Part shown: one piece after another, positions 1-64,000 of the stretch
Layout of the letters: each line of letters opens with the position of its first letter
How positions within the stretch are numbered: the first letter of the stretch is position 1
Source: Candidatus Omnitrophota bacterium
GTDB lineage: Bacteria; Omnitrophota; Gorgyraeia; Zapsychrales; Zapsychraceae
NCBI GenBank assembly: GCA_015233405.1
Contig: JADFXT010000003.1
Location: forward strand, 118,591-182,590
Direction: 5' to 3'
Length of the DNA: 64,000 nucleotides
Made by a program: the position numbers and the translations under genes
The notes under the pieces: model-generated
Told to the model about the DNA's origin: nothing
The model's input: only the letters and a program-made list of their open reading frames with translations
The model's database searches: none

Positions 1-405
1 GAAGGAAGAAAATATAAAAAAGAAAAGCCACTGAACTTGCGTTGTTAGCTGGGTTGGGATATGAAAGACGTGCGGAGAAAAATATGCGAAAAGGCTAAGA
101 AGCGGCAGAAGGACAATGCACCCGACGCTGATCGTCCAAAACGCGGTATTAAAAAATTTGTTGGCATTGTCTATATCTCCACGCTGAAAATCAATGGTAA
201 AAAACCGCGCTGTCGCGGCATTGAGGCCAAAATTGATCAACCCGACATAAGCTGTAACGGTTGCCGCAAGCGGAATAAACCCATAAGCCTCCGCGCCTAA
301 ATGCCTTATAAAATATGGCACCATGAATATGCCGATAACGACGTTCATGACAAAAGAAATAATATTGGCGGCTAAATTCAATGGAAATTGTTTATGAAGG
401 TCCAT
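1..405 (-). CDS. Polysaccharide flippase (Wzx/PST-like), N-terminal 135 codons; the rest lies beyond the window start
   Basis: Absent from the ORF track because no stop falls in the window. My own translation from the ATG at 405-403 gives MDLHKQFPLNLAANIISFVMNVVIGIFMVPYFIRHLGAEAYGFIPLAATVTAYVGLINFGLNAATARFF... and stays open to position 1. A GGGAG SD-like motif lies just upstream. The hydrophobic helices and N-terminal motif layout are typical of Wzx-type flippases, and the gene sits in a polysaccharide locus. Confidence 0.6.
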   Translation of the reverse strand, partial: MDLHKQFPLNLAANIISFVMNVVIGIFMVPYFIRHLGAEAYGFIPLAATVTAYVGLINFGLNAATARFFTIDFQRGDIDNANKFFNTAFWTISVGCIVLLPLLSLFAYFSPHVFHIPTQLTTQVQWLFFFIFSSF

Positions 406-479
406 CTTCTCCCTTACCTTCTAAAATTTTTGTCCTAACTCTCCGCCGTCAAAGGCATCAGCCATCCCAATAATTTTTT

Positions 480-1448
480 TTACAATTTCACCTTCGTCAG
501 CCATTGTTTATTGTCTAAATACCACTTCACCGTTCGCTTCAATCCTTCTTCGAGGCTGACCTTCGGCTGCCAGCTCAATAAACGTTTGGCTTTGGTAACA
601 TCCGCCCAGGTGGCTTTTAAATCCGTTTTATGAAATGCCTTCTGATTGCGCCTAGCCTTCTTCCCGAGATTCTTTTCCAAAAACGCAATCATGTCATTAA
701 GATCATACGGATGATTCCCGCCCAAATTAATGATTTCAAATCCCACTTTCTTTAAAGCCTTAATTGTCCCGTCGGCGATATCATCTACATACGTAAAGTC
801 CCGGCTTTGCGTCCCGTCGCCAAAAAGTTCCAAAGGTTTTCCTTCATCAATCCATTTGATAAAACGAAAGACGCTCATATCCGGCCGGCCCGCCGGGCCA
901 TAGACGGTAAAATACCGCACAATGGTCACGTCGATATCATAAAGATAATGATAGGTATACGCCATCACCTCTGCGGCTTTTTTACTGGCCGCATACGGCG
1001 AAATAGGCGTATTGACCGGTAAGCTTTCCGTAAAAGGCATTTTTTGTCCCGCATATAAAGACGACGTCGACGCCAAAACAAACTTCTTAACTTTATAATT
1101 TCTGCACATCTCTAAAAGATTTAATGTCCCGTTGCCGTTGGTGGTCATATAGACAAACGGATTTTCCATGCTGTAACGCACCCCGGCGCGCGCCGCTAAA
1201 TTTAGAACAGCATCAAAATGATATTTCTGAAAAATACGCTTTAAAGAAGAAACGTCCTCGATGTCGCATTTATAGAACGTGAAATTCTTATATTGCTTGA
1301 GGATCTTTAGACGATATTCTTTTAAAGTCACGTCGTAATAATCGTTCATGTTGTCGATGCCGATAACACGTGCACCTTTTTTTAAGAGCATCTCTCCCGT
1401 GCGGGCAGCAATAAATCCGGCCGCGCCGGTCAACAGAATCGTCCTCAT
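480..1448 (-). CDS. NAD-dependent sugar epimerase, UDP-glucuronate 4-epimerase-like (extended SDR)
   Basis: Rossmann motif LLTGAAGFIAAR and a YAASK catalytic Tyr/Lys. I prefer the start at MRTILLTG (ATG 1448): it has a GGAGAGGA SD and forms an ATGA overlap with the galE stop. The ORF-track start at 1463 adds 5 aa. Confidence 0.75.
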   Translation of the reverse strand: MRTILLTGAAGFIAARTGEMLLKKGARVIGIDNMNDYYDVTLKEYRLKILKQYKNFTFYKCDIEDVSSLKRIFQKYHFDAVLNLAARAGVRYSMENPFVYMTTNGNGTLNLLEMCRNYKVKKFVLASTSSLYAGQKMPFTESLPVNTPISPYAASKKAAEVMAYTYHYLYDIDVTIVRYFTVYGPAGRPDMSVFRFIKWIDEGKPLELFGDGTQSRDFTYVDDIADGTIKALKKVGFEIINLGGNHPYDLNDMIAFLEKNLGKKARRNQKAFHKTDLKATWADVTKAKRLLSWQPKVSLEEGLKRTVKWYLDNKQWLTKVKL

Positions 1449-2422
1449 AATTTCCTCTCCCACTCGCTTTTCAGGATCGCCTCTAAATCATACTGCGGCT
1501 TCCAGCCCAAAACCTTTTTTGCCTTAGCTGAGGAAGCAATGACGGTCGTGGCATCTCCTGGTCGACGGGAACCTATTTGATACGGGACGGGCTTGCCCGC
1601 CACATCTGCTGCGGTCTTAATAACGTCCATTACAGAAAACCCCTTGCTTGTGCCTAAATTAAACACTTCATTTTTTATGCCTTTATCGAGAGCCTTGAGT
1701 GCCAATAAATGAGCCTGAACAAGGTCCCGGACATCAATAAAATCACGAATCCCTGTTCCGTCGGGCGTATTATAATCGTTACCGCAAACAATCAGTTTTC
1801 CTTGACCATGCAGAGCGCGCATCGCGCATGAAATCAAATGTGTTGGGACTGGACGGCCTTTGATCGGCCAATAACGCCGCGTGTCCCATCCCGCCACGTT
1901 AAAATATCTTAAGACAATAAAATCAATCAACCCAGCTTTGGCACAATCCCGAAGGATTTGTTCTACCATGGCCTTCGATTCGCCATAAGGGCTTAAAGGC
2001 GCAATTGGGGCTGTTTCCATAACAGGCACTTTTTTAGGATTTCCATACACAGCTGCCGTCGAGGAAAAGACAAATTGCCTGACGCGATGCTCTACCATGG
2101 CCTTAAGAAGATTGGATGCCCCACCGACATTATTGGCATAATAGACATGTGGCATTGTTACAGATTCAGGGACAACAAGTTTGGCCGCAAAATTCATTAC
2201 AGCGCTTATCGGAAATTTCTTAAAAACTTTCCGGCAATCCTCAAGAGAGCACAAATCGCCTTGCATAAATTCTGCGCATTTAGGGACCCACGCCCTTACA
2301 CCCGTCGTTAGATTATCCAAGACAACAACACGGTAACCATTTTCCAAAAGAAGCCCCGCCATATGGCCCCCAATGTACCCTGCCCCGCCGGTGACAAGGA
2401 TATATTTCGTTTTCTTAGACAT
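1445..2422 (-). CDS. galE: UDP-glucose 4-epimerase
   Basis: VTGGAGYIGGH Rossmann motif, YGESK catalytic motif, 325 aa, collinear with GalE. Confidence 0.85.
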   Translation of the reverse strand: MSKKTKYILVTGGAGYIGGHMAGLLLENGYRVVVLDNLTTGVRAWVPKCAEFMQGDLCSLEDCRKVFKKFPISAVMNFAAKLVVPESVTMPHVYYANNVGGASNLLKAMVEHRVRQFVFSSTAAVYGNPKKVPVMETAPIAPLSPYGESKAMVEQILRDCAKAGLIDFIVLRYFNVAGWDTRRYWPIKGRPVPTHLISCAMRALHGQGKLIVCGNDYNTPDGTGIRDFIDVRDLVQAHLLALKALDKGIKNEVFNLGTSKGFSVMDVIKTAADVAGKPVPYQIGSRRPGDATTVIASSAKAKKVLGWKPQYDLEAILKSEWERKL

Positions 2423-2435
2423 GCTTAAAAACCTC

Positions 2436-2858
2436 CTATCGGTCCAGAGTGTAAATAACCGGAGCAGGAATTAGCCTCTTAAACTGCTCACAAATTGATT
2501 GATATTCTTTGCTATAAGGTTTTAACCGGGAGGCTTTACAAACTTCTTTGACCGCTTCCTGGTCGCTGATTCGCGTCCTTAACGTGCGATTCATAAGTGC
2601 TAAACCATAATACATCGGATATGCGGGCTTGGTCGGCTCAATCATCATGGCTTCCAGCAAAGCAGCTTCATGGCCTGTCAAACGATACTCCTCATAGAAA
2701 TATTCAGACACAAAAGGATTCAAATGCTGGGCTAGCTTTAAAAGCTTGAGGTCCTTTGTCACCACAGCTTTCTCAAAAACAATCTGGGCGCTTCCCCAAA
2801 AAAGAAGAAAAGTCAGATAAATCATAGTAACAAAAAAGATGATCTTTCGCATATACAT
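2436..2858 (-). CDS. Hypothetical membrane-anchored protein (helical, possibly TPR-like)
   Basis: One N-terminal TM segment (IIFFVTMIYLTFLLFWG). Placed 3 nt downstream of the O-antigen-ligase-like gene. No family recognised. Confidence 0.5.
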   Translation of the reverse strand: MYMRKIIFFVTMIYLTFLLFWGSAQIVFEKAVVTKDLKLLKLAQHLNPFVSEYFYEEYRLTGHEAALLEAMMIEPTKPAYPMYYGLALMNRTLRTRISDQEAVKEVCKASRLKPYSKEYQSICEQFKRLIPAPVIYTLDR

Positions 2859-2860
2859 TT

Positions 2861-4297
2861 CTATTCCAATTTTCTAATGACCCGGACGGCATAAAAGAGA
2901 AACAATCCCAAGAAACAGATAAGAAAAATTACGCCGGCCACGCCTGTTTCCGAAACAAGTTGTAAATAATCGTTGTGGGTGTAACGCAAATAATCGTCGG
3001 TATAATCAAATGTGCGGTATCGCGTGAAATTTGTGCCAAAGGTATTAAGCCCGGTCCCGAACATGGGAAAATCTTTAATAACATGAAGTGTCTGCTGATA
3101 AAATAAAAGCCGAACCCCTATGGGCCCTTCCATCTTAATAATGTTCTCGACGAACAATAAATGAAATTTTTCCAAAAAGACCTCCGGTCCCAGCCACATG
3201 ACCATGACCGTTATTAAAAGGACCATTGTCACGATGGCAGCCGCCAATCTGCCACCTTTACGCGCTCGCCATGCTGCCCAGACCACAATAAAAAAGAAAA
3301 CGAGCTGGCTTAGAACAAAACTCATGATGCCGCCGCGAGAGCTCGAGAGAAAGATCGTCGACACCATCACGGTTGCCATGAATAAATAACGGAGAGTATT
3401 GTTCGCCTCTCTCGTCGAGAACCAGACCACTTTTTTCACTAAGCCCTTTTGATGGAAAAAGGACGTATGAAAAATACTGGCCACAACCATGCTGACCGCA
3501 ACCGCCGCGCACAACTCCATGAACCCGGCATAATGATCATAATTGTAATAAGGCCCGACGGGATCAAGGGCTTTTATCCCGACCCAATAAATCCGGCCGT
3601 TAAAACTGAACTTCTGTGCGATAGCAAAAACAGCGATAAGGAACCCGAAGGTAATAATAAAACTCACGGCCCGGCGGAAAAAAGCATGGTCATAACTTTC
3701 TCTTGATGCCCCAACAGCCAAAGCCAACAAAACCACAAAATAAATCCCGTTAGCCGTAATATGCAGATTGAAGTCATAAATACTGTGAAAAAGAAGGGAT
3801 AAGATTCCGATCAAGCATCCCAATTTCAAATATTGAGATTTTCGAAAACTCACCGGATGGACTGGCTCTGCCTCTTTTTCTTTTAGGGTCAAGCGCATCA
3901 AAACGCTTAAAAACATCAAAGCGTATGTCATAAACTGCATAAGCCCACGCTGTGTATCCGACGGATATAAAGAAAGTGTCTTCGCCTGGATAGAACCGAT
4001 TCCGCCGGGAAAATATTGGGCATAAAATTGATACGTTGACGGAGAAATAGCTTTAAGAAGCGTTACCGGGAGCGGGGCCAATTGAAATAAGATAAAAACA
4101 AGCATCCCCAGCCCCAGCCAAGCAAAAGGAGAACGAAGCTCCTTCGACAAGGCTTCCGGCCTTGAAAAATAAACGGAATTAAAAATAATCACGGAGAGAA
4201 CTGCGAGAAAAATCTGGGAAGAAAAACTGACCGCCCCATACAACAAAGGAGCTGTCACAAGGCTCAAAAACAGAAGGACGTCGGACATGGGCATCAA
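2861..4297 (-). CDS. O-antigen ligase / polymerase family membrane protein (Wzy_C-type)
   Basis: About 10-12 predicted TM helices. C-terminal signature THNDYLQLVSETGVAGVIFL is typical of the O-antigen ligase family. Confidence 0.75.
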   Translation of the reverse strand: MMPMSDVLLFLSLVTAPLLYGAVSFSSQIFLAVLSVIIFNSVYFSRPEALSKELRSPFAWLGLGMLVFILFQLAPLPVTLLKAISPSTYQFYAQYFPGGIGSIQAKTLSLYPSDTQRGLMQFMTYALMFLSVLMRLTLKEKEAEPVHPVSFRKSQYLKLGCLIGILSLLFHSIYDFNLHITANGIYFVVLLALAVGASRESYDHAFFRRAVSFIITFGFLIAVFAIAQKFSFNGRIYWVGIKALDPVGPYYNYDHYAGFMELCAAVAVSMVVASIFHTSFFHQKGLVKKVVWFSTREANNTLRYLFMATVMVSTIFLSSSRGGIMSFVLSQLVFFFIVVWAAWRARKGGRLAAAIVTMVLLITVMVMWLGPEVFLEKFHLLFVENIIKMEGPIGVRLLFYQQTLHVIKDFPMFGTGLNTFGTNFTRYRTFDYTDDYLRYTHNDYLQLVSETGVAGVIFLICFLGLFLFYAVRVIRKLE

Positions 4298-6025
4298 TTA
4301 AGATTTCCTAGACCCGGCAGAGAGCTTGTCAATTATACTTCTTCTTTTTGTCAGATCTTTGGTTTTCTTGGCGGAATCTTTCTGACTATATGGATAATAA
4401 TAACAATAATACGCGCTACTCCGGTCATTAGGATTCACCATATTTAAAACCGCTCCCAAAAGACGTGCATTAACCGCCTTTAAAGAATGAATACTTCGTA
4501 AGGCCGCCTGACACTGCGTGAATCCGGCCTTGACTACCAAAATTGTTGAGTCAACCTTCGCGGATAAAACAACGGCATCCGTCGCAGCCAGGATCGGCGG
4601 CGCGTCAAAAATAACGCGATCATACATCGAAGCAAGCTTGGCGATAAATTCTTCCATTTTTTTAGAACCCAAAAGTTCTGAAGGATTCGGCGGAATTTCC
4701 CCACACGTCAACAGATCAAGGCCCGGAATACTTGTCTTACGGATAAAAGACTGTAAGTCCCCCTTCCCCAAAGCGAGAAAGTCGGTCACTCCATGGGCTC
4801 GCTCCACTTGAAATACCTCATGAAGCCGAGGATTACGTAAGTCCGCATCGACAAGAATCGTTCTTTCATCTCCCTGGACAAAAACAGCCGCCAGATTGAC
4901 AGCAACCGTGGTCTTTCCTTCCGACGGAGATGAACTCGTGACCACAAAAGTTTTTTTGGGCAGATCAGGATTACTAAAAATAATCCCTGTCCTTAAACTG
5001 CGGAAAGCTTCCGCCGCTAACACATTGCCGGAACGCTCGGCAAAATACGCGGTTGTAATATCCGGATGCCTTTCTTCATATTGAAAAACAGGAATAGCCA
5101 CCGGGCAGAAAATTTTAAGCTTTTGTTCTATCTCGACGGACGATTTGACTGTCTGATCCAGCGACTCAAATAAAAAGACCAATGCGCCTCCGGTAAAGAA
5201 ACCAAAAATCAGGCCTAAGAGAAGATTTAAAGTTTTCCTGGGCCGCACTGGCTTTAAAGGAACCTGCCCTTGGTCTAGAATCTTGACATTCGTAATGTCC
5301 TTGTTGTTAGCAGATACGACAGATTGCATCGGGCTATCGGCTTGGCTTAAACGCGCACGCTCATTATTAATCTTCTCATTAATAGCTTCAATCTCATTCT
5401 TTAACCCTAAAATAACCGGATGCTTTTCTTTCAGATATTTTAATTGCTGGGTCATATCCGCCTCAAGTTCACTTCTGTGCTGAACAAGCTGGTCCACGGA
5501 AGAAAAAAGCATATAAGCCCTGACCCAACTGTTGGCGATACGCGCCGCCAATTGAGGGTCCTGGTCTTCGACATCAACTTCAATGACCTGCGTCATCCGC
5601 ACAGGAGAGATCTTCACATGCCTTAACAGATCTTCCAGGCGTTCTTCCTGCGAAATGGCTTTTAGCTTATCGGCGGGTTTCCCTCGACGTCCCCAAGGCT
5701 CATAATCCCCTAAATCCTCAAAAACCATCCCGGCAAGCTTATGACTTTTTAAGATCTCAATTTGGGAATTAAAAAAATTCGTCGTGTCCGTATAATCCGG
5801 CAGGACAACATCTTCGACCTTGACAATTTTAGGGGGTTTTCCTTCGACGAGAATACGGCTTGTGGATTTATAGACAGGCTTGGATGTGAACGAATAAATA
5901 AGCGCCATGACCACACAAATCACCACTGTTGAAATGACCGTTTGCCGATGCTTAAAAAGCTTATTTAAAATTTCCTGTAAATTAATTTCAATGACATCGG
6001 ACGATTCTGAATTCGTTTCCGGCAT
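4298..6025 (-). CDS. Polysaccharide co-polymerase / BY-tyrosine kinase (Wzc/EpsB-like)
   Basis: Wzz-type N-terminal TM plus coiled coil. Walker A SSSPSEGKTTVAVNLA, DADLRNP motif, and a C-terminal Tyr cluster AYYCYYYPY. I prefer the start at MPETNSE (ATG 6025) because of its AGGAGA SD. Confidence 0.85.
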   Translation of the reverse strand: MPETNSESSDVIEINLQEILNKLFKHRQTVISTVVICVVMALIYSFTSKPVYKSTSRILVEGKPPKIVKVEDVVLPDYTDTTNFFNSQIEILKSHKLAGMVFEDLGDYEPWGRRGKPADKLKAISQEERLEDLLRHVKISPVRMTQVIEVDVEDQDPQLAARIANSWVRAYMLFSSVDQLVQHRSELEADMTQQLKYLKEKHPVILGLKNEIEAINEKINNERARLSQADSPMQSVVSANNKDITNVKILDQGQVPLKPVRPRKTLNLLLGLIFGFFTGGALVFLFESLDQTVKSSVEIEQKLKIFCPVAIPVFQYEERHPDITTAYFAERSGNVLAAEAFRSLRTGIIFSNPDLPKKTFVVTSSSPSEGKTTVAVNLAAVFVQGDERTILVDADLRNPRLHEVFQVERAHGVTDFLALGKGDLQSFIRKTSIPGLDLLTCGEIPPNPSELLGSKKMEEFIAKLASMYDRVIFDAPPILAATDAVVLSAKVDSTILVVKAGFTQCQAALRSIHSLKAVNARLLGAVLNMVNPNDRSSAYYCYYYPYSQKDSAKKTKDLTKRRSIIDKLSAGSRKS

Positions 6026-6035
6026 AATTTTTCTC

Positions 6036-6728
6036 CTAAAACAAACTTTCGGGAACAATGACTACGTCCCCAGAATGTAAGACCACATTATCTTTATCGC
6101 CACCTTCTTTATTCATAAGGTCATAAACCCTGACAATGATTTCTTCTTGTGTGCCGTCGGCATTATGACGAATCACTTTCACTTTATTAGGGGATGCGAT
6201 TTTCGTAAACCCTTGGGCAAGAGAAATAAGTTCAACCACCGTGAGCTGTCCTTTGATGGGATACGCCCCCGGCTTCGTAACTTCTCCCATAATAGAAACC
6301 GTGCTATATTCCTCAATAAAAACCGTTACCTGAGGATTCACAAGATAATCTTTCTCAAGAAGAGATGCCAATTTATCCTGAAGTTCGGTCACGGTCAGTC
6401 CAGTCGTATCAACTTCTCCAACTAACGGGAAATTAATAATCCCTCGAGAAGATACACGGACTTTTTGAGAAATTTTTTCATTCTTGCCATAATAGACGTC
6501 GATCTGAAGTGCATTCTCCGGGCCGATCACATATTCTGAAGAATTTATAACTTCCTTTGTTCTTCCTAAACGACCTGCATTGGCGGGAAGCGAAGGCAGA
6601 GGATTTCTTACAACCGCAGAAGATCCGGGAACATCCTGGGCTTGGACTAAGGCATTGATGTCGACAGAGAATATCGCAAGAAAAACAATGCCTATCAAAA
6701 ACAGGCGCGTCGTTTTCATGTTCTTCAT
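6036..6728 (-). CDS. Short outer-membrane polysaccharide export (OPX, Wza-like) protein
   Basis: Signal peptide, Poly_export-type motif (YVIGPENALQIDVY...INFPLVGEV) and one SLBB-like domain. At 230 aa it ends without the C-terminal amphipathic helix domain seen in E. coli Wza. Confidence 0.8.
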   Translation of the reverse strand: MKNMKTTRLFLIGIVFLAIFSVDINALVQAQDVPGSSAVVRNPLPSLPANAGRLGRTKEVINSSEYVIGPENALQIDVYYGKNEKISQKVRVSSRGIINFPLVGEVDTTGLTVTELQDKLASLLEKDYLVNPQVTVFIEEYSTVSIMGEVTKPGAYPIKGQLTVVELISLAQGFTKIASPNKVKVIRHNADGTQEEIIVRVYDLMNKEGGDKDNVVLHSGDVVIVPESLF

Positions 6729-6741
6729 AATTTACTTCTTT

Positions 6742-7962
6742 TTAGAGTAGGAGGTCAAACCGCAGAAAGACAAGATTCCGGTTATAATCCAAATTATCGA
6801 TATTGGAAATATCTTCTTTATATTCGTACCCAAGACTCGCCTTGCCCAAGTCTTTAATCTTATACTGTAAGGTAAGCCCTTCAGTTAAAATGGTGTCGTG
6901 GCGTCGGACATCGAGTGTAGGGTCGAATTCCGGATAGCGATTTCTATCATATTGCGATGCAAGCAAAACGCTATAATTTCCCATAAGCTTTTGCTCTAAC
7001 TCTGCTCTAAACTCATTAGCGTTATAATAGTTATTATTGGCATACGTTGATTCGACAGCCGTGTTTATATATTTTAGCGTCAAATTTGTTCTGTCAGAAA
7101 ACTTGGTAATGGTTCCTGCTTCAGAAACAAATCCGCTAAACCCACTACGGCCCATGACATCATAGTCTCTGGACTGAAAACCAACTTTAACAATCCCGAC
7201 GGTCTTTCCGGTAATATTTCCCTTTAAACCAGTCATCACCTGATTAAAGTTCCCGTCACGGGTTTGATCTTTGATATACCGTATAACACCTCGGTCATAC
7301 TCAAGGAGCGCTTTTGTTTTAGGAAGCATCTGATAAAAAGCGGTGGTGCTAAAAATATGCTCCGTATAATCAAACGGCTGAAACTGTTCATCAACATAAT
7401 TTTCATTGAAGTTCGTATACCCTATTTCATAAGTCAGCTTATTCATCTCAACGCCTAAAGTTGTCTGCGCCGTATTTTGTTTGCGGTGAACCTGTGTAGT
7501 AAACTCTGTCTGGGCGCGGTCAACGGTATCCAAATAATCATCCTGGACGTTAAAATATCCGAACGGCAGGCGCAAATTCAAATTGCCCGCCAAGTCCTGG
7601 TTCACATAATTCTGGCCTCTTTCATCGGAGTATGACCCGACGTCCGCCCCATACATCAATTGAGCAAGGTGGCGTTCATCAATTCCAAAAGGCAAATCCA
7701 ACAAGAATTTGGGGCTTAAGATGTTAAGATAATCCCCTTTTTTATCGTTGGAAGTAAGAAAGATATTCGAATCATAACGCTCTTCAACCGAGACGCCAGC
7801 CTTTAAGCTTGCTTTCCCGATACGAACACCTTTCATTTCTTTAAATTCATTTTGCCCAATACGGCGAATGCCGGCTTCTTCTTCAGTGAGCTGAGCAAAA
7901 GCGCCCTGAACTGAAAATAATCCAAAAACAAACACAAATAATATAATTTTATGTATCTTCAT
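6742..7962 (-). CDS. Outer-membrane beta-barrel protein of the EPS locus (BBP2/EpsL-like)
   Basis: Signal peptide ending AFAQ. Alternating beta-strand pattern rich in Y/N/D/G throughout. Sits directly upstream of the OPX gene. Confidence 0.6.
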   Translation of the reverse strand: MKIHKIILFVFVFGLFSVQGAFAQLTEEEAGIRRIGQNEFKEMKGVRIGKASLKAGVSVEERYDSNIFLTSNDKKGDYLNILSPKFLLDLPFGIDERHLAQLMYGADVGSYSDERGQNYVNQDLAGNLNLRLPFGYFNVQDDYLDTVDRAQTEFTTQVHRKQNTAQTTLGVEMNKLTYEIGYTNFNENYVDEQFQPFDYTEHIFSTTAFYQMLPKTKALLEYDRGVIRYIKDQTRDGNFNQVMTGLKGNITGKTVGIVKVGFQSRDYDVMGRSGFSGFVSEAGTITKFSDRTNLTLKYINTAVESTYANNNYYNANEFRAELEQKLMGNYSVLLASQYDRNRYPEFDPTLDVRRHDTILTEGLTLQYKIKDLGKASLGYEYKEDISNIDNLDYNRNLVFLRFDLLL

Positions 7963-8007
7963 ACTCCCCCTTTTTTCTAATAAAAACTTTTAAGAGCTAA
8001 AAAGATT

Positions 8008-8514
8008 CTATTGTACAGGACTAATATCAGGTTCCGGATCTGGTTTCGGATTAAGCGTGAAATCAGGTCGTGTCGGTGGGGTATAAGGTTCCGCACATCC
8101 ACCCACTCTAGTTTGGTCACCAGGCTTTAAAGTAAGGATATTACCATTTAAAGTTGTAATTTTCACATCACCTTGATCCACTTTGATAAGCGCTGAACAA
8201 GAACTCTCTACTTTCACATTAGCCGTGTTACCCGCAATTAAAGGAATAACTGTCTGCCCGCTCTGGTCGCCCACAATAACGTCGACGGTGGAATTATCTG
8301 TTGTAGCAACTTTCACTGCACCGTTAACGACTTCGATCTTGGCCCCTTGAGGAATTTCAGGTAACGGTTGGTCAACATTCACAATAACCGCAGTTCCATC
8401 CGGCATATCGATCTTGATCGTTCCTGTGCGCTCGACGACATTGATAGCCGCGAACACGCCAGCCTGTAATCCTGCCACCAGCAAACACGTTAAAATTAGG
8501 ATTCTTTTTTTCAT
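8008..8514 (-). CDS. Secreted hypothetical protein with Pro-rich C-terminus
   Basis: I prefer the start at MKKRILILTCLLVAGLQAGVFA (ATG 8514), which has an AAAGGAGA SD. Clear signal peptide, beta-rich repeats (VKV/IKV), and tail PYTPPTRPDFTLNPKPDPEPD. Confidence 0.55.
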   Translation of the reverse strand: MKKRILILTCLLVAGLQAGVFAAINVVERTGTIKIDMPDGTAVIVNVDQPLPEIPQGAKIEVVNGAVKVATTDNSTVDVIVGDQSGQTVIPLIAGNTANVKVESSCSALIKVDQGDVKITTLNGNILTLKPGDQTRVGGCAEPYTPPTRPDFTLNPKPDPEPDISPVQ

Positions 8515-8559
8515 ATGTTCTCCTTTTGTTTTTATATTCATTTTATTACGAATGCGGAA

Positions 8560-8588
8560 ATTATAACATCCTTTCTAAAGAAAAGCAA
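8560..8588 (-). promoter_or_regulatory. Sigma70-type promoter for the 8008-8514 gene
   Basis: The minus strand reads TTGCTT-N17-TATAAT, with TGT immediately 5' of the -10 (extended -10 like), in an AT-rich 145-bp spacer. Confidence 0.45.
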
Positions 8589-8686
8589 AAAATTTATTAA
8601 CACTAATATAATATATAATTTTTTAAAATACTATATATCTATTTCTTTAGAATGGTCTAATTCCACTTTTTATTGACTTTTTTCTA

Positions 8687-9619
8687 CTAAAACTGAAATC
8701 CTGGCTGAAGCTTGTGTCCAACCGTAAAACTATGTGCATCCATAGGATTAGCGTTCTCAAGATGAACGCTCTTAATAAGAATCGCTTCCTTTGCGGTCTG
8801 AACAAGGATTCCGTTCTTTGAAATTTCGAGGACTTCGCCAGGTTTATGATTAGGGTTTAAAGCGGGGATAACTTCGGAAGTTAAAATCTTAAACAGCTTC
8901 TCTTGATAATAGGTATAGGCGCATGGCCAAGGCTGAAGCCCACGGACCTTATTATGAATGTCGACAGCGGAACTATTCCAGTCTATCTTGCCAAATTCCT
9001 TGGTGAGCTTCGGCGCCTTAGTCGCTTTGGTAGCATCCTGGGTCGTTAAGCGGACCATGCCATCATCAATGGCCTTTAAAGTTTCTTTAAGCTGCTCATT
9101 TCCTAAATCGATAAGTTTTTCTCGAAGGGTCACGGCATTATCTTCTGGATCAATGGGCATTGCTTTCTGTTTAATGATATCGCCGGCATCCAAAGAAATA
9201 TTTAGCCGAATGACTGTGACACCGGTCTGGGTTTCACCATTGATGAGCGCCCAGTTAATAGGAGCCGCGCCACGATATTTCGGTAATAGCGACGGATGGA
9301 CATTAAACGCGCCAAAATAAGGAAGTTCCAGAATTTCTTTGGGAAGAAGCTGGCCGTAAGAAACCACAATAAAAACATCCGGCTTAAAGGCCTTAAGCTC
9401 AGCAATAATCTCTTTATTTTCTTTTAAGGAAGCCGGCTGGAGAACTGCGATATGATGCGCTAGAGCAAGCTCTTTAATCGGCGAGACGACCATTTTTAAG
9501 CCACGGTCCTTAGGGCGGTCCGGCTGGGTCACGCAGGCAACAACTTTATGCCCGCCATCAAACAAACTCTTTAAGTGAGCTTCTGCAAAATCGTCGCTGC
9601 CAAAAAAAATAATGTTCAT
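8687..9619 (-). CDS. fmt: Methionyl-tRNA formyltransferase
   Basis: MNIIFFGSDDFA N-terminus, HPSLLPKYRGAAPI signature, C-terminal Fmt domain. The ORF-track start at 9634 adds 5 aa. Confidence 0.9.
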   Translation of the reverse strand: MNIIFFGSDDFAEAHLKSLFDGGHKVVACVTQPDRPKDRGLKMVVSPIKELALAHHIAVLQPASLKENKEIIAELKAFKPDVFIVVSYGQLLPKEILELPYFGAFNVHPSLLPKYRGAAPINWALINGETQTGVTVIRLNISLDAGDIIKQKAMPIDPEDNAVTLREKLIDLGNEQLKETLKAIDDGMVRLTTQDATKATKAPKLTKEFGKIDWNSSAVDIHNKVRGLQPWPCAYTYYQEKLFKILTSEVIPALNPNHKPGEVLEISKNGILVQTAKEAILIKSVHLENANPMDAHSFTVGHKLQPGFQF

Positions 9620-9674
9620 CTTAAAAGACTCCATGAAAAAAGGGCTGTTATTCTTTTCTTAACAGGCTCAATTT

Positions 9675-9956
9675 TTATTCATATTGACAAAGATATGCAG
9701 TATCTTGCGCGACTTTTACCTTAAACTTTGATTGTGCGGAAATTTCAAACGATGAACCCGCGCCATAATCTTCCCATTCGTCATATTCAGGCAAATACAC
9801 CGTCAATTCTCCATCGACAACCGTCATTATTTCTTTGGTCTCGGTATTAAATTCATACTCGCCCGGTTCCATGACCCCGACAGTTTTTTTAATCCCGCCC
9901 GAATTAATAACAAACGATTTCACTTTTCCATCAAAATACTCATTCACTTGAACCAT
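9675..9956 (-). CDS. ppnP: Pyrimidine/purine nucleoside phosphorylase PpnP (DUF1255)
   Basis: 93 aa, collinear with E. coli PpnP (NEYFDGKVKS...GVMEPGEYEF...YLCQY). Confidence 0.85.
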   Translation of the reverse strand: MVQVNEYFDGKVKSFVINSGGIKKTVGVMEPGEYEFNTETKEIMTVVDGELTVYLPEYDEWEDYGAGSSFEISAQSKFKVKVAQDTAYLCQYE

Positions 9957-10133
9957 GTTTATTCCTTTCTCTAATTCGTCTTATTTAAATTTTGTTTAAA
10001 TGATTCTAATATAACTCCTCAAAAGAGCAAATACATTTTACGGTATCATAATGTTTTATCTTTCGCGAGTTCAATACATTCTATTCACATAAAATGCTAT
10101 TTGCCCTCTTACAATTGAAATAAAAAATAATCC

Positions 10134-10454
10134 CTATCCTCTCACCATCACCAACATCATTTTAAACCGTTCGATGGCTTTAAGCGCGTGGGGCTTGTTC
10201 GCCGGCATGATGATCAAATCCCCGGCCTTGAGGCTGGACGGTTTCCCTTCGATCTTGACCTCAGCTTTTCCGTCGAAAACATAGACCATCGCATCAAATG
10301 GCGCGGTGTGCTCGCTTAAACATTGCCCCTTGTCGAAAGCAAAAAAAGATATCGTGCCCTTATCGTTACGGATAATTTCCTTGCTGACGATAGAATCATC
10401 CTGATAATCTACCAATTTGCCCATTTCCTGCGCCTGCCCGATGATATTGACCAT
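10134..10454 (-). CDS. Cupin domain protein
   Basis: Cupin motifs (HTAPFDAMVYVFDGKAEV... PANKPHAL). I prefer the start at MVNIIGQ (ATG 10454), which has a perfect AGGAGG SD. This start removes the overlap with kdpD. Confidence 0.7.
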   Translation of the reverse strand: MVNIIGQAQEMGKLVDYQDDSIVSKEIIRNDKGTISFFAFDKGQCLSEHTAPFDAMVYVFDGKAEVKIEGKPSSLKAGDLIIMPANKPHALKAIERFKMMLVMVRG

Positions 10455-10464
10455 GATTTCCTCC

Positions 10465-12381
10465 TTATTTCTCTCCGAGCGCGAGAGCGCCAAGTCTGCC
10501 GATAGTCTCGAGCAAATTTTGAATATCTTCCGTCAAAACGGAATCTTTTTTCATAAACTTGATTCCCAAGACAATTTGTGTCACATCTTCTTTCTTGACC
10601 GGTAAATAGACCGCTCGTGCCTCGCGTAGCGTCTTGGTCCCAGGACCAGCTGCTTGACCATTCTTATAAACCCAAGAAACAACAGCAAGCTCCTTATCAT
10701 CTAAAACAAACGCTGGGCTTAATTTTTGAAAAACGATTTCCCTTTGTTCCCCAAAAAAGAAAATGCCAGCCTCGCAAGGAATCAAGCTACGAACATGCCG
10801 GATAATAATTTTCGCTACCTCTTCCTTATCCTGGGCGACAAGAAGGTCTTTTGTCAAATCATACAAAGCAGCACTTTGTGCTTCACTATGGCGTAATTCC
10901 TTAAGTTGAAACCTTAAGATCGATGCCAAACTGCTTAAAAAAAATGCAATGGTCGCAAACACTGCGAAAGACAGAAAATACTGGACATCATTAACGGCAA
11001 ACGTGTAATACGGCTTGACGAATAAATAATCAAATACTGCGACGCTTAAAGCCGCAGAAAAAACAGCCGTCCGACGATTAAATCTTATGGAAACAAGAAC
11101 CACCGGCAAGAGCATGAGAAACAACATGTTCGTTTCGCTCAAATAATCCCTGAAAAGTTGTCCAACACCTGCTGCGACAACGACCCAAAGAAAGCCCCAA
11201 CTTAAGCCTTTCCATGGATTAAATAAAATTCTCGACGGGAGGAAGCTTTTTCGAAGTTCATGAGAGAACCAAAAGATATCCATTCCCTTTGTTTCTTTGA
11301 GCATCCGCCACATGAAAGCGAATCCCGTTCTGAAACGATGCGGCTTCCCGAGAATAATTTTAGTGATGTTGTGGTTCTCAGCGTAACGGACCACTTCTTT
11401 AGTAACATCATTTCCATGGACGACAACTACTTCCGCGCCTAAGGCTTTAGAAAGGTCCATGGCTTTCATCAGCCAACCTTTTTCCTGTTCCGTCATATTC
11501 TTATCGCGTTCAGTTTCGACGTGAAGTGCAGTCCATTTAGCGTTCAATTCTGAAGCAAAACGAAATGTTGAACGCACTAAATATTCTGCAGACGGGCTTG
11601 AAAATAAACCGACCAAAAGTTTATCCGTCACAGGCCACGGATCTTTAATGGCCTTGATCCTACGGTATTCGTCGACTTCCTTGTCGACCCGTGAGGTGAT
11701 ACAGCGTAGCGCCAATTCTCTTAACGCGGTCAGATTCCCCTGCGTGAAAAATCTTTCCACAGCGCGCTGGGCCATTTCTCCGATATAAACTTTGCCGTCC
11801 GCCAACCGTTTTAATAATTCTTTGGCAGGAAGGTCGATGATCTTCACCTCATCAGCGCTAAGGAAAATTCCGTCGGGAATGGTTTCCTTGACCTGAATAC
11901 CGGTAATACTAAAAACCAAGTCATTAACGCTTTCCAAGTGCTGGACATTTAAGGTCGAATAGACGTCAATCCCCGCTTTTAAAATCTCTTCCACATCCTG
12001 AAAACGCTTTTCATGACGAGAGCCAGGCGCATTGGTATGGGCCAACTCATCCATAACGACGAGCGAAGGCTTTTTCTGAAGAATTGCATCTAAATTGGCC
12101 TCGTAAAGTTCCAGGCCTTTATACGAAATCTTTTGCGAGGCGATCACCATTAACCCGGCGAGGAGAGCTTCTGTTTCTTTGCGCTTATGTGGTTCCACAT
12201 ACCCGACGATAATATCAACGCCTTCTTTTTTTTGATTCTGTGCCTCCTGAAGCATGGCATACGTCTTGCCTACACCAGGCGCCGCTCCAAAAAATATTGT
12301 CAGCTTGCCCTTTTTGCTTTCCGTTTCATTAGCAACTTTAAGCAAGGACTCCGGGTCTGGCCGTAAGAGTTCATCGTCCAT
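10465..12381 (-). CDS. kdpD: KdpD-like sensor lacking the histidine-kinase transmitter (KdpD-N + USP + 4 TM + GAF-like only)
   Basis: N-terminal KdpD domain with GAAPGVGKTYAML, a USP-like region, a 4-TM block, and a C-terminal ~130-aa GAF-like region. The ORF stops at 638 aa with no HisKA H-box or HATPase motifs. Confidence 0.8.
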   Translation of the reverse strand: MDDELLRPDPESLLKVANETESKKGKLTIFFGAAPGVGKTYAMLQEAQNQKKEGVDIIVGYVEPHKRKETEALLAGLMVIASQKISYKGLELYEANLDAILQKKPSLVVMDELAHTNAPGSRHEKRFQDVEEILKAGIDVYSTLNVQHLESVNDLVFSITGIQVKETIPDGIFLSADEVKIIDLPAKELLKRLADGKVYIGEMAQRAVERFFTQGNLTALRELALRCITSRVDKEVDEYRRIKAIKDPWPVTDKLLVGLFSSPSAEYLVRSTFRFASELNAKWTALHVETERDKNMTEQEKGWLMKAMDLSKALGAEVVVVHGNDVTKEVVRYAENHNITKIILGKPHRFRTGFAFMWRMLKETKGMDIFWFSHELRKSFLPSRILFNPWKGLSWGFLWVVVAAGVGQLFRDYLSETNMLFLMLLPVVLVSIRFNRRTAVFSAALSVAVFDYLFVKPYYTFAVNDVQYFLSFAVFATIAFFLSSLASILRFQLKELRHSEAQSAALYDLTKDLLVAQDKEEVAKIIIRHVRSLIPCEAGIFFFGEQREIVFQKLSPAFVLDDKELAVVSWVYKNGQAAGPGTKTLREARAVYLPVKKEDVTQIVLGIKFMKKDSVLTEDIQNLLETIGRLGALALGEK

Positions 12382-12958
12382 AATTTATTCCTTTTAAAGA
12401 ATCCAGCGCCATATTAAGCTTAAGCACATTAATACGAGGAGAACCTAAAAATCCAAATTGCTGGCCTTGAGCACAAGAGCTAATCAATTCCAAAACCTCC
12501 TTGACTGCAAATTTTCTTGCGAGGGCAACTCGCGGTGCTTGAAGCTGTGCTGATTCTAAACTAATATCAGGGTCCAACCCGCTTGCCGACATAAGAACCA
12601 AATCTCCGGGGATTTCTTTGTCCGCCAAGGACGGATTGTTCCGTTGGAGTACTGCGATCCGCTCTATCACCGCACTTTTAAATTTAGCGCTCGTGGGCCC
12701 AAAATTGCTAGCACCGGAAGCGGATGCGTCGTAATCCACCACCGATGGGCGCCCTTGGAAATAAAAATCCTTGGTAAATTTTTGACCGATCAAAACAGAT
12801 CCCTTGGATTTCCCGTCAACGATTAAGATACTCCCATTAGCTTCAAAAGGAAAGAGTATTTGCCCGACCAGCGTCATGAAGAACGGATAGATGATTCCGG
12901 TCAAGATAGAAAACACAAATAATATTTTTAACGACTTCCATAAACTTTTAAGCATCAT
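12371..12958 (-). CDS. kdpC: K+-transporting ATPase subunit C
   Basis: N-terminal TM plus the SGASNFGPTS motif, positioned after kdpB. I prefer the ATG at 12958 (GAGGAG SD) over the TTG at 12970. Confidence 0.85.
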   Translation of the reverse strand: MMLKSLWKSLKILFVFSILTGIIYPFFMTLVGQILFPFEANGSILIVDGKSKGSVLIGQKFTKDFYFQGRPSVVDYDASASGASNFGPTSAKFKSAVIERIAVLQRNNPSLADKEIPGDLVLMSASGLDPDISLESAQLQAPRVALARKFAVKEVLELISSCAQGQQFGFLGSPRINVLKLNMALDSLKGINYGR

Positions 12959-12966
12959 AAAACTCC

Positions 12967-15003
12967 TCAAACTAAATGTAGGAAATTAAGAACAAGATCA
13001 ATGATCTTGATCCCGATAAATGGCAAAATGATCCCGCCAACGCCATAAATAAGCAAATTCCGATATAAAAGTGCCGTCGGAGAAACCGGTTTATAGCGCA
13101 CCCCGCGTAGCGCCAGTGGAATCAACGCCGGAATAATGAGCGCGTTAAAAATGACTGCGGCCAAAACCGCGCTTTTAGCATTGGACAGCCGCATAATATT
13201 GAGAATCTGCAGCGCCGGATATTTCGCGATAAAGATCGCTGGAATAATGGCAAAATATTTCGCCACGTCATTGGCGATACTAAACGTGGTCAAGGCCCCG
13301 CGCGTGATCAAAATCTGTTTTCCGATCTCGACGATATCCAGAAGCTTTGTCGGATTGGAATCCAGGTCCACCATGTTCGCCGCTTCGCGCGCGACCTGCG
13401 TTCCGGCGTTCATGGCGACCGCCACATCCGCCTGCGCCAAGGCCGGCGCATCATTGGTCCCGTCGCCAATCATCGCGACCAAATAACCTTGCGCCTGATA
13501 TTTACGGATTAAATCAAGTTTCTTGTCCGGCTTGGCCTGGGCAAAAAAATCATCCAACCCTGCCTCGGCCGCTATGGAAGCTGCGGTCAACTGATTGTCG
13601 CCGGTAATCATGACCGACTGAATTCCCATCTTTCTTAGCTGCGAGATCCGTTCATAAATTCCTTTTTTAATAATATCCTTCAGTTGAATGACACCCAAGA
13701 CCTTACCATTCTCGGCGACGACCAAAGGAGTCCCGCCTTCAAAAGAAATATCCTCAATAATCTTATAAACCTCGGGCGAAACCGCACCTCCGTTATTTTT
13801 GACAAACTGGCCAATACCGTCTTCCGCGCCTTTACGAATGCGCCGGCTGCCGATATCAACTCCACTCATTCGGCTCTGGGCGCTAAACGGAATGAAAACT
13901 GATCCTTCCGGCGGTAAAATATCTTTTCCTTCAATCTTTAAACGTTCTTTGGCTAAAACAATGACACTCCGTCCTTCGGGAGTTTCGTCCGCGAGCGATG
14001 AATATATCGCCGCCTCTATCAACTCTTTTTCCGAAATCCCGTCGGCGGCAATAAACTGCGTCGCCATGCGGTTACCTAACGTGAGTGTCCCTGTTTTATC
14101 CAACAAGACCACATCCACATCGCCAGAAGCCTCGACGGCCCGGCCGCTTAACGCAATCACGTTCATCTGGAGTAACCTATCCATGCCTGCAATGCCAATG
14201 GCTGGCAAAAGCCCGCCGATGGTCGTCGGGATCAAACACACCAAAAGCGAGACCAGAACAACAACGGAAACATCCACCTGAATATAATTGGCGAAAAAGA
14301 CAAACGTCACGACGACAGCCAAGAAGATAACAGTAAGCCCTATGATTAAAATTTCCAACGCGACTTCATTGGGAGTTTTCTTTCTAACGGCACCCTCGAC
14401 CATCGCGATCATCTGGTCGATAAATGTCTTACCGGGCTCCGCCGTAATCCGTACTTTGAGTTTACCGGATAAAACTTTTGTCCCGGCTGTGACGCCCGAA
14501 CGGTCTCCGCCCGCCTCACGAATGACCGGCGCGGATTCACCTGTGACTGCGGACTCGTTAATGAGCGCTGTCCCTTCTATAATCTCGCCATCACCGGGAA
14601 TAGTATCGTTGTCCTCAAGAATAATGCAATCGCCCTTCTTAAGCTCAAGTCCCGTGATAACCTCAACTTTACCATCCGTTGTCAATCGTTTAGCTAAAGC
14701 TGTTTCCCGAGAACGTTTCAAACTCTCCGCCTGGGCTTTTCCGCGGCCCTCGGCAATCGCCTCAGAAAAATTCGCAAAAAGGACCGTAAACCACAACCAG
14801 ACTGATATTTGAATATCAAATCCCGCGGCTTGGCCGTGAAAACAGTCTAAGATCGCAATCCCCGTCGTTAAAATAGCACCCAATCCCACGAGGAACATGA
14901 CCGGATTTTTATAAAGCGAACGCGGATCCAATTTTTTAAACGAAACAACGATGGAATCCAGGACAATTTTTTTCTGCCATAATGATTTTTGTGTCTTCGA
15001 CAT
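12967..15003 (-). CDS. kdpB: K+-transporting P-type ATPase subunit B
   Basis: DKTGTLT phosphorylation motif, [21 protein letters not shown], 678 aa. Confidence 0.95.
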
Positions 15004-15014
15004 AATTGTTTCTC

Positions 15015-16718
15015 CTAAAAGACCTTTCCGGCCATCATTTGAAGATGTTCAAGCACAGGCCCAATCGTAAACGGCGGGAAAAAAGTCAGTGCCCCAATAA
15101 CAATGACCGTCGCACAAAGAATACAAATAAAAATCAGACTAGCCGTCGGAAGTGTAGCCCTGTTCTGAGGCGAAATCTTTTTGTGTGCCAGACTTCCTGC
15201 AATGACCAATGCCGGAATGATGGTCGCGAACCGCCCAACTAACATCGCCAAAGAAATGGTCAGATTATAAAACGGCGTGTTGGCATTTAATCCCGCAAAT
15301 GCCGATCCATTATTCCCAACCCCCGAGGCGTAGGCATAGAAAATTTCTGTAAAACCGTGCGGCCCGAAATTATTTAAACCCGTTAATCCGATGGGTAACG
15401 AAATAGCGCACGCCGCCAAGATTTTTAAGGTCACGCTCGGTAACACAATGGCCAAAACTGTCATGATCATCTCGGAAGATCCAAGTTTTTTCCCATAAAG
15501 CTCCGGCGTGCGGCCAATCATTAGCCCGATAATAAAAAGAGCCAGGACCGCATAGAACATCATGCCAATCAAACCGACACCGACGCCGCCGAAAATAACT
15601 TCACCTATTGTAATATTAAATAACGCGACCAAACCCGTCACGGGAAGCAAACTGTCGTGCATGGCATTGACGCTTCCGTTGGAAGTGGCAGAAGTGGCGA
15701 CTTCCCAATACACCGACGGAACGACACCGAATCGGGTTTCTTTGCCTTCCATATTCATACCCTGATGAACGCCAACACTTTGAAGAATGGGGCTTCCCTT
15801 CAACTCAAAAAATAACGCAATACTTAAACCCGCAACCAAAAGAATCAACATCGCAGTAAAAACCGCCCAGCCTTCTTTGCGTTTATTCAAGAGCTCACCG
15901 AGTAAAATAGGGAACGCAAACGGAATAAGCAGGATCGCCATCAGCTCAAGAAAATTCGTTAACGGAGTCGGGTTCTCAAAAGGATGCGCTGAATTGACGT
16001 TAAAAAATCCTCCTCCGTTGGACCCAAGCTGTTTAATAGCGATCTGCGAGGCAGCTGGCCCGACGGCTAAAACCTGTTTCTGGCCTTCCAGCGTTTGGAC
16101 ATTCACATAGGGATGAAGAGTTTGGACAACTCCTTGCGACATCAGTACGACCGCAAAAATAATCGATAAGGGTAAAAGTATATAAAGAATACTTCGCGTG
16201 AGATCCGCCCAAAAGTTTCCAATAGTTTCGCTAGATTGGCGGGAAAAACCTCTTAAGAACGCCACACATGCCGCCATCCCGGCCGCGGCAGAGACAAAAT
16301 TCTGGACGGTCAATCCCACCATCTGAGTTAAATAACTCATAGTGGCTTCTCCACTATAGGATTGCCAATTCGTATTAGTTACGAATGAAACAGCTGTATT
16401 GATGGCGAGATGCCAAGGAACCGCGGATAATTGGGCCGGATTTAAAGGAAGCTTATCCTGAAAAACCTGAATCAAAAAAAGGACGATAAAGCCCCACAAA
16501 TTAAGGAGAAGAAAATCTTTTGTGTAAACCTTCCAAGACATCTCCTCGGCAGGATCTATTCCGCATATTTTATAAAGGAAGGATTCGAGCGGTTTTATCA
16601 AGCAGCTTAAGAACGTTTTCTGCCCGCTGTAGACCAATTTAAAGAACTTTCCCAGCGGAATCGCTGCAAGCGTCAAAAGGGTCAAAGAAAGAAACAATTC
16701 AAAGAAATTGTTAGCCAT
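15015..16718 (-). CDS. kdpA: K+-transporting ATPase subunit A
   Basis: 567-aa polytopic protein collinear with KdpA, and the first gene of kdpABC. Confidence 0.9.
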
Positions 16719-16804
16719 AAAAACCGTCCATTCACCTATCCCCTGCCTTTTAATTTTGCGTGCAGGAACGTTTGATCTCCTTTATAAAAACCATAAAGGC
16801 AGAT

Positions 16805-16836
16805 AAAACAAAAACCAGAGAATGGGATCTCTGGTT
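16805..16836 (-). terminator. Intrinsic terminator (expression platform of the kdp riboswitch)
   Basis: The minus strand reads AACCAGAGA-TCCCAT-TCTCTGGTT followed by TTTGTTTT. It lies directly 3' of the aptamer and 86 nt 5' of the kdpA ATG. Confidence 0.8.
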
Positions 16837-16841
16837 ATATT

Positions 16842-16966
16842 CCCTCATTCGAAGCTGACGGAGTTAGCTGTCGGGTTCGGGCTTGAGCGGCCCTAATCCT
16901 CATCGGATATTCACCCCAAGGTCTTTTTGACCGTGGTCTTGGTTTCCCCGCTTTCGTTTAAGCATC
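16842..16966 (-). promoter_or_regulatory. c-di-AMP riboswitch (ydaO/kimA class) in the kdpA leader
   Basis: The minus strand reads GAUGCUUAAACGAAAGCGGGGAAACCAAGACCACGGUCAAAAAGACCUUGGGGUGAAUAUCCGAUGAGGAUUAGGGCCGCUCAAGCCCGAACCCGACAGCUAACUCCGUCAGCUUCGAAUGAGGG. It contains the conserved blocks GCGGGGA-ACC-A, UGGGGUGAAU, UAGGG and CCCGAACCCGACAGCUAAC-UC-GU-AGC that I remember from ydaO-class aptamers. Confidence 0.8.
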
Positions 16967-17016
16967 TCCTTAAAACTAAAAAATGCCTCAAGCGAAATTA
17001 AGCGTATTTAAAGTTC

Positions 17017-17045
17017 AATAATAATACGAATTTTATTTTTGTCAA
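17017..17045 (-). promoter_or_regulatory. Sigma70-type promoter of the kdp leader
   Basis: The minus strand reads TTGACA-N16-TATTAT (or N17-ATTATT), about 50 nt upstream of the aptamer. Confidence 0.55.
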
Positions 17046-17111
17046 TACCAAAACTGCGAAAATTTATTTTAGAGCTAATTTTCCCGTCAACATTAAAATT
17101 CAAACGGGCTT

Positions 17112-18956
17112 TCATGGATCAACATTTATCGTGATCACAAGGTCACGCTTCTTTTTAAAATCACCCAATACAGACTTGACCAATTTCAAATTATCTTTCG
17201 CTGACTTGGCTTTAAGCATAATCGTAAAGCGGTACTTGTCCCGCAGCTTCGGAACCACGTCGGGATGCGGGTCGGAAATTTCAACCGACTGAGGCGCCTT
17301 GGCCTTAATGGCCTCGCACAATAATTTCACCTGCTCGAGGACAAATTCCTCATTCCTTCCGCGGACGACCAACAAAATAAGATGTTTGGCCGGCGGGAAT
17401 CCCAGCTCTTTTCTAAAAGATAACTCTTTACGATAAAACCCTTCAAAATTCATCTTCTCGATGGCTTTAAGGACATAATCGTTACGCATCATCGTCTGGA
17501 CGAGCAATTTTTCCTTCGCCATTAATCTGAGATTGATGAGCAAAGAAAACACTTTGTTCGCCGAGCGGAAATCAAAACGGTTCAGCTGGGCGTCAAAATC
17601 CACGACGACAATCACATCAAACGCCATATCCTGCTGAACCTTAAGGATCGCTTGTGTGGCGATGATAATATTAGCTTCGACGGGAAACGTTTTTGAGTCG
17701 CGATCATAGAGCCCGACCTTGGCCTGGGGATAATACCGCGCAACATCGCTTTGCAGTTTCTCAATGCCGCCGCCCATGGATTGTAAATATGCCTTCTGGC
17801 ACGACGGACAAACCTTCGGCAATTCCTTAGTTTCTCCGCAATGGCGGCAGACCAGCTTCTGCTGAGCATACATAAAAGTCAAGTTGACATCGCAACGGCT
17901 GCAGCGCATCGTAAACCCGCACGCACAGCGGGTCATGGTCGTAAAACCTTTACGGTTCATCAGCAAGACCACCCGTTTTTTCTGTTCCAGACACTGATAA
18001 AGAACATTCTGAAGCGGAAAAGACAAAAACGTGGATTTGCGGGATTTATAATTGCTCATGTCGATAACCTGAAACCCGCAATATTTCTCCGGCACAAATG
18101 TGACCTTCTCCCATTTATGTGCTGTTGCCTCTTTATAGGTCTCGACCGACGGAGCCGAGCTGATCAAGATCACCTTTGCGCCTTCCAATTGAGAACGAAG
18201 CTCAGCGATCTTTTGCATCCGAAAGAACGGCGACTGTTCTTCTTTATAAACGGTATTTTCCTCTTCAAAGATCGCGATCAATCCCAAATTCGGCGCCGGC
18301 GCGAAGATCGCAGTCAATGTTCCCAAAATAATGGAAGGAGCTCCCTGACGGATCTCGAGCCAAACCTCCAATTCTTTTTTGGGGGTCAACTTTTTATCCA
18401 AAACTAGGATCTTCGACGAGCAATCCTTTTCCAATTTCTGCTTGGCCTGCTCGATCGCCTCCAAAGACGGCATCAAGATAATAATGCTCTGTCCGCGAGC
18501 AAGGATTTCCTTAGCTTTTTCCATCACAAAAACCCATGACTGCCTTAAAGTCTCATCCTGTACAAGACAAAAAGATGAACCGGGCCGCTCAGGAACAGGA
18601 ACAACGACGGGAAGATCAACCGCCTGCCCACGGCGTAATGCATTCGGCAAATAGGAAAAAATCGCCTCTCCTAAAGAGCAGCCATAATACGCACTTAAGG
18701 CCTTGGCGAGGTTAAAAGCATTGTTGTCGACGGATGAGGTTGTCGTATCTAAAATTTCCAAAATAGGATTAAGACGGGGAAACGCACTTTTTTGTTTAAA
18801 TCCCACAACAACTCCGACGGTTTCCCGACGATTGAAAAGGACTTTCACGCGCTGGCCAACGGCAATTTTTTCCTGAAACTCTGTGCCGATGGCATAATCG
18901 AACGGGCCGTCCAAAGGAAGATCGACGACAATTAAAGCAATCTTGGGGGGATTCAT
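17112..18956 (-). CDS. priA: Primosomal protein N' (PriA) homolog with degenerate helicase/ATPase motifs
   Basis: Collinear with PriA: N-terminal DNA-binding domain, Cys-rich Zn region CACG...CSRC...CRHC...CPSC, and C-terminal domain. The Walker A position reads QDETLRQS and the DEEH position reads FEEEN. See findings. Confidence 0.75.
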   Translation of the reverse strand: MNPPKIALIVVDLPLDGPFDYAIGTEFQEKIAVGQRVKVLFNRRETVGVVVGFKQKSAFPRLNPILEILDTTTSSVDNNAFNLAKALSAYYGCSLGEAIFSYLPNALRRGQAVDLPVVVPVPERPGSSFCLVQDETLRQSWVFVMEKAKEILARGQSIIILMPSLEAIEQAKQKLEKDCSSKILVLDKKLTPKKELEVWLEIRQGAPSIILGTLTAIFAPAPNLGLIAIFEEENTVYKEEQSPFFRMQKIAELRSQLEGAKVILISSAPSVETYKEATAHKWEKVTFVPEKYCGFQVIDMSNYKSRKSTFLSFPLQNVLYQCLEQKKRVVLLMNRKGFTTMTRCACGFTMRCSRCDVNLTFMYAQQKLVCRHCGETKELPKVCPSCQKAYLQSMGGGIEKLQSDVARYYPQAKVGLYDRDSKTFPVEANIIIATQAILKVQQDMAFDVIVVVDFDAQLNRFDFRSANKVFSLLINLRLMAKEKLLVQTMMRNDYVLKAIEKMNFEGFYRKELSFRKELGFPPAKHLILLVVRGRNEEFVLEQVKLLCEAIKAKAPQSVEISDPHPDVVPKLRDKYRFTIMLKAKSAKDNLKLVKSVLGDFKKKRDLVITINVDP

Positions 18957-19104
18957 AGGTCAAAAAACCTTATATCAACAAATCGTTCTACAATTATAAA
19001 GCTTGATAATATTTTACACTATCCAAAAAATATCGCTCAAAAATCTCAAATAGAAACATCGTGCGCTGTTGCTAAATGTCACGCATTACTTTTGTGAGGA
19101 AATT

Positions 19105-20181
19105 TTATCCGACCAGTTGAATAATATCTTTAACCGCATGCGGACGGGCAATCTGTTTGAGGGCTGTGAGAAATTTATCATGCGAAGATTGGAGCTCTTT
19201 AACATTTTGAACAATCGCATCTACTGTAAAACCTTTCATTCCAATGCCGTATTGGGCCAAGACGTCAATATTATTCGTTTCCTGCCCGGGAATCGCGCTA
19301 AAAAATATCATCGGCAAGTGGCTGACCAAGCATTCGGAAATGGACAACCCGCCGGGCTTCGTGATCATCACGTCAGAAACAGCCATGAGTTCATGCATAT
19401 TCTCTACATAACCAAACGGCTTGACGAGCGCGGATTGTTTGGCTTGTAACCGAGCGAATAATTCTTTATTATTCCCGCAGACGATGATGATCTGGACCGT
19501 GTTTAAATGTTCCATGATCTCTTCAATGGGCCCGAGGCCAAAAGACCCCGTCGCTAATAACACGGTAAAGACATTGTCCTTAAGACCAAATCTGCGCTTA
19601 AGCCCGGCGACATCCATAGGGCTGCTAAATTTCTCGTCGGTAGGAATACCGGTAACACAAACTTTTTCTTCGGGGACGCCTAAAGATATCATCTTTTTTT
19701 TGGTCAGATCCGTCGCGACTGTATAGATATCAATGCCTTTCGCCAACCATATCCGATGGACATCATAATCGGTCACAACCGTAATGAGCTTGGATTTAAT
19801 GCGGCCTTTGCGTTTTAACGCAGCCCCGATCTCCGTCGACATAAAATGGGTAGAGATGACACAATCATATTGCTCATCAATCAAAAGCTTATGGAATTTG
19901 GAAACATTTAGCGCATTATAAATCCGCCTTGCCAGTTGAACGAATGGCAGTAACCATGGGATATCCAAGAGTCCAAAGAAAAATGCCCAGACCCGAGGAA
20001 GTTTGGTGATCAAGAAGAAATAAGTATTACGGTAAAGGTCTTTAAAAAACGGACTAGAATAATCCAGGATATCAATGCAGCGAACACTATGATTGGTGTG
20101 TTGTTCAATGCCATGGCAGACAGCTTCCGCAGCTTTTTGATGGCCAGCACCTGCAGAGGCATGAACGATGAGAATTTTCAT
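19105..20181 (-). CDS. MGDG synthase / diacylglycerol glycosyltransferase (GT28, UgtP-like)
   Basis: N-terminus MKILIVHASAGAGHQKAAEA, typical of the MGDG-synthase family, plus a C-terminal GT-B domain (ITKPGGLSISE). Confidence 0.8.
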   Translation of the reverse strand: MKILIVHASAGAGHQKAAEAVCHGIEQHTNHSVRCIDILDYSSPFFKDLYRNTYFFLITKLPRVWAFFFGLLDIPWLLPFVQLARRIYNALNVSKFHKLLIDEQYDCVISTHFMSTEIGAALKRKGRIKSKLITVVTDYDVHRIWLAKGIDIYTVATDLTKKKMISLGVPEEKVCVTGIPTDEKFSSPMDVAGLKRRFGLKDNVFTVLLATGSFGLGPIEEIMEHLNTVQIIIVCGNNKELFARLQAKQSALVKPFGYVENMHELMAVSDVMITKPGGLSISECLVSHLPMIFFSAIPGQETNNIDVLAQYGIGMKGFTVDAIVQNVKELQSSHDKFLTALKQIARPHAVKDIIQLVG

Positions 20182-20377
20182 ATTTTCACTCTTTTATCAC
20201 CCTGAAATCATCTCGTTTTCAGGATTCCTCGCCGGATCAAGGAAACCTAAATGGAGCCCCACGGTTTAGCCCGTGGGACCCATCTTCTTGCCCATTGGGG
20301 CGACATCCTGAACCAAGACCGTTCATCCACGGACTGAAGTCCATGGTTTTCTGGTTCATGGATAAAATGCCGGCGCG

Positions 20378-21028
20378 TCATTTTCGCTTAAAAGCCTTGA
20401 CCGTTGTATATCGCATCGATGCGCAGAGATGGACTTTTTTTCTTTTTCCCGGTAAAATCACCGTTTGCACTGCTTCCAATAAATCTTTCACGACAAAATC
20501 CGGTTCGACAACCCATGCGCGCTTATGACGACCATCTTCGCGTCCTGAAAGAGAGAAAATGGTCGAGCATCCTGCGGCAAAACCAGCGACGATATCGCCT
20601 TCCGTATCGCCGACAAAATAGGTATTCTTAGCATAACGGATTGTTTTCCCCAACATCGCCAGCGCTTCGCGCACAGAGCCGGTTTCCGGCTTACGGCAAT
20701 TGCATCCTTGGTCTGAACGGTGAGTGCAATAGAATGTCCGTCGGATACGCCCGCCATTGGCTTCGATTTCCCTGATCATATTCCGATGAATATGGTCGAG
20801 CTTTTGCTGGGAATAAATCCCTTTCCCGACGCCAGCTTGGTTCGAAACAATAAAAATTTCGTAGCCCTGCTCAGTTAAGATCCGTAACGCCTCTAAAACA
20901 CCCGGGATAAAATGGAAATCCTTCACCGTGGTGACATATTTTCCATTGCCCGGGAATTCGTTAATAAGCCCGTCTCTGTCTAAAAAAACAGCCTTGATCA
21001 CTGACCCTTTTCCTTTTTCATCTGCCAA
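20378..21028 (-). CDS. gmhB: D-glycero-D-manno-heptose 1,7-bisphosphate phosphatase (HAD-IIIA)
   Basis: FLDRDGLIN, VSNQAGVGKG, the Zn-site C-x-H...C-N-C-RKP, and GDTEGD. Collinear with E. coli GmhB. Confidence 0.85.
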   Translation of the reverse strand: MADEKGKGSVIKAVFLDRDGLINEFPGNGKYVTTVKDFHFIPGVLEALRILTEQGYEIFIVSNQAGVGKGIYSQQKLDHIHRNMIREIEANGGRIRRTFYCTHRSDQGCNCRKPETGSVREALAMLGKTIRYAKNTYFVGDTEGDIVAGFAAGCSTIFSLSGREDGRHKRAWVVEPDFVVKDLLEAVQTVILPGKRKKVHLCASMRYTTVKAFKRK

Positions 21029-21834
21029 TATTTGGCATAGCTCATGATTTGGTAAAGAGAGGCAAAAAAAGCAACCATAAAGCCAATGAATCCGTCTTTA
21101 TATCCTTTCTTACCAAAATATATTCTTGGGAACCTGTCTAGCGTCCGCCAGACCACTTTGCCCAACCCTATCCGACGATTAGTGTTAATCCATTTCCGGG
21201 CCTCGAGCGTCGTCTGACGATTCAAACTCGCCAGAAAATGTTCAAAATCCGGATAGCCTTTATGCACGATATCTTTGGTTAAGTGCCCTTCCACTCCGGT
21301 CAAAAAAGCGCGCGGATGGACTTCGACTTCCTCATATTTAAAACGGCTTTTCATGAACATGCGCAATTTGCTCGCCGGATACCATCCGGAATGCTTGACC
21401 CAATAGCTGCCGATATATGTCTTGATCGGCATGGAAAACGCATGATATTGTCCGTTATTATTTAAAAGAGCGCTGGTGATTTCTTCGCGCAATTCCGGCG
21501 AGACGCTTTCATCCGCATCTAAACTTAATACCCACTCATTTCTCGCCTGCGCATAACCCCAATTACGATGAATGCCTTCGATATCCATTTTACGCTTAAG
21601 GACCTTGGCGCCGCAGGCTAAAGAGATCTCTGCCGTCTTGTCCGTACTCTCGTCGTCAACAACGATCATTTCATCCGCCCAGCCCGACACGCTTTGAAGG
21701 CAGGCAGCGATATTCGCTTCTTCATTTTTGGCAGACACAACAACTGTTAAAGGAACTTTTTCCACTGAATATAACCCTCTTTTTCTACGCACGACCAATT
21801 CTTTTAAGATTGCTTCTTTTGGGTCATCTCCCAA
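20998..21834 (-). CDS. Glycosyltransferase family 2 (WaaE/KdtX-like), tandem paralog 1
   Basis: VVVSAKNEE...VVDDESTDKT, LDADE, and C-terminal KKGYKDGFIGFMVAFF...YAKYW. Confidence 0.8.
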   Translation of the reverse strand: MGDDPKEAILKELVVRRKRGLYSVEKVPLTVVVSAKNEEANIAACLQSVSGWADEMIVVDDESTDKTAEISLACGAKVLKRKMDIEGIHRNWGYAQARNEWVLSLDADESVSPELREEITSALLNNNGQYHAFSMPIKTYIGSYWVKHSGWYPASKLRMFMKSRFKYEEVEVHPRAFLTGVEGHLTKDIVHKGYPDFEHFLASLNRQTTLEARKWINTNRRIGLGKVVWRTLDRFPRIYFGKKGYKDGFIGFMVAFFASLYQIMSYAKYWQMKKEKGQ

Positions 21835-22565
21835 TATTTTGCATAACTGATAATCTGATAAGCAGAATTAAAGAATGCGACCATAAAACCTATCAATCCA
21901 TCTTTATATCCTTTTTTGGCGACATAAGTCCGGAAAAACCGATCGACCGCGCGCCAAAAATATTTCCCGAACGTGAATTTCTTATTCGATTTAAACATCT
22001 TGGTCGCTTCGGCGGTCGTCTGATTATTGAGCTTCGTAAGATAATGCGTAAAATCCCTGTAACTTTTATGAATCGTATCTTTTGTCAGAAACTTGACCTT
22101 TCCCGTCGCACGGACAATCGGATGAACCTCAACCTCTTCAGATTTAAGATGCCCTTTACGAAAAAGCCTCAGTTGAGGCGCCGGATATTGTCCTCCGTAC
22201 TGAAGCCAATAATCACCAATATAATTACGGTGGGGAATTCCATAAACATCCGCTTGAGGATTGGCTAACTCGTCTTCAATTTCTTTTTTTAATTCTTCCG
22301 TCAGGATTTCATCCGCATCGAGGACTAAAGCCCACTCACATGTCCCTTGGTCATTTGCCCAATTTCTGTGGACGCCTTCGATGTCCATTTTCCTAAAGAG
22401 GATTCGGTCTGTGTACTGTTTAGCGATCTCAACCGTCTTATCCGTACTCTCGTCGTCAATAATGACAATTTCTTTCGCCCAACCATAAACACTTTTTAAG
22501 CAGTCATGCAGGCGCTTTTCTTCATTCTTGACACAAACAATAATGGACAAAGGCACAGGGATCAT
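21804..22565 (-). CDS. Glycosyltransferase family 2 (WaaE/KdtX-like), tandem paralog 2
   Basis: Same motif set as the neighbour (IIDDESTDKT, LDADE, KKGYKDGLIGFMVAFF...YAKYW). Confidence 0.8.
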   Translation of the reverse strand: MIPVPLSIIVCVKNEEKRLHDCLKSVYGWAKEIVIIDDESTDKTVEIAKQYTDRILFRKMDIEGVHRNWANDQGTCEWALVLDADEILTEELKKEIEDELANPQADVYGIPHRNYIGDYWLQYGGQYPAPQLRLFRKGHLKSEEVEVHPIVRATGKVKFLTKDTIHKSYRDFTHYLTKLNNQTTAEATKMFKSNKKFTFGKYFWRAVDRFFRTYVAKKGYKDGLIGFMVAFFNSAYQIISYAKYWEMTQKKQS

Positions 22566-23677
22566 ATTTTCTTGACCACCTCTTTAAGGCTTTCACAAAC
22601 GTATTCGACCTGCTCCTTGGTGATATGAGGGAACATCGGAAGAGACAATATCTCGTCGGAAATCCGTTCAGACACCGGAAGGTCGCCTCTCTTATAGCCT
22701 GCATCTTTATAAGCTTCCTGAAGATGAATAGGAATCGGATAATGGATCAAGGCACTGACGCCTTTTTCTTTAAGCTTATCAACGACCTGGTCACGATTCT
22801 TAAGGATCCTGACCGCGAAGGTTTGAAACGTGTGTGTGCGGCCTTCTTTCATTTTAGGCGCAATCACGCCATCGACATTCTTAAGAAGCTCGCAATAATA
22901 CACGCCCATTTTGTTACGCATGGCATTCCATTCATCCAAATATTTGAGTTTAGCGTCGAGAACAACCGCCTGGACCGTATCCAACCGTGAATTAAACCCC
23001 TTGATTTTATGATCATAACGCCCGGTGCGTCCATAATCCCGAAGCATCCGTGCCAAAGTATTGACATCATCGTCGCTGGTAACAATCATCCCGCCGTCGC
23101 CAAAACCGCCGAGGCCTTTTGTCGGATAAAAACTAAAACAGCTGACTTTGCCCAAAGACCCGATCCTTTTACCCTGATATCTCGCCCCGTGTGCCTGGGC
23201 CGCGTCTTCAACAACCGTGATCCCATGCTTTTTGGCGATCGCACAAATTTCCTCTATATTCCCGGCCTGGCCGTAGAGATGGACCGGCATGATCACCTTA
23301 GTTTTCTTGGTAATGGCCGCTTCCAACTTCTTGGAATCCATATTGTAGGTTTCATCTTCCACATCCACAAAAACCGGTTTAGCGCCGGTGTAGGAAACGC
23401 AAAGGGCGGTCGCGATAAACGTAAACGATGGTAAAATGACTTCATCTCCAGGCCCGACGTGAAGCGCGCCTAATGCCAGATAAAGGGCGTCCGTCCCAGA
23501 GTTAACGCCGATCCCATATTTTGATTCGCAATATTTCGCAAAATTTTCTTCAAAGGATTTGACCTGCGGGCCTAAAATGAAACTCCCTTTTTCAAAAACC
23601 TCTTTTAATCCGCGGTCGACTTCCTCTTTAACAATTTTATGTTGCTGGCTAAAATCTACAAATGGCACATTCATCAT
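22562..23677 (-). CDS. DegT/DnrJ/EryC1/StrS-family PLP sugar aminotransferase
   Basis: Family-typical N-terminus, and FSFYPTKGLGGFGDGG with the Schiff-base Lys at aa 187. Confidence 0.85.
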   Translation of the reverse strand: MMNVPFVDFSQQHKIVKEEVDRGLKEVFEKGSFILGPQVKSFEENFAKYCESKYGIGVNSGTDALYLALGALHVGPGDEVILPSFTFIATALCVSYTGAKPVFVDVEDETYNMDSKKLEAAITKKTKVIMPVHLYGQAGNIEEICAIAKKHGITVVEDAAQAHGARYQGKRIGSLGKVSCFSFYPTKGLGGFGDGGMIVTSDDDVNTLARMLRDYGRTGRYDHKIKGFNSRLDTVQAVVLDAKLKYLDEWNAMRNKMGVYYCELLKNVDGVIAPKMKEGRTHTFQTFAVRILKNRDQVVDKLKEKGVSALIHYPIPIHLQEAYKDAGYKRGDLPVSERISDEILSLPMFPHITKEQVEYVCESLKEVVKKI

Positions 23678-23689
23678 GGAACTTTCACC

Positions 23690-24784
23690 TTATCCTTTCT
23701 CAAAAAGGGTGGACAATATGTCTTCCACATTTTTTAAAACATTTTCTATCGTAATGTCGTTTAAACAACTCACATGGCTACAAGAAGCCCGTCGGAACTT
23801 TCGATAACAAGGCCTGCATAACGTCGCGGCAGTCACAACAGCATGTCCCTTTTGGGGATATGGCCCGTAAACATTCTCATTGACCGGTCCAAAAATGGAG
23901 ACCGTTTTGGCACCCGAGGCGACGGCAATATGCAGCGGACCTCCGTCGTTGACAATAACCAATGAACACTTTTTGGCTAATGCCCCGAACTGTGAAAGCG
24001 TGGTTCTGCCGACGGCCAAAACCGGGCGTTTATGCATCAAATGAGCGATTCTTAAACACAAATCATGCTCAAAAGCATCACCCATCAGTATAATGGCCGC
24101 GGAATGTTTTTCAATCATTTTATCCGCTATTTTCGCCCATTTCTCCGCGGGCCAGCGTTTAAAACTAGCATCTTTGCCCCAACTCGCCCCGCCGCCAGGG
24201 ACCAGACCGATTAAGACCGGCTGAGATGTCAACCCATGGTCTTTCATAAAGGAATCCGCCCAAGCCTCATCTTCATTTGTGATGGTCAATTCCAGCCTTC
24301 TATCTTCAACCGGGATCCCGATCTCATTTAAGAGGTCCAAATAATATTCGACGACATGCTGACGGTCGTAGCCTGTTAATTTAATTCTTTTATTAAGAAG
24401 TATACTTCTATTTTTATAATTAAATCCTATGCGCACTTTGATACCGGCCAGCCAGCCGATAAAAGCGGTAAAAGAACTCAATGAAACATCAATGACGATG
24501 TCGTAATGTTCTTTTCTAATATCATTGACCAATTCAAAAAACTTTCTTAAGAATAAAATTTTCGATTCTTTGGAGATCTGGACGAACTCATCTCGTTCAT
24601 AGACAAAAACCTTGTCGATCTTGGGGTTGCTCTTTACGACATCTTCCGCCCGGCGGTTACACAAATAGCCGATCGAAGAATCTTTAAAATGACTTTTAAT
24701 ATTGTGAATGATCGGCGTCGTAAAAAGGACGTCGCCTATCCCAAAAATATTAATAATGAGAACTTTTTTAGACATACGGTTCAA
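23690..24784 (-). CDS. Glycosyltransferase family 9 (LPS heptosyltransferase-like)
   Basis: VLIINIFGIGDVLFTTP N-terminus and NDGGPLHIA motif, 364 aa. Confidence 0.8.
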   Translation of the reverse strand: MNRMSKKVLIINIFGIGDVLFTTPIIHNIKSHFKDSSIGYLCNRRAEDVVKSNPKIDKVFVYERDEFVQISKESKILFLRKFFELVNDIRKEHYDIVIDVSLSSFTAFIGWLAGIKVRIGFNYKNRSILLNKRIKLTGYDRQHVVEYYLDLLNEIGIPVEDRRLELTITNEDEAWADSFMKDHGLTSQPVLIGLVPGGGASWGKDASFKRWPAEKWAKIADKMIEKHSAAIILMGDAFEHDLCLRIAHLMHKRPVLAVGRTTLSQFGALAKKCSLVIVNDGGPLHIAVASGAKTVSIFGPVNENVYGPYPQKGHAVVTAATLCRPCYRKFRRASCSHVSCLNDITIENVLKNVEDILSTLFEKG

Positions 24785-25826
24785 ACGCTTTCTGTTTTGA
24801 AAGATGAGCGACCAACTGTTTAACGTTTTGGGATTGCTCCTTCGGGCAAATCAAAAGCGCGTCATGCGTGTCGATGACGATAAGATCTTTAAGCCCGACG
24901 GCAGAAACGACTTTTCTCTCCCCAGAAATAAATGTATTATGGCAATCCAGGAAAACGCCCTTGGCCTTAAAGACATTACCATCCTTATCTTTTGGCAGAA
25001 TATCCATTAATGATTCCCAACTTCCGACATCCGACCAGCCAATATTCTCCGCCGGAATGATAACGACATTGTCTGCCTTTTCCAAAATACCGTAATCAAT
25101 GGAGATGGACGGTAATTTTTCCCAATCATCTTCAACATTTTTGATTCGCGGCAAATATTTCTTAAAAGCCGCCAAAATCGCCTCTGCCTTAAAAATAAAT
25201 ATCCCCGCGTTCCAATAATAATTCCCGTCTTGGACATATTGCTTTGCTTTGGCCGCATCAGGCTTTTCAATAAACCGTTCAACCCTCCTGGCTCCTTTGC
25301 CCTTTCCTCTGGCGCCTTTAATATAGCCATAGCCTGTCTCCGGTCTCGTCGGAATAATGCCTAATGTCACCAGATAACCCAAAGCCGCCTGACTTGCGGC
25401 CGCATCCAAAACTTTTAAGAATTCCTTGGGTTGAGCAATAAAATGGTCCGACGGAAGAACGACGATCACCGCGTCAGGATCTCTGTTCAGGATCAAAGAG
25501 GCCGCCCAGTAAATTGCCGGAGCAGTATTCTTCGACGACGGCTCAAGCAATACATTTTGTTTTAGGATCTTAAACGCTTCGGATTGGCGGAAAATCTCCG
25601 CCTTATATATTTTATTCGTGACGACAAAAATATGATCGCCGGAAATCCGGGATTGAACGCGCTTGAGGGTTTGTTGATATAAAGATTCCGGCCCAAGGAT
25701 ATTTAAGAATTGTTTAGGCTTATGCTTCCGGCTTTGGGGCCAAAACCGCGTGCCTGTGCCGCCGGCGAGAATAATGGCAAACAAATGTTTCTTCATGTCC
25801 GATGTTTCCGATGATTTCTTTTTCAT
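24768..25826 (-). CDS. Mannose-1-phosphate guanylyltransferase-like nucleotidyltransferase (no PMI/cupin domain)
   Basis: IILAGGTGTRFWPQSR motif. I prefer the start at ATG 25826, which forms an ATGA overlap with the upstream GT9 stop. The ORF-track N-terminal 49 aa is out-of-frame overlap with that GT9. Confidence 0.8.
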   Translation of the reverse strand: MKKKSSETSDMKKHLFAIILAGGTGTRFWPQSRKHKPKQFLNILGPESLYQQTLKRVQSRISGDHIFVVTNKIYKAEIFRQSEAFKILKQNVLLEPSSKNTAPAIYWAASLILNRDPDAVIVVLPSDHFIAQPKEFLKVLDAAASQAALGYLVTLGIIPTRPETGYGYIKGARGKGKGARRVERFIEKPDAAKAKQYVQDGNYYWNAGIFIFKAEAILAAFKKYLPRIKNVEDDWEKLPSISIDYGILEKADNVVIIPAENIGWSDVGSWESLMDILPKDKDGNVFKAKGVFLDCHNTFISGERKVVSAVGLKDLIVIDTHDALLICPKEQSQNVKQLVAHLSKQKAFEPYV

Positions 25827-26875
25827 AAGCTTCCTCTCTGAACCAAAATATCTTTCAATTGTCCTCGAACTTGTTCTACCGTTATAGATGCCATGCAGGC
25901 CGGGATTTTCCCGTCGAGACAATTCTTTTTCTCTTCGAAGCGGTATGCGGCAGAATAATTGCACGGGCCACAAACAAAATCATTACGGATAAAACGATGA
26001 ATCCCCGGCCCAAGTCCTCCGGTATGATGCGGATTCGACGGGCCAAATAATCCTAGCACAGGAATGTTAAGCGCCCTGGCGATATGAAGTATCCCCGTAT
26101 CCGAGCATAAGACCACCGTCGCACGCTTTATAAACAAAGCCAAATCTTCAAAGCTTCTGTCCACAACCAAATGAACATGTTTTCTTTCCTCTAAAGAACA
26201 ATGCTTAACAATTTCTTCTAACAACTTTTGGTCATTCTTTTGCCCCGTCAGAACAATATCCAATTTTTCTTCTCTTAAAAACCGAATGGTTTGTGCTATG
26301 GACTCTGCCCTCCAACCTCGATAGGGCAAATTCTGCGTGACTCCAGGATGGATAAGCGCATACCGGCCCGGCATCGTTGAAAGCTTACACTCGTCGGAAT
26401 TCGGCAAAACAAAATCCATCAACAAATCTTCGCCTGTTAAGGAAATCTGATAATAATCCCTGACCAGATGTAAATTATTTTCAATCACATGCTTGTCATG
26501 AGAAAACTTGTTGTGAAAATTGAGTCCCTGTTCCCCTTCGCCGGAAAACCCGATGCGAATGCATTGTTTTCCCGTCGAGTGAAAAGCAAATTCCTTATAT
26601 TGCGGGTGTTCTTCTAGAATAAAACACGCATCGTATTTACGCCGCAATAAACACCCGATCAGAAAGTTCCGTCTTAACGCCCCTAAGAAATTTTTGCACT
26701 TACGGTAAACAAAAATACGTCGGACATATGAATTATTCTTAACTGCACAATGCGCTTGCGGAGAGGTGACAAAATCAATGGCACTGTCGGGAAACGTCTT
26801 TCTTAACGCCCGCACCACAGGAGTCGCCATAAAAACGTCGCCGATATTACCAACCCGAATCACCAAAAAATTCAT
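25823..26875 (-). CDS. Glycosyltransferase family 9 (LPS heptosyltransferase-like)
   Basis: IRVGNIGDVFMATP N-terminus and SDTGILHIARA motif, 350 aa. Confidence 0.8.
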   Translation of the reverse strand: MNFLVIRVGNIGDVFMATPVVRALRKTFPDSAIDFVTSPQAHCAVKNNSYVRRIFVYRKCKNFLGALRRNFLIGCLLRRKYDACFILEEHPQYKEFAFHSTGKQCIRIGFSGEGEQGLNFHNKFSHDKHVIENNLHLVRDYYQISLTGEDLLMDFVLPNSDECKLSTMPGRYALIHPGVTQNLPYRGWRAESIAQTIRFLREEKLDIVLTGQKNDQKLLEEIVKHCSLEERKHVHLVVDRSFEDLALFIKRATVVLCSDTGILHIARALNIPVLGLFGPSNPHHTGGLGPGIHRFIRNDFVCGPCNYSAAYRFEEKKNCLDGKIPACMASITVEQVRGQLKDILVQRGSL

Positions 26876-26890
26876 ACGATAACCCTTTTA

Positions 26891-28543
26891 TTATAATTTC
26901 CGTTGCCAGATATTTAGAGACGGCGTGCTGTCGATGATCTGATAATTCTCGTGCACGTAGTTCATCACGCCCGTATATTTCTCTTGGTTCGCAGGGACAA
27001 CAAGTTGCGTCGTCGGTAAATAGTCCGGTAGTTGTTTATACATCACAACATACTTGGGTGTTTGGGCTTCAAGCGCTGTCATAAACTCCCGGTGCCATTG
27101 AGGGCTTATCCACGAAAGAGATACAATTGGAAAACGACCGACAAAAGGACGGTTCACGATAAAATGATACACACCTAAATCAGGGAAAAAAACAATTCTG
27201 TCTTGAGGCTGCGTATGGCTGTTGATGAAATAAGATACTTCCTGGAAATCACGGGCCTGCTGTTCCGGCACGACCATTCCCTGCATACCGGGTAACGACA
27301 GCGAGACCAAATCCTGGTCGGAAAACGGGAATAATTTCGACAAGCGTTTCATCTTTCCCATCAGGCAAGACGTCATTTGAGCCGCATAAAAACGTTTTTG
27401 GTAGCGTGGTAGTGCATAGACCACGGTAGATAAAAAAATGCTCACTAATAAAATTCCCGCCATCACTTGTCGACGGCGCTGGTGGCTGTCTTTCATCCAA
27501 GTCCATAATCGCTCCAATAAGAAAAAGAACAAAAGCTTTTCCGGCTGAAGCGCCGATTCAAATGCCGGACCCCACAAACTGCGCATCGAACCTATGAATA
27601 AAAATAGTCCATATAAAGCTAAACATAAGATGTCCAGACGAACGGCTTTGCGGCGATAAAGATAAATCCCATAGACGAGAACGCCAACGTAGCAAAACAA
27701 AGGCGTCATTTGTTTAAAATTCACATCTTTTGGATTTACCATGGCCGCCAGAACTCCGCCTAACCCTTGCGGGACAGGATCGACCTGCGGAAAAGTTTTG
27801 ATCATATTGGCGCTGATTTGATAATAACTATCTAACATCGGGATAAAAGCTCCCTTGAGCTGTAAAAATAAACACATCGGGAAAAGAATGATAGCTGCTC
27901 CGATGCTGTAAAACAAAATTGAAGACTTAAATAATTTTTCCCGGATTAAAAAACAAAGCGTCAAAAAAATACTGCCAAACGCATAAACGCCGATTTCGAT
28001 GCTGGTCATCAATCCTATGGCGGAAAAAATGCCAGCCATGACCATCCAAAGACCTTTCTTGTTTTTCAGATATTGAAGGACGCAATAGACCGCGGCCAAA
28101 CCCCAGGCGAAACGGAATCCTCCTCCTATGGTAAACGAAACCCGGGGAAAAGTTCGGGCGACAAAGGCGAGCGTCATAGAATATAAAAAAATCCGCGAGC
28201 TGAAAATTTCTTTGGCGATCAAAATACAGACGATCAGCGTGACTAAAGTCCCGAGATAAAAATACGTCGGTATGACCAAAAAATTCCTGCCAACAATATG
28301 CATGGCCCACGCCGGGATATAAAGTTCAAACGGCCCTCTTAAATGCAAAAAATCCCGATAAGGGATTTGCCCGTGGAGAATCGCGTCCACCCCAGGAAGA
28401 TAAAGCCCCATTTCAAAAAGGTTGATTCTCCCCCACAGATAAAACGGATGCCAGGTAATCAAAAGAATAAATACGGACAAAATTCCCGCATCCCATTTGC
28501 CCGGCGCTGAGAGCGCCCATTTTTTTAAATTTTCTATAAACAA
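26891..28543 (-). CDS. Large polytopic membrane protein, paralog A (GT-C/ArnT-like candidate)
   Basis: About 11 TM helices plus a ~190-aa C-terminal soluble domain. Collinear similarity to the ORF at 33308-35197 (LPGVDAILHGQIPYRDF vs LPGVDAVLKGLVPYRDF; ...GRFPIVSLSW vs GRFPMATLSW). Confidence 0.6.
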   Translation of the reverse strand: MFIENLKKWALSAPGKWDAGILSVFILLITWHPFYLWGRINLFEMGLYLPGVDAILHGQIPYRDFLHLRGPFELYIPAWAMHIVGRNFLVIPTYFYLGTLVTLIVCILIAKEIFSSRIFLYSMTLAFVARTFPRVSFTIGGGFRFAWGLAAVYCVLQYLKNKKGLWMVMAGIFSAIGLMTSIEIGVYAFGSIFLTLCFLIREKLFKSSILFYSIGAAIILFPMCLFLQLKGAFIPMLDSYYQISANMIKTFPQVDPVPQGLGGVLAAMVNPKDVNFKQMTPLFCYVGVLVYGIYLYRRKAVRLDILCLALYGLFLFIGSMRSLWGPAFESALQPEKLLFFFLLERLWTWMKDSHQRRRQVMAGILLVSIFLSTVVYALPRYQKRFYAAQMTSCLMGKMKRLSKLFPFSDQDLVSLSLPGMQGMVVPEQQARDFQEVSYFINSHTQPQDRIVFFPDLGVYHFIVNRPFVGRFPIVSLSWISPQWHREFMTALEAQTPKYVVMYKQLPDYLPTTQLVVPANQEKYTGVMNYVHENYQIIDSTPSLNIWQRKL

Positions 28544-28553
28544 TTTAGCCCTC

Positions 28554-29399
28554 TTACCGCTCTAATCGTTCTTTGACCCGCCCGAATGTTTTATACCTTA
28601 GCCTAAAAATCCTCGCCGGATGATACCAGTATTGCCGGCAAATGTTGTCCCAATCCTGCATACTAAAACGATGCTGCGCAATAATGGATTTCATGACCGA
28701 CGGATGCGTGCCGAAATAGACCGGGAACTGGTTCACATCTCCATAACGATATTGTTCTTGTCCCGAAAGGGCTTCTTTTTTGGCAAAACCAATCTGAATG
28801 GCATTTAATCGACGCTGCGCCATGATCTCCTCGGAATTCACCCAGCCATAATGATAAAGTAAACAAAGGCTATTTTTACGTCGTAACGGTTGGCCGTCCT
28901 TGCGGCGAAATCCGCCGGCATCTCCGTAAGATTCCACTTGTCCGTTATTACGGATCATCCGGTCATTTTTTTGATACCATCCGGCGTCCACCCGATAACG
29001 GAAATAACTGCCGTAAAAATGCAGCCATCTTAATCGAATAACATCGACGCTGTCCTGGGCCATACATCGCGCCATCGTTCCTTTTAAAATAGCCAGATCA
29101 TCTTCGTGTATGACTTCATCGGCCTGGAGATAAAATAGCCAATCTCCCTTGCACTCGTTCATAGCTAAATTGGTCTGTCGGGATAATACTTCATACCCCG
29201 TCGACATGTCCCAGGCATTTTGAATGATCCTGATCTTGGGGCTCGAAATTGATTGGACAATCTTTAACGTGTCATCCTCGCTGTCGCCGACATTGACGAT
29301 AAACTCGTCGCAGATCGGCAAAATGGATTGAATGGATTCCACCAAAGGATAATGATATTTCCTGATATTCCGGACAATAGTAAAACCGCTGATTTTCAT
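28554..29399 (-). CDS. Putative glycosyltransferase (GT2-like)
   Basis: FTIVRNIRKYHYPLVESIQSILPICDEFIVNVGDSEDDT and LQADEVIHEDD resemble a GT2-related family. Confidence 0.55.
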   Translation of the reverse strand: MKISGFTIVRNIRKYHYPLVESIQSILPICDEFIVNVGDSEDDTLKIVQSISSPKIRIIQNAWDMSTGYEVLSRQTNLAMNECKGDWLFYLQADEVIHEDDLAILKGTMARCMAQDSVDVIRLRWLHFYGSYFRYRVDAGWYQKNDRMIRNNGQVESYGDAGGFRRKDGQPLRRKNSLCLLYHYGWVNSEEIMAQRRLNAIQIGFAKKEALSGQEQYRYGDVNQFPVYFGTHPSVMKSIIAQHRFSMQDWDNICRQYWYHPARIFRLRYKTFGRVKERLER

Positions 29400-29411
29400 A
29401 AACTTTACACC

Positions 29412-30248
29412 TTAGAATTTTTTTAAACTGCTCAAAAAAAACTTTATGAAATATCCAAGATTAACGGGATATGCAAAAAATGCTTTAAGATAGCATTGTC
29501 GAGCCTCATCTTTTCGGCCAGCCCCCCACAAATCTTTTCCCAGCAGAAGCAATTGACGCGCATAAAGACGCCGGTCCTGACGGACATTAAACACCGTTTC
29601 CCGTCTTAATTGAATGATCTTTTCTTTATCGACAAAGAAATTATCGGGCGTCACATACTTAATCACCAAGGGCTCCTTGATAAAATGAAAAGAATATTTC
29701 TCGCGCACCCGGGCGAAGAAATCCGTGTCCTCAGAAGCACGGATCCGTAAATCAAAAAGACCGATCTTTTTAAAAACATCCCTGCGAAGGACCCAGGTCG
29801 ACGGCATCGGCCAGACCCGCTTTAATTTTTTTTCATTGATAGCCACAACCGACCGGCCATCTGCGGATTGCAAATAATGATTGGAAGACACTAATCCGAC
29901 GCGTCGAGAAGCCCTGTCAAATATCTTCAAGCTTTTTTCGATCTTGTCAGACAAAAATTCATCATCCGAATCCAACAAGGCCACAAAATTCCCCCGAGCC
30001 ACCTCAATGCCGGTATTACGGGCAGCAGAAATTCCTAAATTCTGAGGATGACGGATATAACGAACCCGAGGATCTAAAAAATTTCTGACAATCTCTTGGG
30101 TATTATCCGTCGAGCCATCATCAACAACAAAGATTTCCACATTCTGATGAGTCTGATTCAGAACGGAATTGATCGCGCGCCGTAAGGTATACGCACGATT
30201 ATAGGCAGGAATGACCACCGAAACCAGATTTTGCTTGTCCAGGAACAT
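29412..30248 (-). CDS. Glycosyltransferase family 2
   Basis: VSVVIPAYNRAYTLRRAINSVLNQT, VVDDGSTDNT, LDSDDEF. Confidence 0.85.
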   Translation of the reverse strand: MFLDKQNLVSVVIPAYNRAYTLRRAINSVLNQTHQNVEIFVVDDGSTDNTQEIVRNFLDPRVRYIRHPQNLGISAARNTGIEVARGNFVALLDSDDEFLSDKIEKSLKIFDRASRRVGLVSSNHYLQSADGRSVVAINEKKLKRVWPMPSTWVLRRDVFKKIGLFDLRIRASEDTDFFARVREKYSFHFIKEPLVIKYVTPDNFFVDKEKIIQLRRETVFNVRQDRRLYARQLLLLGKDLWGAGRKDEARQCYLKAFFAYPVNLGYFIKFFLSSLKKF

Positions 30249-30260
30249 AGATTTAAGAAA

Positions 30261-31370
30261 TTATTGTTTGAGCGATTGGTAGATCTTTAACGTCTCACGG
30301 GCTGTTTTCTCAAAATTAAAATCCTGAGCGCGCTTAAATCCCTTTTGAGAAAGCTCCTCCCGATAAACCCGGTCATTTAAAACACGGACGATTTTTGCAT
30401 AAAGATCGTCGGGATTATAGGGATCAACGAGCGCCGCCGCATCCTGGGCCACTTCCGGACAAGAGGAAATTTGAGAGGTCACCACAGGCGCCCCGCAGCT
30501 AAAAGCCTCGATGATAGGAAAACCAAACCCTTCGTAAAATGACGGGAACACAAAAACTTCCGCTTCATTATATAATGCCCTGAGTTCTTCATCGGTCACA
30601 AACCCGGGGAAAAGAACCTCGGTCTCCAGCTGATATTTCTTAATGATATTAGCGATATCCTCCGAAAGCCAACCTTTCATGCCAGCGGCGACCAGCTTTC
30701 CCTTAAATAGGCCTTGGTCCTTTAATTTTGAGAACGCCACGAGAAGATTCTTTAAGTTCTTCCTGGGTTCGATCGTTCCCACGAACAGAATAAAAGGGTC
30801 TTGAATGCCTTTTAAACGAAGCAATGCCTTGGCCCTCGGCTTTTCCGACGGACTTAGCTGGTAAAACATCTGATGATCAATGCCTTGATAAATCAGCTCG
30901 ATCTTGCCTTCTTCCACAGAAAAATATTTTTTTAAGTCCGCGATGGTGTTTTGGGAACAGCAGATGATCTTTCGGGCATTCTTCACGCTAAAAGCGATCT
31001 TTCGATCCGTTTCCGCACAGGCCGTATCCGTATGCCCCTGAGGGAATGTCTTATAGATCAAATCGTGGACCGTTACGACCATCTTCGCGCCATTCACCGA
31101 AATATCGTCGGGGCTTGGCGAATGATACACATCGATCTTCCCTAAAGTTTTTTCAACACCAGCCTTAAAATGGTCGACCTTGACAAAAAAATTCTTCGCA
31201 TTGACCTTCGGCGTCCTGCGGCGCAAATGAAAAAGCGCCCGAGGAACATAAAGCAGATACCGATTTTCGGAATCAATCTTAGCCAAATGCTGAAACAAAT
31301 TCCATGTATAACGGCCAATACCGGTATAGTTACGATTGACGATAGAACGACAATGAATTCCGATTTTCAT
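30261..31370 (-). CDS. Glycosyltransferase family 4 (GT-B)
   Basis: C-terminal EGFGFPIIEAFSCGAPVVTS motif. I prefer the ATG at 31370 (MKIGIH) over the TTG at 31385. Confidence 0.85.
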   Translation of the reverse strand: MKIGIHCRSIVNRNYTGIGRYTWNLFQHLAKIDSENRYLLYVPRALFHLRRRTPKVNAKNFFVKVDHFKAGVEKTLGKIDVYHSPSPDDISVNGAKMVVTVHDLIYKTFPQGHTDTACAETDRKIAFSVKNARKIICCSQNTIADLKKYFSVEEGKIELIYQGIDHQMFYQLSPSEKPRAKALLRLKGIQDPFILFVGTIEPRKNLKNLLVAFSKLKDQGLFKGKLVAAGMKGWLSEDIANIIKKYQLETEVLFPGFVTDEELRALYNEAEVFVFPSFYEGFGFPIIEAFSCGAPVVTSQISSCPEVAQDAAALVDPYNPDDLYAKIVRVLNDRVYREELSQKGFKRAQDFNFEKTARETLKIYQSLKQ

Positions 31371-31399
31371 AAAATTATATCTCAATATAGGTTATTAAA

Positions 31400-31516
31400 A
31401 AATCCGAAACACGAAGCACAAAATACGAAACAAATCCGAAATCAGAAAATTTTAAATATTGGATTTTGCATTCTTGCTTTCCTTGTTTCGAATTTCGACA
31501 TTCGAATTTCGGATTT
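31400..31516. repeat. Palindromic intergenic element, family 2 (AAATCCGAAA / TTTCGGATTT arms)
   Basis: The 32-nt arms 31400-31431 and 31485-31516 are imperfect inverted repeats. An inner AAATCC...GGATTT pair sits at 31432-31466. The element shares the 16-mer AAATCCGAAATTCGAA with 35228-35243. Confidence 0.7.
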
Positions 31517-32690
31517 AAAGGATATTTTTGACTCGCAAAAACTCCTCGACTACTTCCGCGACGTAATCGCAGTTTTTCAGCTCAATGTCTTGATGTATGC
31601 CGATATGTGTCCCGTTATTCGAGCAATATTCCGCTTCCGGAAAATCCCCGAGCTTATATCCCATAAATGCGTAACCGGCGCACTGAGTCGGAATGGAGTA
31701 GAACAAATTCCGCGAATCAATGCCAGAGGCTTCCAGATACTGAACAAATTCATTTTTAGTAAATCCCGCGTTTTCCTTGACGATGATGGCAAACGCATGC
31801 GGACCGACTTTTTCGTGCGGTTCCTCTTTTGTATAAATAAAATATTTGCTGAACCGTTCGAATTTCTTAGAAAGATACTTTAAATTCCGCCGGCGCTTCT
31901 CCAAAATCTTCTTAAAAATAGCGACGTTGCCCAATCCGACCGCCGCCTCAAGCTCGTTCATCTTGGCGGAAAATCCTATTCTACGAAATTCAAATTTATT
32001 GACTATGCCGTGATTGCGAAGCGAGCGTAACACTTCCGCCATTTTGGGATTATTCGTAATCACAATGCCGCCTTCGATGGTCGTGATAATATGCGCGGCA
32101 TAAAGACTAAACGCCGCCATGTCGCCGATGGTCCCCAGCATCTTTCCTTTATATTCCCCGCCGTGCGCCTCAGCCGTATCCTCAATGATAAAAAGTTTGT
32201 ATTTTTTTGCGATCTGCTGAATCTTATCCATCTGGGCGGGTTTTCCCATCAAATGGACCGGCATGATCGCCCGTGTTCGTTTGGTAATGGCCGCCTCTAT
32301 TTTATCCGCGTCGATATTAAGTGTTTCGCGTTTCACGTCGACAAAGACCGGTTTAAACCCGGCCTGAAAAACCGCACTGGCTGTCGCCACAAACGTCAAG
32401 GCGGGGACAATGATCTCATCGCCACGCTGGGCGCCAAAATCATAAAGCGTTGCACACGCCAGGGCATTGGCATCCGTGCCGCTTGAAACGGCCACGGCTT
32501 CTTTGACGCCAAAGATCGCAGCGAATTTCTGTTCGAATTCCTGAACATATTTGCCGCGCGTTACCCATTTCGACTTTAGCGCTTCATTGATCAACTTGAC
32601 CGCTTTGTCGGTAATAGAAACAGTTCCAAACGGAACTTTATATTTGGCCTTGGCTGAAAATGTCGAGCTTTTATTATGATCAATCTTCAA
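31515..32690 (-). CDS. DegT-family PLP enzyme of the ColD/RfbH type (probable nucleotide-sugar 3-dehydratase); His replaces the Schiff-base Lys
   Basis: DegT-fold motifs are present, but the active-site segment reads FSLYAAHIITTIEGG (His200, codon at 32091-32093). The in-window paralog has FSFYPTKGLG at the same place. Confidence 0.7.
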   Translation of the reverse strand: MKIDHNKSSTFSAKAKYKVPFGTVSITDKAVKLINEALKSKWVTRGKYVQEFEQKFAAIFGVKEAVAVSSGTDANALACATLYDFGAQRGDEIIVPALTFVATASAVFQAGFKPVFVDVKRETLNIDADKIEAAITKRTRAIMPVHLMGKPAQMDKIQQIAKKYKLFIIEDTAEAHGGEYKGKMLGTIGDMAAFSLYAAHIITTIEGGIVITNNPKMAEVLRSLRNHGIVNKFEFRRIGFSAKMNELEAAVGLGNVAIFKKILEKRRRNLKYLSKKFERFSKYFIYTKEEPHEKVGPHAFAIIVKENAGFTKNEFVQYLEASGIDSRNLFYSIPTQCAGYAFMGYKLGDFPEAEYCSNNGTHIGIHQDIELKNCDYVAEVVEEFLRVKNIL

Positions 32691-32709
32691 TTTCGTAACT
32701 CCTTTCGTC

Positions 32710-33417
32710 CTAAAATTTCAAAACACTTTGCGCTTTTTGATAGCGCTCAGGGGTTCCGATATCGTAAAACGGCTTATCTGTGATAAAACCGAAAAACTGT
32801 TTGCCGAGAAGCGTCGGGAAAAAATTAGTCTCAAGAGAAAACCTGTCTTCCTGGGGCATGAGCTTAAAGACTTCCGACGACAAACAATAAATCCCCGCAT
32901 TCACATAAGAAGGCCCACCGACTTGCTTTTCCTTAAACGAAACAATTTCCTGATGGTCATTAAGCGTAATGCCGCCAAAATCCCTGCTGTCGTCGGTTTT
33001 TGATACGGCCAAACACGCTTGGGCATTTTTCTTTAAGAAATAATCCAAAAACTCCTCTAGATCAAGCGCGCAAAAAGAATCTCCATTGAATACGAAAAAT
33101 GGATTGCCTTTAACTAAGGGTTGGGCATTTTTGATAGCACCTCCCGTCCCGAGCGGCGTCTCTTCCCGGGAAAAAACAATATCCACGCCTGGAAAATGGC
33201 CAGCATAATGATTTTCTAAAATATCAGCTTTGTATCCCGTGCACAAGACAATATTACGGATTCCTTGGTTTTTGAGATATCCGATGAGAATATCCAAAAA
33301 CGGCTTGTCATTGACCTTTGCGAGGACTTTTGGAGCGCCTTGCGTGACCGCCTGAAGACGCTGGCCGAGCCCTCCGCACAGGATGAGTGCTGATATTTTG
33401 CTTAGGTTTTTTTCCAT
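32710..33417 (-). CDS. Sugar-1-phosphate nucleotidyltransferase (HddC-like)
   Basis: ALILCGGLGQRL, PLGTGGAI and the ~235-aa size match the HddC/short NTP-transferase family. I prefer the ATG at 33417 over the TTG at 33420. Confidence 0.75.
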   Translation of the reverse strand: MEKNLSKISALILCGGLGQRLQAVTQGAPKVLAKVNDKPFLDILIGYLKNQGIRNIVLCTGYKADILENHYAGHFPGVDIVFSREETPLGTGGAIKNAQPLVKGNPFFVFNGDSFCALDLEEFLDYFLKKNAQACLAVSKTDDSRDFGGITLNDHQEIVSFKEKQVGGPSYVNAGIYCLSSEVFKLMPQEDRFSLETNFFPTLLGKQFFGFITDKPFYDIGTPERYQKAQSVLKF

Positions 33418-35197
33418 CAAGGCTCTTTCGTTGATAAATAACCGATTTGCTCGTCGTAGCCTTCATCACATAATTCTGGGCGACAAACCAGAGCATATCG
33501 TTAAATTTGATCCTATTATTGTCGTTGAGGAAATAGACATCATTATATTTCGCGCTAAACACTTTCGGCAGAACAATATATTGCGGCGGATTTTCTTTTA
33601 AATCCGTCATCAGCTGTTGATGCCACCGATCATTAAGCCAAGACAATGTTGCCATGGGAAAACGCCCGTACACCGACCTTTGCGCTAGAAAATAAAGCGC
33701 GCCTTCTTCAGGGTACATAAAAATCCGGTCTTTATCGCTAATAAATTTTTGCATCATGGCCGTCAAGGATTCCAAGTCCTCGGCTTGAACAGCTGGAACG
33801 ACCATCCCCTGGGCTCTCAAAATCCGTAAAGGCCTTTCGACAGTCGGCGCAGCTTTCAAACAAATTTGCTGACCTAGAAGGATTTTCGTCATCGGGAATT
33901 TTTTATAATAGCGGATGAGCGCAAAGCCTAAAGAAGAGCCGATAAATAAAAACATTAAAACAGGAATGACCATTTTCCTCAGGCACAACGGAACTTCTTG
34001 CTTCGCTGGCTCAACAGTCCCAAATAAATCTGGTGTCGTCTCTCGACGGGATTTGGAGGTTTTTAATGGCAAATCCGCCGGCTGATTGAGGATGGTCTTC
34101 TCTGGACATAACGCGTGTTTGAAATCGCTCAGAAAAAAAACAAAAAATCGTTCCAAAAGATAAAACAAGATAATTTTCTCCGGCTGAAGTGCCATAAGAA
34201 ATCCGGCCCCTTCCTTATGGCCAAGTGCCAGGACAAACAAGGTCGCCCCATAACCCGCCAACGTCACTAAAATCGCGTGGTCTTTGGTAACACGATTATT
34301 TTTAAACTCCTGGTAACAAAAAATACTAAAAGCCAGATAGAGATATGCGGGCGTCAAGAATTTAAAATGCGGATTTCCCGGAATCAGCCACGCTATAAAC
34401 TCTAACGCTGTTTTAGGATATGTCCCGGGAGCCATGACCTTTGCCGCACCCAAGATAACCGTCCCCAACGAATTAAGGTAAGCGACCAACGATCCCGTGA
34501 GGATCAAATAAAAAACATACGGCAGAAAAATAAAAAGAATGCCACGGCCAAAAACGTCAAAATGTTCTCGGAAAAGTTCTCGCGAAATGATCTTGAACAT
34601 ATAGGCAAAACATAGCCCTAGAACAATCCCGACAAAAGCACAAACGCCGATCTCCCAATTTGAGAGAAATGCGCAGGCTGTGAGAATTCCCGCCGATAAC
34701 AACCACCCCTTTTTTTGTTTCTGAATATATTTTACGGCAGAGTAAACAATCCATAAGCCAAAAACATATCCCAATCCGTCTGCACAGGTAAAAATACCCT
34801 GAGGAAATGTCCTGGCAATCAAAACAACCATGCAAAGTGCATAAACAAATTTTGTCTTAAAGACATCTTTAGCGATCAAGACACAGAGCAAAAATGTCAG
34901 GACATTGCTGATATAAAAATAAAGCGAAAGCGTCGGAATATTGACCCCAAAGAATTTCATAACAAGGGCCGGCAAGTATAAGGTCAGAGGGCCATACAAA
35001 TGAAAGAAATCCCGGTAAGGCACCAGCCCTTTTAACACGGCATCTACGCCGGGAAGAAATAAGCCGTATTGATAAAGATTCATTTCCCCATTGAGATAAT
35101 TAGGGAATATGCAGATAAAGACCGTGAACAGGGCCAAGGCAAGAGCATTCCCATAAGTCGGTAAACCATAGAGCCAGTCTGTCTTTATTCTTTTCAT
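33308..35197 (-). CDS. Large polytopic membrane protein, paralog B (GT-C/ArnT-like candidate)
   Basis: Paralog of 26891-28543. The last ~38 aa (SLDGKKPKQNISTHPVRRARPASSGGHARRSKSPRKGQ) overlap the next gene out of frame and extend past the paralog's homologous end. Confidence 0.6.
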   Translation of the reverse strand: MKRIKTDWLYGLPTYGNALALALFTVFICIFPNYLNGEMNLYQYGLFLPGVDAVLKGLVPYRDFFHLYGPLTLYLPALVMKFFGVNIPTLSLYFYISNVLTFLLCVLIAKDVFKTKFVYALCMVVLIARTFPQGIFTCADGLGYVFGLWIVYSAVKYIQKQKKGWLLSAGILTACAFLSNWEIGVCAFVGIVLGLCFAYMFKIISRELFREHFDVFGRGILFIFLPYVFYLILTGSLVAYLNSLGTVILGAAKVMAPGTYPKTALEFIAWLIPGNPHFKFLTPAYLYLAFSIFCYQEFKNNRVTKDHAILVTLAGYGATLFVLALGHKEGAGFLMALQPEKIILFYLLERFFVFFLSDFKHALCPEKTILNQPADLPLKTSKSRRETTPDLFGTVEPAKQEVPLCLRKMVIPVLMFLFIGSSLGFALIRYYKKFPMTKILLGQQICLKAAPTVERPLRILRAQGMVVPAVQAEDLESLTAMMQKFISDKDRIFMYPEEGALYFLAQRSVYGRFPMATLSWLNDRWHQQLMTDLKENPPQYIVLPKVFSAKYNDVYFLNDNNRIKFNDMLWFVAQNYVMKATTSKSVIYQRKSLDGKKPKQNISTHPVRRARPASSGGHARRSKSPRKGQ

Positions 35198-35227
35198 AAG
35201 CGCATCGCCTTTAAAGCCTTAAAATCT

Positions 35228-35308
35228 AAATCCGAAATTCGAAACAAATTTTAAATTTTGAAAGCCCAAATTTTTAATTTTCGAATTTATTTCGGATTTC
35301 GAAATTCG
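35228..35308. repeat. Palindromic intergenic element, family 2
   Basis: AAATCCGAAATTCGAAAC (35228-35245) is inverted against TTTTCGAATTTATTTCGGATTT (35278-35299), followed by the CGAAATTCG palindrome. Confidence 0.65.
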
Positions 35309-35335
35309 TATTTCATATTTTCAATCTTAAAACTG

Positions 35336-36319
35336 TTACGTTGGTTGATAAAAAATAATTTGCGTCCCCAGGTTTTCAAATTTAAACGGCACAAAAAGAA
35401 GTTTTCGCAGTGTCTGCCGGACTTTCCGCTGGTTTTCCGGAGGAACGAATAACAGCATAAAGCCGCCGCCACCGGCGCCCAACAATTTTCCGCCGATTGC
35501 TCCCGATGCCCGGGCTGCTTTATAAATATCATCGATATGCGATGTTGAAATTTTGTCCGAAAGGGTTTTCTTAATGCGCCAAGATTCATGCAAAAGCTTT
35601 CCGAATCGACGGATATTGCCCTTTTGTAGAATATCTGTGGCTTCAAAGACCATGTCATACATCGCCTTAAGTTCGGCTTTTTTATTAGGGATATTTTGTA
35701 TCTGATGCGCCGCGATCGTCGAGGCGATCCGGGAAAAACCGGTGAAATACAGCATGAAATGGTTTTCCAATTCCTTGATGCGCTCCGGAGCGATGGTCAC
35801 ACTTTGCAGCTGAAAATCATTCTTTCCGTCAAACTGGATGAGATTAAGACCGCCGAACGCCGCTTGGATCTGGTCCTGACAACCGACATTTTCCCGGCAC
35901 ATATTTTGTTCAATATAGATCGCTTCCTTAGCCAATTGCCGCTTGGTCGTCATTTTTCCTTTTAAAGCATAAAGGGCATTTAAAAGCCCGACGGTAAATG
36001 AGGAACTCGACCCAAGTCCTGTGCGGGCAGGCAGATCGCCATCGTGATGGATTTCCAAGCCTTCTTTGATTTTTAAAAACCGCATAACTTCACGCACCGC
36101 CGGGTGATCAATTTCATCAATGGCTTTGATATGTTCCATTTTGGAATAAATAATACGGGACTTGTAGCCAAAAAAGGGCGGCAAATACCGGCACGTGATG
36201 TAACAATACTTATTGATGGTCGTGGCAAGAACAGCCCCCTTATTATCAGCAAACCATCCCGGATAGTCCGTGCCTCCTCCAAAAAAAGAAACGCGAAACG
36301 GTGTGCGGCTGATGATCAT
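35336..36319 (-). CDS. GHMP-family sugar kinase (HddA-like, heptose-7-phosphate kinase type)
   Basis: MIISRTPFRVSFFGGGTDYP N-terminus, GHMP motif PARTGLGSSSSF, 327 aa. Confidence 0.75.
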   Translation of the reverse strand: MIISRTPFRVSFFGGGTDYPGWFADNKGAVLATTINKYCYITCRYLPPFFGYKSRIIYSKMEHIKAIDEIDHPAVREVMRFLKIKEGLEIHHDGDLPARTGLGSSSSFTVGLLNALYALKGKMTTKRQLAKEAIYIEQNMCRENVGCQDQIQAAFGGLNLIQFDGKNDFQLQSVTIAPERIKELENHFMLYFTGFSRIASTIAAHQIQNIPNKKAELKAMYDMVFEATDILQKGNIRRFGKLLHESWRIKKTLSDKISTSHIDDIYKAARASGAIGGKLLGAGGGGFMLLFVPPENQRKVRQTLRKLLFVPFKFENLGTQIIFYQPT

Positions 36320-36353
36320 AATCGTGACTCCTTTTTATCGACGAGATTAAGTG

Positions 36354-37832
36354 CTAATCTTTCGGGTAATTGTTCCGAACAAGTTTGACCATACACATCT
36401 TTTTAATATTGTTGACCGCCTCAAGCCCAAAACGTTCTTCAATTCGCGCGAGGTATCGCGGGTCTGTAAAATAATTATCAAAAGCCTCGTCGCGGAACTT
36501 AAGGACTTGTGGGCCGGACAAATATTTGGTGGCCAGCGGTAAGCAATCTTTACTGAACTGGGAATACGCGCTCCAGCTTTTCGGAAGCGGCGTTCCCTGT
36601 TGGACGGCATCCGCATAAAGCTTCGAGCCCGGATAGGCCATGGCGCAATAAAGGTTCGCGTACGCACAATTGAGTTCCTTGGCCAGATCAAGGGTTTCCT
36701 GCATGGTTTCCATATCATCATCGGGAAGCCCGAAAATAAAATTCGAAACGACCTCAATCCCAGCGTCGTGCGTCATGGCAATGACCCGCTTGATGTCGTC
36801 TTGCGTGAATCGTCCTTTCGTCACCCCGTCGCGGACCTTTTTACTTCCAGCTTCAATCCCATAAGCAAGCCAGTTGATTCCCGCCTGCTTCATTTTTTTA
36901 AGCATATGTTCCTTGACCGAATCAATTCGTCCGTAAGCCCAAAAATTTAATTTCTCGCCCAAGCCTTTGGCAATGATCCCGTCACAAATCGCCTCCACAT
37001 GGCTCCATTTGGAGACAAACAGCTCGTCGAGAATTTTAATATTTCTCATCCCATAATGTTTAACCAAATATTCGACTTCCTCGACCACTTGCTGTGGCGG
37101 ACGATACCGAATTCCGGGCTTGCCGAAAATCGAATTGATGCAGCAAAAATCGCAATGAAATGGACAGCCTAAGCTGGTATAAATCACGGCATACGGCTGA
37201 CGCTCTTTAATGTGCGAAAAACAATGCCAATTGTGCGCGCGATACTTATCCATCGGCAAGAGATCCCACGCCGGCATGGGCAAAATCCCTAAGTCATCGA
37301 TATTTTCCGCTCGAGGATTAGAAAAAATTCTCCTATCTTTCCGGTACCAAAGTCCTTTGATGCAAAATTCATCGCCAATGTCTTTCTTTGACTTTAATGC
37401 GGCAACCAGCTCAAGATGCGTCGTAAATCCTTCGCCCTCGACAACAAAATCAGCAGCCTCTTCTTTCATCGTTTGTTCGGGCAAAGCCGAAGGGTGAAGC
37501 CCGCAAAGAACCGTTGGGATATCTTGAGCGACTTTTTTTATTTCTTGTAAAAAAAGACCGGCGCCCGGCATATTGATCGTCGAGGCTGACGGATTTGTCC
37601 CGGATACAACCACGGAAACCAAAACAGGCTTAAGCGTCACTGCACGTTCTATGGTTTCTTCAACACTTAAATTCTCCGCCTCTGCATCAATAACAGAAAC
37701 CGTGGCGCCACTTTCACGCAGATACGCGGCCATTAAAATAAGCCATAACGGCGGCTCGATCCCCGAAAAATCTTCGCTTAACGCCTGAAAGACTTTCTTT
37801 TGATTATTGGGCTTGATAAGAACGATATCCAT
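36354..37832 (-). CDS. B12-binding-domain radical SAM enzyme (class B)
   Basis: N-terminal B12-binding-like Rossmann domain, followed by the radical SAM cluster motif CPFHCDFC (CxxxCxxC). Confidence 0.8.
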   Translation of the reverse strand: MDIVLIKPNNQKKVFQALSEDFSGIEPPLWLILMAAYLRESGATVSVIDAEAENLSVEETIERAVTLKPVLVSVVVSGTNPSASTINMPGAGLFLQEIKKVAQDIPTVLCGLHPSALPEQTMKEEAADFVVEGEGFTTHLELVAALKSKKDIGDEFCIKGLWYRKDRRIFSNPRAENIDDLGILPMPAWDLLPMDKYRAHNWHCFSHIKERQPYAVIYTSLGCPFHCDFCCINSIFGKPGIRYRPPQQVVEEVEYLVKHYGMRNIKILDELFVSKWSHVEAICDGIIAKGLGEKLNFWAYGRIDSVKEHMLKKMKQAGINWLAYGIEAGSKKVRDGVTKGRFTQDDIKRVIAMTHDAGIEVVSNFIFGLPDDDMETMQETLDLAKELNCAYANLYCAMAYPGSKLYADAVQQGTPLPKSWSAYSQFSKDCLPLATKYLSGPQVLKFRDEAFDNYFTDPRYLARIEERFGLEAVNNIKKMCMVKLVRNNYPKD

Positions 37833-37859
37833 AATAAATATTCCCGTCTAAAACAAGAT

Positions 37860-37960
37860 TGTCATCCCCGCGTAAGCGGGGATCCAGTAAATGTTTTAAG
37901 ATCCTGAAACGCCACGAAATTTACCCTATATCCTGGATTCCCGCTTACGCGGGAATGACA
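37860..37960. repeat. Composite palindromic element, family 1, copy A
   Basis: TGTCATCCCCGCGTAAGCGGGGATCCAG ... 45 nt ... CTGGATTCCCGCTTACGCGGGAATGACA. Each arm is itself a hairpin. Confidence 0.85.
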
Positions 37961-37981
37961 GACAGGAGGAAAAATACTAAC

Positions 37982-38914
37982 TTAAATGTTCGCGTACTGA
38001 TTGCGCTTGATGACCTGATACCCTTTGATAAGTTCCTTAAGCCCGTCGGGTAAAGAGACCTGCGGCTTAAATCCCGTCTTCTCTATCTTTGCGTTACTAA
38101 CGATATAATCACGCTTGTCCGGGTCTTCGCCGATCGCGGATTCCACAAAATAAAAATCCGGAATCAGTTTCTTGATCTCCTCGCAGAGTTCCATCTTGCT
38201 TAAATTCGCATCGCTTAAGCCCACATTATATGGCTCATTTTTCATGGCGCTAAAATTCTTCAAACTATGGATAAACGCACGGGCCACGTCGCGGGTATGG
38301 ATATAATTACGCTTAAAATGCGCCTCAAATAAGACGACATAACGATCATAAACAGCGCGGTACGTAAAATCGTTGACCAAAAGGTCGAGGCGCATCCGCG
38401 GGCTTATGCCGAAGGCTGTTGCCAGACGAAGCGTAATGGCATTACCTGACGATAAAAGGGCATTCTCGGCGTCAACTTTAAGCTTGCCGTATAAAGAGAT
38501 CGGCCTTAAAGGGGTTTCTTCCGTACAGAATTTTCCTTTTTCTCCTATACCATAACCGCTATTGGTCGTCGGAAAAATGATCATCTGGTCCTTGCTGCGC
38601 AACTTTAAGATCATTTCAATAGCGCCGAGCAAGATTGCCTGGGCGGCCTCAGGCTCTTTTTTACACAAGGGCGCACCGGTCAAACACGCTAACGGAAAAA
38701 TCGCATCGGCATTCTTTATGAGGCGCGCCAAAAGTTCTTTATCCCGCGTGTCTCCTCGGATGATCGTCAATTTTGGGTCATAGCAGCAGTCCAATAAAGA
38801 CGATTGATTGTACATAAAATTATCCAATACCGTCACTGTATGATTTTCTTTTAAAAGTTCCGGCACCATCACTGACCCTAAATACCCTGCCCCACCTGTC
38901 ACTAAAATGTTCAT
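37982..38914 (-). CDS. NAD(P)-dependent sugar epimerase/dehydratase/reductase (extended SDR)
   Basis: VTGGAGYLGS Rossmann motif and YGKLK catalytic pair, 310 aa. Confidence 0.75.
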   Translation of the reverse strand: MNILVTGGAGYLGSVMVPELLKENHTVTVLDNFMYNQSSLLDCCYDPKLTIIRGDTRDKELLARLIKNADAIFPLACLTGAPLCKKEPEAAQAILLGAIEMILKLRSKDQMIIFPTTNSGYGIGEKGKFCTEETPLRPISLYGKLKVDAENALLSSGNAITLRLATAFGISPRMRLDLLVNDFTYRAVYDRYVVLFEAHFKRNYIHTRDVARAFIHSLKNFSAMKNEPYNVGLSDANLSKMELCEEIKKLIPDFYFVESAIGEDPDKRDYIVSNAKIEKTGFKPQVSLPDGLKELIKGYQVIKRNQYANI

Positions 38915-38918
38915 TGCA

Positions 38919-39854
38919 TTACTCCTTCTTTTTATTTAAAAACCACTGATACGTTTCTTTAATGCCTTCCTTTAGTTCCTTCTTGGCTTTCCAACCCAAA
39001 TGCGCGATGCGGCTATTATCCAACAATTTCCTCATCGCTCCATCGGGCTTAGAGGAATCAAAAACTAATTTTCCTTTAAATCCCGCCGCATTTGCAATCA
39101 GACTTGCCAAATCCTTAATCGACACATCCGACCCGCAGCCGATATTGATAACCGCTTCTTCATCATAATGCTCCATCAAAAATGAACACGCCTGGGCAAA
39201 ATCATCCTTAAACAAAAATTCTCGCCGGGGATTTCCAGTTCCCCAAATGACGACTTCGGGCTGATTATTCTTCATGGCGTTCGCGAATTTGCCAATCAAC
39301 GCACCCATCACATGCGCCGTCTCTAAATTCACATCGCTTCCGGGACCATAGACGGTTGGTGGAATAGCTACGATGGCATTTAATCCATATTGCCGATGGA
39401 ACATCTGGGCTAATTTTATACCGGCAAGCTTCGCTAGCGAATACGCTTCGCTGGTCTCTTCCATCTTTCCCGTGCCGATATATTCTTCTTTCATAGGTTG
39501 ATCACAAACCTTGGGATATACACACGAGCCTGCCAAATAAAGCAATTTCTTGACGCCAAACTTTTGTGCGGCGTAAATGATATTGTTTTGGCTCTCGAGG
39601 TTGTGATACATAAATTCCGCACCCATCTTCTGGTTGGCTTCGATCCCGCCGGAGCGCGTGGAACCTAAGAAGACATAATCCGGCCGCTCAGAGGCGAAAA
39701 AGCCATAAACAGAAGCCTGAATGGTTGTATTGATTCCTATTTTCGACGACGAAATGATATGGGTATAACCGCTGGCCTCGAAATACTCCACCAGCGAGTT
39801 TTCGATGATATCATTATGCCCGACGACAAATATTTTGGAATTTTTATCCATCAC
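38919..39854 (-). CDS. GDP-L-fucose synthase / ColC-like SDR with atypical N-terminal nucleotide-binding motif
   Basis: Collinear with Fcl (GSCVYP, YSLAKLAGIK, WGTGNPRREFL, FDSSKPDG, YQWFL). The GxxGxxG position reads GHNDIIE. Confidence 0.75.
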   Translation of the reverse strand: MMDKNSKIFVVGHNDIIENSLVEYFEASGYTHIISSSKIGINTTIQASVYGFFASERPDYVFLGSTRSGGIEANQKMGAEFMYHNLESQNNIIYAAQKFGVKKLLYLAGSCVYPKVCDQPMKEEYIGTGKMEETSEAYSLAKLAGIKLAQMFHRQYGLNAIVAIPPTVYGPGSDVNLETAHVMGALIGKFANAMKNNQPEVVIWGTGNPRREFLFKDDFAQACSFLMEHYDEEAVINIGCGSDVSIKDLASLIANAAGFKGKLVFDSSKPDGAMRKLLDNSRIAHLGWKAKKELKEGIKETYQWFLNKKKE

Positions 39855-39862
39855 ACACCCAC

Positions 39863-39962
39863 TGTCATTCCCGAAATTTTTTACCTGCCGGCCGGCAGTG
39901 CAGGTCGGGAATCCATACTTTCAACCCTTGTGGTTCCCCGACTAAAGCATTCGGGGATGACA
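39863..39962. repeat. Composite palindromic element, family 1, copy C (variant)
   Basis: TGTCATTCCCGA...TCGGGAATCCA ... TGGTTCCCCGACTAAAGCATTCGGGGATGACA. The left hairpin loop carries a CTGCCGGCCGGCAG palindrome. Confidence 0.75.
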
Positions 39963-39965
39963 ACT

Positions 39966-41006
39966 CTATTTTATAACCTTCTTAACCGCTTCGACGATGT
40001 CTTTGACTCCCGGATAGAATGCATCCTCGAGCGTATACCCGCTCGGCGTTGGAATATCAGGAAACGCGACCCGAACCGGCGGCTTCTTTAAGTATGAAAA
40101 TCCTTTTTCCGCGACGATCGCAAGCACCTCGGCTGAGAATCCGCCGGTCTTCCAACTCAAATCCGCCATGACCAGCTTGCCGGTTTTCTTGACCGAATTT
40201 AAAATCATTTCTTCATCCAGGGGTTTGAGTGTGCGCGGGTCAATCACCTCGACGTCAACACCTTCTTTTGCTAACTCATCCGCTGCTCGCAAACTTTCCG
40301 GCACCATGTGTGAGACCGCGACGATCGTCACATCTTTTCCTTCCCGACGGATAACGCCCTGCCCAAAAGGAATGGCATAAATTTTTTCCGGCACATAGCC
40401 TTGGTGTTTATAGAGCCAGCGCTGTTCGATAAAAATAACCGGATTATTGTCCGCGATGGCCGTGATCAAAAGTCCTTTAGCATCATACGCCGTCGTCGGC
40501 ATCACAACTTTCAATCCCGGAATATGTACAAATAACGACTGAAGTGCCTGAGAATGCTGCGCCGCCGAGCCCCAGCCTCGTCCGATGCAGGTGCGAATGA
40601 CCAAAGGAATCGGGACCTGGCCGTTAAACATATAGCTCCACTTGGAGGCGTGATTAACGATCTGGTCCATGGCCAAAAGAAGAAAATCCGGACGGTTGTG
40701 AATATAAACGGGGCGCATGCCAGCCATGGCCGAGCCCACGGCAATACCCATTAACCCATTCTCGGAAAGGGGCGTGTCAAAAACACGCTTGATGCCATGT
40801 TTTTTATAAAGCCCGTCGGTAGAACCAAACATTCCAGCCGGGTCGTTGATGCCTTGTCCCATCACATAAACGCGCGGGTCATTGGCCAAAGCCTGGTCCA
40901 AGGCTTCACGCAAAGCGTCGCCATAGGAAAGTTTACGCACATCTTTCCCCTTGTCCGCATCAAAATGCGGCTCTTGGCGTTCCATATGTAATTTTGTCCA
41001 GGGCAT
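39966..41006 (-). CDS. TPP-dependent 2-oxoacid dehydrogenase E1 component, beta-subunit-like
   Basis: Transketolase pyrimidine-binding and C-terminal domains (RVFDTPLSENGLMGIAVGSAMAGMRP...). Confidence 0.85.
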   Translation of the reverse strand: MPWTKLHMERQEPHFDADKGKDVRKLSYGDALREALDQALANDPRVYVMGQGINDPAGMFGSTDGLYKKHGIKRVFDTPLSENGLMGIAVGSAMAGMRPVYIHNRPDFLLLAMDQIVNHASKWSYMFNGQVPIPLVIRTCIGRGWGSAAQHSQALQSLFVHIPGLKVVMPTTAYDAKGLLITAIADNNPVIFIEQRWLYKHQGYVPEKIYAIPFGQGVIRREGKDVTIVAVSHMVPESLRAADELAKEGVDVEVIDPRTLKPLDEEMILNSVKKTGKLVMADLSWKTGGFSAEVLAIVAEKGFSYLKKPPVRVAFPDIPTPSGYTLEDAFYPGVKDIVEAVKKVIK

Positions 41007-41018
41007 TTAATGAGTCCT

Positions 41019-41095
41019 TAATTTATGGAGCGAAGCGAACATAAATTAGACGGACGAATTAATCCCGCGTTTCCTTGCGAAGCAAGGTTGCGGGA
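41019..41095. repeat. Two intergenic hairpins between the E1 alpha and beta genes
   Basis: First hairpin: TAATTTATG-N12-CATAAATTA (41019-41048). Second, nested hairpin: TCCCGC..CCTTGC-GAA-GCAAGG..GCGGGA (41063-41095). Confidence 0.6.
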
Positions 41096-42070
41096 CTACT
41101 TCGCAAACAAATATTTTTCCAACTCTTCATTTTTCGGCAGCGGACTGTCTTGGCCGAACTTAAAGGCTTCTTCGACTTCCTCGTCGATCTTCTGATAAAT
41201 AGCGTCAAGCTTTTCTCTCGACGATATCTTTTGCTTAATTAGATATTTCTCCAAGCTCGCTAATGGATCGCGCATCGTTTTTTCATCCAGGATATCTTCC
41301 GGATTACGGTAAAGCTTGGCCTGCGGATCACCGGCTCCCGCATGCGCTCGCCAACGCTGGACATTAAACTCCAAAAAATACGGGCCTTTGCCTCGACGGG
41401 CGTGGGTAACAGCAGCCTCCGCCGCTGCATAGACTTTAAAAATATCCATCCCGTCCACGGTCTTAGCAGGAATATCAAACCCTAAAGCGCGGGTGGCTAT
41501 CGGCATCTCGGCCTGACGGACTTGTATCGGCGAGCAGACAGAATATTTATTGTTCTCACAAACAAAAATAACAGGAAGATTATGGAGTTTCGCCCAGTTC
41601 ATGCTCTCCTGCAAAACACCCTCTTCCGAGGCCGCATCGCCGAAAAAGCTGACCGCCACATTCTTTTTCTTTTGCATGACAAACGCCATGGCCGCTCCGA
41701 CCGCGTGGGGAATAGATCCTGCCACGATCGCCGACGAGCCATAATGCCCGACGGACGTGTCGATCAAATGCATGGAGCCGCCCCGGCCTTTCGCGCAGCC
41801 GGTTTCCTTACAGAACAATTCCGCAAAAAGCGCCTTTAAGTCCCCGCCTTTGGCCAAATAATGCCCGTGCCCGCGGTGGTTACTAAAGATCATATCGCTT
41901 GTTTTAAGATGTGCAGAGACCCCGACGGACACAGCTTCTTCGCCTAAGCATAAATGGACCGGCGTTTTCATCTGGTCTTCATGATAATGCTTTTCGATCT
42001 TTAGCTGGGTCTTACGGATACGCGCCAAAGATATCAATAACTTAAATAATTTTTCTTTAGATAAACGCAT
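41096..42070 (-). CDS. TPP-dependent 2-oxoacid dehydrogenase E1 component, alpha-subunit-like
   Basis: TPP-binding motif FFGDAASEEGVLQESMNWAKLHNLPVIFVCENNKYS, 324 aa. Confidence 0.85.
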   Translation of the reverse strand: MRLSKEKLFKLLISLARIRKTQLKIEKHYHEDQMKTPVHLCLGEEAVSVGVSAHLKTSDMIFSNHRGHGHYLAKGGDLKALFAELFCKETGCAKGRGGSMHLIDTSVGHYGSSAIVAGSIPHAVGAAMAFVMQKKKNVAVSFFGDAASEEGVLQESMNWAKLHNLPVIFVCENNKYSVCSPIQVRQAEMPIATRALGFDIPAKTVDGMDIFKVYAAAEAAVTHARRGKGPYFLEFNVQRWRAHAGAGDPQAKLYRNPEDILDEKTMRDPLASLEKYLIKQKISSREKLDAIYQKIDEEVEEAFKFGQDSPLPKNEELEKYLFAK

Positions 42071-42089
42071 AAAAATGACTGTGTGTTAT

Positions 42090-43034
42090 TTAAGAATGAT
42101 GGACTTTAAACCATTGCACGGTCTTTGTTAATCCCTCGGCAAGGGGAACTTGCGGTGTCCACTTAAGATATTGTTTCGCTAAGGAGATGTCAGGCTTGCG
42201 CTGTTTGGGGTCGTCCGTCGGTAAAGGCTCAAAAATAATCTTACTTTTAGAGTTGGCTTCTTTAATAACCAATTTAGCGAATTCCAAAATCGTAAATTCA
42301 TCCGGATTACCGATATTAACGGGGCCGGAGATCGAGGAATAAAGGAGCCTGACAATACCATCGATCAAATCCGAATAATAACAAAATGACCTGGTTTGTT
42401 TCCCGTCGCCATAAACCGTAATATTTTTTCCATGAAGCGCTTGATAAATAAAATTTGGAACCACACGGCCGTCGTTAATACGCATCCGCGGCCCGTAAGT
42501 ATTAAAAATACGGACAATCTTGGTATCCATTTTATGAAAACGCCGATAAGCGAACACAATGGCCTCGGCAAACCGCTTGGCCTCGTCATAAACACCGCGC
42601 GGGCCGATGGGATTGACATGCCCCCAATAGGTTTCTTTCTGCGGATGTTCCAACGGGTCCCCATAAACTTCTGACGTCGACGCTAAAAGATACCTGGCCT
42701 TCTTAAGCTTGGCCAACCCTAAAGTATTGTGCGAGCCCAACGACCCGACTTTTAATGTTGGAATAGGATGCTTCAAATAATCCACCGGGCTTGCCGGCGA
42801 GGCAAAATGAAGCACATAATCGACCGGCCCTGCGATGCGGAACTCTTTCGAGACATCGTGCTTGATAAACTCAAAATTCTTTTCTTTTTTCAAATGCTTG
42901 ATATTATTCAGATTTCCGGTGATAAGGTTATCGACGGCAATGACCTTAACCCCATCACTTAAAAGCCGGTCGCTCAAATGGCTTCCCAAGAAACCAGACC
43001 CGCCGGTGATGACTGCAACTTTCTTTCTGGACAT
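42090..43034 (-). CDS. UDP-glucuronate decarboxylase (UDP-xylose synthase-like SDR)
   Basis: [18 protein letters not shown], 314 aa, collinear with UXS. Confidence 0.85.
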
Positions 43035-43051
43035 ACAAACTCCTTCTATTC

Positions 43052-44353
43052 TTAAAATCGAATAACTTTTTTGTTCTGATTTTTTCCGTAAACATTACGG
43101 ATATCAAAAATACACTGGGCATGTTTTAGAATAAGATCATAATCCACCGCCGTATGGTCAACGGCGATAAGAACGGCATCATATCCACAGACCGCCTTCG
43201 GTCCAAGCACAACAGATTCCTGATTGATCTTGCCGATCTTTAGATATGGGATCACCGGGTCAAAATAATCCACAGCGCATCCGTGAGCCTTAAGATGCTC
43301 GATGAGTTTTAACGACGGCGATTTCCGGAGGTCCTTGACGTCTTTTTTATACGTCACACCCACAACAAGCACCCGGGCTTTCGACAAAGTTTTCTTCTGA
43401 AATGTTAAGATTTGCCCCAGGCGTTCGACCGCATACATCGGCATCGCAGCATTAATGTCCGCCGACAATTTGATAAATTTTGAGTTAAACCCATACCGTT
43501 TGGCTTTCCAATATAAATAAAGCGGGTCTTCGGGGATACAATGCCCGCCGACGCCTAAGCCCGGATAAAACGGCATGAACCCGAACGGTTTGGTTTTCGC
43601 TGCCTCAATGACCTCCCAGATATCAATGCCCATCTTATGGCACATCATGGCCACTTCATTGATCCAGCCAATATTGACGATACGAAAAGAATTCTCCAAG
43701 AGCTTCGTCATTTCCGCGGCCTTGGCCGTCGAGACAAGATGAACGTCTTTAATGATCTTTTCATAAAGAGACTTAGTCAGCTGCCCGCTCTTAAGACTTA
43801 GTCCGCCGACGACCTTAGGGATCAACGTCACGTCATATTTCTTATTGCCGGGATCAATTCTCTCCGGAGAAAACGCCAGAAAGAAATCTTTCTCCGCCTT
43901 TAGCCCTCTTTTTTCCAGCTCGGGACGAATGAGCTCCTCGGTCGTGCCCGGATAGGTCGTACTTTCCAAGACGACCAAAGTATTTTTCTTAAGATGCTGG
44001 GACACGGCTTTAACGGCACTGAGAATAAAAGAAATATCGGGTGTATATTTCCGCTTTAATGGCGTTGGCACGCAGATGATAATGACATCCGCATCTTTAA
44101 TGACGGAAAAATCCGTCTGGGCCCTTAAAAAACCTTTTTTAACAACGCCCGCCAACTCTGACGTAGGGATATCGAGAATATAGCTTTTCTTCTGATTTAC
44201 CTGATTGACACGATCGACGTCATTATCAAGCCCAACGACCGTAAATCCTCTTTTCGCAAAACTAACGGCCAAAGGTAGTCCAACATACCCAAGCCCCACG
44301 ACGGCGATCTTGGCTTTATGCAAAGAAATTTTCTTTTCTAGAATGGTTGACAT
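43052..44353 (-). CDS. Nucleotide-sugar 6-dehydrogenase (UDP-GlcNAc/ManNAc dehydrogenase, WbpA/TviB/WecC-like)
   Basis: [12 protein letters not shown], catalytic GGHCIPEDP, 433 aa. Confidence 0.8.
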
Positions 44354-44355
44354 CT

Positions 44356-45690
44356 CTAAGCTCTTTCTCTATTAAGCCCACGGCCGATGCCGTAATACTC
44401 AAAGCCCAAATCTTCCATTTTCTGATGGTCGTAAAAATTACGGCCGTCAAAGAGCATCGGATGGCGCATCAAACTTTTGATTTTGTGAAAATCCAAGTGT
44501 TTAAATTCTTCCCATTCCGTCAACAAAAGCAGACAATCACATCCCTTGGCAAGCACGTACGGGTCTTGACAAAAACTGACATGAGGGATAACTTTTTTGG
44601 CATTGTCAACAGCCTGCGGGTCATAGGCCTTCACTTTTGCGCCTTCATGCTGAAGAATCCGTATGATATCAGCCGACGGGGCGTTTCGCATATCGTCGGT
44701 GTTCGGTTTAAACGCAAGCCCTAAGACCCCGATGACCTTGTTCTTTACGATCCAAAGCTTGTCTTCCATTAATTTAATGAAATTTTGTTTTTGTTCTTCA
44801 TTAATACGCCGGACTTCCTCTAGAAGATGAAACTTATATCCGCTTTCTTCGCTAAGACGAATAAAGGCATCCACATCCTTCGGGAAACAACTTCCGCCAT
44901 AACCAATACCCGCGTCCAGGAAACTACGCCCGATGCGTTTATCCAGCCCCATGCCTTCTGCCACTTTTAAAACATCCGCGCCAACCTCGTCACAGATTCT
45001 AGATAGTGCATTAATAAATGATATCTTTGTTGCCAAAAAAGAATTCGACGCGTGCTTGATAAGCTCGGCGGAGTTAATGTTGGTCACAACCATCTTAGGA
45101 TTGAGTGGCGCGTAAATTTCCCTCAAAAGATTTTCCGCTTTCTTGGACTCAACGCCGATGACCACACGGTCCGGGTTCATAAAATCTTCCACAGCGGAAC
45201 CCTCTCGCAGGAATTCCGGATTAGAAGCGACATCGAAATCCAGGGTGATCTTTTTTCCTTGTTTATATTTTTTCGGAAGGTTAAGCCGGATGGTGCGCGC
45301 AACTTTCTGTCCGGTCTCTGCCGGAACGGTTGACTTCTCAACGATCAATTTGTAGGAGTCCATATTTGTAGCAATTTGGCGCGCGACATTTTCGACATAC
45401 GTCAAATCCGCATCCCCATTTTTCTTAGATGGCGTCCCGACGGCAATAAAAATTACGGTCGATTTTTGAACCCCTTCTTTGATAGAGGTCGTAAAAGAAA
45501 TCCGTTTGCTCTTTAAGTATTTTTTAAGAAGAGGCTCTAAGCCCGGCTCATAAATCGGCGTATGCCCCTGCCTCATTTTTTTAACTTTGTCCTGGTCCAT
45601 ATCAATACAAACAACCTCATGTCCGATATGGGCCAGACATACGCCAGTCACCAGCCCGACGTACCCTGAACCAATAATAGCAATTTTCAT
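44356..45690 (-). CDS. ugd: UDP-glucose 6-dehydrogenase
   Basis: IIGSGYVGLVTG, GGSCFPKD, 444 aa. The start overlaps the lptD stop by 1 nt (TAATG). Confidence 0.9.
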   Translation of the reverse strand: MKIAIIGSGYVGLVTGVCLAHIGHEVVCIDMDQDKVKKMRQGHTPIYEPGLEPLLKKYLKSKRISFTTSIKEGVQKSTVIFIAVGTPSKKNGDADLTYVENVARQIATNMDSYKLIVEKSTVPAETGQKVARTIRLNLPKKYKQGKKITLDFDVASNPEFLREGSAVEDFMNPDRVVIGVESKKAENLLREIYAPLNPKMVVTNINSAELIKHASNSFLATKISFINALSRICDEVGADVLKVAEGMGLDKRIGRSFLDAGIGYGGSCFPKDVDAFIRLSEESGYKFHLLEEVRRINEEQKQNFIKLMEDKLWIVKNKVIGVLGLAFKPNTDDMRNAPSADIIRILQHEGAKVKAYDPQAVDNAKKVIPHVSFCQDPYVLAKGCDCLLLLTEWEEFKHLDFHKIKSLMRHPMLFDGRNFYDHQKMEDLGFEYYGIGRGLNRERA

Positions 45691-47894
45691 TAGTAGATCT
45701 CCCCTGATGGCGTGCTTTGCGTGCCTGCTTTACGCCGGTTAAAACCAGAACCAATATCAAACCCGAGGTCAGGAAATGCTTTGAGTTGAAAAACGATCAT
45801 GACCTCGCTGCCTTCTCCCCGGCGTTCGCTGAACCTTAGATCCATTTTCCAGGAATGCAAATCACGGGAAATAATATATTCATGTTCTTTCATCGTGCCG
45901 GACGCGGCATCGACGCGTTCGAGAATGCTCACCGCCCATTTGGAATTGATCTTATACGCTAACTGTGTTGTGATCTGGTCATCCACCGCTCGATTAAATC
46001 TTTTTCCGATATCAAAGGACCATTTGTCTTTATCATGAATGGCGACATCCACATTCGCGGTCGTCAAATATTCTTCCTGCGTATCATATGTGGAGTCTGA
46101 ATAAAGGGTCAACCAATCTGTCGGGTTAAAATCCATTTCAGAATTAATGATGCTAAAGCCTCCCTTGCCGGGATCTTCCTTCAGAAGAAAATCTATATCC
46201 GAACGGACTCGAAAGATGTCTCGGGTGGTCTTCCCTTGTTTAACTTGAATCTTATTTTCCAAAGCAAAATTAATTTTATGGCTTCTGGCCCGGCTGTCAA
46301 TATCATCAAAGATATCGAGTGTGGAGGATGGCACCGTCGGATCCGGCGCAAAAACATACCCAACGCTTGGAGTAATAATATGCCGCATTCGGTCGACCGG
46401 AATTCCCAGAAAATTATTCCCATCCAAGACCTTAAAGATTTTCGTACTGATACTTGCCCCGGTCTGAAAATAATTCCGAAGAATGCTATACCGGTCAGGG
46501 CCCTGGGTTTTGCTGTAATAGGTCTGTTCCGTCGATACAAACGGCCGAAATTCCAAAAACGCCACCTTCATCGGGTAAGACAACTCCTGGTTCACATCAA
46601 AACGCTTGGTTTCTCTCCGGATTTCCGTCGGAGAAGAATCCTTGATAGACAAATTCGATGCGGTCGTTGTATTTTTAAAATAAAAGCCCGTGTCGCCTAG
46701 TTTCTGATTGGCCAAGTCATAACGAATTTCCGGCAGGCGTTCGACAACGCCGCTGACAAACCGGTTGACGCGGTCATCAATACGGAAACTTAACGTGCTG
46801 TTGGTGAATCGCCGCGTGACCAGAGCATACGACGGCGGATTGGAATCTTTCTCGTACTCTTTCTTAAAATAATCTTTTAACAAATTTGCATCGCTAATTT
46901 TATAATATTGCCAGATCGCGTCGGTCTTATTATCAATCGCCCATTGATGCCGCCACTGGATCTTAAACCGTTCCCGATAGATGGGTTTAGGAATTTGCTT
47001 CTGATAAAAATGATGAAATGCGTTACGCTCATCCATGTAATAAGTTTTGATAAGGCCATTACCCCAAGACGGCGTCTTATAGTTAAAATCAACACCCCAT
47101 GCCAGCCCCTTTTTCTCTCGGAGATCCAAGTGAAGAGTGGTCGTGAGATTATCATTAAAAGCATACCGGTATTGCGTCAGTAAGAACGCCCCCCAGGTTT
47201 TATAATATCCAGGAGTAAAAGTAAAAGCGGATTTCTTTTGATTAAGGCTTTGCACAAATTTAGGGAAATACATGACCGGCACATGCCCCATCAAGACCTG
47301 GACATCCCGGGCGATGAGCTTATCTTTTGGATAGATCTCGACCTTAGGGGATTTCATGCAATATCCCGGCTTATCATAATCGGACGTCGTAAAAGATCCG
47401 TTCTCCACTAAAATCTTATTGTCCCCGACCTTGGAAATCTTTTCCCCTTTCCCATAGTAAGGATAGGCCTTGAAATTCCCGTTATAAAAATCACCGGTCA
47501 TTGTTTCAAAATTAAAATCCAATTTGTCCCCAGAAAGATCGCCTTGTTCAGAGACGAGCCGGACATGGCCTGTGGCGTGGGCAATTTTTGTATCGCGATA
47601 AAATTCCAGGTCATCGCAAGTTAACGTCGCCCCTTTATAAATGATCACGACATTGCCTTTGGCATTCACTTTATTATTGTCGGTCGCAGAATACTCGACG
47701 GTATCAGCATTCAATTCTACCGTTTGAGGGCCTTCTACTTTCTTAAAAGAAGCTTTCGGAATAGCGGGCGATTTTGTGTTTGCGGGAGTCTCTTCGGAAA
47801 AAGAAAGCGTGAGAAATCCCCTCGAGACCGGGAAGATCAAAAGAAGAATAAAAATAAGAAGGATAAAATTTTTGTGTTTGCTTAACAACGTCAA
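45690..47894 (-). CDS. lptD: LPS-assembly outer-membrane protein LptD
   Basis: Signal/anchor, OstA-like N-terminal domain (ADTVEY..., ATGHVRL) and a large C-terminal beta-barrel, 734 aa. Confidence 0.8.
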   Translation of the reverse strand: MTLLSKHKNFILLIFILLLIFPVSRGFLTLSFSEETPANTKSPAIPKASFKKVEGPQTVELNADTVEYSATDNNKVNAKGNVVIIYKGATLTCDDLEFYRDTKIAHATGHVRLVSEQGDLSGDKLDFNFETMTGDFYNGNFKAYPYYGKGEKISKVGDNKILVENGSFTTSDYDKPGYCMKSPKVEIYPKDKLIARDVQVLMGHVPVMYFPKFVQSLNQKKSAFTFTPGYYKTWGAFLLTQYRYAFNDNLTTTLHLDLREKKGLAWGVDFNYKTPSWGNGLIKTYYMDERNAFHHFYQKQIPKPIYRERFKIQWRHQWAIDNKTDAIWQYYKISDANLLKDYFKKEYEKDSNPPSYALVTRRFTNSTLSFRIDDRVNRFVSGVVERLPEIRYDLANQKLGDTGFYFKNTTTASNLSIKDSSPTEIRRETKRFDVNQELSYPMKVAFLEFRPFVSTEQTYYSKTQGPDRYSILRNYFQTGASISTKIFKVLDGNNFLGIPVDRMRHIITPSVGYVFAPDPTVPSSTLDIFDDIDSRARSHKINFALENKIQVKQGKTTRDIFRVRSDIDFLLKEDPGKGGFSIINSEMDFNPTDWLTLYSDSTYDTQEEYLTTANVDVAIHDKDKWSFDIGKRFNRAVDDQITTQLAYKINSKWAVSILERVDAASGTMKEHEYIISRDLHSWKMDLRFSERRGEGSEVMIVFQLKAFPDLGFDIGSGFNRRKAGTQSTPSGEIY

Positions 47895-47900
47895 GGTTCC

Positions 47901-48824
47901 TTAGAATTTTTCTTTGACGAGAACAAAAGCTCCGATTAAAGCCGCGTCATTGCCGAGCTTGGCCCGCACGACTTTAACCATATCCGCCTGCGTTTTCATG
48001 GATCGCTTTTTAATAACGTCTGCGATCGTTTTTCCTAAAAATTGATAACTATTGGAAACGCCTCCCCCGATAATGATCAGCCGCGGATTCAGAAGATTGA
48101 CCACTCCGACTAAAGCGTTGCCGATATGCGCTGCGGCTTCTTCCCAAAATTGAATGGCACGGCTGTTATCCTTCTTGGCTAAATCAAAAACATCTTCAAG
48201 GGCAATGGCCTTATTCTTAAAAATTTTAGCAGCTTTTTCCTGGAGGGTCTGGTTGCCGACATATCGCTCAAAACATCCCTCTCCGCCGCAATTGCACACC
48301 GGCCCTTTTTCATTAAGCGGCATGTGCCCGATTTCTCCGGCGGCAAATCCTTCGCCTCGGTATAAAGTATTATCCAAAATCATTCCTCCGCCGACACCGG
48401 TCCCCAGCGTGATACAAATAAGATTTTGATATCCCTTGCCCGCCCCATATTTCCATTCACCCAACGCCATGACATTCACATCGTTATCGATAAACACCGG
48501 CAACTTTGTTGCGTTTTGCATGATGTTTCTTAAAGGAACATTGCGCCAGCCCGGAACATTCGGAAGGAATAAAACTATGCCGTTCTTAGGATCAATCAGC
48601 CCCGGCAAGCCCATGCCGATGCCTAAAATATTGTTCTTGGTTAATCGGTTTTCTTCAATGAGCTTATCAATACTTTGAACAATGGTCCGGATAAGTTTCT
48701 GTTTATTACTGGCAAAATTCTTTGTGGCAAGATTCGCTCTCGAAACGATCTTTCCGCTGGTGTTCACCAGGCCTAATTTAATATTGGTTCCGCCGAAATC
48801 GACGCTAATAACGAATTTTTTCAT
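47901..48824 (-). CDS. ROK-family sugar kinase (glucokinase-like)
   Basis: DFGGTNIK ATP motif and ROK Zn motif GHMPL...CNCGGEGCFE. Confidence 0.85.
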   Translation of the reverse strand: MKKFVISVDFGGTNIKLGLVNTSGKIVSRANLATKNFASNKQKLIRTIVQSIDKLIEENRLTKNNILGIGMGLPGLIDPKNGIVLFLPNVPGWRNVPLRNIMQNATKLPVFIDNDVNVMALGEWKYGAGKGYQNLICITLGTGVGGGMILDNTLYRGEGFAAGEIGHMPLNEKGPVCNCGGEGCFERYVGNQTLQEKAAKIFKNKAIALEDVFDLAKKDNSRAIQFWEEAAAHIGNALVGVVNLLNPRLIIIGGGVSNSYQFLGKTIADVIKKRSMKTQADMVKVVRAKLGNDAALIGAFVLVKEKF

Positions 48825-48835
48825 ATTATCCCAAT

Positions 48836-49016
48836 TTTTGCATTACAACGTTTTGCGCGACGATTCGTCGCGCATTAAAAGATGTAATGCAAAATTTGCC
48901 TTCGGTTGCGGCGGAGCCGCGAGGATTAATCCTTTCAAATCTCTCCAGGGCAGAGATTTGAAACCCTGTGGGCGGATTTTGCGTAACCCCGCAGGAGCGG
49001 GGCTAATGCAAAATCC
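48836..49016. repeat. Cluster of three intergenic hairpins
   Basis: First: 48836-48894, TTTTGCATTACA...TGTAATGCAAAA enclosing GCGCGACGA-T-TCGTCGCGC. Second: 48936-48960, CAAATCTCT-N7-AGAGATTTG. Third: 48974-49016, GGATTTTGC..CCCCGC-AGGA-GCGGGG..GCAAAATCC. Confidence 0.7.
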
Positions 49017-49225
49017 GGGATTATTTTGATATATATTTATATTCTTAAAAATATTTAAAAATTAAAATAACAAATTATTTTATAGGACGGAAAACATTTT
49101 ACATGATAAATACGGCAGGTTCAACCCAAATTTCAGGCGTTTGCACACTGATAAAGAGGCTGGAAAACGCTCAAAAATCAAAGAAAAACAGGCAAGTTTT
49201 GTATCGCGGGATAAAGGAACAGGCT

Positions 49226-50251
49226 CTACTTTTTATCTGTGATTTCGGCAAAGCAGAAAACTTTGTTGCGACCATATTTTTTGGCTCGGTATAAAGCAAA
49301 ATCCGCTTTATCAACCAAATCATTGATGTTCTGGCCATCGGAAGGATAATTCGAAACACCAATACTCACGGTGGTCTGAACAAGCGTGTCATAAGCTTTA
49401 ATGGCGGATTCTTCAACGGATTTACGAATACGTTCCGCGACATACTGCGCGCCTAAATAATCCGTATCGGGAAGGACAATACAAAATTCTTCTCCGCCGT
49501 AACGCCCCGGGATATCAATTTCACGGATGCTATCTTTGATAATATTACCGATTTCCCTTAACACTTGATCGCCGGTCAAATGGCCATGCGTATCATTAAC
49601 AGCTTTAAAGAAATCCACATCCATCATCAAGAAAGACAATTTGATATTACGAGCCTTAGACCGTTTGACTTCTTCCTGAAAACGCTCCATGACATACCGG
49701 CGCGTATAAACATCCGTTAAACTATCCATGATCGCGACTTGCTCGATTTCTTCATAAAGCGCCACGCGCCTTAAGGCCAGAACAAACTGATTGCCAAGAA
49801 TCATGACCTTTTCTTTATCCTCCTCGGCAATTCCTTCTAAAACCAGATATCCTATCAATCTCTTTTTTTCTTGCAGAATAAAAACAAACTGCTCCTTTAA
49901 GGCCTGGAATTCTTTTTCTCCCTCTAATCCTGCCTTAACAAGCTGACAGGATTTAAAACGGACATGCTGTGCAAGCTGCTTTTTGAAAATATCAAACGCC
50001 TCTTTTTCTGTTAGACTTTTGGTGATCTCACGGGTGATTTCATATAAGGTAAAAATCTTGATCGCTTCTTCTTCAAATTTCATTTTTTCCTGATAACGCG
50101 CTTCTTTCTTCTCGCGAAATTCCTGCAAATCTTTCTTATGGGCTAAGAGATCTTTCTCGAGTTCTTCTTCAAAAGAAACCGCAGACCTTTTCGCACAATA
50201 AAGGACAAAGGCGGCATAAGCTGCAACGATGATTAACGAAACAACGATCAT
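49226..50251 (-). CDS. Diguanylate cyclase (TM + coiled coil + GAF-like + GGDEF), I-site present
   Basis: REID-IPGRY-GGEEF (RxxD five residues before GGEEF), N-terminal TM. Confidence 0.85.
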   Translation of the reverse strand: MIVVSLIIVAAYAAFVLYCAKRSAVSFEEELEKDLLAHKKDLQEFREKKEARYQEKMKFEEEAIKIFTLYEITREITKSLTEKEAFDIFKKQLAQHVRFKSCQLVKAGLEGEKEFQALKEQFVFILQEKKRLIGYLVLEGIAEEDKEKVMILGNQFVLALRRVALYEEIEQVAIMDSLTDVYTRRYVMERFQEEVKRSKARNIKLSFLMMDVDFFKAVNDTHGHLTGDQVLREIGNIIKDSIREIDIPGRYGGEEFCIVLPDTDYLGAQYVAERIRKSVEESAIKAYDTLVQTTVSIGVSNYPSDGQNINDLVDKADFALYRAKKYGRNKVFCFAEITDKK

Positions 50252-50269
50252 AAAAAACCTCTTCTTTTA

Positions 50270-51565
50270 TCAAGCACAACAGACGCGATTACGCCCGGCT
50301 TTCTTTGCGTTATAAAGCGCCAGGTCGGCTTGATGAATAATCTCGTCTTTCATTTGGGCGTCTTCGGGAAACGAGGCGACTCCAATAGAAACCGTCACCC
50401 CGGTTTTCGTACGCCGCAAAAGAATACTTTGTTCTTCAATCTTTTTCCGAAATTCCTCAGCCAATTTAACAGCTTTTTCTTTAGGGCAATCGGGAATAAG
50501 AACACAAAATTCCTCTCCCCCATAACGACACACCAAACTCCCTGGCTCGTTAAAAAAATCTTTTAATAACAACCCCACCGTCCTTAAAACAATATCCCCG
50601 GCCATGTGGCCGTATTTGTCGTTATAATCTTTAAAATGATCCAGGTCCATCATCAAGAAAGACAACTCACCTTTTCCTCGAATATGCCGGCTGATTTCTT
50701 CCGGCAGACGCTCTTGAAGATAGCGCCTTAAATATAAATTTGTCAAACTGTCATGGATCGCCAGCTGCTCGACGTGTTCATACAGCTGGGCATTTTCAAT
50801 AGCGACCGCGCCTAAGTCACTGATGGTCGTCAAGAATCTTAAATCTTCCGTCGTAAAACAATGCTCGGCGGGACAATCTACCCGTAAAATCCCCAGCGCC
50901 TTGTGGCCGACCATTAAAGGCGTGCTGATCAAAGAGCGCACCGGGCGTGTTTGTTCCTGCGCGATTTTATCCGCGTCAAAACGATAATCTGTTTTTGCAT
51001 CATCAATTAGTAAAGGCTGCATGGTTTTCACAAGCCACCGATCAAAGATGTCCCCCTTTTTTTCTTTGATATTGACCTCCATCCGGCCTTTGTGAGATGA
51101 AGAAATTCCCAAGTCCCCTGTTTTGGAATGGAACAGGTACAGGATAATCGTGGAATCTTTGCCGCCAAAAAGTTTATTGACTTCCGAGGAAAGCGTTTTG
51201 GACGTATCTTCCGTCGAGAGGCACATGCCTAATTTTTCGGTCAACCCTTTGAGTTCGGAGAAGCTGACAATTTTTTCCCGAAAAGAATCAATCGCGATTT
51301 CTTCTTTGGAGATTTCCAGCTCCAGAAGATTTTTCTGTTCTGAAAGATCCTGCAGCTGGAGTTCGACATCGGCTTTTTTCTGCTGAAGATGATTTTGGAG
51401 CGGGATCAAATACGCCATGATCCCGACAAACGCTAATCCTAAAAATATGAAAAATTTAACAGCAAAGAACGTGGCAATAAGAAAGAAGACGACCAGCGGC
51501 AGAATAAGCGCGGCGATTAATAAACTGCGGGATTTAGATGATAGTATTTTCGGTTTCTCGGTCAA
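50270..51565 (-). CDS. Diguanylate cyclase (2 TM + coiled coil + GAF-like + GGDEF), no RxxD I-site
   Basis: RYGGEEF preceded by NEPGSLVC, with no RxxD. The GAF-like middle domain is present. Confidence 0.85.
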   Translation of the reverse strand: MTEKPKILSSKSRSLLIAALILPLVVFFLIATFFAVKFFIFLGLAFVGIMAYLIPLQNHLQQKKADVELQLQDLSEQKNLLELEISKEEIAIDSFREKIVSFSELKGLTEKLGMCLSTEDTSKTLSSEVNKLFGGKDSTIILYLFHSKTGDLGISSSHKGRMEVNIKEKKGDIFDRWLVKTMQPLLIDDAKTDYRFDADKIAQEQTRPVRSLISTPLMVGHKALGILRVDCPAEHCFTTEDLRFLTTISDLGAVAIENAQLYEHVEQLAIHDSLTNLYLRRYLQERLPEEISRHIRGKGELSFLMMDLDHFKDYNDKYGHMAGDIVLRTVGLLLKDFFNEPGSLVCRYGGEEFCVLIPDCPKEKAVKLAEEFRKKIEEQSILLRRTKTGVTVSIGVASFPEDAQMKDEIIHQADLALYNAKKAGRNRVCCA

Positions 51566-52637
51566 AGAAGTGCACCTTGCTCATGTCAAAGACAAGATCC
51601 ATGTCTTTATTGACATCCGGTCTGTTGTGAGCTCCTACCCTAGCGATGAATGAATTCTTGCCGGAATTTAAATAGAGATAAACCTCAGATCCTAATGGCT
51701 CAACAACTTCGCAAGCTGCGCGAACAGTGGTTTCTAAAGACGCCTCTGAAACAAACAATTTATCGTAAATATCCTCGGAACGAATGCCCATAATGACTTC
51801 TTTTCCAACATAAGAAAGGACATCTTTGTGCATTTCTTCGACGATCTTAACCTGGAATTTTCCTTCGTCAAAGAAATATTTCCGCTCTTTCTTAATAATA
51901 CGGCCCTGCATCAGGTTGATCGGCGGCGAGCCAATGAAACTGGCCACAAATTTATTGGCCGGCTTATCATAGATCGTCATCGGATCCGCACATTGCTGAA
52001 TTTTCCCGTCGCGCATAACAATAATTCTGTCGCCTAACGTCATGGCTTCCACCTGATCATGCGTGACATAAATAAAAGTGGTTTGAAGGCGCATCCGAAG
52101 CTTATGGATTTCGGTGCGCATCTGCACGCGCATTTTGGCGTCCAGGTTGCTTAAAGGCTCGTCGAATAAAAAGACCTGCGGCTTACGGACAATGGCGCGG
52201 CCTAAGGCAACGCGTTGGCGTTCCCCGCCGGAAAGCTGGCGAGGGCGGCGGTCGAGCATGCTGCGGATCCCTAAGATCTCCGCGGCCTCGACGACACGGC
52301 GTTCAATTTCCTGTTTAGGATATTTTCTTAAACGTAATCCAAAAGACATGTTTTCAAAAACTGTCATGTGAGGATAAAGCGAATAATTCTGAAAGACCAT
52401 GGCAATATCGCGGTCTTTGGCAGGGATATCATTAACGAGGGTATTACCGATCCAAATTTTTCCGCTGGAGATTTCTTCTAACCCGGCGATCATTCTCAGC
52501 GTCGTCGATTTTCCGCATCCGGAAGGCCCGACCAGCACTAGAAATTCTTTGTTCTCAACACCAAGGCTGATGGAATCAACCGCCGGAACGCCCGCACGAT
52601 AAAATTTAGAAACATCTTTAAGACTGACTTGGGCCAT
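51534..52637 (-). CDS. Sugar-type ABC transporter ATP-binding protein (MalK/UgpC/MsmX family)
   Basis: GPSGCGKST, LSGGERQRV, LFDEPLSNLD, and a C-terminal TOBE-like domain. No permease or binding-protein gene is adjacent. Confidence 0.9.
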   Translation of the reverse strand: MAQVSLKDVSKFYRAGVPAVDSISLGVENKEFLVLVGPSGCGKSTTLRMIAGLEEISSGKIWIGNTLVNDIPAKDRDIAMVFQNYSLYPHMTVFENMSFGLRLRKYPKQEIERRVVEAAEILGIRSMLDRRPRQLSGGERQRVALGRAIVRKPQVFLFDEPLSNLDAKMRVQMRTEIHKLRMRLQTTFIYVTHDQVEAMTLGDRIIVMRDGKIQQCADPMTIYDKPANKFVASFIGSPPINLMQGRIIKKERKYFFDEGKFQVKIVEEMHKDVLSYVGKEVIMGIRSEDIYDKLFVSEASLETTVRAACEVVEPLGSEVYLYLNSGKNSFIARVGAHNRPDVNKDMDLVFDMSKVHFFDRETENTII

Positions 52638-52655
52638 AAAAAATTTTATTCCTGA

Positions 52656-53507
52656 TTACTTTCGCACAGGACTCTTCGTAAAATCAATGATTTGAGAAAG
52701 CACTGCTTTTAAATCCCGACGATCGACGATTTGGTCAATCAATCCATGCGCTAAAAGAAATTCCGAACTCTGGAATCCTTTAGGTAGTTTTTGACGGATG
52801 GTCTGTTCAATAACGCGCGGACCGGCAAACCCGACCAGAGCCTTGGGTTCCGCGATGATCACATCGCCCACGCCCGCAAAAGAGGCCATGATCCCGCCCA
52901 TTGTCGGATTTGTTAAAATAGAAATATGTAACAAGCCGGCGTCCTGATGTCGCCCTAAAGCCGCACAGGTCTTGGCCATCTGCATCAGAGAGATCGCGCC
53001 TTCATACATTCTTGCCCCGCCGCCGGATCCTGACACAATAATCGCGGGAAGTTTATTTTTGGTGGCAAATTCTACGATTCTCGCGACCCTTTCACCGACG
53101 ACAGATCCCATGGATCCCATAATAAAACGCGAATCTGTGACCGCCAAAGCAATGCGCTCGCCATTCAGCAAACCTTCCCCGGTAATGACCGCGTCCCGTA
53201 AACTCGTTTTCTTTTGATCTTCAGCTAATTTTTCTTTATATGTCTTGGGCCCTTTAAATTCCAACGGGTCGGCGGAAATCATATCCGCATCTTTTTCCTC
53301 AAACGTTCCTTTATCGATCAACAAATCAATCCGTTCATGGACGGTCAGCGTAAAATGCCAGCTGCATTTTAAGCACACGCTAAAATTGTTCTCAAGCTCT
53401 TTATTATAGTTAACGGCGTCGCACTCCGGGCATTTGGTCCACAAAGCCGGCATGCTTTTCTTTTTAACGTTAACCAGGGTATATCGTTCTCGACCGAATA
53501 AAGTCAT
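52656..53507 (-). CDS. accD: Acetyl-CoA carboxylase carboxyltransferase beta subunit
   Basis: Zn ribbon CPEC...CLKC and the carboxyltransferase domain (GGARMYEG). Confidence 0.9.
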   Translation of the reverse strand: MTLFGRERYTLVNVKKKSMPALWTKCPECDAVNYNKELENNFSVCLKCSWHFTLTVHERIDLLIDKGTFEEKDADMISADPLEFKGPKTYKEKLAEDQKKTSLRDAVITGEGLLNGERIALAVTDSRFIMGSMGSVVGERVARIVEFATKNKLPAIIVSGSGGGARMYEGAISLMQMAKTCAALGRHQDAGLLHISILTNPTMGGIMASFAGVGDVIIAEPKALVGFAGPRVIEQTIRQKLPKGFQSSEFLLAHGLIDQIVDRRDLKAVLSQIIDFTKSPVRK

Positions 53508-53634
53508 AGATGGAAGGCCTTCCCTTTCTTATTAAGAAATTCGAATCAATATACAACCAAACATCTAAACAATCAACCCAAATTTTTGCCGTATCCGTCT
53601 AAAACCCGGAGGCAGGCCAAAATAATAATATGAA

Positions 53635-54894
53635 TTAATCCATTTTATAGACAGTTAAACCTGATAGGACCTTAGGATAGAAATAGGTCGTCTTGGGCGG
53701 CATCCGCTCCCCATTGAGGGCAATGGCCTTAAGCTGAGAGATCTTGACGGGATTGAGAACAAAACCGGCATCGGCTTTTTGTTCATTAACCATAGATGTC
53801 ACGTCATTTAAATCTTTTGTATAAATGATGTCGTGAGAACTGATCCCAAGACGGTCAAAAACAAAAGTCTTTAAAATAGTCGCATCCAGGCTTTTATAAT
53901 CCAAAGAGCCTTCTTTGACATGGTCATTGATCAGCCTTTTGTTTTTAAGCCGCATGAGCCACACTCCACCGCGCATATACAGGCCAAAGGCGTTCTCATT
54001 TTTTCCGGCTTGCGCCAAAAGAATGACCAAATCTTCCTTACGGATCTTGTCAATTCTAAAAAATTCCTCGAGCGGGCTTAAATCCTGCGGGAATTCTTTG
54101 ACGATACGGTGCATCGGGAATATTTTCAAGTCCTTCGAATCAATATTGGTAAAATACGTGAGGACATAATTATACGGCTCTTCGCCGGTTGTCTGCTTAT
54201 GCAGGGCCATTTGCTGTTGGCGGTATTCCATGGCCACCTTAAAACGATGATGCCCGTCGGCTATAAAAATATGCTGGTCTTCCAATGTATCATTGATTTC
54301 CTTAATAGCATCCGGATCGGTCAATTGCCATATGGTATGCTGCACATCATCTTTATCTTTCACATTGGCCAAAGGCGGATTGGACTGGATCCTGTTAAAA
54401 ATTTTCTCCACTTTTTTCCCGCGGTCAGAATAGCAGACGAAAATGCAGCTTAAGCTCGAATGAAGGCTTTTTAATAACTTTAACCTATCCTCGACGGCAT
54501 GGGCATGGGTATTTTCATGAGGGACAACCTTGGATTCCTCCTCATTTTCAAGCGTCATCAGCGAAATAAATCCTGTGCGGCTATATTTCTGCCCCTGGAT
54601 CTTATATTCCTGCTTATAAAAATAAATCCCGGGTTTGTCATCCTGCTTTAAAATCCCTTTCTTCAGCCATTCTTCATATAAATCTTTAGCTCGGGTATAT
54701 TTATTATGATCTTTATCGTCCTCGGCAGTTTCTTTTGCCAAATCAATTCGCACAAAGTTGTAGGGACTTTTCTTCTCCAGTTCCGCCTGCTCGTCCGCAT
54801 TAATGACATCATACGGCGGGCTGACGACCTTGGAGATATCCTGCACTTTCTCGGAATTATAGCGAACCGCTCGAAATGGTTTGATCGTTGACAT
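53635..54894 (-). CDS. DUF1015 family protein
   Basis: I prefer the start at MSTIKPFRAVRYN (ATG 54894), the typical DUF1015 N-terminus. ADGHHR motif present. Confidence 0.8.
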   Translation of the reverse strand: MSTIKPFRAVRYNSEKVQDISKVVSPPYDVINADEQAELEKKSPYNFVRIDLAKETAEDDKDHNKYTRAKDLYEEWLKKGILKQDDKPGIYFYKQEYKIQGQKYSRTGFISLMTLENEEESKVVPHENTHAHAVEDRLKLLKSLHSSLSCIFVCYSDRGKKVEKIFNRIQSNPPLANVKDKDDVQHTIWQLTDPDAIKEINDTLEDQHIFIADGHHRFKVAMEYRQQQMALHKQTTGEEPYNYVLTYFTNIDSKDLKIFPMHRIVKEFPQDLSPLEEFFRIDKIRKEDLVILLAQAGKNENAFGLYMRGGVWLMRLKNKRLINDHVKEGSLDYKSLDATILKTFVFDRLGISSHDIIYTKDLNDVTSMVNEQKADAGFVLNPVKISQLKAIALNGERMPPKTTYFYPKVLSGLTVYKMD

Positions 54895-55001
54895 ATTTCT
54901 TAAAATCCTTGGGTTAAATTCACTTTCAAAATCATACCAGAATAACCTGGTGCGGAAAATCAAAATTTAAAGAATTTGATTAGGCAAAGCTTCTGTCCTC
55001 T

Positions 55002-55277
55002 TTATTTGGACATAGGACAACACGCACACGAAGAATGGGAATCCTTTTTGTCCGATTTAGGACATTTTGGCGCATTGCCTGACGAGGGAGACTTCTTTTT
55101 ATAATCCGTCTCATAAAAGCCCGTGCCTTTAAAAATAACCCCGGTCCCTGCACCGATAAGACGAGTTAACTCATTCTTTCCGCATTTCGGACACTTCTTG
55201 AGTTTCTTCTCAGACATCGACTGAAGCGCCTCTAAGGTATGCCCACAGCTGGAGCACTCATATTGATAGGTCGGCAT
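55002..55277 (-). CDS. FmdB-family zinc-ribbon protein
   Basis: MPTYQYECSSCGH...KCPKCG (CxxC-CxxC type). Confidence 0.8.
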   Translation of the reverse strand: MPTYQYECSSCGHTLEALQSMSEKKLKKCPKCGKNELTRLIGAGTGVIFKGTGFYETDYKKKSPSSGNAPKCPKSDKKDSHSSCACCPMSK

Positions 55278-55302
55278 AATTCTCCTTTAATTGCTTTATG
55301 TT

Positions 55303-55407
55303 TGTCATCCCCGCGAAAGCGGGGATCCAGAACCAAGGGTTGAACTTCCAGCAACGATAAAAAATTTTAAAAGCATTTACTGGATTTCCGCTTCCGCGGG
55401 AATGACA
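55303..55407. repeat. Composite palindromic element, family 1, copy B
   Basis: TGTCATCCCCGCGAAAGCGGGGATCCAG ... 49 nt ... CTGGATTTCCGCTTCCGCGGGAATGACA. Confidence 0.85.
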
Positions 55408-55418
55408 GCCCTGGAACT

Positions 55419-56576
55419 TTACTTAAAAACCTTCTTGATTTTTTCCTTAATACTTTCCGATGAGCCGGAAATATTTTCACCGCTAACCCTGGCAAATTCT
55501 TCCAGTAATTTCTTCTGCTCCGTGGTTAAACTTTTCGGAACTTGGACCATGACCTTGGCATATTGATCGCCGGTCGCCCCGCCGTGAACGTTCGGCATTC
55601 CTTTATCTTTTAATCGAAAGACCCGACCGCTTTGTGTCCCCGAGGGGATTTTCATCGAGACCGGTCCGCCTAAAGTTGGCACAGAAACCTCACCGCCTAA
55701 AGCCGCGACAACAAAACTCACCGGAAGTTCAAGAGCAATATCGTCTCCATTGCGCTCAAAAGTATTGTGCGGGAGAACGTGAATATAAAGATAAAGATCG
55801 CCGTTGCCGTCACGTCCGACTTCGCCTTCATGCCGGACACGCAGCCGAGACGAATTATCAACTCCCGCCGGAATGGACACGTCGATGTTTCGCATGATCT
55901 TGACAGCGCCGCGGCCGCTACATTTCGGGCAATATTCGGTAATGACTTTCCCGGCGCCGTGACATTGATGGCACGTCTGTGCCATTCTAAAAAATCCGTT
56001 GGACATCACGACCTGGCCCCGGCCTCCGCAGGTAGTACAATTCTTTAATGCCGACGCATTCTTTGCGCCCGTTCCATTACACACCGAGCAAAACTCATTA
56101 CGGGGAACAGAGATCTTTCGTTTAGCGCCATGAAAGGCATCCTCAAGCGAGATCTCCATCTCATATTGAATATCCCGGCCTCTTTGAGCTCGACGGGAAG
56201 AACGGCCGCCAGCGCCTTCGCTAAAGAAATCAAATCCTCCTCCGCCTCCGCCGCCAAAAAATTGATTTAAAATGTCCCCTAAACCAGCTTCTTCAAAAAT
56301 ACTGCTAAAATCTGCGCCGCGGAAAATGTCATCTGCCGTAAAATTCTGGTCAATACCGGCATGCCCATGCTGGTCATATAATTGACGTTTCTTGGGATCA
56401 GATAAAACGCCATACGCCTCGGAAATTTCTTTAAACTTCTCCTCAGCTTCTTTTTTCTCCGCCTCGGGAACGCGGTCCGGATGGAATTTGAGCGCCATCG
56501 AACGATAAGCCTTCTTGATGTCCTGAAGGTCGGCCTTTTTATCAACCCCTAAAATTTCGTAGTAGTCTCTTTTCAT
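55419..56576 (-). CDS. dnaJ: Chaperone DnaJ
   Basis: J domain (DYYEILGV...HPDR), G/F region, four CxxCxGxG Zn motifs. I prefer the ATG at 56576 over the GTG at 56594. Confidence 0.95.
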   Translation of the reverse strand: MKRDYYEILGVDKKADLQDIKKAYRSMALKFHPDRVPEAEKKEAEEKFKEISEAYGVLSDPKKRQLYDQHGHAGIDQNFTADDIFRGADFSSIFEEAGLGDILNQFFGGGGGGGFDFFSEGAGGRSSRRAQRGRDIQYEMEISLEDAFHGAKRKISVPRNEFCSVCNGTGAKNASALKNCTTCGGRGQVVMSNGFFRMAQTCHQCHGAGKVITEYCPKCSGRGAVKIMRNIDVSIPAGVDNSSRLRVRHEGEVGRDGNGDLYLYIHVLPHNTFERNGDDIALELPVSFVVAALGGEVSVPTLGGPVSMKIPSGTQSGRVFRLKDKGMPNVHGGATGDQYAKVMVQVPKSLTTEQKKLLEEFARVSGENISGSSESIKEKIKKVFK

Positions 56577-56615
56577 ATTTAATCCTGATTGCACACACCT
56601 TAGAGCGCTATGATT

Positions 56616-56768
56616 TTACTTCACTGTATTTGGCGAAATACGAATGGTCTTACCATTCTCCCATATCGCAAGAGGGCGTCCTGTCTTTTTATGCCGCTCC
56701 ACAACTCCCCGCACCGCTTTCTTTAACGCGGCTTCAGCCTTATCCTGCAATGACATCCTTTTTTTCAT
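56616..56768 (-). CDS. Small 50-aa protein, third gene of the Bro-N / zeta-like module
   Basis: Below the ORF-track size cutoff. My own translation gives MKKRMSLQDKAEAALKKAVRGVVERHKKTGRPLAIWENGKTIRISPNTVK. Its ATG directly abuts the upstream TAA stop (TAAATG). Confidence 0.5.
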   Translation of the reverse strand: MKKRMSLQDKAEAALKKAVRGVVERHKKTGRPLAIWENGKTIRISPNTVK

Positions 56769-57347
56769 TTATGACCTCACACTTCTTTGAACTATTTCGA
56801 ACAAACAATCATTAAGCACTTCCCTGTGGCCGTTGTGCCTTTTCGCAATAAGTATCGGCTTTGCCTTGGAATTATCAAACAACATCCAGGAATCAAATAA
56901 CGGCTCGTACAGGGTAAAGAAATTATTGACGCCGCGGGAAAACCGCCGACGGACATCTTCGGCAGGGACATAATGCCCGCCTTCCTGAACTCTTTCTTTA
57001 ATACGGGCTATCGCCAATTCCGCGCTTGGAAGCCACAGAAAAAAAAGATGCGGCGCGTAACCTCTCCTCTTTAACTCAGTCAACAAGCCCACATAAGACT
57101 TGCCGGACAATGTCGTTTCAAACGCGAAATCAACACCACGCTTAGCGTATTCATCAATTTGCTGAAGCACGAGTTTACCGGCTTTAATGGCGGCAGCGCG
57201 AGGCCCAAAGGGGGCTAATCCTTGCGCTATCAGATCGGCATTTACAAAATTCGGGCAATTCACATATTCAGGCAGAAACATTCGGGCAAACGTCGTCTTA
57301 CCCGATCCGTTCGGCCCCGCAATAATGTAAACTGCCTTATTTTTCAT
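56769..57347 (-). CDS. Zeta-toxin-like / COG4185-type P-loop ATPase
   Basis: Walker A IIAGPNGSGKTT, 192 aa, zeta/AAA_33-like layout. Confidence 0.7.
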   Translation of the reverse strand: MKNKAVYIIAGPNGSGKTTFARMFLPEYVNCPNFVNADLIAQGLAPFGPRAAAIKAGKLVLQQIDEYAKRGVDFAFETTLSGKSYVGLLTELKRRGYAPHLFFLWLPSAELAIARIKERVQEGGHYVPAEDVRRRFSRGVNNFFTLYEPLFDSWMLFDNSKAKPILIAKRHNGHREVLNDCLFEIVQRSVRS

Positions 57348-57607
57348 ATTGTCCCAATTAGGTTTTTCATCCGTTGTTTATCGCCCGCTATCTCAACAGC
57401 AAGGGTATGTACAATTTGCACCCACCCTTTGGAAAGTTCAGGGTCACGCCTACGCATATCTTTAATATATCCATCCGGCTGGACAGAATCTGTTAAAGCC
57501 GCTACCACGTCAACGATAACAAGCCACCATTCTTTATTATGGATGGTCTTGCGAATTTCCTGTTTTCTAAATATCGCAATTTTGGTTGCGGTTATTTCTT
57601 GGTTCAT
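57344..57607 (-). CDS. Bro-N-like small DNA-binding protein
   Basis: IAIFRKQEIRKTIHNKEWWLVIVDVVAALTDS fits the Bro-N pattern (IR..., WW/WF, DV..AL). ATGA overlap with the downstream ATPase. Confidence 0.55.
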   Translation of the reverse strand: MNQEITATKIAIFRKQEIRKTIHNKEWWLVIVDVVAALTDSVQPDGYIKDMRRRDPELSKGWVQIVHTLAVEIAGDKQRMKNLIGTI

Positions 57608-57712
57608 ATTGTCTTACCTTCGACTCATAACACCCTTGGCCAATTACGCCTACAGCCCATTGAAACACCGCTGCTTATAGAAATCCATCGAAAACGTAGT
57701 GTAGTATGGAAA

Positions 57713-58543
57713 CTAATTCTTACTTAGCTTAATAAATTCATCCAATGACAAATAATCTTTATCCGGGAATAAAACTCGTGCCGATTCTTTCATAAAGCCC
57801 TTTTCATTTGAAACAATGCCATCAACGTCATTTAAATATACGAGATGCTCAATATCATCTTGTGAATTATTATCTAACTTCTGCTTCGTTACCGCAGCAT
57901 TCCATATAACAAACAATTCTCCTTCAACAAACTTATTGAAATGCGAGCAGCGATCTTTATGCTGTTGCCAATATTCAATAATGACCTCTTTAGAATCATG
58001 GGAGTTAATGCTTTTTTTAATTTTATAAATAGCTGTTGTTTCAAAAACACTATTAAAATACTCTTTAAATGAAGGATTACATTTTGAACCAAACATATCA
58101 CGAATTTCGCATAGCACTTTCCTATTTTGATCCTTCCTAGCTTCCCAGTTTTCAATATATTGTTGAATTTCTTTTTTCCCGTTATCTTCAATCTCATTTC
58201 CTTGAACCAGATTTTGAATACCCTCCCGTAAATAGGCATATGGAGAAAATAAATACTCGCTGGGACATTTCCCTTTCAACTCCATCGCATAAATTCCTTC
58301 AGAACCGCTTATCTCATTAAATATTCTCTGCCACTTGAAACCAAGAAGATATTTGATACAAGTTTTTAACTCTTCAGGCATTTTACCCCTGGAAGCAAAA
58401 TGAAAACACTCTTTCAATAAAGGCGGTGTAACATAAAATGACAACTTACCGCTCAAACATGCCCTTTCCAATCCAGCGGCTTTTAACTCATCTATTGACT
58501 TTTCATCGATTACACTAGAATCAAGAATAAACTTATAGCTCAT
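57713..58543 (-). CDS. Hypothetical protein (weak PIN-like termini)
   Basis: The 276-aa ORF is AT-rich. The N-terminus FILDSSVI and C-terminal DDIEHLVYLNDVDGIVSNEKGF loosely resemble the acidic-residue placement of PIN domains. ATGA overlap with the upstream gene. Confidence 0.5.
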   Translation of the reverse strand: MSYKFILDSSVIDEKSIDELKAAGLERACLSGKLSFYVTPPLLKECFHFASRGKMPEELKTCIKYLLGFKWQRIFNEISGSEGIYAMELKGKCPSEYLFSPYAYLREGIQNLVQGNEIEDNGKKEIQQYIENWEARKDQNRKVLCEIRDMFGSKCNPSFKEYFNSVFETTAIYKIKKSINSHDSKEVIIEYWQQHKDRCSHFNKFVEGELFVIWNAAVTKQKLDNNSQDDIEHLVYLNDVDGIVSNEKGFMKESARVLFPDKDYLSLDEFIKLSKN

Positions 58544-59112
58544 TTTTTCTTAGTTGTATAAATTCCCATCAACTTTTCCCCACTATCAAGATGAGCGTTC
58601 CACACGCCCTTTTTCCCATCCATCTCATATTCACCAATCAAAGTGGCTGATTTATTATTCCGATCAAGTCGTAAGGTTAATCTTCCGCCACCAATAGAAT
58701 ACCCCATGACACTATAAGGATCTGATTTTTGATAAGCTTCGACTTCATCCTTATCCCATCTACTTATTTGATACACAAATGATTGAACTATTAAATTACC
58801 CGACACAGGGCTTACCTCTGCCCTAGATTCAATGCATACACCGTCGGATTTATTGCAAGAGATATCGACCGTATTTACTGTTGGCGTTCCGTTATAAACA
58901 AACTGCCCGCCAGCATCACCAATCCAACTACCTTTTATTAAAATACTGCTAAGATCCGGATCATCAACAAATTGATACTTCGGCCAAAGAGTAATCGAAA
59001 CCTTTGCATCCTCTTGGCCAATTTGATTGTTAGTTTCAGCATAAATATGACTACCGAAACACAAAATCATGAAAATGACCCAGATTAAAGCTGTTATTTT
59101 TTTATAGAGAAT
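58540..59112 (-). CDS. Secreted hypothetical beta-rich protein, probably initiated at a non-canonical ATT
   Basis: The ORF track starts at ATG 59070, inside a signal peptide. The in-frame extension ILYKKITALIWVIF begins at ATT 59112, which lies 7 nt after a perfect AGGAGG. No ATG, GTG or TTG occurs in the open upstream stretch. Confidence 0.5.
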   Translation of the reverse strand: MLYKKITALIWVIFMILCFGSHIYAETNNQIGQEDAKVSITLWPKYQFVDDPDLSSILIKGSWIGDAGGQFVYNGTPTVNTVDISCNKSDGVCIESRAEVSPVSGNLIVQSFVYQISRWDKDEVEAYQKSDPYSVMGYSIGGGRLTLRLDRNNKSATLIGEYEMDGKKGVWNAHLDSGEKLMGIYTTKKK

Positions 59113-59304
59113 TTTACTTCCTCCTTCCCCAATGACGAAATCTATGAAATTCTGCTGTTGAGGTTATTATTAAAGTATCTAACTTCTCAAAATAATTTAA
59201 GCCAAAAACAGCCCTACAACGGCGCCTCTGAATCCCCGCTTTAGTTCGCCCTTCAATCACCATCCCGATTTGTTGTGGGATCGCCGAGGATCACAGAAGG
59301 ATAG

Positions 59305-61242
59305 TTATTTCCCATCCTCTGCTTTAAAATCAGCGTCGATGATATCGTCTTTCCCCTTACCAGAGCCATGATCTGTATCGGCTTGCGGCCCTGCATCTGG
59401 CCCGGCTTGAGGCTCAGCTTGTGGACCGCCTTGTTCCTGTCCGCCGCCAGCTGCCTGCTGAGACGCGGTTGATTTATAAACTTCCTCGGCGAGCTTATGG
59501 CTGGCCTTCTGCAATTCCTGCATCGCAGGTTCAATCTTGGCCCGGTCTTTGGTCTTGATCGCTTCGCGGAATTTCTCCAACTCTTTTTCCACGTTCGCTT
59601 TCTCGTCGGCGGAAATCTTGTCACCGTAATCCTTGACCGCTTTTTCCGTCGAATACAAAACCGCGTTCGCCTGATTTAATAGCTCAGCTTCTTCTTTACG
59701 CTTTTTATCATCCGCGGCATACTTTTCCGCTTCCTTGACCATTTTATCAATTTCCGCCTCGGACAATTTCGTCGACGCCGTGATCTTGATCGTCTGCTCT
59801 TTGCCGGTGCCTTTGTCCTTGGCCGTGACGTGAACAATTCCGTTGGTGTCGATATCAAACGTGACCTCGATCTGAGGAAGGCCGCGCGGTGCCGGCGGAA
59901 TGCCGACCAAGTCAAAGCGTCCTAATTCCGTATTGTCATTGGCCATCGGTCGTTCACCCTGAAGAACGCGGATGGTGACCGCGGTCTGATTTTCTTCTGC
60001 CGTCGAGAAAACCTGACTTTTCCTGACCGGAATGGTTGTATTTCTTTCAATTAATTTCGTAAAAACCCCACCTAAGGTCTCAATCCCTAAGGTCAAAGGA
60101 GTCACGTCGAGTAAAAGCATTTCCTTGGCTTCACCTTTAATGATGCCCGCCTGAATGGCCGCACCTAACGCTACGCATTCCATCGGGTCAATGCCGCGCT
60201 CGATCTTTTGTCCGACCTCGCGTTCCACAAACTCTTGCACGATCGGCATGCGCGTTGGACCTCCGACGAGAATGACACGGTCAACCTTGACATCGCTTCC
60301 TAATTTTCCAGAAGCATCTTTAAGTGCTTGGACAATAGGCCCACGGCAGCGCTCGATAATCGGAGCAACTAAGCTTTCCAATTTCGCGCGTTCAATTTTT
60401 AAATTCAAATGTTTTGGGCCCGATGCGTCCGCCGTAATAAACGGCAGGTTCACGTCGGTAGAAACCGTGCTGGAGAGTTCCACTTTGGCTTTTTCCGCGG
60501 CTTCGCGAAGACGCTGAAACGCCATTTTGTCATTCTTTAGATCAATGCCGGATTCTTTCTTGAATTCCTGCGTAATATAATCGATAAGGACATTATCCAT
60601 ATCGGTACCGCCTAAAAGATTGTCTCCATGCGTCGAGAGAACTTCAAACGTCGCGGCCTTGTGGTCATTGTCCCAACCCATTTCAAGAATGGTGACGTCG
60701 AGAGTTCCGCCGCCGAAATCAAAGACCATGATCTTTTGTTCTTTGCCGGCCTTGTCCAATCCATAAGCCAAACAGGCAGCCGTCGGTTCGTTGATAATGC
60801 GAAGCACCTTAAGACCTGCAATTTCCCCTGCGTCTTTGGTGGCTTGACGCTGGTTGTCATTAAAATAAGCCGGCACCGTAATGACCGCCTCGTCAATGGT
60901 GTCGCCTAAAAATTTCTCCGCGTCCGCCTTGATCTTCTGTAAAATAAAAGAACTGATCTGTTGGGGCGTAAATTCTTTATCAAAAACTTTAAATTTTTCG
61001 TTGGTGCCCATTTTTCTCTTGGCTGCATACACCGTGCCTTCCGAATTAACCGGCGCCTGACGACGAGCAGGTTCGCCCACGAGCCTTTGTCCGTCCTTGG
61101 TAAACGCCACGAACGACGGGAATGCCTTTCCCGATGCCACTCCCGCGCCTTCGGCGGAAGGAATAATGACGGGTCGGCCGCCTTCCATCACGGCAGCAGC
61201 TGAGTTTGAAGTTCCTAAGTCGATTCCGATTGCTTTAGCCAT
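59305..61242 (-). CDS. dnaK: Chaperone DnaK (Hsp70)
   Basis: [30 protein letters not shown], 645 aa. Confidence 0.97.
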
Positions 61243-61296
61243 ATCATGCCTCCTACATTTGAGAAATCGCCTTTCAAAGCGATCCTGTGAATTTTG

Positions 61297-61875
61297 TTAT
61301 TTTAAATTTTCTTCCTTGGTTTCTTGAGGAATTTGTACCTCGACGGGTTTCTTGGCCAATTTCACTTTGGCTGTCCGAACCACGCGGTCGTGATAATAAT
61401 ATCCTTTTTGAAATTCTTCCAATACGGTTCCTTCCGGTTCTTTCGCGGACTCTTCTTGAAGCAAAGGCTCATGGCAATGAGGATCAAACATCTTGCCTTT
61501 AGCGTCCATCGGTTTAACACCACTTTTTTTGAGCATATCATGAAGCCGGCTCATGACCAGCTCAATCCCTTTTAAGAACGATTCATAATCCTCGTGCTTC
61601 TCTTCGGCCGCCTTAACGGTCCGCTCCAGGTCGTCGAGAATATCCAAAAATTGGGCAATCAATCCTTCATTGGCGTACTTAATAAATTCCTGGCGTTCAC
61701 GCTCCATGCGTTTACGCGCATTATCGAATTCCGCGCACAACCGGACATATTTATCCTTATAGTCCGCAATCTCGGCCAAGAGGTTTTTGCGCTCTAAATC
61801 TTCCAAAACCTCTTCATCAGACAGAGGCTCAAGTTCAGGCGTTTCAGGATTATCTTTAAATTCTTCGTCGGCCAT
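61297..61875 (-). CDS. grpE: Nucleotide exchange factor GrpE
   Basis: Acidic N-terminus, coiled coil, GrpE core (FDPHCHEPL...RTAKV). Confidence 0.9.
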   Translation of the reverse strand: MADEEFKDNPETPELEPLSDEEVLEDLERKNLLAEIADYKDKYVRLCAEFDNARKRMERERQEFIKYANEGLIAQFLDILDDLERTVKAAEEKHEDYESFLKGIELVMSRLHDMLKKSGVKPMDAKGKMFDPHCHEPLLQEESAKEPEGTVLEEFQKGYYYHDRVVRTAKVKLAKKPVEVQIPQETKEENLK

Positions 61876-61883
61876 ATTTTTCC

Positions 61884-62621
61884 TTAAAAAACTTTTTCTA
61901 AAAGTTCCGAGAAATACTCTAATGTGGAAACAACACGTTCATAGTTCATGCGTGTGGGCCCTAAAATAGCAATGCGGCCACTCGGCCCGTGCTTGGTATG
62001 ATACTGCGACACCACCAAAGAACAGCTGCGGATCTCTTTAAAAGGCAGCTCCTTCCCGATAAAAATCTCTATGCGCTGCGCAAGTTCTTTATTGATGATC
62101 TCCAGCAGATGTTTTTTTTCATCCAACGCTCTTAGAATATTTCTAATATTATTAATATCTTGATATTCCGAATACCCAACCACAAAACTTGTCCCCTGGC
62201 AAAAAACTTTGTTTCCCCATCCATCAACCGAAACAATGCTCGTATAATGCGTCATGTCCGATAAAACGCGCGACGTTTTTTCCAAAAGGGATTCCAGCTC
62301 AAGCTTTTCCTGTTCATACGCCGATTTAATGCGGACTTTTTCTTCTTCCAAAAGCTGAATTTCCGTTAAAAAATGGTCGACATAATAACGGTACCCTTCC
62401 TGCGTCGGGATCCTTCCCGCGGAAGTATGCGGATGGGTCAGAAATCCCTCTTCCTCAAGCTCAGAAAGAACGTTACGGATCGTGGCCGAGCTTAAATCCA
62501 AGTGGAATTCTTCGACGATAGATTTAGAACTCACCGGCGCCATGGTTCGGATATATTGACCAATGGTCAAGCGCAAGATGTCTTCTTTACGTTCTTTTGA
62601 ATTTGTTTGACGCGGAGTCAT
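61884..62621 (-). CDS. hrcA: Heat-inducible repressor HrcA (compact, 245 aa)
   Basis: wHTH N-terminus (SSATIRNVLSELEEEGFLTHPHTSAGRIPT..GYRYYVDH) and C-terminal ILGPTRMNYERVVS. The middle region is about 100 aa shorter than B. subtilis HrcA as I remember it. Confidence 0.85.
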   Translation of the reverse strand: MTPRQTNSKERKEDILRLTIGQYIRTMAPVSSKSIVEEFHLDLSSATIRNVLSELEEEGFLTHPHTSAGRIPTQEGYRYYVDHFLTEIQLLEEEKVRIKSAYEQEKLELESLLEKTSRVLSDMTHYTSIVSVDGWGNKVFCQGTSFVVGYSEYQDINNIRNILRALDEKKHLLEIINKELAQRIEIFIGKELPFKEIRSCSLVVSQYHTKHGPSGRIAILGPTRMNYERVVSTLEYFSELLEKVF

Positions 62622-62641
62622 AATGATCTCACTTTTTTATA

Positions 62642-62668
62642 TTAGCACTCTAGTGACATGAATGCTAA
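62642..62668. promoter_or_regulatory. CIRCE operator
   Basis: TTAGCACTC-TAGTGACAT-GAATGCTAA has one mismatch to TTAGCACTC-N9-GAGTGCTAA. It lies 20 nt upstream of the hrcA ATG. Confidence 0.9.
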
Positions 62669-62674
62669 CAGTGA

Positions 62675-62702
62675 ATTATAACAAAAGATTTTCTCTTGTC
62701 AA
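62675..62702 (-). promoter_or_regulatory. Consensus sigma70 promoter of the hrcA-grpE-dnaK operon
   Basis: The minus strand reads TTGACA-N16-TATAAT with TGT 5' of the -10. CIRCE begins about 6 nt downstream of the -10. Confidence 0.75.
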
Positions 62703-62731
62703 CAGGCAAATTTCTTGAGAATTCAAAGCAG

Positions 62732-63406
62732 TTATAGCAGTGATTTGATTTTACGGGCAAGCAGCAAAAGCTGGTCTGCGTAATTCTCTAGCGAATGGAT
62801 ATCCCTCTTAAAGACGAGAAGATTGGGATGGCCGGACTTTAACGGAGAAAATTCCAGAATAATCGTACCGGTTAAAACCTTTAAGGAAAGGAACGTAAAT
62901 CCTTGTGCATTGGTATTTTTAAAAGAATCCAAGACGCGGACCACTTTTCTATCGTCAAAAAGCTTATTAACCAAGGCAGGCTTATTGGTGTAAATTTCCA
63001 AATCTCTTAAACTGGGCGGGACATGCAAGGATTCTGCGTAAGGCATGCTGGCCTGCGAATTTTTTACGGCCCCCGGCATCGACGATTGCGTCATCACGCT
63101 TCTTTGCTTCTTCTCCGTGGACTGGATCGTCAACGGTACTTGCGTTTCGATCTTTAGAAAAGCCTTTTCCACCTCCTGCTCTAATCCTTTGATCAGAAAA
63201 TATTCAAAAAGAAATTCTTCGCCTTCAAAAGAAAAACGGATCCTCTGCGCATTTTCTTCGCCGAGAATCGGCTCCGATTTGCCCTCAGTCAATTTCTCAA
63301 CACGTTTCATGAATTCCAGAGAAGTCTCTGGTTTCTGCGAATGGCTGTTGATCCAAATGATAGCGACAAGAAAAACAATGCTGATAATAACGGAGAAGAT
63401 GATCAT
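62732..63406 (-). CDS. Hypothetical membrane-anchored protein
   Basis: N-terminal TM (IIFSVIISIVFLVAIIW). No family recognised. Confidence 0.5.
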   Translation of the reverse strand: MIIFSVIISIVFLVAIIWINSHSQKPETSLEFMKRVEKLTEGKSEPILGEENAQRIRFSFEGEEFLFEYFLIKGLEQEVEKAFLKIETQVPLTIQSTEKKQRSVMTQSSMPGAVKNSQASMPYAESLHVPPSLRDLEIYTNKPALVNKLFDDRKVVRVLDSFKNTNAQGFTFLSLKVLTGTIILEFSPLKSGHPNLLVFKRDIHSLENYADQLLLLARKIKSLL

Positions 63407-63412
63407 ATATTC

Positions 63413-64000
63413 TCAATCACTAAAATCCTGGTTCCCATACTTATCATAATTTTTACTGACGATCTTTGCGCCATTTTTAAAAACCTTTTCATTTTGCACA
63501 ATCCCATCGGGATAAAATGTGCGAAAAACGCCGTGGCGCTTATCGTCGACAAACTGGCCGACGGCTTTGAGAGTCCCATCTTTATAGAATTCCTCATACA
63601 AGCCTTGTCTTTTGCCGTCTTTTATAATCACTTCGCTCATGAGTTCCCCGGTGTCATAAAATTCTTTGGCAATTCCATCCTGGACTTTATCGCCGGAGAC
63701 AATCGCCTCCCGATGAAACATGGTCTCGGGGTCATATTCCAGCATCACGCCATGCGGCATGCCGTTTGACGCTTCAAAAGTCCTCACGAGTTTGCCTTTA
63801 AGATTGAACTCCCGGATAATTCCCTGCTGAATACCATCTTTAAACGTTCCGGTTCTTATCACATAACCTTCTGGAGCATATTCCTTGGCCGGCCCATTTT
63901 CCAAACCATGAAGATACCTGCGCTCGAACTTGGGTTTCCCGTCGCTATAATATTCTTTCATGAGCCCTTCCAGAACCCCGAACTCATAATAACATTCCAT
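63413..64000 (-). CDS. MORN-variant repeat protein (YwqK-like), C-terminal part; 5' end beyond the window
   Basis: Repeated YxxGxxxGxxxEY/F units (e.g. EYYSDGKPKFERRYLHGLENGPAKEY, EFYKDGTLKAVGQFVDDKRHGVFRTFY). Confidence 0.7.
   Translation of the reverse strand: MECYYEFGVLEGLMKEYYSDGKPKFERRYLHGLENGPAKEYAPEGYVIRTGTFKDGIQQGIIREFNLKGKLVRTFEASNGMPHGVMLEYDPETMFHREAIVSGDKVQDGIAKEFYDTGELMSEVIIKDGKRQGLYEEFYKDGTLKAVGQFVDDKRHGVFRTFYPDGIVQNEKVFKNGAKIVSKNYDKYGNQDFSD

Follow-up and report, generated by a model that had tools for sequence, protein, structure and literature searches.

The 64-kb stretch of DNA analyzed here (hereafter the window), derived from an uncultured Omnitrophica genome, contains a set of nine minus-strand genes (31515-42070) in which nucleotide-sugar enzymes stand together with an E1-type ThDP enzyme and a B12-binding-domain radical SAM enzyme, and the question is which sugar such a set could produce. 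In our main reading, to which we assign a probability of roughly 0.6, GDP-heptose is first oxidized at C4 and stripped of its C3 oxygen, after which the ThDP enzyme adds a branch and the radical SAM enzyme makes a further change; the product would most likely be an undescribed 3-deoxy, carbon-branched cell-surface sugar derived from an activated seven-carbon sugar. The gene set, with its thiamine and B12-type radical enzymes, was common to many bacterial and some archaeal phyla.

Gene content and conservation

The nine genes form a compact co-directional array with intergenic gaps of 149 nt or less, located in a surface-glycan region adjoining lptD, in a candidate phylum of Gram-negative type. 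An ORF check together with Pfam and NCBIfam searches reproduced the coordinates and families given in the initial annotation, and also confirmed the GmhB-like, ManC-like and two GT9 genes in the flanks. As that annotation had cautioned, neither GmhA nor a Gmd-type 4,6-dehydratase was found in the window, and a search of the window for E2 and E3 partners of the E1 subunits gave none. The kinase, nucleotidyltransferase, phosphatase, Fcl-like protein and E1-alpha scored below the NCBIfam equivalog cutoffs. No characterized pathway was found to match the combination, in agreement with the earlier view.

Related loci were gathered via the radical SAM protein and came from Omnitrophota, Nitrospira, Planctomycetota, Chloroflexota, Alphaproteobacteria, Bdellovibrionota, Methanoperedens archaea and others. 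Among the 40 loci with full flanks, a ThDP enzyme was present in 39, the kinase in 33, the Cj1427-like SDR in 30, the nucleotidyltransferase in 27 and the Fcl-like gene in 25, while 34 contained a DegT homologue of two His-bearing subfamilies. This recurrence across phyla places the gene combination far beyond chance, and the synteny comparison revealed shared gene content, that is, one conserved unit instead of the separate pathways that would have contradicted the initial proposal. The ManC-like and GT9 genes, to which that proposal had also pointed, lay outside the conserved set and recurred in no more than a handful of loci, all closely related and from Omnitrophota. Similarly, the gene for a polytopic PMT_2 (GT-C) glycosyltransferase-like membrane protein (33308-35197; PF13231), with about seven hydrophobic segments and a 3' end sharing 113 nt with the next gene, had no homologue in any of the 80 related genome loci compared, and is a lineage-specific insertion into the cassette.

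One point against the main reading is that loci L002, L004, L034, L035 and L041 had the radical SAM and ThDP genes with no sugar-nucleotide genes nearby. Of the metagenome loci that were found through the SDR, 21 spanned 15 kb or more; among these, a ThDP enzyme was present in 14, a ColD-type gene in 15 and a radical SAM homologue in only nine. Since the radical SAM enzyme almost never occurred without the ThDP enzyme, whereas the latter did occur without the former, the radical SAM enzyme probably acts downstream of, or depends on, the ThDP step. A further point against the main reading is that the O-polysaccharide of a cultured carrier, Azospirillum doebereinerae GSF71, consists of rhamnose and glucosamine only (PMC7372237), indicating that the cassette product is not its main O-antigen sugar.

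A proposed route to a branched 3-deoxy heptose

The route would start from GDP-heptose, made by the HddA-like kinase, the GmhB-like phosphatase and the HddC-like guanylyltransferase with GmhA encoded elsewhere. The second step, oxidation at C4, is attributed to the extended SDR (37982-38914), which matched PDB 6VO6/6VO8 with 400 bits and showed 57% identity to 6VO6, a structure that we take to be C. jejuni Cj1427, the GDP-heptose C4 dehydrogenase. In the alignment with 6VO6/6VO8, its active-site stretch read T-N-S, as against T-D-E or T-x-E in 4,6-dehydratases. The SDR is thus closely related to the GDP-heptose C4 dehydrogenases of the Cj1427 type, a relationship from which the absence of a 4,6-dehydratase would be expected, and its oxidant would be alpha-ketoglutarate if its mode resembles that of Cj1427. 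Consequently, the 3,6-dideoxy sugar or hexose considered in the initial annotation gives way to a likely 3-deoxy heptose.

In the third step, the C3 hydroxyl would be lost through the DegT-family protein (31515-32690; PF01041, 6e-104). At the position of the Schiff-base Lys of perosamine synthase (FSFFGNK), this protein has His200 (FSLYAAH), and the replacement of the catalytic Lys by His points to a ColD-type PLP/PMP-dependent sugar 3-dehydratase, so that the earlier ColD-type assignment proved correct and the 3-deoxygenation postulated with it gained support. The Lys-to-His change was shared by 50 of the 55 DegT homologues of related loci, and the length of 391 aa corresponds to ColD (390-aa chains), unlike the E1 dehydrase (437-aa chains). 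GDP-3-deoxy-4-keto-heptose has been made in vitro by Cj1427 combined with a C. jejuni ColD-type dehydratase (PMC10680097), and the intermediate in the present case is likely GDP-3-deoxy-4-keto-D-glycero-heptose. The first three steps rest on close homology to characterized enzymes and on conserved gene content.

For the fourth step, the E1-alpha (41096-42070; PF00676 (E1_dh), 1e-69) and E1-beta (39966-41006; PF02779 (Transket_pyr) and PF02780 (Transketolase_C)) subunits would transfer a two-carbon acyl-anion unit, most likely derived from pyruvate, to the keto-sugar, leaving a tertiary alcohol at C4 according to the logic of YerE, AviB1/B2 and KbDH. E1-beta accompanied E1-alpha in related loci, and the 39 ThDP enzymes comprised 21 E1 alpha/beta pairs (counted up to 10 kb from the radical SAM homologue), 11 split transketolases, six YerE/ALS-like enzymes and one miniature E1. 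The E1 and transketolase types were interleaved on the radical SAM tree, showing that the type of ThDP enzyme has been repeatedly replaced, and for the YerE/ALS-like variant the solved chains 8RPH and 5AHK were better matches than true acetolactate synthases were. Only the decarboxylase, transketolase and alpha-KADH2 superfamilies of ThDP enzymes are known for ketone acceptance and sugar branching (PMC12247030), and all the types found here, apart from the miniature E1, fall within these three. The conserved association therefore supports the initial suggestion that the orphan pair is a sugar-pathway enzyme rather than a metabolic dehydrogenase, and it is on this association and on the precedent of branched-sugar pathways that step four rests.

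Chance juxtaposition, in which a colitose- or heptose-type sugar pathway happens to adjoin an unrelated radical SAM enzyme and the E1 of an ordinary dehydrogenase, as might be read from E1-beta scoring above the cutoff of the PDH E1-beta subfamily (NF006667, 348 against 321 bits), from human PDH E1-alpha being the closest solved structure to E1-alpha (184 bits; TIGR03182, 313 bits against a cutoff of 394) and from an E1 GC content slightly above that of the neighbors, is effectively refuted by the comparative data, since gene content is conserved in many phyla, the ThDP role is retained despite replacement of the enzyme type, and the window lacks E2 and E3.

We further infer steps five and six, as well as the order of steps: the B12-type radical SAM enzyme would alter the branched product by C-methylation, radical dehydration or C-C ring closure, and the Fcl-like enzyme would reduce a keto group, either in the side chain or, should an unbranched route run in parallel, at C4. 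The Fcl-like protein (38919-39854; GDP-fucose-synthase/ColC-like epimerase-reductase, NF047922, 364 bits against a cutoff of 500) gave an alignment of 264 bits with E. coli GDP-fucose synthetase (1BWS) and retained the equivalents of Cys109, Tyr136, Lys140 and His179, with Gly followed by Ser at the position of Ser107. Such C4-keto epimerase/reductase residues would sit badly with a C4 tertiary alcohol in the same molecule; its gene, present in 25 of the 40 full loci, is an accessory member of the cassette.

Alternative assignments of the radical SAM step, the starting sugar and the acyl donor

The radical SAM enzyme (36354-37832; PF02310 and PF04055) had an invariant CxxxCxxC motif in the family alignment and belongs to a very large, uncharacterized family, the best curated families being HpnJ (160 bits) and BchE (150 bits), both far under their cutoffs. 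Its AlphaFold model (mean pLDDT 90) was closest to the diol dehydratase AprD4 (TM 0.74/0.80), followed by TsrM, MgmA, CysS, OxsB and TokK, and AprD4 also ranked first by sequence when solved structures were searched. The enzyme is thus not necessarily the methyltransferase proposed initially, and the modeled kinship with AprD4 would fit another order of steps, in which the radical SAM enzyme turns the exocyclic C6-C7 diol of GDP-heptose into an aldehyde or ketone by dehydration, two carbons are added there by the ThDP enzyme to give a nonose, and the ring is completed in a colitose-like manner (3-deoxy, L-configuration, C4 reduced) by the ColD-type and Fcl-like enzymes. This order would account for the epimerase-reductase residues of the Fcl-like protein and for the radical SAM and ThDP enzymes being the tightest pair of the cassette (39 of 40 loci), and ThDP carboligases usually accept aldehydes. 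However, loci L091 and L117 contained the Cj1427-like SDR, the ColD-type gene and the ThDP enzyme with no radical SAM homologue, suggesting that the ThDP acceptor is independent of the radical SAM step; the identity to AprD4 was just 22%; and the B12-binding domain gave a good match (57 bits), whereas AprD4 functions without cobalamin. We thus regard this order as unlikely, though deserving of some weight.

A start from mannose or another hexose 1-phosphate, with activation enzymes that merely resemble HddA and HddC, is quite unlikely. It would be compatible with every activation enzyme falling under its equivalog cutoff, with the lack of GmhA in the window and most related loci, and with the ManC-like gene close by. 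Nevertheless, the best family for the GHMP-family kinase (35336-36319; PF00288 and PF08544) was the heptose-7-phosphate kinase HddA (NF049969, 149 bits, below the 600-bit cutoff), and its closest solved structures were the heptose kinases 4USK/4USM, 3K85 and 4N3O. The nucleotidyltransferase (32710-33420; PF00483) likewise had the heptose-1-phosphate guanylyltransferase HddC as its best family (NF049965, 178 bits, below the 300-bit cutoff) and 5XHW/6JQ8, a "6-deoxy-D-mannoheptose pathway protein", as its closest solved structure (142 bits). Together with the 57% identity of the SDR to a GDP-heptose-specific dehydrogenase structure, these matches support the GDP-activated, heptose-derived sugar of the initial annotation. 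Some cassettes contained the remaining heptose genes, GmhA and GmhB-like each in seven of the 40 full loci, and the GT9 heptosyltransferases in the window imply a heptose supply in this genome. The GmhB-like heptose-1,7-bisphosphate phosphatase (20378-21028, minus strand; NF006506, 146 bits against a cutoff of 178, with the HAD-IIIA subfamily model passed), 10 kb off on the same strand, probably supplies the pathway. An L-2-hydroxyglutarate oxidase homologue, found in five of 40 loci (325 bits for the tested representative, above the 299-bit cutoff), also counts for a heptose origin because it would recycle the by-product of Cj1427.

It is very doubtful that the radical SAM enzyme, with a class I aminotransferase in some loci, instead produces an unusual alpha-keto acid, by synthesis or by methylation, for the ThDP enzyme to use as donor of a longer acyl branch, in the way that ErwE uses 4-hydroxy-2-oxopentanoate. 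In a few loci that lack sugar genes, archaeal and bacterial ones (L034 and L035), the radical SAM and ThDP enzymes do stand together with or without the aminotransferase, the Nitrospira loci have a row of aminotransferase, radical SAM, YerE/ALS-like and second radical SAM genes, and YerE-like enzymes accept C4-C8 keto-acid donors (PMC9306805). The window, however, contained no class I aminotransferase. We are aware of no B12 radical SAM enzyme with a free keto acid as substrate. Moreover, among the E1-type enzymes that branch sugars, a review gives in vitro tests for KbDH alone, and this enzyme is limited to pyruvate as its donor (PMC12247030).

Comparison with known systems

The predicted route resembles the tailoring of capsular heptose in C. 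jejuni, which employs HddA/HddC, the Cj1427 C4 dehydrogenase, the HS:5 C3-dehydratase and Cj1428-type C4 reductases. The cassette shares with it a Cj1427-like SDR, a ColD-type His dehydratase and an Fcl-like reductase, and its predicted GDP-3-deoxy-4-keto-heptose is the in vitro product of the C. jejuni enzymes (PMC10680097). In C. jejuni, however, the 3-deoxy route was reached only by this in vitro combination, the 3-dehydratase acting naturally after a 4,6-dehydratase to give 3,6-dideoxy sugars, and the heptose pathways include neither a ThDP nor a radical SAM enzyme. The colitose pathway (Gmd, ColD and ColC) likewise proceeds through a GDP-sugar and has a His-bearing ColD-type dehydratase as well as a ColC-type, Fcl-like enzyme that keeps the epimerase and reductase residues, whereas the cassette lacks Gmd and its predicted substrate is a heptose oxidized by a dehydrogenase rather than 4,6-dehydrated, so that the C6 hydroxyl would be retained.

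The branching step finds a parallel in the yersiniose-type pathways (YerE/YerF, and ErwE for erwiniose), in which a 3-deoxy-4-keto nucleotide sugar on its way to LPS receives an acyl branch at its C4 ketone from a ThDP enzyme, and a YerE-like enzyme occurs in some cassette variants. Those pathways use a CDP-hexose, a 4,6-dehydratase and an E1/E3 iron-sulfur dehydrase, in contrast to the likely GDP-heptose, ColD-type dehydratase, preserved C6 hydroxyl, E1 alpha/beta ThDP enzyme and additional radical SAM enzyme of the cassette. Compared by description only, AviB1/AviB2, Pau11/Pau12 and KbDH-alpha/beta (alpha-KADH2-type) are likewise orphan E1 alpha/beta pairs without E2/E3, which are proposed or shown to transfer acetyl from pyruvate to a keto-sugar, as we propose for the cassette pair; unlike the latter, they serve antibiotic clusters of Gram-positive actinomycetes and act on 6-deoxy sugars, their substrates being dTDP-activated.

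Finally, the radical SAM enzyme shares an N-terminal B12-type domain and a radical SAM core with AprD4, HpnJ and GenK, which act on carbohydrates, and with Fom3, which acts on a nucleotide-linked substrate, but differs from them in lying far under every curated family cutoff. We know of none among these enzymes that acts on a GDP-sugar or is paired with a ThDP enzyme.

Predicted heptose activation, C4 oxidation and C3 deoxygenation

The nine minus-strand genes of the cassette (31515-42070) are predicted to act in concert on a GDP-heptose, which would be oxidized at C4, deoxygenated at C3, branched by a ThDP enzyme, and then modified by a radical SAM enzyme. Searches against Pfam and NCBIfam agreed, gene by gene, with the families proposed in the initial annotation, namely E1 alpha and beta subunits, an Fcl-like SDR, a second SDR, a B12-type radical SAM enzyme, an HddA-like kinase, a polytopic membrane protein, an HddC-like nucleotidyltransferase, and a ColD-type enzyme. 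Most of the cassette proteins scored beneath the NCBIfam equivalog cutoffs, and naming any of them as a known enzyme from NCBIfam alone was not possible. For the GHMP kinase, HddA was the top NCBIfam model (149 bits against a cutoff of 600 bits), and the top solved structures were the heptose kinases 4USK, 3K85, and 4N3O (117-129 bits). Similarly, HddC was the top model for the nucleotidyltransferase (178 bits against a cutoff of 300 bits), the top solved structure of which was 5XHW, a protein of the 6-deoxy-D-mannoheptose pathway (142 bits).

The caveat that the window holds neither GmhA nor a Gmd-type 4,6-dehydratase proved to be correct: a tblastn search of the window with a cassette GmhA gave no match, and no SDR in the window reached the Gmd model cutoff (top score 83 bits against 415). 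The gmhA gene may sit elsewhere on the 186-kb contig; among the related loci with full 10-kb flanks (hereafter full loci), 7 out of 40 contained GmhA, a representative of which scored best on phosphoheptose isomerase models, under their cutoffs. As for the 4,6-dehydratase, the second SDR was revealed to match PDB entries 6VO6/6VO8 over its whole length (308 residues, 400 bits, 57% identity) and to carry the active-site stretch T-N-S, as opposed to T-D-E or T-x-E in 4,6-dehydratases. The depositors named this chain 'putative sugar-nucleotide epimerase/dehydratease', and we take 6VO6, partly from this molecule name, to be Cj1427. Cj1427 oxidizes C4 with alpha-ketoglutarate as the oxidant, leaving the C6 hydroxyl in place (PMC10680097). 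A Cj1427-like SDR oxidizing C4 without loss of the C6 hydroxyl thus explains the absence of a 4,6-dehydratase, and the predicted product is a 3-deoxy sugar instead of a 3,6-dideoxy sugar, so that the 3,6-dideoxy option originally entertained was not borne out. An FAD oxidoreductase family was present in 5 of the full loci (L009, L013, L018, L051, and L056), and its member in L009 (1434-2639) was assigned as L-2-hydroxyglutarate oxidase (NF008726, 325 bits against an equivalog cutoff of 299 bits). Such an oxidase, none of which was found in the window, would recycle the L-2-hydroxyglutarate by-product of the Cj1427-type reaction, a predicted role that fits the use of alpha-ketoglutarate by the cassette SDR and lends support, indirectly, to a heptose start.

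The DegT protein (31515-32690) was found to have His200 in the position of the Schiff-base lysine of perosamine synthase (FSLYAAH vs FSFFGNK). Its length of 391 aa was close to that of ColD chains (390) as compared with iron-sulfur E1 dehydrase (RfbH/DdhC) chains (437), with which the alignment was limited to residues 17-228. His200 and the ColD-like length support the original ColD-type call, and the protein is, as judged from its sequence, a putative ColD-type 3-dehydratase. The combination of Cj1427 with the C3-dehydratase from C. jejuni HS:5 gave GDP-3-deoxy-4-keto-D-threo-heptose (m/z 616.08) in work by Raushel's group (PMC10680097), and this in vitro result indicates that the predicted 3-deoxy-4-keto-heptose intermediate is chemically accessible with both enzyme families.

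Recurrence of the cassette and its neighbors

Fourteen homologues of the radical SAM protein were aligned, and 80 loci taken from species-representative genomes were compared by tblastn and ORF clustering, with the counts made on the 40 full loci. The homologues, which form a very large family with at least 7,800 matches at E ≤ 1e-20 in a search of up to 8,000 candidates, were well conserved and shared 55-72% identity across phyla. The carriers comprised Omnitrophota, Nitrospira, Planctomycetota, Chloroflexota, Elusimicrobiota, Verrucomicrobiota, Bdellovibrionota, Myxococcota, and cyanobacteria, many Alphaproteobacteria, some of them in culture (Azospirillum doebereinerae and Magnetospirillum strains, among these M. 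moscoviense BB-1, LM-5, and SS-4), as well as a Coxiella-like endosymbiont, Methanoperedens, and other archaea. The cassette partners recurred in an order shuffled between loci: a ThDP enzyme was encoded in 39 of the 40 full loci, a ColD-type dehydratase (a DegT homologue of two His-bearing subfamilies) in 34, the kinase in 33, the Cj1427-like SDR in 30, the nucleotidyltransferase in 27, the Fcl-like gene in 25, and GmhB, like GmhA, in 7. Across the 80 loci, 50 out of 55 DegT homologues, falling into two subfamilies, had His at the catalytic position, and the remaining 5, all second-copy aminotransferases, had Lys. This synteny comparison, in which the same partners clearly recurred, upheld the earlier view of the gene set as a single system rather than a collection of separate pathways.

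Several loci deviated from this pattern. In the Coxiella-like endosymbiont (L031, NZ_CP084737.1), a decaying cassette copy was observed at about 9000-13400 with the order of Cj1427-like SDR, radical SAM, ORFs of 170, 95, and 146 aa, and Fcl-like gene, the 170-aa ORF corresponding to the N-terminal part of a GHMP kinase. Relatives of Coxiella may thus once have made the cassette sugar; the C. burnetii O-antigen literature searched did not mention radical SAM, transketolase, or E1 genes. Four Nitrospira loci (L053, L069, L076, and L079) and two archaeal loci (L034 and L035) contained a class I/II aminotransferase, a YerE-like ThDP enzyme, and 2-4 radical SAM paralogues. No sugar-nucleotide genes were seen near the radical SAM and ThDP pairs of the two archaeal loci, and loci having such a pair without nearby sugar genes were few; the pair may be a self-standing module.

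The minus strand of the window carries nearly every ORF of substantial size, including a tightly packed glycan locus that spans lptD (45690-47894) to a GmhB-like gene (20378-21028) and has no gap longer than 149 nt. The block immediately upstream of the cassette (42090-47894) comprises lptD, two nucleotide-sugar dehydrogenase genes, and a UXS/ArnA-like SDR gene. This block recurred in the Omnitrophota and Planctomycetales relatives, and none was seen in the other sampled phyla; it was complete in L001 and L008, and present without lptD in L070, and in L073 two ORFs lay between it and the cassette. The gene for the PMT_2 (GT-C) membrane protein (33308-35197), located between the kinase and nucleotidyltransferase genes, had no counterpart in the 80 genome loci tested, and its 3' end overlaps the start of the nucleotidyltransferase gene (32710-33420) by 113 nt, which together suggest a lineage-specific, perhaps recent, insertion. 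A second PMT_2 gene was found at 26891-28543, and no ArnC-like membrane GT2 for the Und-P route was found within the window. Because the second DegT-family protein (22562-23677), for which PseC and WecE-like proteins were the best families, retains the catalytic lysine, it was regarded as a normal sugar aminotransferase; its gene is part of the downstream GT2/GT9 section, outside the conserved cassette. At the start of the window, a second polysaccharide block (480-7962) encodes two GalE/RmlB-like SDRs, one of them above the GalE cutoff, together with Wzy_C O-antigen-ligase-like, Wzz/tyrosine-kinase-like, and Wza-type export proteins and a beta-barrel porin, and fmt, kdpDCBA, and priA intervene between this block and the main glycan locus. 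In scans of the window, terminator-like sites showed no excess over expectation, and promoter-like sites did not delimit the transcription units.

The ThDP enzyme slot and the radical SAM enzyme

The slot, i.e., the cassette role filled by a ThDP enzyme whatever its type, was occupied in the full loci by E1 alpha/beta (21), split transketolase (11), YerE/acetolactate-synthase-like (6), or miniature E1 (1) enzymes, the loci lacking E1 alpha/beta having another ThDP enzyme instead. Loci with E1 and with transketolase types were intermixed in the radical SAM protein tree, indicating that the role of the ThDP enzyme was kept and its type swapped several times. The GC contents of the E1 beta (0.51) and alpha (0.49) genes, as against 0.42-0.47 in the other genes of the locus, could mean a separate acquisition, which would fit such repeated swaps. 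According to a 2025 review, ketone acceptance and sugar branching are known for only three ThDP superfamilies, decarboxylase/YerE-like, transketolase, and alpha-KADH2, and the solved YerE-like structures are those of PpYerE and JanthE (PMC12247030). The three superfamilies alternating in the slot are the same three, and the YerE-like variant scored 329 bits with 8RPH and 285 bits with 5AHK, compared with 241 bits with the best true acetolactate synthase. Here, 5AHK is presumably PpYerE, and 8RPH was assumed from its date to be JanthE.

YerE uses pyruvate to attach an acetyl unit at the C4 ketone of CDP-3,6-dideoxy-4-keto-glucose, and the same reaction has been proposed for the E1-like AviB1/B2 and Pau11/12 in antibiotic pathways (PMC9306805, PMC4753412). 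The ThDP enzyme of the cassette likewise belongs to a nucleotide-sugar cluster with a keto-sugar as its predicted intermediate, and by analogy it would catalyze carboligation onto the sugar ketone to give a tertiary alcohol (PMC9306805, PMC4753412, PMC12247030).

A miniature two-subunit ThDP enzyme was also observed in some relatives (L070:3370-4629, L072:1195-2431, L073:5724-6260 with the beta-like subunit only, and L081). Its subunit 1 (about 210 aa) corresponds to part of E1_dh and bears the cofactor motif GDMSAETG...DNG, and its subunit 2 (about 196 aa) consists of a Transket_pyr domain alone, the transketolase domain at the C terminus being absent. The radical SAM genes of L070-L073 and L081 are paralogues with 40-42% identity. 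The miniature pair may be a minimal sugar-branching carboligase, and is a possible lead for tertiary-alcohol-forming biocatalysis.

The radical SAM protein has the class B architecture, with an N-terminal B12-binding domain and a CxxxCxxC core (PF02310, 57 bits; PF04055, 71 bits), and the motif (C223, C227, and C230) was invariant in the family alignment. None of the curated families searched claimed this protein, the top NCBIfam models HpnJ (160 bits) and BchE (150 bits) both being far under cutoff. Its AlphaFold model (mean pLDDT 90) most closely matched the structure of AprD4 (TM 0.74/0.80), followed by those of the methyltransferases TsrM, MgmA, CysS, and TokK and of the non-methylating OxsB. 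AprD4 is a radical SAM 1,2-diol dehydratase acting on an aminoglycoside sugar, and none of HpnJ, BchE, and AprD4 is a methyltransferase. Since the nearest relatives are thus mixed and no curated family applies, methylation, dehydration, and C-C bond formation were all considered as candidate chemistries. Several related loci carried at least two radical SAM paralogues, an arrangement that is common for successive methylations and is no proof of them here.

The Fcl-like enzyme retains residues corresponding to Cys109, His179, Tyr136, and Lys140 in GDP-fucose synthetase and accordingly resembles a genuine 4-keto epimerase-reductase. If C4 is converted to a tertiary alcohol by the ThDP enzyme, the Fcl-like enzyme must reduce a ketone on the side chain or belong to a parallel route to an unbranched product. 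In the alternative model, the site of ThDP action would lie away from C4, with the radical SAM enzyme first making the acceptor carbonyl. The order of dependence between the two enzymes was assessed in 80 metagenome loci fetched via the Cj1427-like SDR, with the counts made on the 21 loci of at least 15 kb. The ColD-type and Fcl-like genes each occurred in 15 of these and a ThDP enzyme in 14, and a radical SAM homologue in only 9. Some loci, such as L091 and L117, combined the SDR and the ColD-type gene with a ThDP enzyme in the absence of a radical SAM homologue, and others (L089 and L100) were simple SDR loci without a ThDP enzyme. There thus appear to be three tiers: plain C. jejuni-type tailoring, the same with 3-deoxygenation and a ThDP enzyme, and, as in the window, that with a radical SAM enzyme in addition. 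The radical SAM gene was almost never found without a ThDP enzyme and the reverse was untrue, which suggests that the product of the ThDP enzyme is the substrate of the radical SAM enzyme or a prerequisite for it, the sequence of events in the reading that places branching before the radical SAM step.

Candidate products and comparison with known systems

With branching at C4 preceding the radical SAM step, one conceivable though improbable product is a carbocyclic or ring-fused nine-carbon sugar of the caryose type (4,8-cyclo-3,9-dideoxy-nonose), for which the radical SAM enzyme would form a C-C bond on a branched GDP-heptose. C1-C7 would then derive from the heptose and C8-C9 from pyruvate via the ThDP enzyme, the two-carbon unit being attached at C4, and the radical enzyme would close the C7-C8 bond. 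The gene set fits caryose closely in the 3-deoxy position, the retained C6/C7 hydroxyls, the terminal methyl, and the lack of an obligatory C4 reductase; the biosynthesis of caryose was unknown as of a 2022 review (PMC9092360). Among the best 120 matches to the radical SAM protein of the betaproteobacterial locus L047, neither Burkholderia nor Trinickia caryophylli was named, and this search speaks neither for nor against caryose because most of the matches were nameless. Bradyrhizose gained no support, as no Bradyrhizobium was named in the radical SAM search from the Xanthobacteraceae locus L075; the bradyrhizose locus contains 11 sugar-modification genes including that for a dTDP-glucose dehydratase (PMC4743980). 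The O-polysaccharide of the cultured carrier A. doebereinerae GSF71, which consists of rhamnose and glucosamine only (PMC7372237), gives no clue to the cassette product. Erwiniose viewed as a heptose plus a methyl group was rejected, its source in the literature being a 3,6-dideoxyhexose and a C5 keto acid (PMC9306805).

The gene content of the cassette is indicative of a cell-surface higher sugar not described before, and several of the carrier phyla are sparsely cultured (Omnitrophota, Nitrospira, Planctomycetota, and Methanoperedens). If the proposed pathway holds, it would provide a natural route to 3-deoxy-heptoses, hitherto prepared only through in vitro combinations of C. jejuni enzymes, and would extend E1-type and transketolase-type sugar branching, hitherto tied to antibiotic pathways, to surface-glycan synthesis. 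To our knowledge, no earlier B12-type radical SAM enzyme works with a ThDP enzyme, and this would be the first such partnership, probably acting on a GDP-sugar. Should the caryose reading be true, sugars of this type would occur widely among uncultured phyla. Published work already includes enzymatic preparations of the starting substrate and of the two intermediates that follow it.

Three known systems were rejected as a match for the cassette. An E1 component of a pyruvate or acetoin dehydrogenase complex was rejected for want of the E2/E3 partners, no lipoyl, 2-oxoacid_dh, or E3 domain being detected in the scanned window ORFs of at least 150 aa up to 61.9 kb. The colitose pathway was rejected because the window is without Gmd, and the GDP-3,6-dideoxyheptose pathway of C. 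jejuni HS:5 because the Cj1427-like dehydrogenase is the only cassette SDR before the dehydratase step. In the literature searched for a combination of radical SAM, GHMP kinase, E1, heptose, and O-antigen, no description was found, and a 2024 genome-mining study of branched sugars lay outside its scope. The first half of the cassette pathway follows the heptose logic of C. jejuni, its branching step that of yersiniose and AviB, and its pairing of a dehydratase with an Fcl-like enzyme recalls colitose; we rate the enzyme classes as familiar and their conserved, widespread joining with a radical SAM step as uncharacterized.

Follow-up and report, generated by a model that had tools for sequence, protein, structure and literature searches.

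In the literature that we searched, reports of E1-type sugar branching come from antibiotic clusters of actinomycetes, and the antibiotic precedent that the preliminary description of the present locus had named is a real one. AviB1/AviB2 of avilamycin and Pau11/Pau12 of paulomycin have been proposed to carry out C2 branching of keto-sugars, as have EvdU5/EvdS3 of everninomicin (PMC10338323). KbDH-alpha/beta of kibdelomycin couples pyruvate to ketones in vitro, and knockouts and feeding support E1-type branching of a keto-sugar with pyruvate in the case of aldgamycin (both PMC12247030). Branched sugars of LPS are, in the literature searched, credited to YerE-type enzymes (PMC9306805, PMC12247030), and the acceptor of YerE is a 3-deoxy-4-keto sugar (PMC9306805).

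The locus described here lies in a 64-kb stretch of DNA, the whole of which was analysed and is referred to as the window. The E1 alpha subunit of the locus matches an NCBI protein from a Candidatus Omnitrophota MAG with 100% identity. The two genes of the pair are as follows.

41096..42070, minus strand: E1 alpha-like subunit (ThDP/PP domain), 324 aa, ATG start
39966..41006, minus strand: E1 beta-like subunit (Pyr domain and C-terminal domain), 346 aa, ATG start

Their products are intact E1 alpha and beta subunits of the ThDP-dependent type, and the early claims of catalytic integrity and of pyrimidine-binding and C-terminal domains in beta were both borne out. Pfam matches were obtained to E1_dh for alpha (E 1.1e-69) and to Transket_pyr (E 2.3e-35) and Transketolase_C (E 2.2e-39) for beta. 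The ThDP motif of alpha is complete (G144-D-A-A-S-E-E-G ... N173-N174) and both active-site histidines are kept (H39 in TPVHLC, H243 in RAHAGAGD), while beta retains the cofactor-activating Glu, residue 82 (PLSENG), and His151 (AAQHSQ), both of which align with residues of E1 proteins in the PDB. The best matches among solved structures were human PDH E1 alpha (184 bits) for alpha and Geobacillus PDH E1 beta (262 bits) for beta. Both subunits fall below the NCBIfam equivalog cutoffs: alpha scored 313 bits against PDH_E1_alph_y (TIGR03182, cutoff 393.85) and 218 against TIGR03181 (cutoff 411), and beta scored 324 against a cutoff of 454. Beta is above the cutoff of the NCBIfam PDH E1-beta subfamily model only (348, cutoff 321).

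The absence of an adjacent E2 or E3, noted at the outset, holds on a wider scale. Neither phmmer searches with E. coli AceF and Lpd as queries nor Pfam scans of the other ORFs turned up an E2 or E3 homologue anywhere in the 64-kb window. A motif scan of species-representative genomes matched at least 600 stretches, and at least 595 of these encode a relative of the query; the arrangement is not rare. Gene context was viewed for the best 80 of the at least 595 relatives, which span many phyla and include 27 well-flanked loci of the cassette clade defined below and 19 other well-flanked E2-less loci. Within 10 kb, E2 or E3 was found at 0/27 and 0/19 of these loci, respectively, or 0/46 overall. 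The sole related locus with an E2, L077, has it via a second, E2-linked E1 pair. In the reference E2-linked pairs, E2 lies directly downstream of E1.

A neighbour-joining tree of alpha sequences, whose sampling favoured relatives of the query and included seven outgroup sequences, placed 85 E2-less E1 alphas, the window included, in a clade apart from the outgroup (bootstrap 98 of 100), in line with the early suspicion that the pair is not of the E2-linked kind. Six of the outgroup alphas are E2-linked (Klebsiella, Enterococcus, Rhizobium, Desulfotalea, human and one L077 pair), and the seventh, from the second L077 pair, adjoins the E2 operon of that locus. The window alpha falls inside a 44-member sub-clade of the same tree that is bound to one cassette (bootstrap 83). 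In beta, H103, R105, R143 and R196 show 99-100% conservation across 78 E2-less sequences. All of the 7 E2-linked betas differ there, with hydrophobic or small residues at positions 103, 105 and 143 and Lys, Gln or Leu at position 196. R143 is 8 residues N-terminal of the catalytic His151, and the four invariant residues would be compatible with binding of an anionic NDP-sugar. The beta column aligned with the 'SLEAP' Glu of Geobacillus E1 beta, a putative contact residue for the peripheral-subunit-binding domain of E2, holds Lys in the window and also in three E2-linked betas.

Because no E2 or E3 is nearby, alpha scores below the equivalog cutoff and the clades are separate, the pair does not appear to be the E1 of a dehydrogenase complex. 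Most likely it acts alone, as an alpha2beta2-type ThDP carboligase of the 'alpha-keto acid dehydrogenase 2' kind, and not as a component of a 2-oxoacid dehydrogenase complex. Belonging to the E2-less clade does not on its own imply a sugar substrate, since the closest plasmid-borne relative, from Streptomyces griseofuscus (48% identity), has condensation-domain, ketosynthase and ACP genes as neighbours and no sugar genes.

The E1 pair lies inside a one-strand LPS/glycan gene array of 28 kb, with sugar genes flanking both sides, and its position between a UXS-type and an Fcl-like gene is as originally described. The genes discussed below are listed here in order of position.

20378..21028, minus strand: GmhB-like HAD phosphatase (heptose 1,7-bisphosphate phosphatase type), at the array end
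31515..32690, minus strand: ColD-type sugar 3-dehydratase (DegT aminotransferase in Pfam), with His200 in place of the PLP-binding Lys
32710..33420, minus strand: HddC-like sugar-1-phosphate nucleotidyltransferase (Pfam NTP_transferase)
33308..35197, minus strand: membrane glycosyltransferase of the GT-C class, PMT_2/ArnT-like, lying within the cassette (Pfam PMT_2, 3e-07)
35336..36319, minus strand: HddA/WcbL-like GHMP sugar kinase (heptose-7-P anomeric kinase type; PDB 4usk/4usm)
36354..37832, minus strand: B12-binding radical-SAM enzyme (Pfam B12-binding and Radical_SAM)
37982..38914, minus strand: Cj1427-like GDP-heptose C4-dehydrogenase (SDR), 57% identical along its whole length to PDB 6vo6/6vo8
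38919..39854, minus strand: Fcl (GDP-fucose synthase)-like protein, downstream of E1, 41% identity to E. coli Fcl
42090..43034, minus strand: UXS-type UDP-glucuronate decarboxylase-like SDR, upstream of E1 (Pfam and NCBIfam; STSEVYG and YDEAKR motifs)
43052..44353, minus strand: second NDP-sugar 6-dehydrogenase, WecC/TviB-like (NCBIfam NDP-sugDHase, 446 bits)
44356..45690, minus strand: UGDH (NDP-sugar 6-dehydrogenase; NCBIfam TuaD, 557 bits)

The genes around E1 form a widely conserved sugar-nucleotide cassette. Among the best 80 of the at least 595 relatives, sugar-gene synteny with E1 is kept across more than 10 phyla, CPR bacteria and DPANN-type archaea included, and the same cassette is carried on plasmid pDMC1 of the cultured Solidesulfovibrio magneticus RS-1, where DMR_RS21995 and DMR_RS22000 are the E1 pair. 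At the 27 well-flanked cassette-clade loci within these best 80, the genes found with E1 encode the Cj1427-like C4-dehydrogenase (25/27), the ColD-type 3-dehydratase (24/27), the HddA-like kinase, the HddC-like nucleotidyltransferase and the B12-radical-SAM enzyme (22/27 each), and the Fcl-like protein (16/27). UGDH and UXS lie beside E1 at 8 of the 27, only in the Omnitrophota-type sub-clade, whose loci carry LptD as well. GmhA-like genes adjoin E1 in the cassettes of RS-1, L020, L025 and L030; none is present in the window. In RS-1 a GT-C gene also follows the cassette, together with ArnC/PgfS-like and AglJ-like GT2 genes. The RS-1 cassette further contains an L-2-hydroxyglutarate oxidase that scores above its equivalog cutoff, with homologues at L006, L017 and L021 in the cassette clade and at L072 in the other E2-less clade, and its presence near E1 fits Cj1427-type ping-pong chemistry with 2-oxoglutarate. 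L072, a more distant E2-less member, has as neighbours a GFO/IDH/MocA oxidoreductase, the LhgO-like oxidase, a short-chain reductase and a SIS gene. The GFO/IDH/MocA family includes sugar 3-dehydrogenases.

The most frequent partners point to a heptose. The Cj1427-like protein matched PDB 6vo6/6vo8 with 400 bits (E 4e-119), the 6vo6 sequence being a 313-aa C. jejuni protein. Cj1427 of C. jejuni produces GDP-4-keto-heptose with 2-oxoglutarate and, combined in vitro with a C3-dehydratase, GDP-3-deoxy-4-keto-heptose (PMC10680097). The DegT-family protein matched GDP-perosamine synthase (best), E1 dehydrase and ColD in the PDB, and its Cys pattern does not match the E1/SpnQ Fe-S motif. The window protein and every cassette orthologue carry His200 (SLYAAH200IITT, the ArnB K188 column); Lys is retained at this position in DegT2 and ArnB. 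The Lys-to-His substitution defines 3-dehydratases as opposed to aminotransferases (PMC8987622), and by this residue the 'DegT aminotransferase' of the cassette is a predicted sugar 3-dehydratase. The kinase matched 4usk/4usm (sugar kinase) best, with 128-129 bits, and the D-glycero-D-manno-heptose phosphate kinases 3k85 and 4n3o with 117-118 bits; its NCBIfam HddA score is 149 bits, below the cutoff. The nucleotidyltransferase was closest to PDB 6jq8/5xhw ('6-deoxy-D-mannoheptose pathway protein', 142 bits). We infer a heptose substrate for both of these enzymes, which score below their NCBIfam equivalog cutoffs. The GmhB-like phosphatase reached 146.5 bits against PRK08942 (cutoff 178) and is above the cutoffs of the HAD-IIIA subfamily models.

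The functions of the remaining partners are less sharply indicated by their matches. The B12-radical-SAM protein scored weakly against NCBIfam models (HpnJ 160 bits, BchE 150 bits, both far below cutoff), and candidate reactions on the branched sugar are C-methylation or a radical rearrangement. In the Fcl-like protein (364 bits against NCBIfam Fcl, cutoff 500), C109, Y136, K140 and H179 are kept. The earlier label of this neighbour is to be corrected in one respect, in that the GxxGxxG motif for dinucleotide (NADPH) binding is degenerate and reads GHNDIIENS. The two dehydrogenases at 43052..45690 have the N-terminal, central and C-terminal UDPG_MGDP_dh domains of Pfam.

Taking these observations together, we put at about 55% the probability that the E1 pair adds a two-carbon branch to an activated keto-heptose destined for a cell-envelope glycan, with yersiniose-type logic applied to GDP-heptose. 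The steps are drawn from homology and context, and pyruvate as donor, C4 as the site of attack and the step order are assumed from analogous systems. The HddA-like kinase would place a phosphate on C1 of heptose-7-P and the GmhB-like phosphatase would take the 7-phosphate off. The Cj1427-like SDR would oxidize C4, with 2-oxoglutarate as the probable oxidant, and the ColD-type His-enzyme would remove the 3-OH to yield GDP-3-deoxy-4-keto-heptose. E1 alpha/beta would decarboxylate pyruvate and add the hydroxyethyl-ThDP carbanion to the C4 ketone, giving a 4-C-acetyl tertiary alcohol, as in the logic of YerE (yersiniose) and in the role proposed for AviB1/B2. The B12-radical-SAM enzyme could then tailor the branch, joined by the Fcl-like protein at loci that have one, and GT2 and GT-C transferases would deliver the sugar to the envelope.

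The preliminary description had proposed a role in branched-chain sugar synthesis, and the lack of E2/E3, the sugar-gene setting and the separate phylogeny speak for it; the UXS and UGDH genes beside the pair are not its travelling partners (8/27 loci in the best 80 of at least 595). These genes are nevertheless the basis of one alternative, to which the preliminary description had implicitly pointed and in which a Eurekanate-like route is followed: the UXS-type enzyme would free UDP-4-keto-xylose from the UDP-glucuronate made available by the two upstream dehydrogenases, and E1 would acetylate the pentose. Such a route has a parallel in EvdS6, which frees UDP-4-keto-xylose that the PDH-like EvdU5/EvdS3 are proposed to acetylate (PMC10338323). 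In the window the gene order is UGDH, second dehydrogenase, UXS, E1 alpha, with gaps of 2-19 bp, and the same order occurs at L002, L004, L007-L009, L013 and L040 among the best 80 of at least 595. However, the Cj1427-like gene is the far more constant partner, release of the keto-sugar by the UXS-type enzyme cannot be read from sequence, and UGDH, UXS, the Lys-type DegT2, GT2 and GT-C are explicable as a separate Arn-like or xylose pathway. Since the Cj1427-like, ColD-type and HddA/HddC-like partners outnumber UXS/UGDH, the acceptor is likely to be GDP-4-keto-(3-deoxy)heptose and not UDP-4-keto-xylose, and we regard the pentose route as improbable.

A second alternative, which we consider equally improbable, places E1 at the start of the pathway, as a builder of the carbon chain. 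In transketolase/DXS-like fashion it would transfer a C2 unit to an aldose phosphate, and the resulting ketose phosphate would be isomerized (SIS), phosphorylated (GHMP kinase) and nucleotidylated. The lincosamide octose route, which starts with a transaldolase, is a parallel. E1 often heads the cassette, E1 beta is homologous to the Pyr and C-terminal domains of DXS and transketolase, and SIS/GmhA-like genes adjoin E1 at L025, L030, L058 and L072 and occur at 9/19 of the other well-flanked E2-less loci (best 80 of at least 595). Against this, no E1-type enzyme with such activity is known, a pyruvate donor would yield 1-deoxy-ketoses that are not isomerizable to aldoses, and central metabolism already supplies sedoheptulose-7-P. 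Early chain building would also leave unexplained the tight linkage to two enzymes that make or prepare a 4-keto group.

Less probable still is a non-oxidative 2-oxoacid decarboxylase/carboligase with another donor, either 2-oxoglutarate via the Cj1427-type 2-oxoglutarate/L-2-hydroxyglutarate cycle or hydroxypyruvate, which would give a longer or functionalized branch or an aldehyde co-substrate. The cassette chemistry does turn over 2-oxoglutarate, and YerE-family relatives use functionalized C4-C8 keto acids (PMC9306805), but all known E1-type sugar-branching enzymes appear to be limited to pyruvate C2 units (PMC12247030), and no donor-making gene, aldolase included, is conserved in the cassette in the locus contexts and RS-1. 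An ordinary dehydrogenase E1 acting on pyruvate, acetoin or branched-chain 2-oxoacids, with E2/E3 elsewhere and an incidental location in the glycan array, would suit the PDH structure matches, the subfamily score of beta and the intact catalytic residues, but it is largely refuted by the E2/E3 count at the 46 loci, the separate clade, the sub-cutoff alpha scores, the sugar-gene synteny in more than 10 phyla and the position of E2 immediately 3' in genuine E2-linked pairs.

If GDP-heptose branching is correct, a PDH-E1 offshoot would be a common tool for making C-branched higher sugars in the envelopes of many largely uncultured phyla, CPR bacteria and archaea among them, and a source of new carboligases that give tertiary alcohols on nucleotide sugars. 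The annotation 'pyruvate/acetoin dehydrogenase E1' would then mislead metabolic reconstruction of Omnitrophota and their relatives in hundreds of genomes, and 'DegT aminotransferase' labels in hundreds of genomes would have to be changed to 3-dehydratase. CPR bacteria and archaea are generally without such dehydrogenase complexes. More tentatively, the cassette product could be an undescribed sugar class: a 3-deoxy-4-C-branched heptose of at least nine carbons, its branch remodelled by the B12-radical-SAM enzyme (C-methylation or HpnJ/BchE-type radical C-C rearrangement or cyclization), exported on polyprenyl phosphate and attached by GT-C in the periplasm to lipid A, LPS core or other envelope acceptors. 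It would be an envelope decoration common to Omnitrophota, Elusimicrobia, Desulfobacterota, Chloroflexota, CPR bacteria and some archaea. With the pDMC1 cassette present in the cultured S. magneticus RS-1, the prediction is directly testable.

Compared with described systems, the window pair shares with the E1 proteins of pyruvate, acetoin and branched-chain dehydrogenases the fold, the ThDP motif, the catalytic His and Glu residues and approximately 39-40% identity to E2-linked plasmid-borne examples; it differs in having no E2/E3 nearby, in its separate clade, in the Arg/His substitutions of beta and in the sub-cutoff score of alpha. With the capsular GDP-heptose pathways of C. jejuni (HddA, HddC, Cj1427, the HS:5 C3-dehydratase and Cj1428-type C4-reductases) the locus has in common homologues of the kinase, nucleotidyltransferase, C4-dehydrogenase, His-type 3-dehydratase and Fcl-like reductase. 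The C. jejuni clusters, however, have neither a ThDP enzyme nor a B12-radical-SAM partner ('thiamine' is absent from PMC10680097), and the heptose epimers and deoxyheptoses that they make are unbranched.

For a Gram-negative surface glycan, the same predicted logic is found in the YerE/YerF route to yersiniose A (CDP-3,6-dideoxy-4-keto-glucose plus pyruvate), namely 4-keto formation, PMP/PLP C3 deoxygenation, ThDP acyl addition at C4 and ketoreduction. The scaffold there is a CDP-linked 6-deoxyhexose, whereas a GDP-linked heptose is predicted here. YerE consists of one chain, a flavoprotein of the acetolactate-synthase/decarboxylase superfamily, while in the window E1 alpha and beta form a heteromer. 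Membership of the YerE family was considered for the pair and rejected, as it has E1_dh and transketolase-type domains on two chains and not TPP_enzyme N/M/C.

A further comparison, by published description, is with the actinomycete pairs AviB1/B2, EvdU5/EvdS3, Pau11/12 and KbDH and with the aldgamycin enzyme. Shared features are the two-subunit PDH-E1 build, the lack of E2/E3, an NDP-sugar gene setting, a neighbour that makes a keto-sugar (here Cj1427-like, ColD-type and UXS-type) and a predicted transfer of an acetyl unit from pyruvate. The actinomycete pairs belong to secondary-metabolite clusters, with dTDP- or UDP-linked hexoses or pentoses as their known or proposed acceptors; the present pair belongs to an LPS/envelope array in Omnitrophota and many mostly uncultured phyla, has a conserved B12-radical-SAM partner and a GDP-heptose derivative as its predicted acceptor. 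By this analogy, E1-type branching in envelope glycans looks like a new variant of the actinomycete-type chemistry.

The best explanation for the ThDP-dependent E1 alpha/beta pair is that it would add a pyruvate-derived acetyl branch to a GDP-keto-heptose for an envelope glycan. Both reading frames are adjacent on the minus strand, exactly where the preliminary description had placed them, and the genes on which the argument turns are as follows:

41096-42070 (-), E1 alpha, 324 aa
39966-41006 (-), E1 beta, 346 aa
38919-39854 (-), Fcl-like protein
37982-38914 (-), 310-aa SDR, Cj1427-like
31515-32690 (-), DegT1, the His-type DegT
22562-23677 (-), DegT2, the second, Lys-type DegT
20378-21028 (-), GmhB-like HAD

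E1 alpha matches Pfam E1_dh (E 1.1e-69) and is identical to a Candidatus Omnitrophota MAG protein on a 186-kb contig; E1 beta matches Transket_pyr (E 2.3e-35) and Transketolase_C (E 2.2e-39). The catalytic intactness claimed for both subunits holds up, with the ThDP motif GDAASEEG...NN at residues 144-174 of E1 alpha, and with alpha H39 and H243, the Glu of beta PLSENG and beta H151 aligned with the catalytic residues of solved E1 proteins. The location in a glycan cluster is borne out as well, since the pair lies between a UXS-type SDR and the Fcl-like gene in an array of sugar genes. The remark that no E2 or E3 lies beside it can be widened: phmmer with E. coli AceF and Lpd found no homologue of either in the whole 64-kb window.

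The minus strand carries all genes from the ROK kinase (48824) to the HAD phosphatase (20378), with at most 149 bp between neighbours, and this spacing is our basis for suggesting that the array is an operon. A terminator and promoter scan of its intergenic regions gave no signal above chance. Among its genes are LptD, two NDP-sugar dehydrogenases, the UXS-type SDR and the E1 pair, together with the Fcl-like gene and the 310-aa SDR. The array also encodes a B12-radical-SAM protein, a GHMP kinase, a PMT_2-type GT-C and a short nucleotidyltransferase, as well as DegT1, GT4, GT2 and GT9 transferases, a ManC-like protein, the second DegT and the GmhB-like HAD. Two pairs of called ORFs overlap, 32710-33420 with 33308-35197 by 113 nt and 24768-25973 with 25823-26875 by 151 nt; the true starts of the nucleotidyltransferase and the ManC-like gene probably lie downstream of the called TTG codons, since their Pfam matches start at residues 11 and 66, respectively. 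Outside the array the window encodes an O-antigen ligase, Wzz, Wza, a Kdp system, PriA and DnaK/DnaJ, among others. A second polysaccharide module at 480-9634 (-) holds two GDP-mannose-dehydratase/epimerase-type SDRs, a Wzy_C O-antigen ligase, a Wzz/tyrosine-kinase-like protein, a Wza-like exporter, a beta-barrel porin and a formyltransferase (Fmt/ArnA-N-like), and is adjoined by the Kdp potassium-pump operon (10465-16718).

The sugar-nucleotide genes that travel with the pair, here called the cassette, were counted within 11 kb of E1 in 27 well-flanked loci of the window's sub-clade.

Cassette genes in the 27 well-flanked loci
E1 beta, 27/27
310-aa SDR, 25/27
DegT1 type, 24/27
GHMP kinase, 22/27
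Short nucleotidyltransferase, 22/27
B12-radical-SAM enzyme, 22/27
Fcl-like protein, 16/27
UXS, 8/27
UGDH, 8/27
E2, 0/27
E3, 0/27

The UXS/UGDH/LptD surroundings are confined to the Omnitrophota-type sub-clade. In Omnitrophota-type genomes (L001, L002, L004, L008 and L009 among the compared E1-containing loci), an upstream block at 47901-52637 (-) in the window, comprising a MalK-like ABC ATPase, GAF-GGDEF and GGDEF proteins, the ROK kinase and LptD, is syntenic with the cassette. A near-identical arrangement was seen in two MAGs labelled Planctomycetales/Pirellulales (L008 and L011), which may be mislabelled bins. Solidesulfovibrio magneticus RS-1, a cultured species, carries the cassette on its plasmid pDMC1 (L090), in the order GT2, GT2, radical SAM, NUDIX, kinase, E1 alpha, E1 beta, Fcl-like, DegT, SDR, nucleotidyltransferase, hypothetical, GT-C, two hypotheticals, L-2-hydroxyglutarate oxidase and SIS isomerase. 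The E1 pair there is DMR_RS21995 and DMR_RS22000, the His-type DegT is DMR_RS22010 and the Cj1427-like SDR is DMR_RS22015.

Several partner enzymes resemble proteins of heptose pathways. The GHMP kinase is closest to the sugar kinases 4usk/4usm (presumably WcbL) and the D-glycero-D-manno-heptose phosphate kinases 3k85 and 4n3o in the PDB, and for the nucleotidyltransferase the nearest structures are 6jq8/5xhw, which carry the title '6-deoxy-D-mannoheptose pathway protein' and are presumably HddC. GmhA-like SIS genes lie within the cassette of RS-1, L020, L025 and L030, and none was found in the window. The 310-aa SDR matches PDB 6vo6/6vo8 end to end (400 bits, E 4e-119, 57% identity); the 6vo6 chain comes from C. 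jejuni, is 313 aa long and, going by the reference list of PMC10680097, is taken to be Cj1427. Cj1427 regenerates its tightly bound NADH by converting 2-oxoglutarate to L-2-hydroxyglutarate (PMC10680097). The RS-1 cassette encodes an L-2-hydroxyglutarate oxidase (L090 22380-23582) that passes the NCBIfam equivalog cutoff (328 vs 299), and homologues are present in three loci of the cassette clade (L006, L017 and L021) and one of the other E2-less clade (L072). WbpB-type sugar dehydrogenases likewise work by a ping-pong mechanism that yields L-2-hydroxyglutarate. An oxidase in or beside E1-containing sugar clusters fits such chemistry, and it probably recycles the L-2-hydroxyglutarate formed by Cj1427-type ping-pong sugar dehydrogenases.

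DegT1 and every cassette orthologue carry His (His200 in the window) at the PLP-binding Lys column (ArnB K188), and the second window DegT retains Lys. This Lys-to-His change distinguishes the NDP-sugar 3-dehydratases, ColD and E1 among them (PMC8987622), and the best solved-structure matches of DegT1 include ColD, E1 dehydrase and GDP-perosamine synthase. In vitro, Cj1427 and the C. jejuni HS:5 C3-dehydratase together give GDP-3-deoxy-4-keto-heptose (PMC10680097). The homologies of the SDR, DegT1, kinase and nucleotidyltransferase thus indicate that the cassette would encode a route to an activated 3-deoxy-4-keto sugar. Three other schemes were considered and rejected. DegT1 as an aminotransferase acting on the acetyl branch is ruled out by the His in place of Lys, and both an MEP-pathway-like scheme (DXS-like enzyme, cytidylyltransferase, GHMP kinase) and a Kdo-type 2-oxoacid decarboxylase were dropped because the kinase, transferase and SDR are heptose-pathway homologues.

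We infer all of the cassette chemistry from homology and context. On that basis the E1 pair would decarboxylate pyruvate, and the hydroxyethyl-ThDP carbanion would add to the C4 ketone of GDP-(3-deoxy-)4-keto-heptose to give a 4-C-acetyl tertiary alcohol. Tailoring after branching could fall to the conserved B12-radical-SAM enzyme and to the Fcl-like protein. Aligned to E. coli Fcl, the latter retains the GDP-fucose-synthase residues C109, Y136, K140 and H179, and the idea that it lacks His179 was discarded. Its N-terminal GxxGxxG dinucleotide-binding motif is degenerate in the window (GHNDIIENS), in Omnitrophota orthologues (GHEDIIDSS, GKGDVIETS) and in RS-1 (GGGKAVCRA); the orthologues concerned are L001 12040-12969, L002 12040-12969, L040 and L090 14052-14981. 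The Fcl-like proteins of other cassette loci keep GHxGxxGSA. The window protein may act as an epimerase only, or be altered in some other way, so that the 4-keto group is preserved. GT2s resembling Und-P/dolichyl-P sugar synthases (ArnC/PgfS-like, AglJ-like) and GT-C proteins in or beside the cassette suggest that the sugar is exported on polyprenyl phosphate and transferred in the periplasm.

The UXS-type gene adjoins E1 in the window, which favours an alternative in which the acceptor would be UDP-4-keto-xylose from this enzyme, just as proposed for eurekanate. We consider this unlikely: most cassette loci have no UXS, and UGDH, UXS, DegT2, GT2 and GT-C may belong to a separate Arn-like or xylose branch. 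The EvdS6 paper found that structures do not account for product differences, so release of a 4-keto-pentose cannot be read from sequence. The genes of the candidate Arn-like/pentose branch (22562-23677, 26891-28543, 33308-35197 and 42090-45690, all minus strand) encode UGDH, the UXS-type decarboxylase, several GT2s, two PMT_2/ArnT-like GT-C proteins and the Lys-type DegT, which is most similar to ArnB (177 bits); the 550-aa ORF at 26891-28543 (-) scores 267 bits against the other GT-C and has no Pfam match. An early chain-building step of transketolase or DXS type, feeding an SIS, kinase and transferase route, would make sense of the SIS genes that often adjoin E1, but it is without precedent, leaves the 4-keto machinery unexplained and is improbable. 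That the donor is a 2-oxoacid other than pyruvate strikes us as quite improbable.

Acetyl transfer to a keto-heptose accords with the separation of the pair from dehydrogenase-complex E1 proteins. E1 alpha falls under both NCBIfam PDH E1-alpha equivalog cutoffs (313 vs 394), and E1 beta is above the cutoff for one NCBIfam subfamily model only. Many homologues of 55-67% identity occur in Omnitrophota, in Elusimicrobia and in MAGs labelled Planctomycetota, and in the five contigs looked up all were flanked by sugar genes and none by E2/E3. A scan of species representatives (one genome per species) found relatives of the query encoded in at least 595 stretches, the best 80 of which come from Omnitrophota, Elusimicrobia, Firestonebacteria, Desulfobacterota, Chloroflexota, Caldisericota, Nitrospirota, Nitrospinota, Pseudomonadota, CPR lineages and archaea. 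When locus ORFs were labelled by phmmer with the window proteins and E. coli AceF, Lpd, GmhA and Arn proteins, E2 appeared in one locus (L077, beside a second E1 pair) and E3, with Lpd as query, in none. Four plasmid-borne E1 pairs with E2 directly downstream (Klebsiella, Enterococcus, Rhizobium, Desulfotalea) served as references. In a neighbour-joining tree of E1 alpha (92 sequences, 323 columns, 100 bootstraps) from a locus sample skewed towards the query and with only seven outgroup sequences (six E2-linked alphas and the second L077 pair adjoining that E2 operon), all 85 E2-less alphas form one clade apart from the outgroup (support 98); the window belongs to a sub-clade of 44 tips inside it (support 83). 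The tight clustering with bona fide dehydrogenases that the preliminary description named as grounds for refutation is absent from this tree. Of the E2 peripheral-subunit-binding-domain contacts on E1 beta one column could be placed, and it is not discriminating, being Lys in the window and also in several E2-linked betas. By NCBIfam score, gene context and phylogeny the pair does not pass as a dehydrogenase-complex E1, and a conventional E1 with E2 and E3 encoded far away is very improbable, contradicted by the context in the sampled loci and by the tree.

The E2-less clade has residues of its own. Beta H103, R105, R143 (eight residues N-terminal of the catalytic His151) and R196 are 99-100% conserved in it, and E2-linked betas have hydrophobic or small residues at those columns, with Lys/Gln/Leu at position 196; P37 and G245 are particular to its alphas. 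In our reading these residues may fit the acceptor funnel to an anionic nucleotide sugar. Some E1 betas of the other E2-less clade (L058, L049, L091) have a C-terminal extension of 20-30 residues whose last residues form a common motif, VPDP[AS]FTGPF (with GFAGPY in Streptomyces); neither the window protein nor the E2-linked betas have this extension.

Outside the cassette clade, the distant Nitrospina member (L072) has nearby a GFO/IDH/MocA oxidoreductase fused to a hexapeptide acyltransferase domain, the LhgO-like oxidase, an SIS gene, a short-chain reductase, a methyltransferase, a GT2 and a B12-radical-SAM gene, a set that, provided the oxidoreductase acts as a sugar dehydrogenase, is consistent with a keto-sugar maker, E1 and tailoring. 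Among plasmid-borne relatives the one closest to E1 alpha (48% identity) belongs to an E2-less pair on Streptomyces griseofuscus pSGRIFU1 (L091 14989-17035), beside a condensation-domain protein, ketosynthases, ACPs and gamma-butyrolactone regulators. No sugar genes were found around it, which suggests that E2-less E1 pairs are also used outside sugar/glycan pathways.

We found no published account of the cassette in the searchable literature, where the combination of a GDP-heptose scaffold, Cj1427-type oxidase, ColD-type dehydratase, E1-type carboligase and B12-radical-SAM enzyme is new; its setting is the envelope-glycan loci of many phyla. The branching step itself has precedents. The 'alpha-keto acid dehydrogenase 2' enzymes, known from about 120 clusters, attach a two-carbon branch to keto-sugars, at either C3 or C4, as supported by feeding and knockouts for aldgamycin and in vitro for KbDH-alpha/beta (PMC12247030). 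AviB1/B2, Pau11/12 and EvdU5/S3 are proposed equivalents, and in known cases the branch ketone is later reduced, methylated, oxidised or transaminated. YerE, which installs the acetyl branch of yersiniose on a 3-deoxy-4-keto sugar (PMC9306805), is the enzyme that the E1 pair would resemble in its action, but the pair lies outside the YerE family. In architecture and context, the features compared, the pair is like AviB1/B2 and the KbDH-type enzymes.

Follow-up and report, generated by a model that had tools for sequence, protein, structure and literature searches.

Zeta-family toxins and their antitoxins

The founding system of the zeta family, omega-epsilon-zeta, consists of three genes, and epsilon, the best-known zeta antitoxin, is acidic. 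The zeta toxin (pSM19035/pDB101) and PezT of the PezAT system (Streptococcus pneumoniae) are proteins of 250-290 aa with an antitoxin-binding N-terminal helix and a GTXR site for UDP-GlcNAc, whereas their antitoxins, epsilon and PezA, are three-helix bundles encoded upstream, PezA being fused to an HTH domain. In this family a catalytic Asp (zeta D67, PezT D66, Rv0366c D36, AvrRxo1 D193) deprotonates the substrate hydroxyl, the catalytic P-loop Lys corresponds to zeta K46, PezT K45 and Rv0366c K15, and a lid Arg (zeta R158, Rv0366c R116) stabilizes the transition state or touches the antitoxin.

The closest characterized homologue of the kinase described here is Rv0366c (PezT-Mtb) of Mycobacterium tuberculosis, which forms with Rv0367c (PezA-Mtb) a non-canonical short zeta-type toxin-antitoxin (TA) pair; its expression is bacteriostatic and needs K15, D36 and R116 for this effect, and it likewise lacks the UDP-GlcNAc-binding residues (Tandon et al. 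2019, PMC6362051). This type was called restricted to Actinobacteria in a 2023 review (PMC10532202). In AvrRxo1-Arc1 of Xanthomonas oryzae pv. oryzicola, the toxin is a zeta-family NAD 3'-kinase and the antitoxin/chaperone is encoded downstream (PDB 4z8q; PMC4938570, PMC5491322). This pair is a precedent for the toxin-first gene order, and arc1 survives where avrRxo1 is inactivated (PMC4938570). In a 2023 survey of 3,086 PezT/Zeta homologues, many had no known antitoxin, and new ones were sought upstream only (PMC10532202).

Organization of the locus

The window, that is the whole stretch of 64,000 nucleotides analysed, comes from a Candidatus Omnitrophota genome and contains three chained ORFs encoding 87, 192 and 50 aa, all on the minus strand (Table 1). 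A preliminary description had proposed that they form a three-gene addiction-like module. The ORF positions given there are correct, as are the ATGA overlap of the start of the 192-aa gene with the stop of the 87-aa ORF and the TAAATG junction, in which the ATG of the 50-aa gene abuts the TAA of the 192-aa gene with a gap of 0 nt. The kinase and the 50-aa gene together are situated between dnaK and dnaJ.

Table 1. Positions of the features of the locus within the window
Feature	Position	Strand	Remarks
Bro-N-like ORF	57607..57344	-	87 aa, C-terminally truncated
Short zeta/PezT-family P-loop kinase, putative toxin	57347..56769	-	192 aa; assigned by Pfam, fold and alignment
Putative antitoxin/partner, basic	56768..56616	-	50 aa; assigned by conservation behind the ATPase
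GAGG Shine-Dalgarno-like motif of the 50-aa gene	56775-56778	-	within the 3' end of the ATPase gene
Junction of Bro-N-derived sequence and ATPase start	57348..57367	-	20 nt; KNLIGTI* tail and weak GGGA RBS of the ATPase

Since 6.5 kb contain 73 ORFs of 30 aa or more, a 50-codon ORF is meaningless by itself; that this one is a real gene is shown by its conservation. It had been reported as unannotated, which agrees with its absence from a collection of 5.8 billion protein clusters: the exact sequence is missing there (best match, 98% identical), whereas the MAG's other two products from this locus, of 87 and 192 aa, both have 100% matches. A scan for promoters and terminators at 55300-59400 found sites no more numerous than in shuffled sequence, and therefore no promoter was assigned.

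The 192-aa protein belongs by sequence and fold to the zeta/PezT kinases

The 192-aa protein matched the Pfam family Zeta_toxin (PF06414), which also holds the toxins of epsilon/zeta and PezAT, with 46.2 bits against a cut-off of 22.3 (E 4.8e-12). AAA_33 matched as well, and PF06414 is precomputed on homologues of the protein. In a Foldseek search with the AF2 model (pLDDT 87.5), AvrRxo1 was the best hit (4z8q; E 2.7e-9, TMq 0.80), followed by PezT (2p5t; E 1.3e-8) and zeta (1gvn; E 2.3e-8, TMq 0.76), and these three outranked all other kinase families; TMq to zeta/PezT folds ranged from 0.62 to 0.76. Next after the zeta-family toxins came the bacterial polynucleotide kinases 4jst, 4gp7 and 4mde (TMt ~0.7). 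Sequence and profile searches of the PDB with the kinase and the 50-aa protein returned P-loop or noise matches only.

The Walker A motif, GPNGSGKT(T), occupies residues 11-19 with K17 as the catalytic Lys, and in an alignment of 41 sequences G11, N13, G14, G16, K17, T18 and T19 of the P-loop are invariant. Other invariant residues include E77, R115, R119, G123-G124-H125, R135 and D38, which lies 21 residues after K17 within an FVNAD motif and is the counterpart of the catalytic Asp. When the kinase family was aligned with zeta by hhalign (63% probability), the P-loop Lys, the Walker-B-like Glu and the lid Arg were aligned (K17 with K46, E77 with E116, and the IARIKERV segment with GTIER(158) of zeta), whereas D38 was not paired with D67. 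Because this probability is only 63%, the assignment to the zeta family is based on the Pfam match, the fold match and the alignment with Rv0366c. In the latter, the family HMM aligned over positions 5-175 with a homologue from MSHD3 and with Rv0366c, the sequence of which was OCR-read from a supplementary figure. This OCR-derived alignment pairs FVNAD/D38 with FVNAD/D36 of Rv0366c and of the MSHD3 homologue, and IARIKERV with VERVRHRV-x-GGH of Rv0366c.

The two kinases are of similar length (192 and 197 aa) and share, at near-equal positions, GPNxxGK, FVNAD (D38 here, D36 in Rv0366c), ET, RxxxRV-x-GGH-x-VP (R119/H125 and R116/H122) and DNS. Both lack the N-terminal helix and the GTXR motif of zeta and PezT. 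In the model of the 192-aa protein, the first strand spans residues 4-10 and the P-loop starts at residue 11, leaving no place for the antitoxin-binding helix (approximately residues 1-32 of zeta/PezT), and zeta E116-G-T-G-R120, the UDP-GlcNAc motif, corresponds to E77-T-T-L-S81 in the hhalign alignment. With this motif lost, UDP-GlcNAc is probably not the substrate. The kinase is basic (pI 9.7; family median, 9.8). The expectation that it would prove zeta-toxin-like is thus borne out by the Pfam score above the cut-off, by AvrRxo1, PezT and zeta as the best folds and by the full-length alignment to the toxic Rv0366c. According to these comparisons the 192-aa protein is a P-loop kinase of the zeta/PezT family and falls in the same short clade as PezT-Mtb. 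No paper on this kinase subfamily was found in the literature.

The 50-aa protein as a conserved downstream partner

Of 80 related loci, 79 encode a homologue of the 50-aa protein directly behind the ATPase, and the 80th ends at a contig edge. The distance from the ATPase stop to the partner gene is mostly -4 to +17 nt (79 loci). Differences between the partner genes amount to 0.18, 0.08 and 0.50 for the three codon positions, with an NG86 dN/dS of about 0.065, and the kinase and partner distance matrices are correlated (Spearman 0.74). A Shine-Dalgarno-like motif, mostly GAGG, is found within 18 nt before the partner start in 63 of 68 loci; the GAGG inside the 3' end of the ATPase gene points to translational coupling of the 50-aa gene.

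The preliminary description had asked which small gene is kept beside the ATPase, and had supposed that either small protein could be the antitoxin. The neighbourhoods answer that it is the 50-aa gene (79/80), while a Bro-N homologue occurs in 0/80; hence the conserved 50-aa protein is the only credible antitoxin candidate, and the Bro-N-like protein drops out.

The partner family comprises at least 877 clusters at 50% identity (E <= 1e-3). No family for the 50-aa protein exists in Pfam, NCBIfam, PHROG or PADLOC, and a Pfam scan of 109 members gave a match only in one outlier of 1445 aa. The AF2 model (pLDDT 84.6) predicts a long helix (residues 7-29) followed by a beta-hairpin (33-37/40-44), for which Foldseek found no significant match in the PDB (best E 1.8); a sequence search of the PDB gave no match either. 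The helix carries a conserved face of small residues (A11, A14, A18, V22 and H26). Judged from its sequence and its relatives, the protein is a member of an undescribed small-protein family. It is strongly basic, with a pI of 11.1 (family median, 10.9), and many members of the family have, at position 6, a Ser/Thr behind basic residues (KKRMS, KKRLT).

In comparison with known antitoxins, neither an Epsilon_antitox or HTH_3 match, nor a three-helix bundle, nor an upstream gene position was found for the 50-aa protein. The Mtb antitoxin is an upstream-encoded, RHH/ParD-like protein of 129 aa, whereas the partner here is an unrelated helix-hairpin protein encoded downstream, as it also differs in position from epsilon and PezA; the omega repressor has no counterpart in the pair. 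AvrRxo1-Arc1 shares with this locus the order of toxin gene first and small gene directly downstream, and has likewise been horizontally transferred and found in variable contexts. However, AvrRxo1 is a type III-secreted effector of 421 aa with 17-18% identity to the 192-aa kinase, and Arc1 (98 aa) consists of 3-4 helices with the motif KExFD...(Y/L)ExxYY, which is absent from the consensus of the 50-aa family. The Foldseek search against the PDB, including the Arc1 complex 4z8q, gave no match to Arc1.

Linkage, mobility and distribution of the cassette

DNA homology to related loci is limited to 57348-56615, reaching up to the ATPase start codon (in two loci it begins at 57361), which marks the unit as a horizontally mobile cassette of two genes. 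Upstream neighbours differ from locus to locus, with no conserved upstream gene and so no conserved third regulator. Neighbourhoods of the pair include an integrase, a PemK TA pair and DUF1016; a Tn3 transposase lies beside it on a Legionella plasmid, and the pair is also present in the defence island of Synechocystis pSYSG (PMC4963859). Three assemblies (CP070837, JAGVEL01 and JAKLHJ01) have two loci each. The pair thus shows the generic genomic traits of type II TA systems, being co-directional, tightly coupled, moving as a unit, in variable or mobile contexts and often multi-copy.

The kinase search gave 7,971 significant matches, with 80-92% protein identity among the top 120, and 493 relatives were confirmed by genome scan. 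Relatives of 60-90% identity occur in Omnitrophota, Elusimicrobia, Planctomycetota, Patescibacteria and others. Neither the ATPase sequence nor its alignment found relatives among IMG/VR viral contigs, and carriage by phages is therefore not claimed for the pair. The pair matched none of the PADLOC defence models.

The linkage extends to distant members of the partner family (36-45% identical), four out of five of which are encoded directly behind an ATPase homologue. The cluster P0407 appears to be an in-frame ATPase::partner fusion, and the small gene also occurs as an orphan without the ATPase (P0508, on three contigs). In distant plasmid homologues of the kinase (30-38% identical), an unrelated small gene stands upstream instead, which makes the partner type clade-specific.

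The upstream small ORFs of these plasmid homologues (E. coli, Agrobacterium pTi, Acinetobacter, L. plantarum and Piscirickettsia) were considered as members of the 50-aa family, and none is detectably related. Two of them show a loose GRPIYY...DGxK resemblance, which was not relied on.

Proposed mechanism

We put the probability at roughly 60% that the pair at 57347..56616 (minus strand) is a toxin-first, type II TA-like cassette with a new small antitoxin. For toxicity, neutralization, physical binding, substrate and regulation of the pair, we infer the following scheme. The free kinase would phosphorylate an essential nucleotide-type metabolite, an NAD-like compound or other being more likely than UDP-GlcNAc, and growth would stop. 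The 50-aa protein, probably the antidote of the kinase, would bind it and occlude the ATP/substrate site as epsilon, PezA and Arc1 do, so that the expected logic is common with epsilon/zeta and PezAT, where a small protein shuts off the kinase toxin at its nucleotide site. The contact might be made through the small-residue face of the helix, and quicker turnover of the small protein would make the pair addictive or responsive to stress or phage. In this genome the cassette was joined onto a truncated Bro-N gene.

Several observations do not fit the TA reading easily. Both proteins are strongly basic; for an antitoxin this would be unusual beside epsilon, and it may point to binding of nucleic acid. 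Neither by sequence nor by fold is the partner like any known antitoxin, and no DNA-binding domain through which it could autoregulate is evident in its 50 aa. In addition, the conservation of the proteins is, in our judgement, above the expectation for a TA pair.

Alternative functions of the pair

A rather unlikely alternative to a classical TA is a two-subunit enzyme or defence pair, in which the kinase acts on nucleic acid (e.g. the 5'-OH of RNA/tRNA) or another polyanion. The 50-aa protein would then not inhibit it but bind nucleic acid as an accessory, specificity or regulatory subunit. That both proteins are basic, the rank of the polynucleotide kinases directly behind the zeta-family folds, the unusually high conservation across phyla and the absence of the GTXR motif would all suit such an enzyme; however, Rv0366c is a toxin neutralized by the adjoining gene, and the genomic contexts are those typical of TA and defence islands. 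This alternative is also disfavoured by the lack of any match among the PADLOC models and of relatives in the IMG/VR viral contigs. Considering the basic charge of both proteins, the missing sugar-nucleotide site and the polynucleotide-kinase-like folds together, the kinase could conceivably act on RNA/DNA or on the 50-aa protein itself, the partner then being of a new nucleic-acid-binding or phospho-regulated type. We regard this as unlikely; if true, it would be a new mechanism in the zeta superfamily, on a widespread and exceptionally conserved mobile cassette.

Very unlikely, in our estimation, is an exchange of roles, whereby the 50-aa protein either is a phosphorylation target of the kinase, in a type VII-like relation, or is itself the harmful component that the kinase restrains. 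The common Ser/Thr 6 behind basic residues would offer a target, but S/T-x-x-D/E at the start of a helix is equally a helix N-cap, and the residue is not invariant. The small protein has none of the antitoxin folds and its gene exists as the orphan P0508; yet orphan antitoxins are expected after toxin loss in ordinary TA systems, as with arc1 outlasting inactivated avrRxo1, and homologues of the kinase are toxic on their own.

The 87-aa Bro-N-like ORF

The 87-aa ORF has no Pfam match at E <= 1. Its identification as Bro-N-like holds for the first ~80 residues, which match Bro-N proteins (PF02498; prophage antirepressor/DinD-like) and the candidate defence protein PDC-S13: the N-terminus of PADLOC PDC-S13 was matched at E 2.5e-19 (positions 4-81 of 286), and homologues of 110-150 aa carry PF02498. 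It does not hold for a complete Bro-N domain. In the alignment the conserved NCANTEGIFRIIQSIPSPKAEPFKRW segment is lost after residue ~80, so that the second half of the domain, as well as the C-terminal domain of Bro-N proteins, is missing. The similarity diverges past GDKQRM, and the last seven codons (KNLIGTI*) are junction sequence.

A module of three genes, with the Bro-N-like protein as a regulator or antitoxin working beside the other two, has in its favour the chaining of the ORFs without spacers, the ATGA overlap at the kinase start and a co-transcription that is probable here. This reading is improbable in the extreme and essentially refuted by the comparative data: none of the 80 related loci has a Bro-N homologue, homology of the cassette begins at the kinase ATG, and the ORF is truncated and ends in junction codons. 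Elsewhere, Bro-N fragments cut short in a similar way precede unrelated genes. A 177-aa AAA_33 kinase behind one such fragment (L112) was considered as a relative of the ATPase and rejected, only the P-loop matching. The original three-gene proposal had added that a tripartite arrangement would be atypical; this remark falls too, as omega-epsilon-zeta itself has three genes, and the present locus contains no conserved third one. From the alignments, the 87-aa ORF is the remnant of a Bro-N gene outside the conserved pair, and it probably supplies the promoter and leader of the pair in this genome.

Finally, a solitary housekeeping nucleotide or sugar kinase with an incidental small ORF, for which the generic P-loop kinase fold (AAA_33) might speak, is scarcely credible given the variable context, the multi-copy gene, the plasmid- and transposon-borne relatives, and a small ORF that is strictly linked and under strong purifying selection.

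Significance

For annotation, the locus teaches that the 87-aa Bro-N ORF is a remnant and not a component of the module, and that pipelines often miss the 50-aa protein, as happened in this genome. Cultivable hosts, namely Synechocystis with pSYSG and Legionella pneumophila with its plasmid, provide entry points. As the comparison of loci shows, the conserved partner in one large clade of short zeta-like kinases lies downstream. If the TA pair is confirmed, the 50-aa proteins would constitute a new minimal antitoxin family, and some of the seemingly orphan zeta toxins would be explained.

Gene arrangement between dnaK and dnaJ

The insert of ~2.7 kb between dnaK and dnaJ holds three abutting minus-strand ORFs of 87, 192 and 50 aa, and their chaining through an ATGA overlap and a start codon following TAA is present in the sequence as the preliminary description had it. 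The insert also carries a second gene pair, encoding 176 and 276 aa (57713-59070, minus strand). Its composition is mosaic, with 31-38% GC in the 276- and 176-aa genes, 46-50% in the cassette formed by the 192- and 50-aa genes, and about 50% in dnaK and dnaJ. No Pfam or NCBIfam family was found for the second pair; residues 25-66 of the 276-aa protein show a sub-threshold PIN_5/RNA-ligase-partner resemblance. The pair looks like a separate horizontally acquired module, and the dnaK-dnaJ spacer may therefore be an insertion hot spot. Beyond dnaJ, the ORF list includes a 91-aa ORF whose product has CxxC twice (MPTYQYECSSCGH...CPKCG), reminiscent of FmdB-type zinc-ribbon proteins.

Features of the insert and its surroundings, with related regions in other genomes (L-numbers)
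Feature	Coordinates	Strand	Remark
dnaK	59305-61242		flanks insert
176-aa ORF	58540-59070	minus	within insert
276-aa ORF	57713-58543	minus	within insert; 4-nt overlap with 176-aa ORF
87-aa ORF	57607..57344	minus	from ORF listing
192-aa kinase gene	57347..56769	minus	overlaps 87-aa ORF by ATGA
50-aa gene	56768..56616	minus	start abuts TAA of 192-aa gene
dnaJ	55419-56594		flanks insert
91-aa ORF	55002-55277	minus	just 3' of dnaJ
Bro-N fragment regions	window 57412-57651; L109:3501-3737; L110/L111:3501-3746; L112:3501-3770
Orphan 50-aa relative (P0508)	L105:3001-3216; L106:594-809; L107:862-1077		71 aa
Partial kinase gene copy	L007:1546-1665		5' end, 121 nt

A two-gene cassette joined to a Bro-N remnant

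Scanning one genome per species turned up 493 relatives of the 192-aa ATPase, and 80 loci were kept. None of the 80 has a homologue of the 87-aa ORF, and the upstream neighbour of the cassette is different in each other locus. In blastn comparisons with these loci, homology of the window extends over 57348-56615 only, spanning the start codon of the ATPase gene through the stop of the 50-aa gene. The ATGA overlap therefore marks the spot where an arriving cassette of two genes met a Bro-N remnant, and is not a conserved design. The tripartite module originally proposed is thus not borne out; what looks like a chain of three genes is a cassette of two, attached to a gene remnant, and the Bro-N ORF is very probably no component of that cassette.

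The 87-aa ORF itself has no Pfam match; among its matches are proteins of 110-150 aa that bear Bro-N (PF02498). It also matches the first 80 of the 286 positions of the PADLOC model PDC-S13. In alignment it tracks its relatives to GDKQRM (residue ~80), then continues for seven unrelated codons, and the conserved NCANTEGIFRIIQSIPSPKAEPFKRW segment is missing. Being C-terminally incomplete and without a homologue in the 80 loci, it does not fit the antitoxin or regulator role once suggested for it. Since Bro-N-derived sequence ends only about 20 nt short of the kinase start codon, the Bro-N promoter probably drives the pair in this locus; a consensus promoter scan of the locus was uninformative.

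Truncated Bro-N ORFs (78-89 aa) are also present in other genomes of Omnitrophota, each with different cargo downstream: nothing called, at a site between birA and bioB; an 86-aa membrane-like ORF, following a truncated integrase; and, in L112, a 255-aa gene of no known type, an unrelated AAA_33 kinase and a Y1 transposase. At the DNA level they are 76-79% similar to the window; the similarity breaks off at window position 57412 in all four loci, and in L110/L111 it reaches 44 nt upstream of the start codon. This could represent a recombination hot spot or a mobile-element leader.

The conserved 50-aa partner

A homologue of the 50-aa protein is encoded directly 3' of the ATPase gene, on the same strand, in 79 of the 80 loci (tblastn); in the remaining locus the sequence stops within the ATPase gene. 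The two genes are spaced by -4 to +17 nt in almost every locus, with a 29-nt overlap in one, and 63/68 loci have a GAGG-type ribosome-binding site ahead of the start. Differences per codon position are 0.18/0.08/0.50, and dN/dS is about 0.065. Together, linkage, codon pattern, dN/dS and ribosome-binding site show that the ORF is translated and selected. The 192- and 87-aa products have 100% database matches and the 50-aa product has none, which fits the earlier remark that this ORF is unannotated. Pairwise distances of the two proteins correlate over 78 loci (Spearman 0.74); the two genes are passed on together, and partners are not exchanged.

The family consensus is MKKRMSLQDKAEAALKxAVRxVVERHKKTGRPLAVWxNGKxVxISP, and the predicted structure (pLDDT 84.6) comprises a long helix (7-29) followed by a beta-hairpin. 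Searches of Pfam, NCBIfam, PHROG and PADLOC placed the protein in no family, and neither a sequence nor a solved fold in the PDB resembles it. A profile search of 1.84 billion representatives yielded 877 clusters at E <= 1e-3, almost all of 40-100 aa. Among five distant members (36-45% identical), four lie immediately behind an ATPase homologue. The fifth, P0508, is an orphan near a BrnT/BrnA pair, and no homologue of the ATPase could be detected upstream of it; the L105 copy is preceded by about 760 nt without a called gene, with BrnT/BrnA beyond. Toxin loss may have left it behind as a lone antitoxin. In P0407 (112 aa), whose sequence is probably cut short by a contig edge, the C-terminus of the ATPase appears to be fused in frame to the 50-aa domain, and P0385 (129 aa) carries that domain as two tandem copies. 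The profile also matches eight stretches of P0405 (1445 aa, CarboxypepD_reg repeats), probably through spurious hairpin resemblance. We found no description of this conserved downstream partner family in the literature searched.

The kinase and its relation to zeta-type toxins

The zeta-like nature of the 192-aa protein was upheld. Pfam Zeta_toxin matched at 46.2 bits (threshold 22.3), with a further match to AAA_33, and the kinase, a member of a known family, already carries the annotation 'zeta toxin family protein'. PDB sequence searches gave P-loop matches only. An AlphaFold model built from 44 homologues (pLDDT 87.5, pTM 0.83) retrieved zeta-family toxins first with Foldseek against the PDB (AvrRxo1, TMq 0.80; PezT and zeta, TMq 0.76), followed by bacterial polynucleotide kinases. 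Invariant in a 41-sequence alignment are the P-loop G11...K17-T18-T19, D38, E77, R115, R119, G123-G124-H125 and R135. Alignment by hhalign with the authentic zeta of plasmid pDB101, at a modest probability of 63%, aligns K17 to K46 and E77 to E116, and sets the IARIKER segment against the R158 lid. The GTGR (GTXR) sugar-nucleotide motif reads TTLS and hence has been lost. The substrate is probably other than UDP-GlcNAc.

The closest parallel is Rv0366c (PezT) of Mycobacterium tuberculosis, an experimentally validated, bacteriostatic toxin of 197 aa that is rescued by Rv0367c and requires K15, D36 and R116 for its toxicity (PMC6362051). It likewise is short and lacks the GTXR motif and the N-terminal helix (PMC6362051). 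Rv0366c and a mycobacterial homologue, taken as OCR copies from the supplement of that paper, align to positions 5-175 of the family HMM (42 and 79 bits), and the motifs FVNAD, ET, RxxxRVxxGGHxVP and DNS line up. We therefore assign the 192-aa protein to the short zeta/PezT clade, its catalytic apparatus being intact.

Mobility and genomic contexts

Relatives sharing 60-90% identity come from Omnitrophota, Elusimicrobia, Planctomycetota, Patescibacteria, Syntrophaceae, Clostridia and Bacteroidota bins, with two loci apiece from three assemblies; none was found in IMG/VR. Elsewhere the pair neighbours a tyrosine recombinase, HTH genes, a PemK TA pair, and AAA_14/DUF4143 and DUF1016 genes, and on a conjugative Legionella pneumophila plasmid it lies directly 3' of a Tn3-family transposase. 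One Omnitrophota contig (L007) carries, some 2.4 kb upstream of its complete cassette, a partial second copy of the ATPase gene with 81% identity to the window, which hints that a cassette was once duplicated or has decayed.

On the Synechocystis plasmid pSYSG, a homologue (55% identity, 59-aa gene downstream) sits within an island named a defence island by Kopfmann et al. (PMC4963859). The pair apparently corresponds, by an inferred matching of locus tags, to genes of the sll8001-ssl8005 set, which those authors list as TA-related without its meeting their criteria (PMC4963859). At this locus (L091, NC_005231.1 1351-6848) an overlapping 96-aa nucleotidyltransferase-family gene lies upstream, with a DUF433/PIN pair and a type I R-M S subunit further upstream. 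Downstream are DUF4433 and macro-domain genes, which from their domain names look like a DarT/DarG-type pair. The surroundings form a dense TA/defence island.

Possible function and place among zeta systems

We consider a toxin-first type II TA pair the best reading, at a probability of roughly 0.6. The kinase would halt growth by phosphorylating an essential metabolite, in the manner of Rv0366c, AvrRxo1, zeta and PezT, and the translationally coupled 50-aa protein would bind it and block the nucleotide or substrate site, with the conserved helix face A11-A14-A18-V22-H26 as the evident candidate surface. Untypical for TA, however, are the basic character of both proteins, a partner without a recognisable DNA-binding domain, and the unusually high conservation. 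We therefore retain a substantial rival reading, in which the kinase would act on nucleic acid and the 50-aa protein would be its basic accessory subunit, and a smaller one, in which kinase and small protein would stand in an enzymatic or reversed relation.

Gene order is inverted relative to zeta, PezT and Rv0366c; avrRxo1-arc1 of Xanthomonas oryzae provides a toxin-first precedent in the same superfamily (PMC4938570). A 2023 PezAT review noted many zeta homologues without known antitoxins, having screened upstream genes only (PMC10532202). The neighbourhood comparison called for earlier showed the 50-aa gene to be the small gene conserved beside the ATPase. Plasmid-borne homologues at a greater distance (30-38% identical; E. 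coli, Agrobacterium pTi, Acinetobacter, Lactiplantibacillus plantarum and Piscirickettsia; L094-L098) instead have an unrelated upstream gene for a hypothetical protein of 61-82 aa, abutting or overlapping the start of the short-zeta homologue and without significant similarity to the 50-aa family. Those of E. coli and Piscirickettsia share G(R/V)PIYY...YPDG(R/T)K, loosely recalling GRPLAVW.NGK of the 50-aa family; the Acinetobacter plasmid zeta-family gene is about 500 aa long. The downstream 50-aa partner thus marks out one clade within a broader set of pairs of a small gene and a short zeta.
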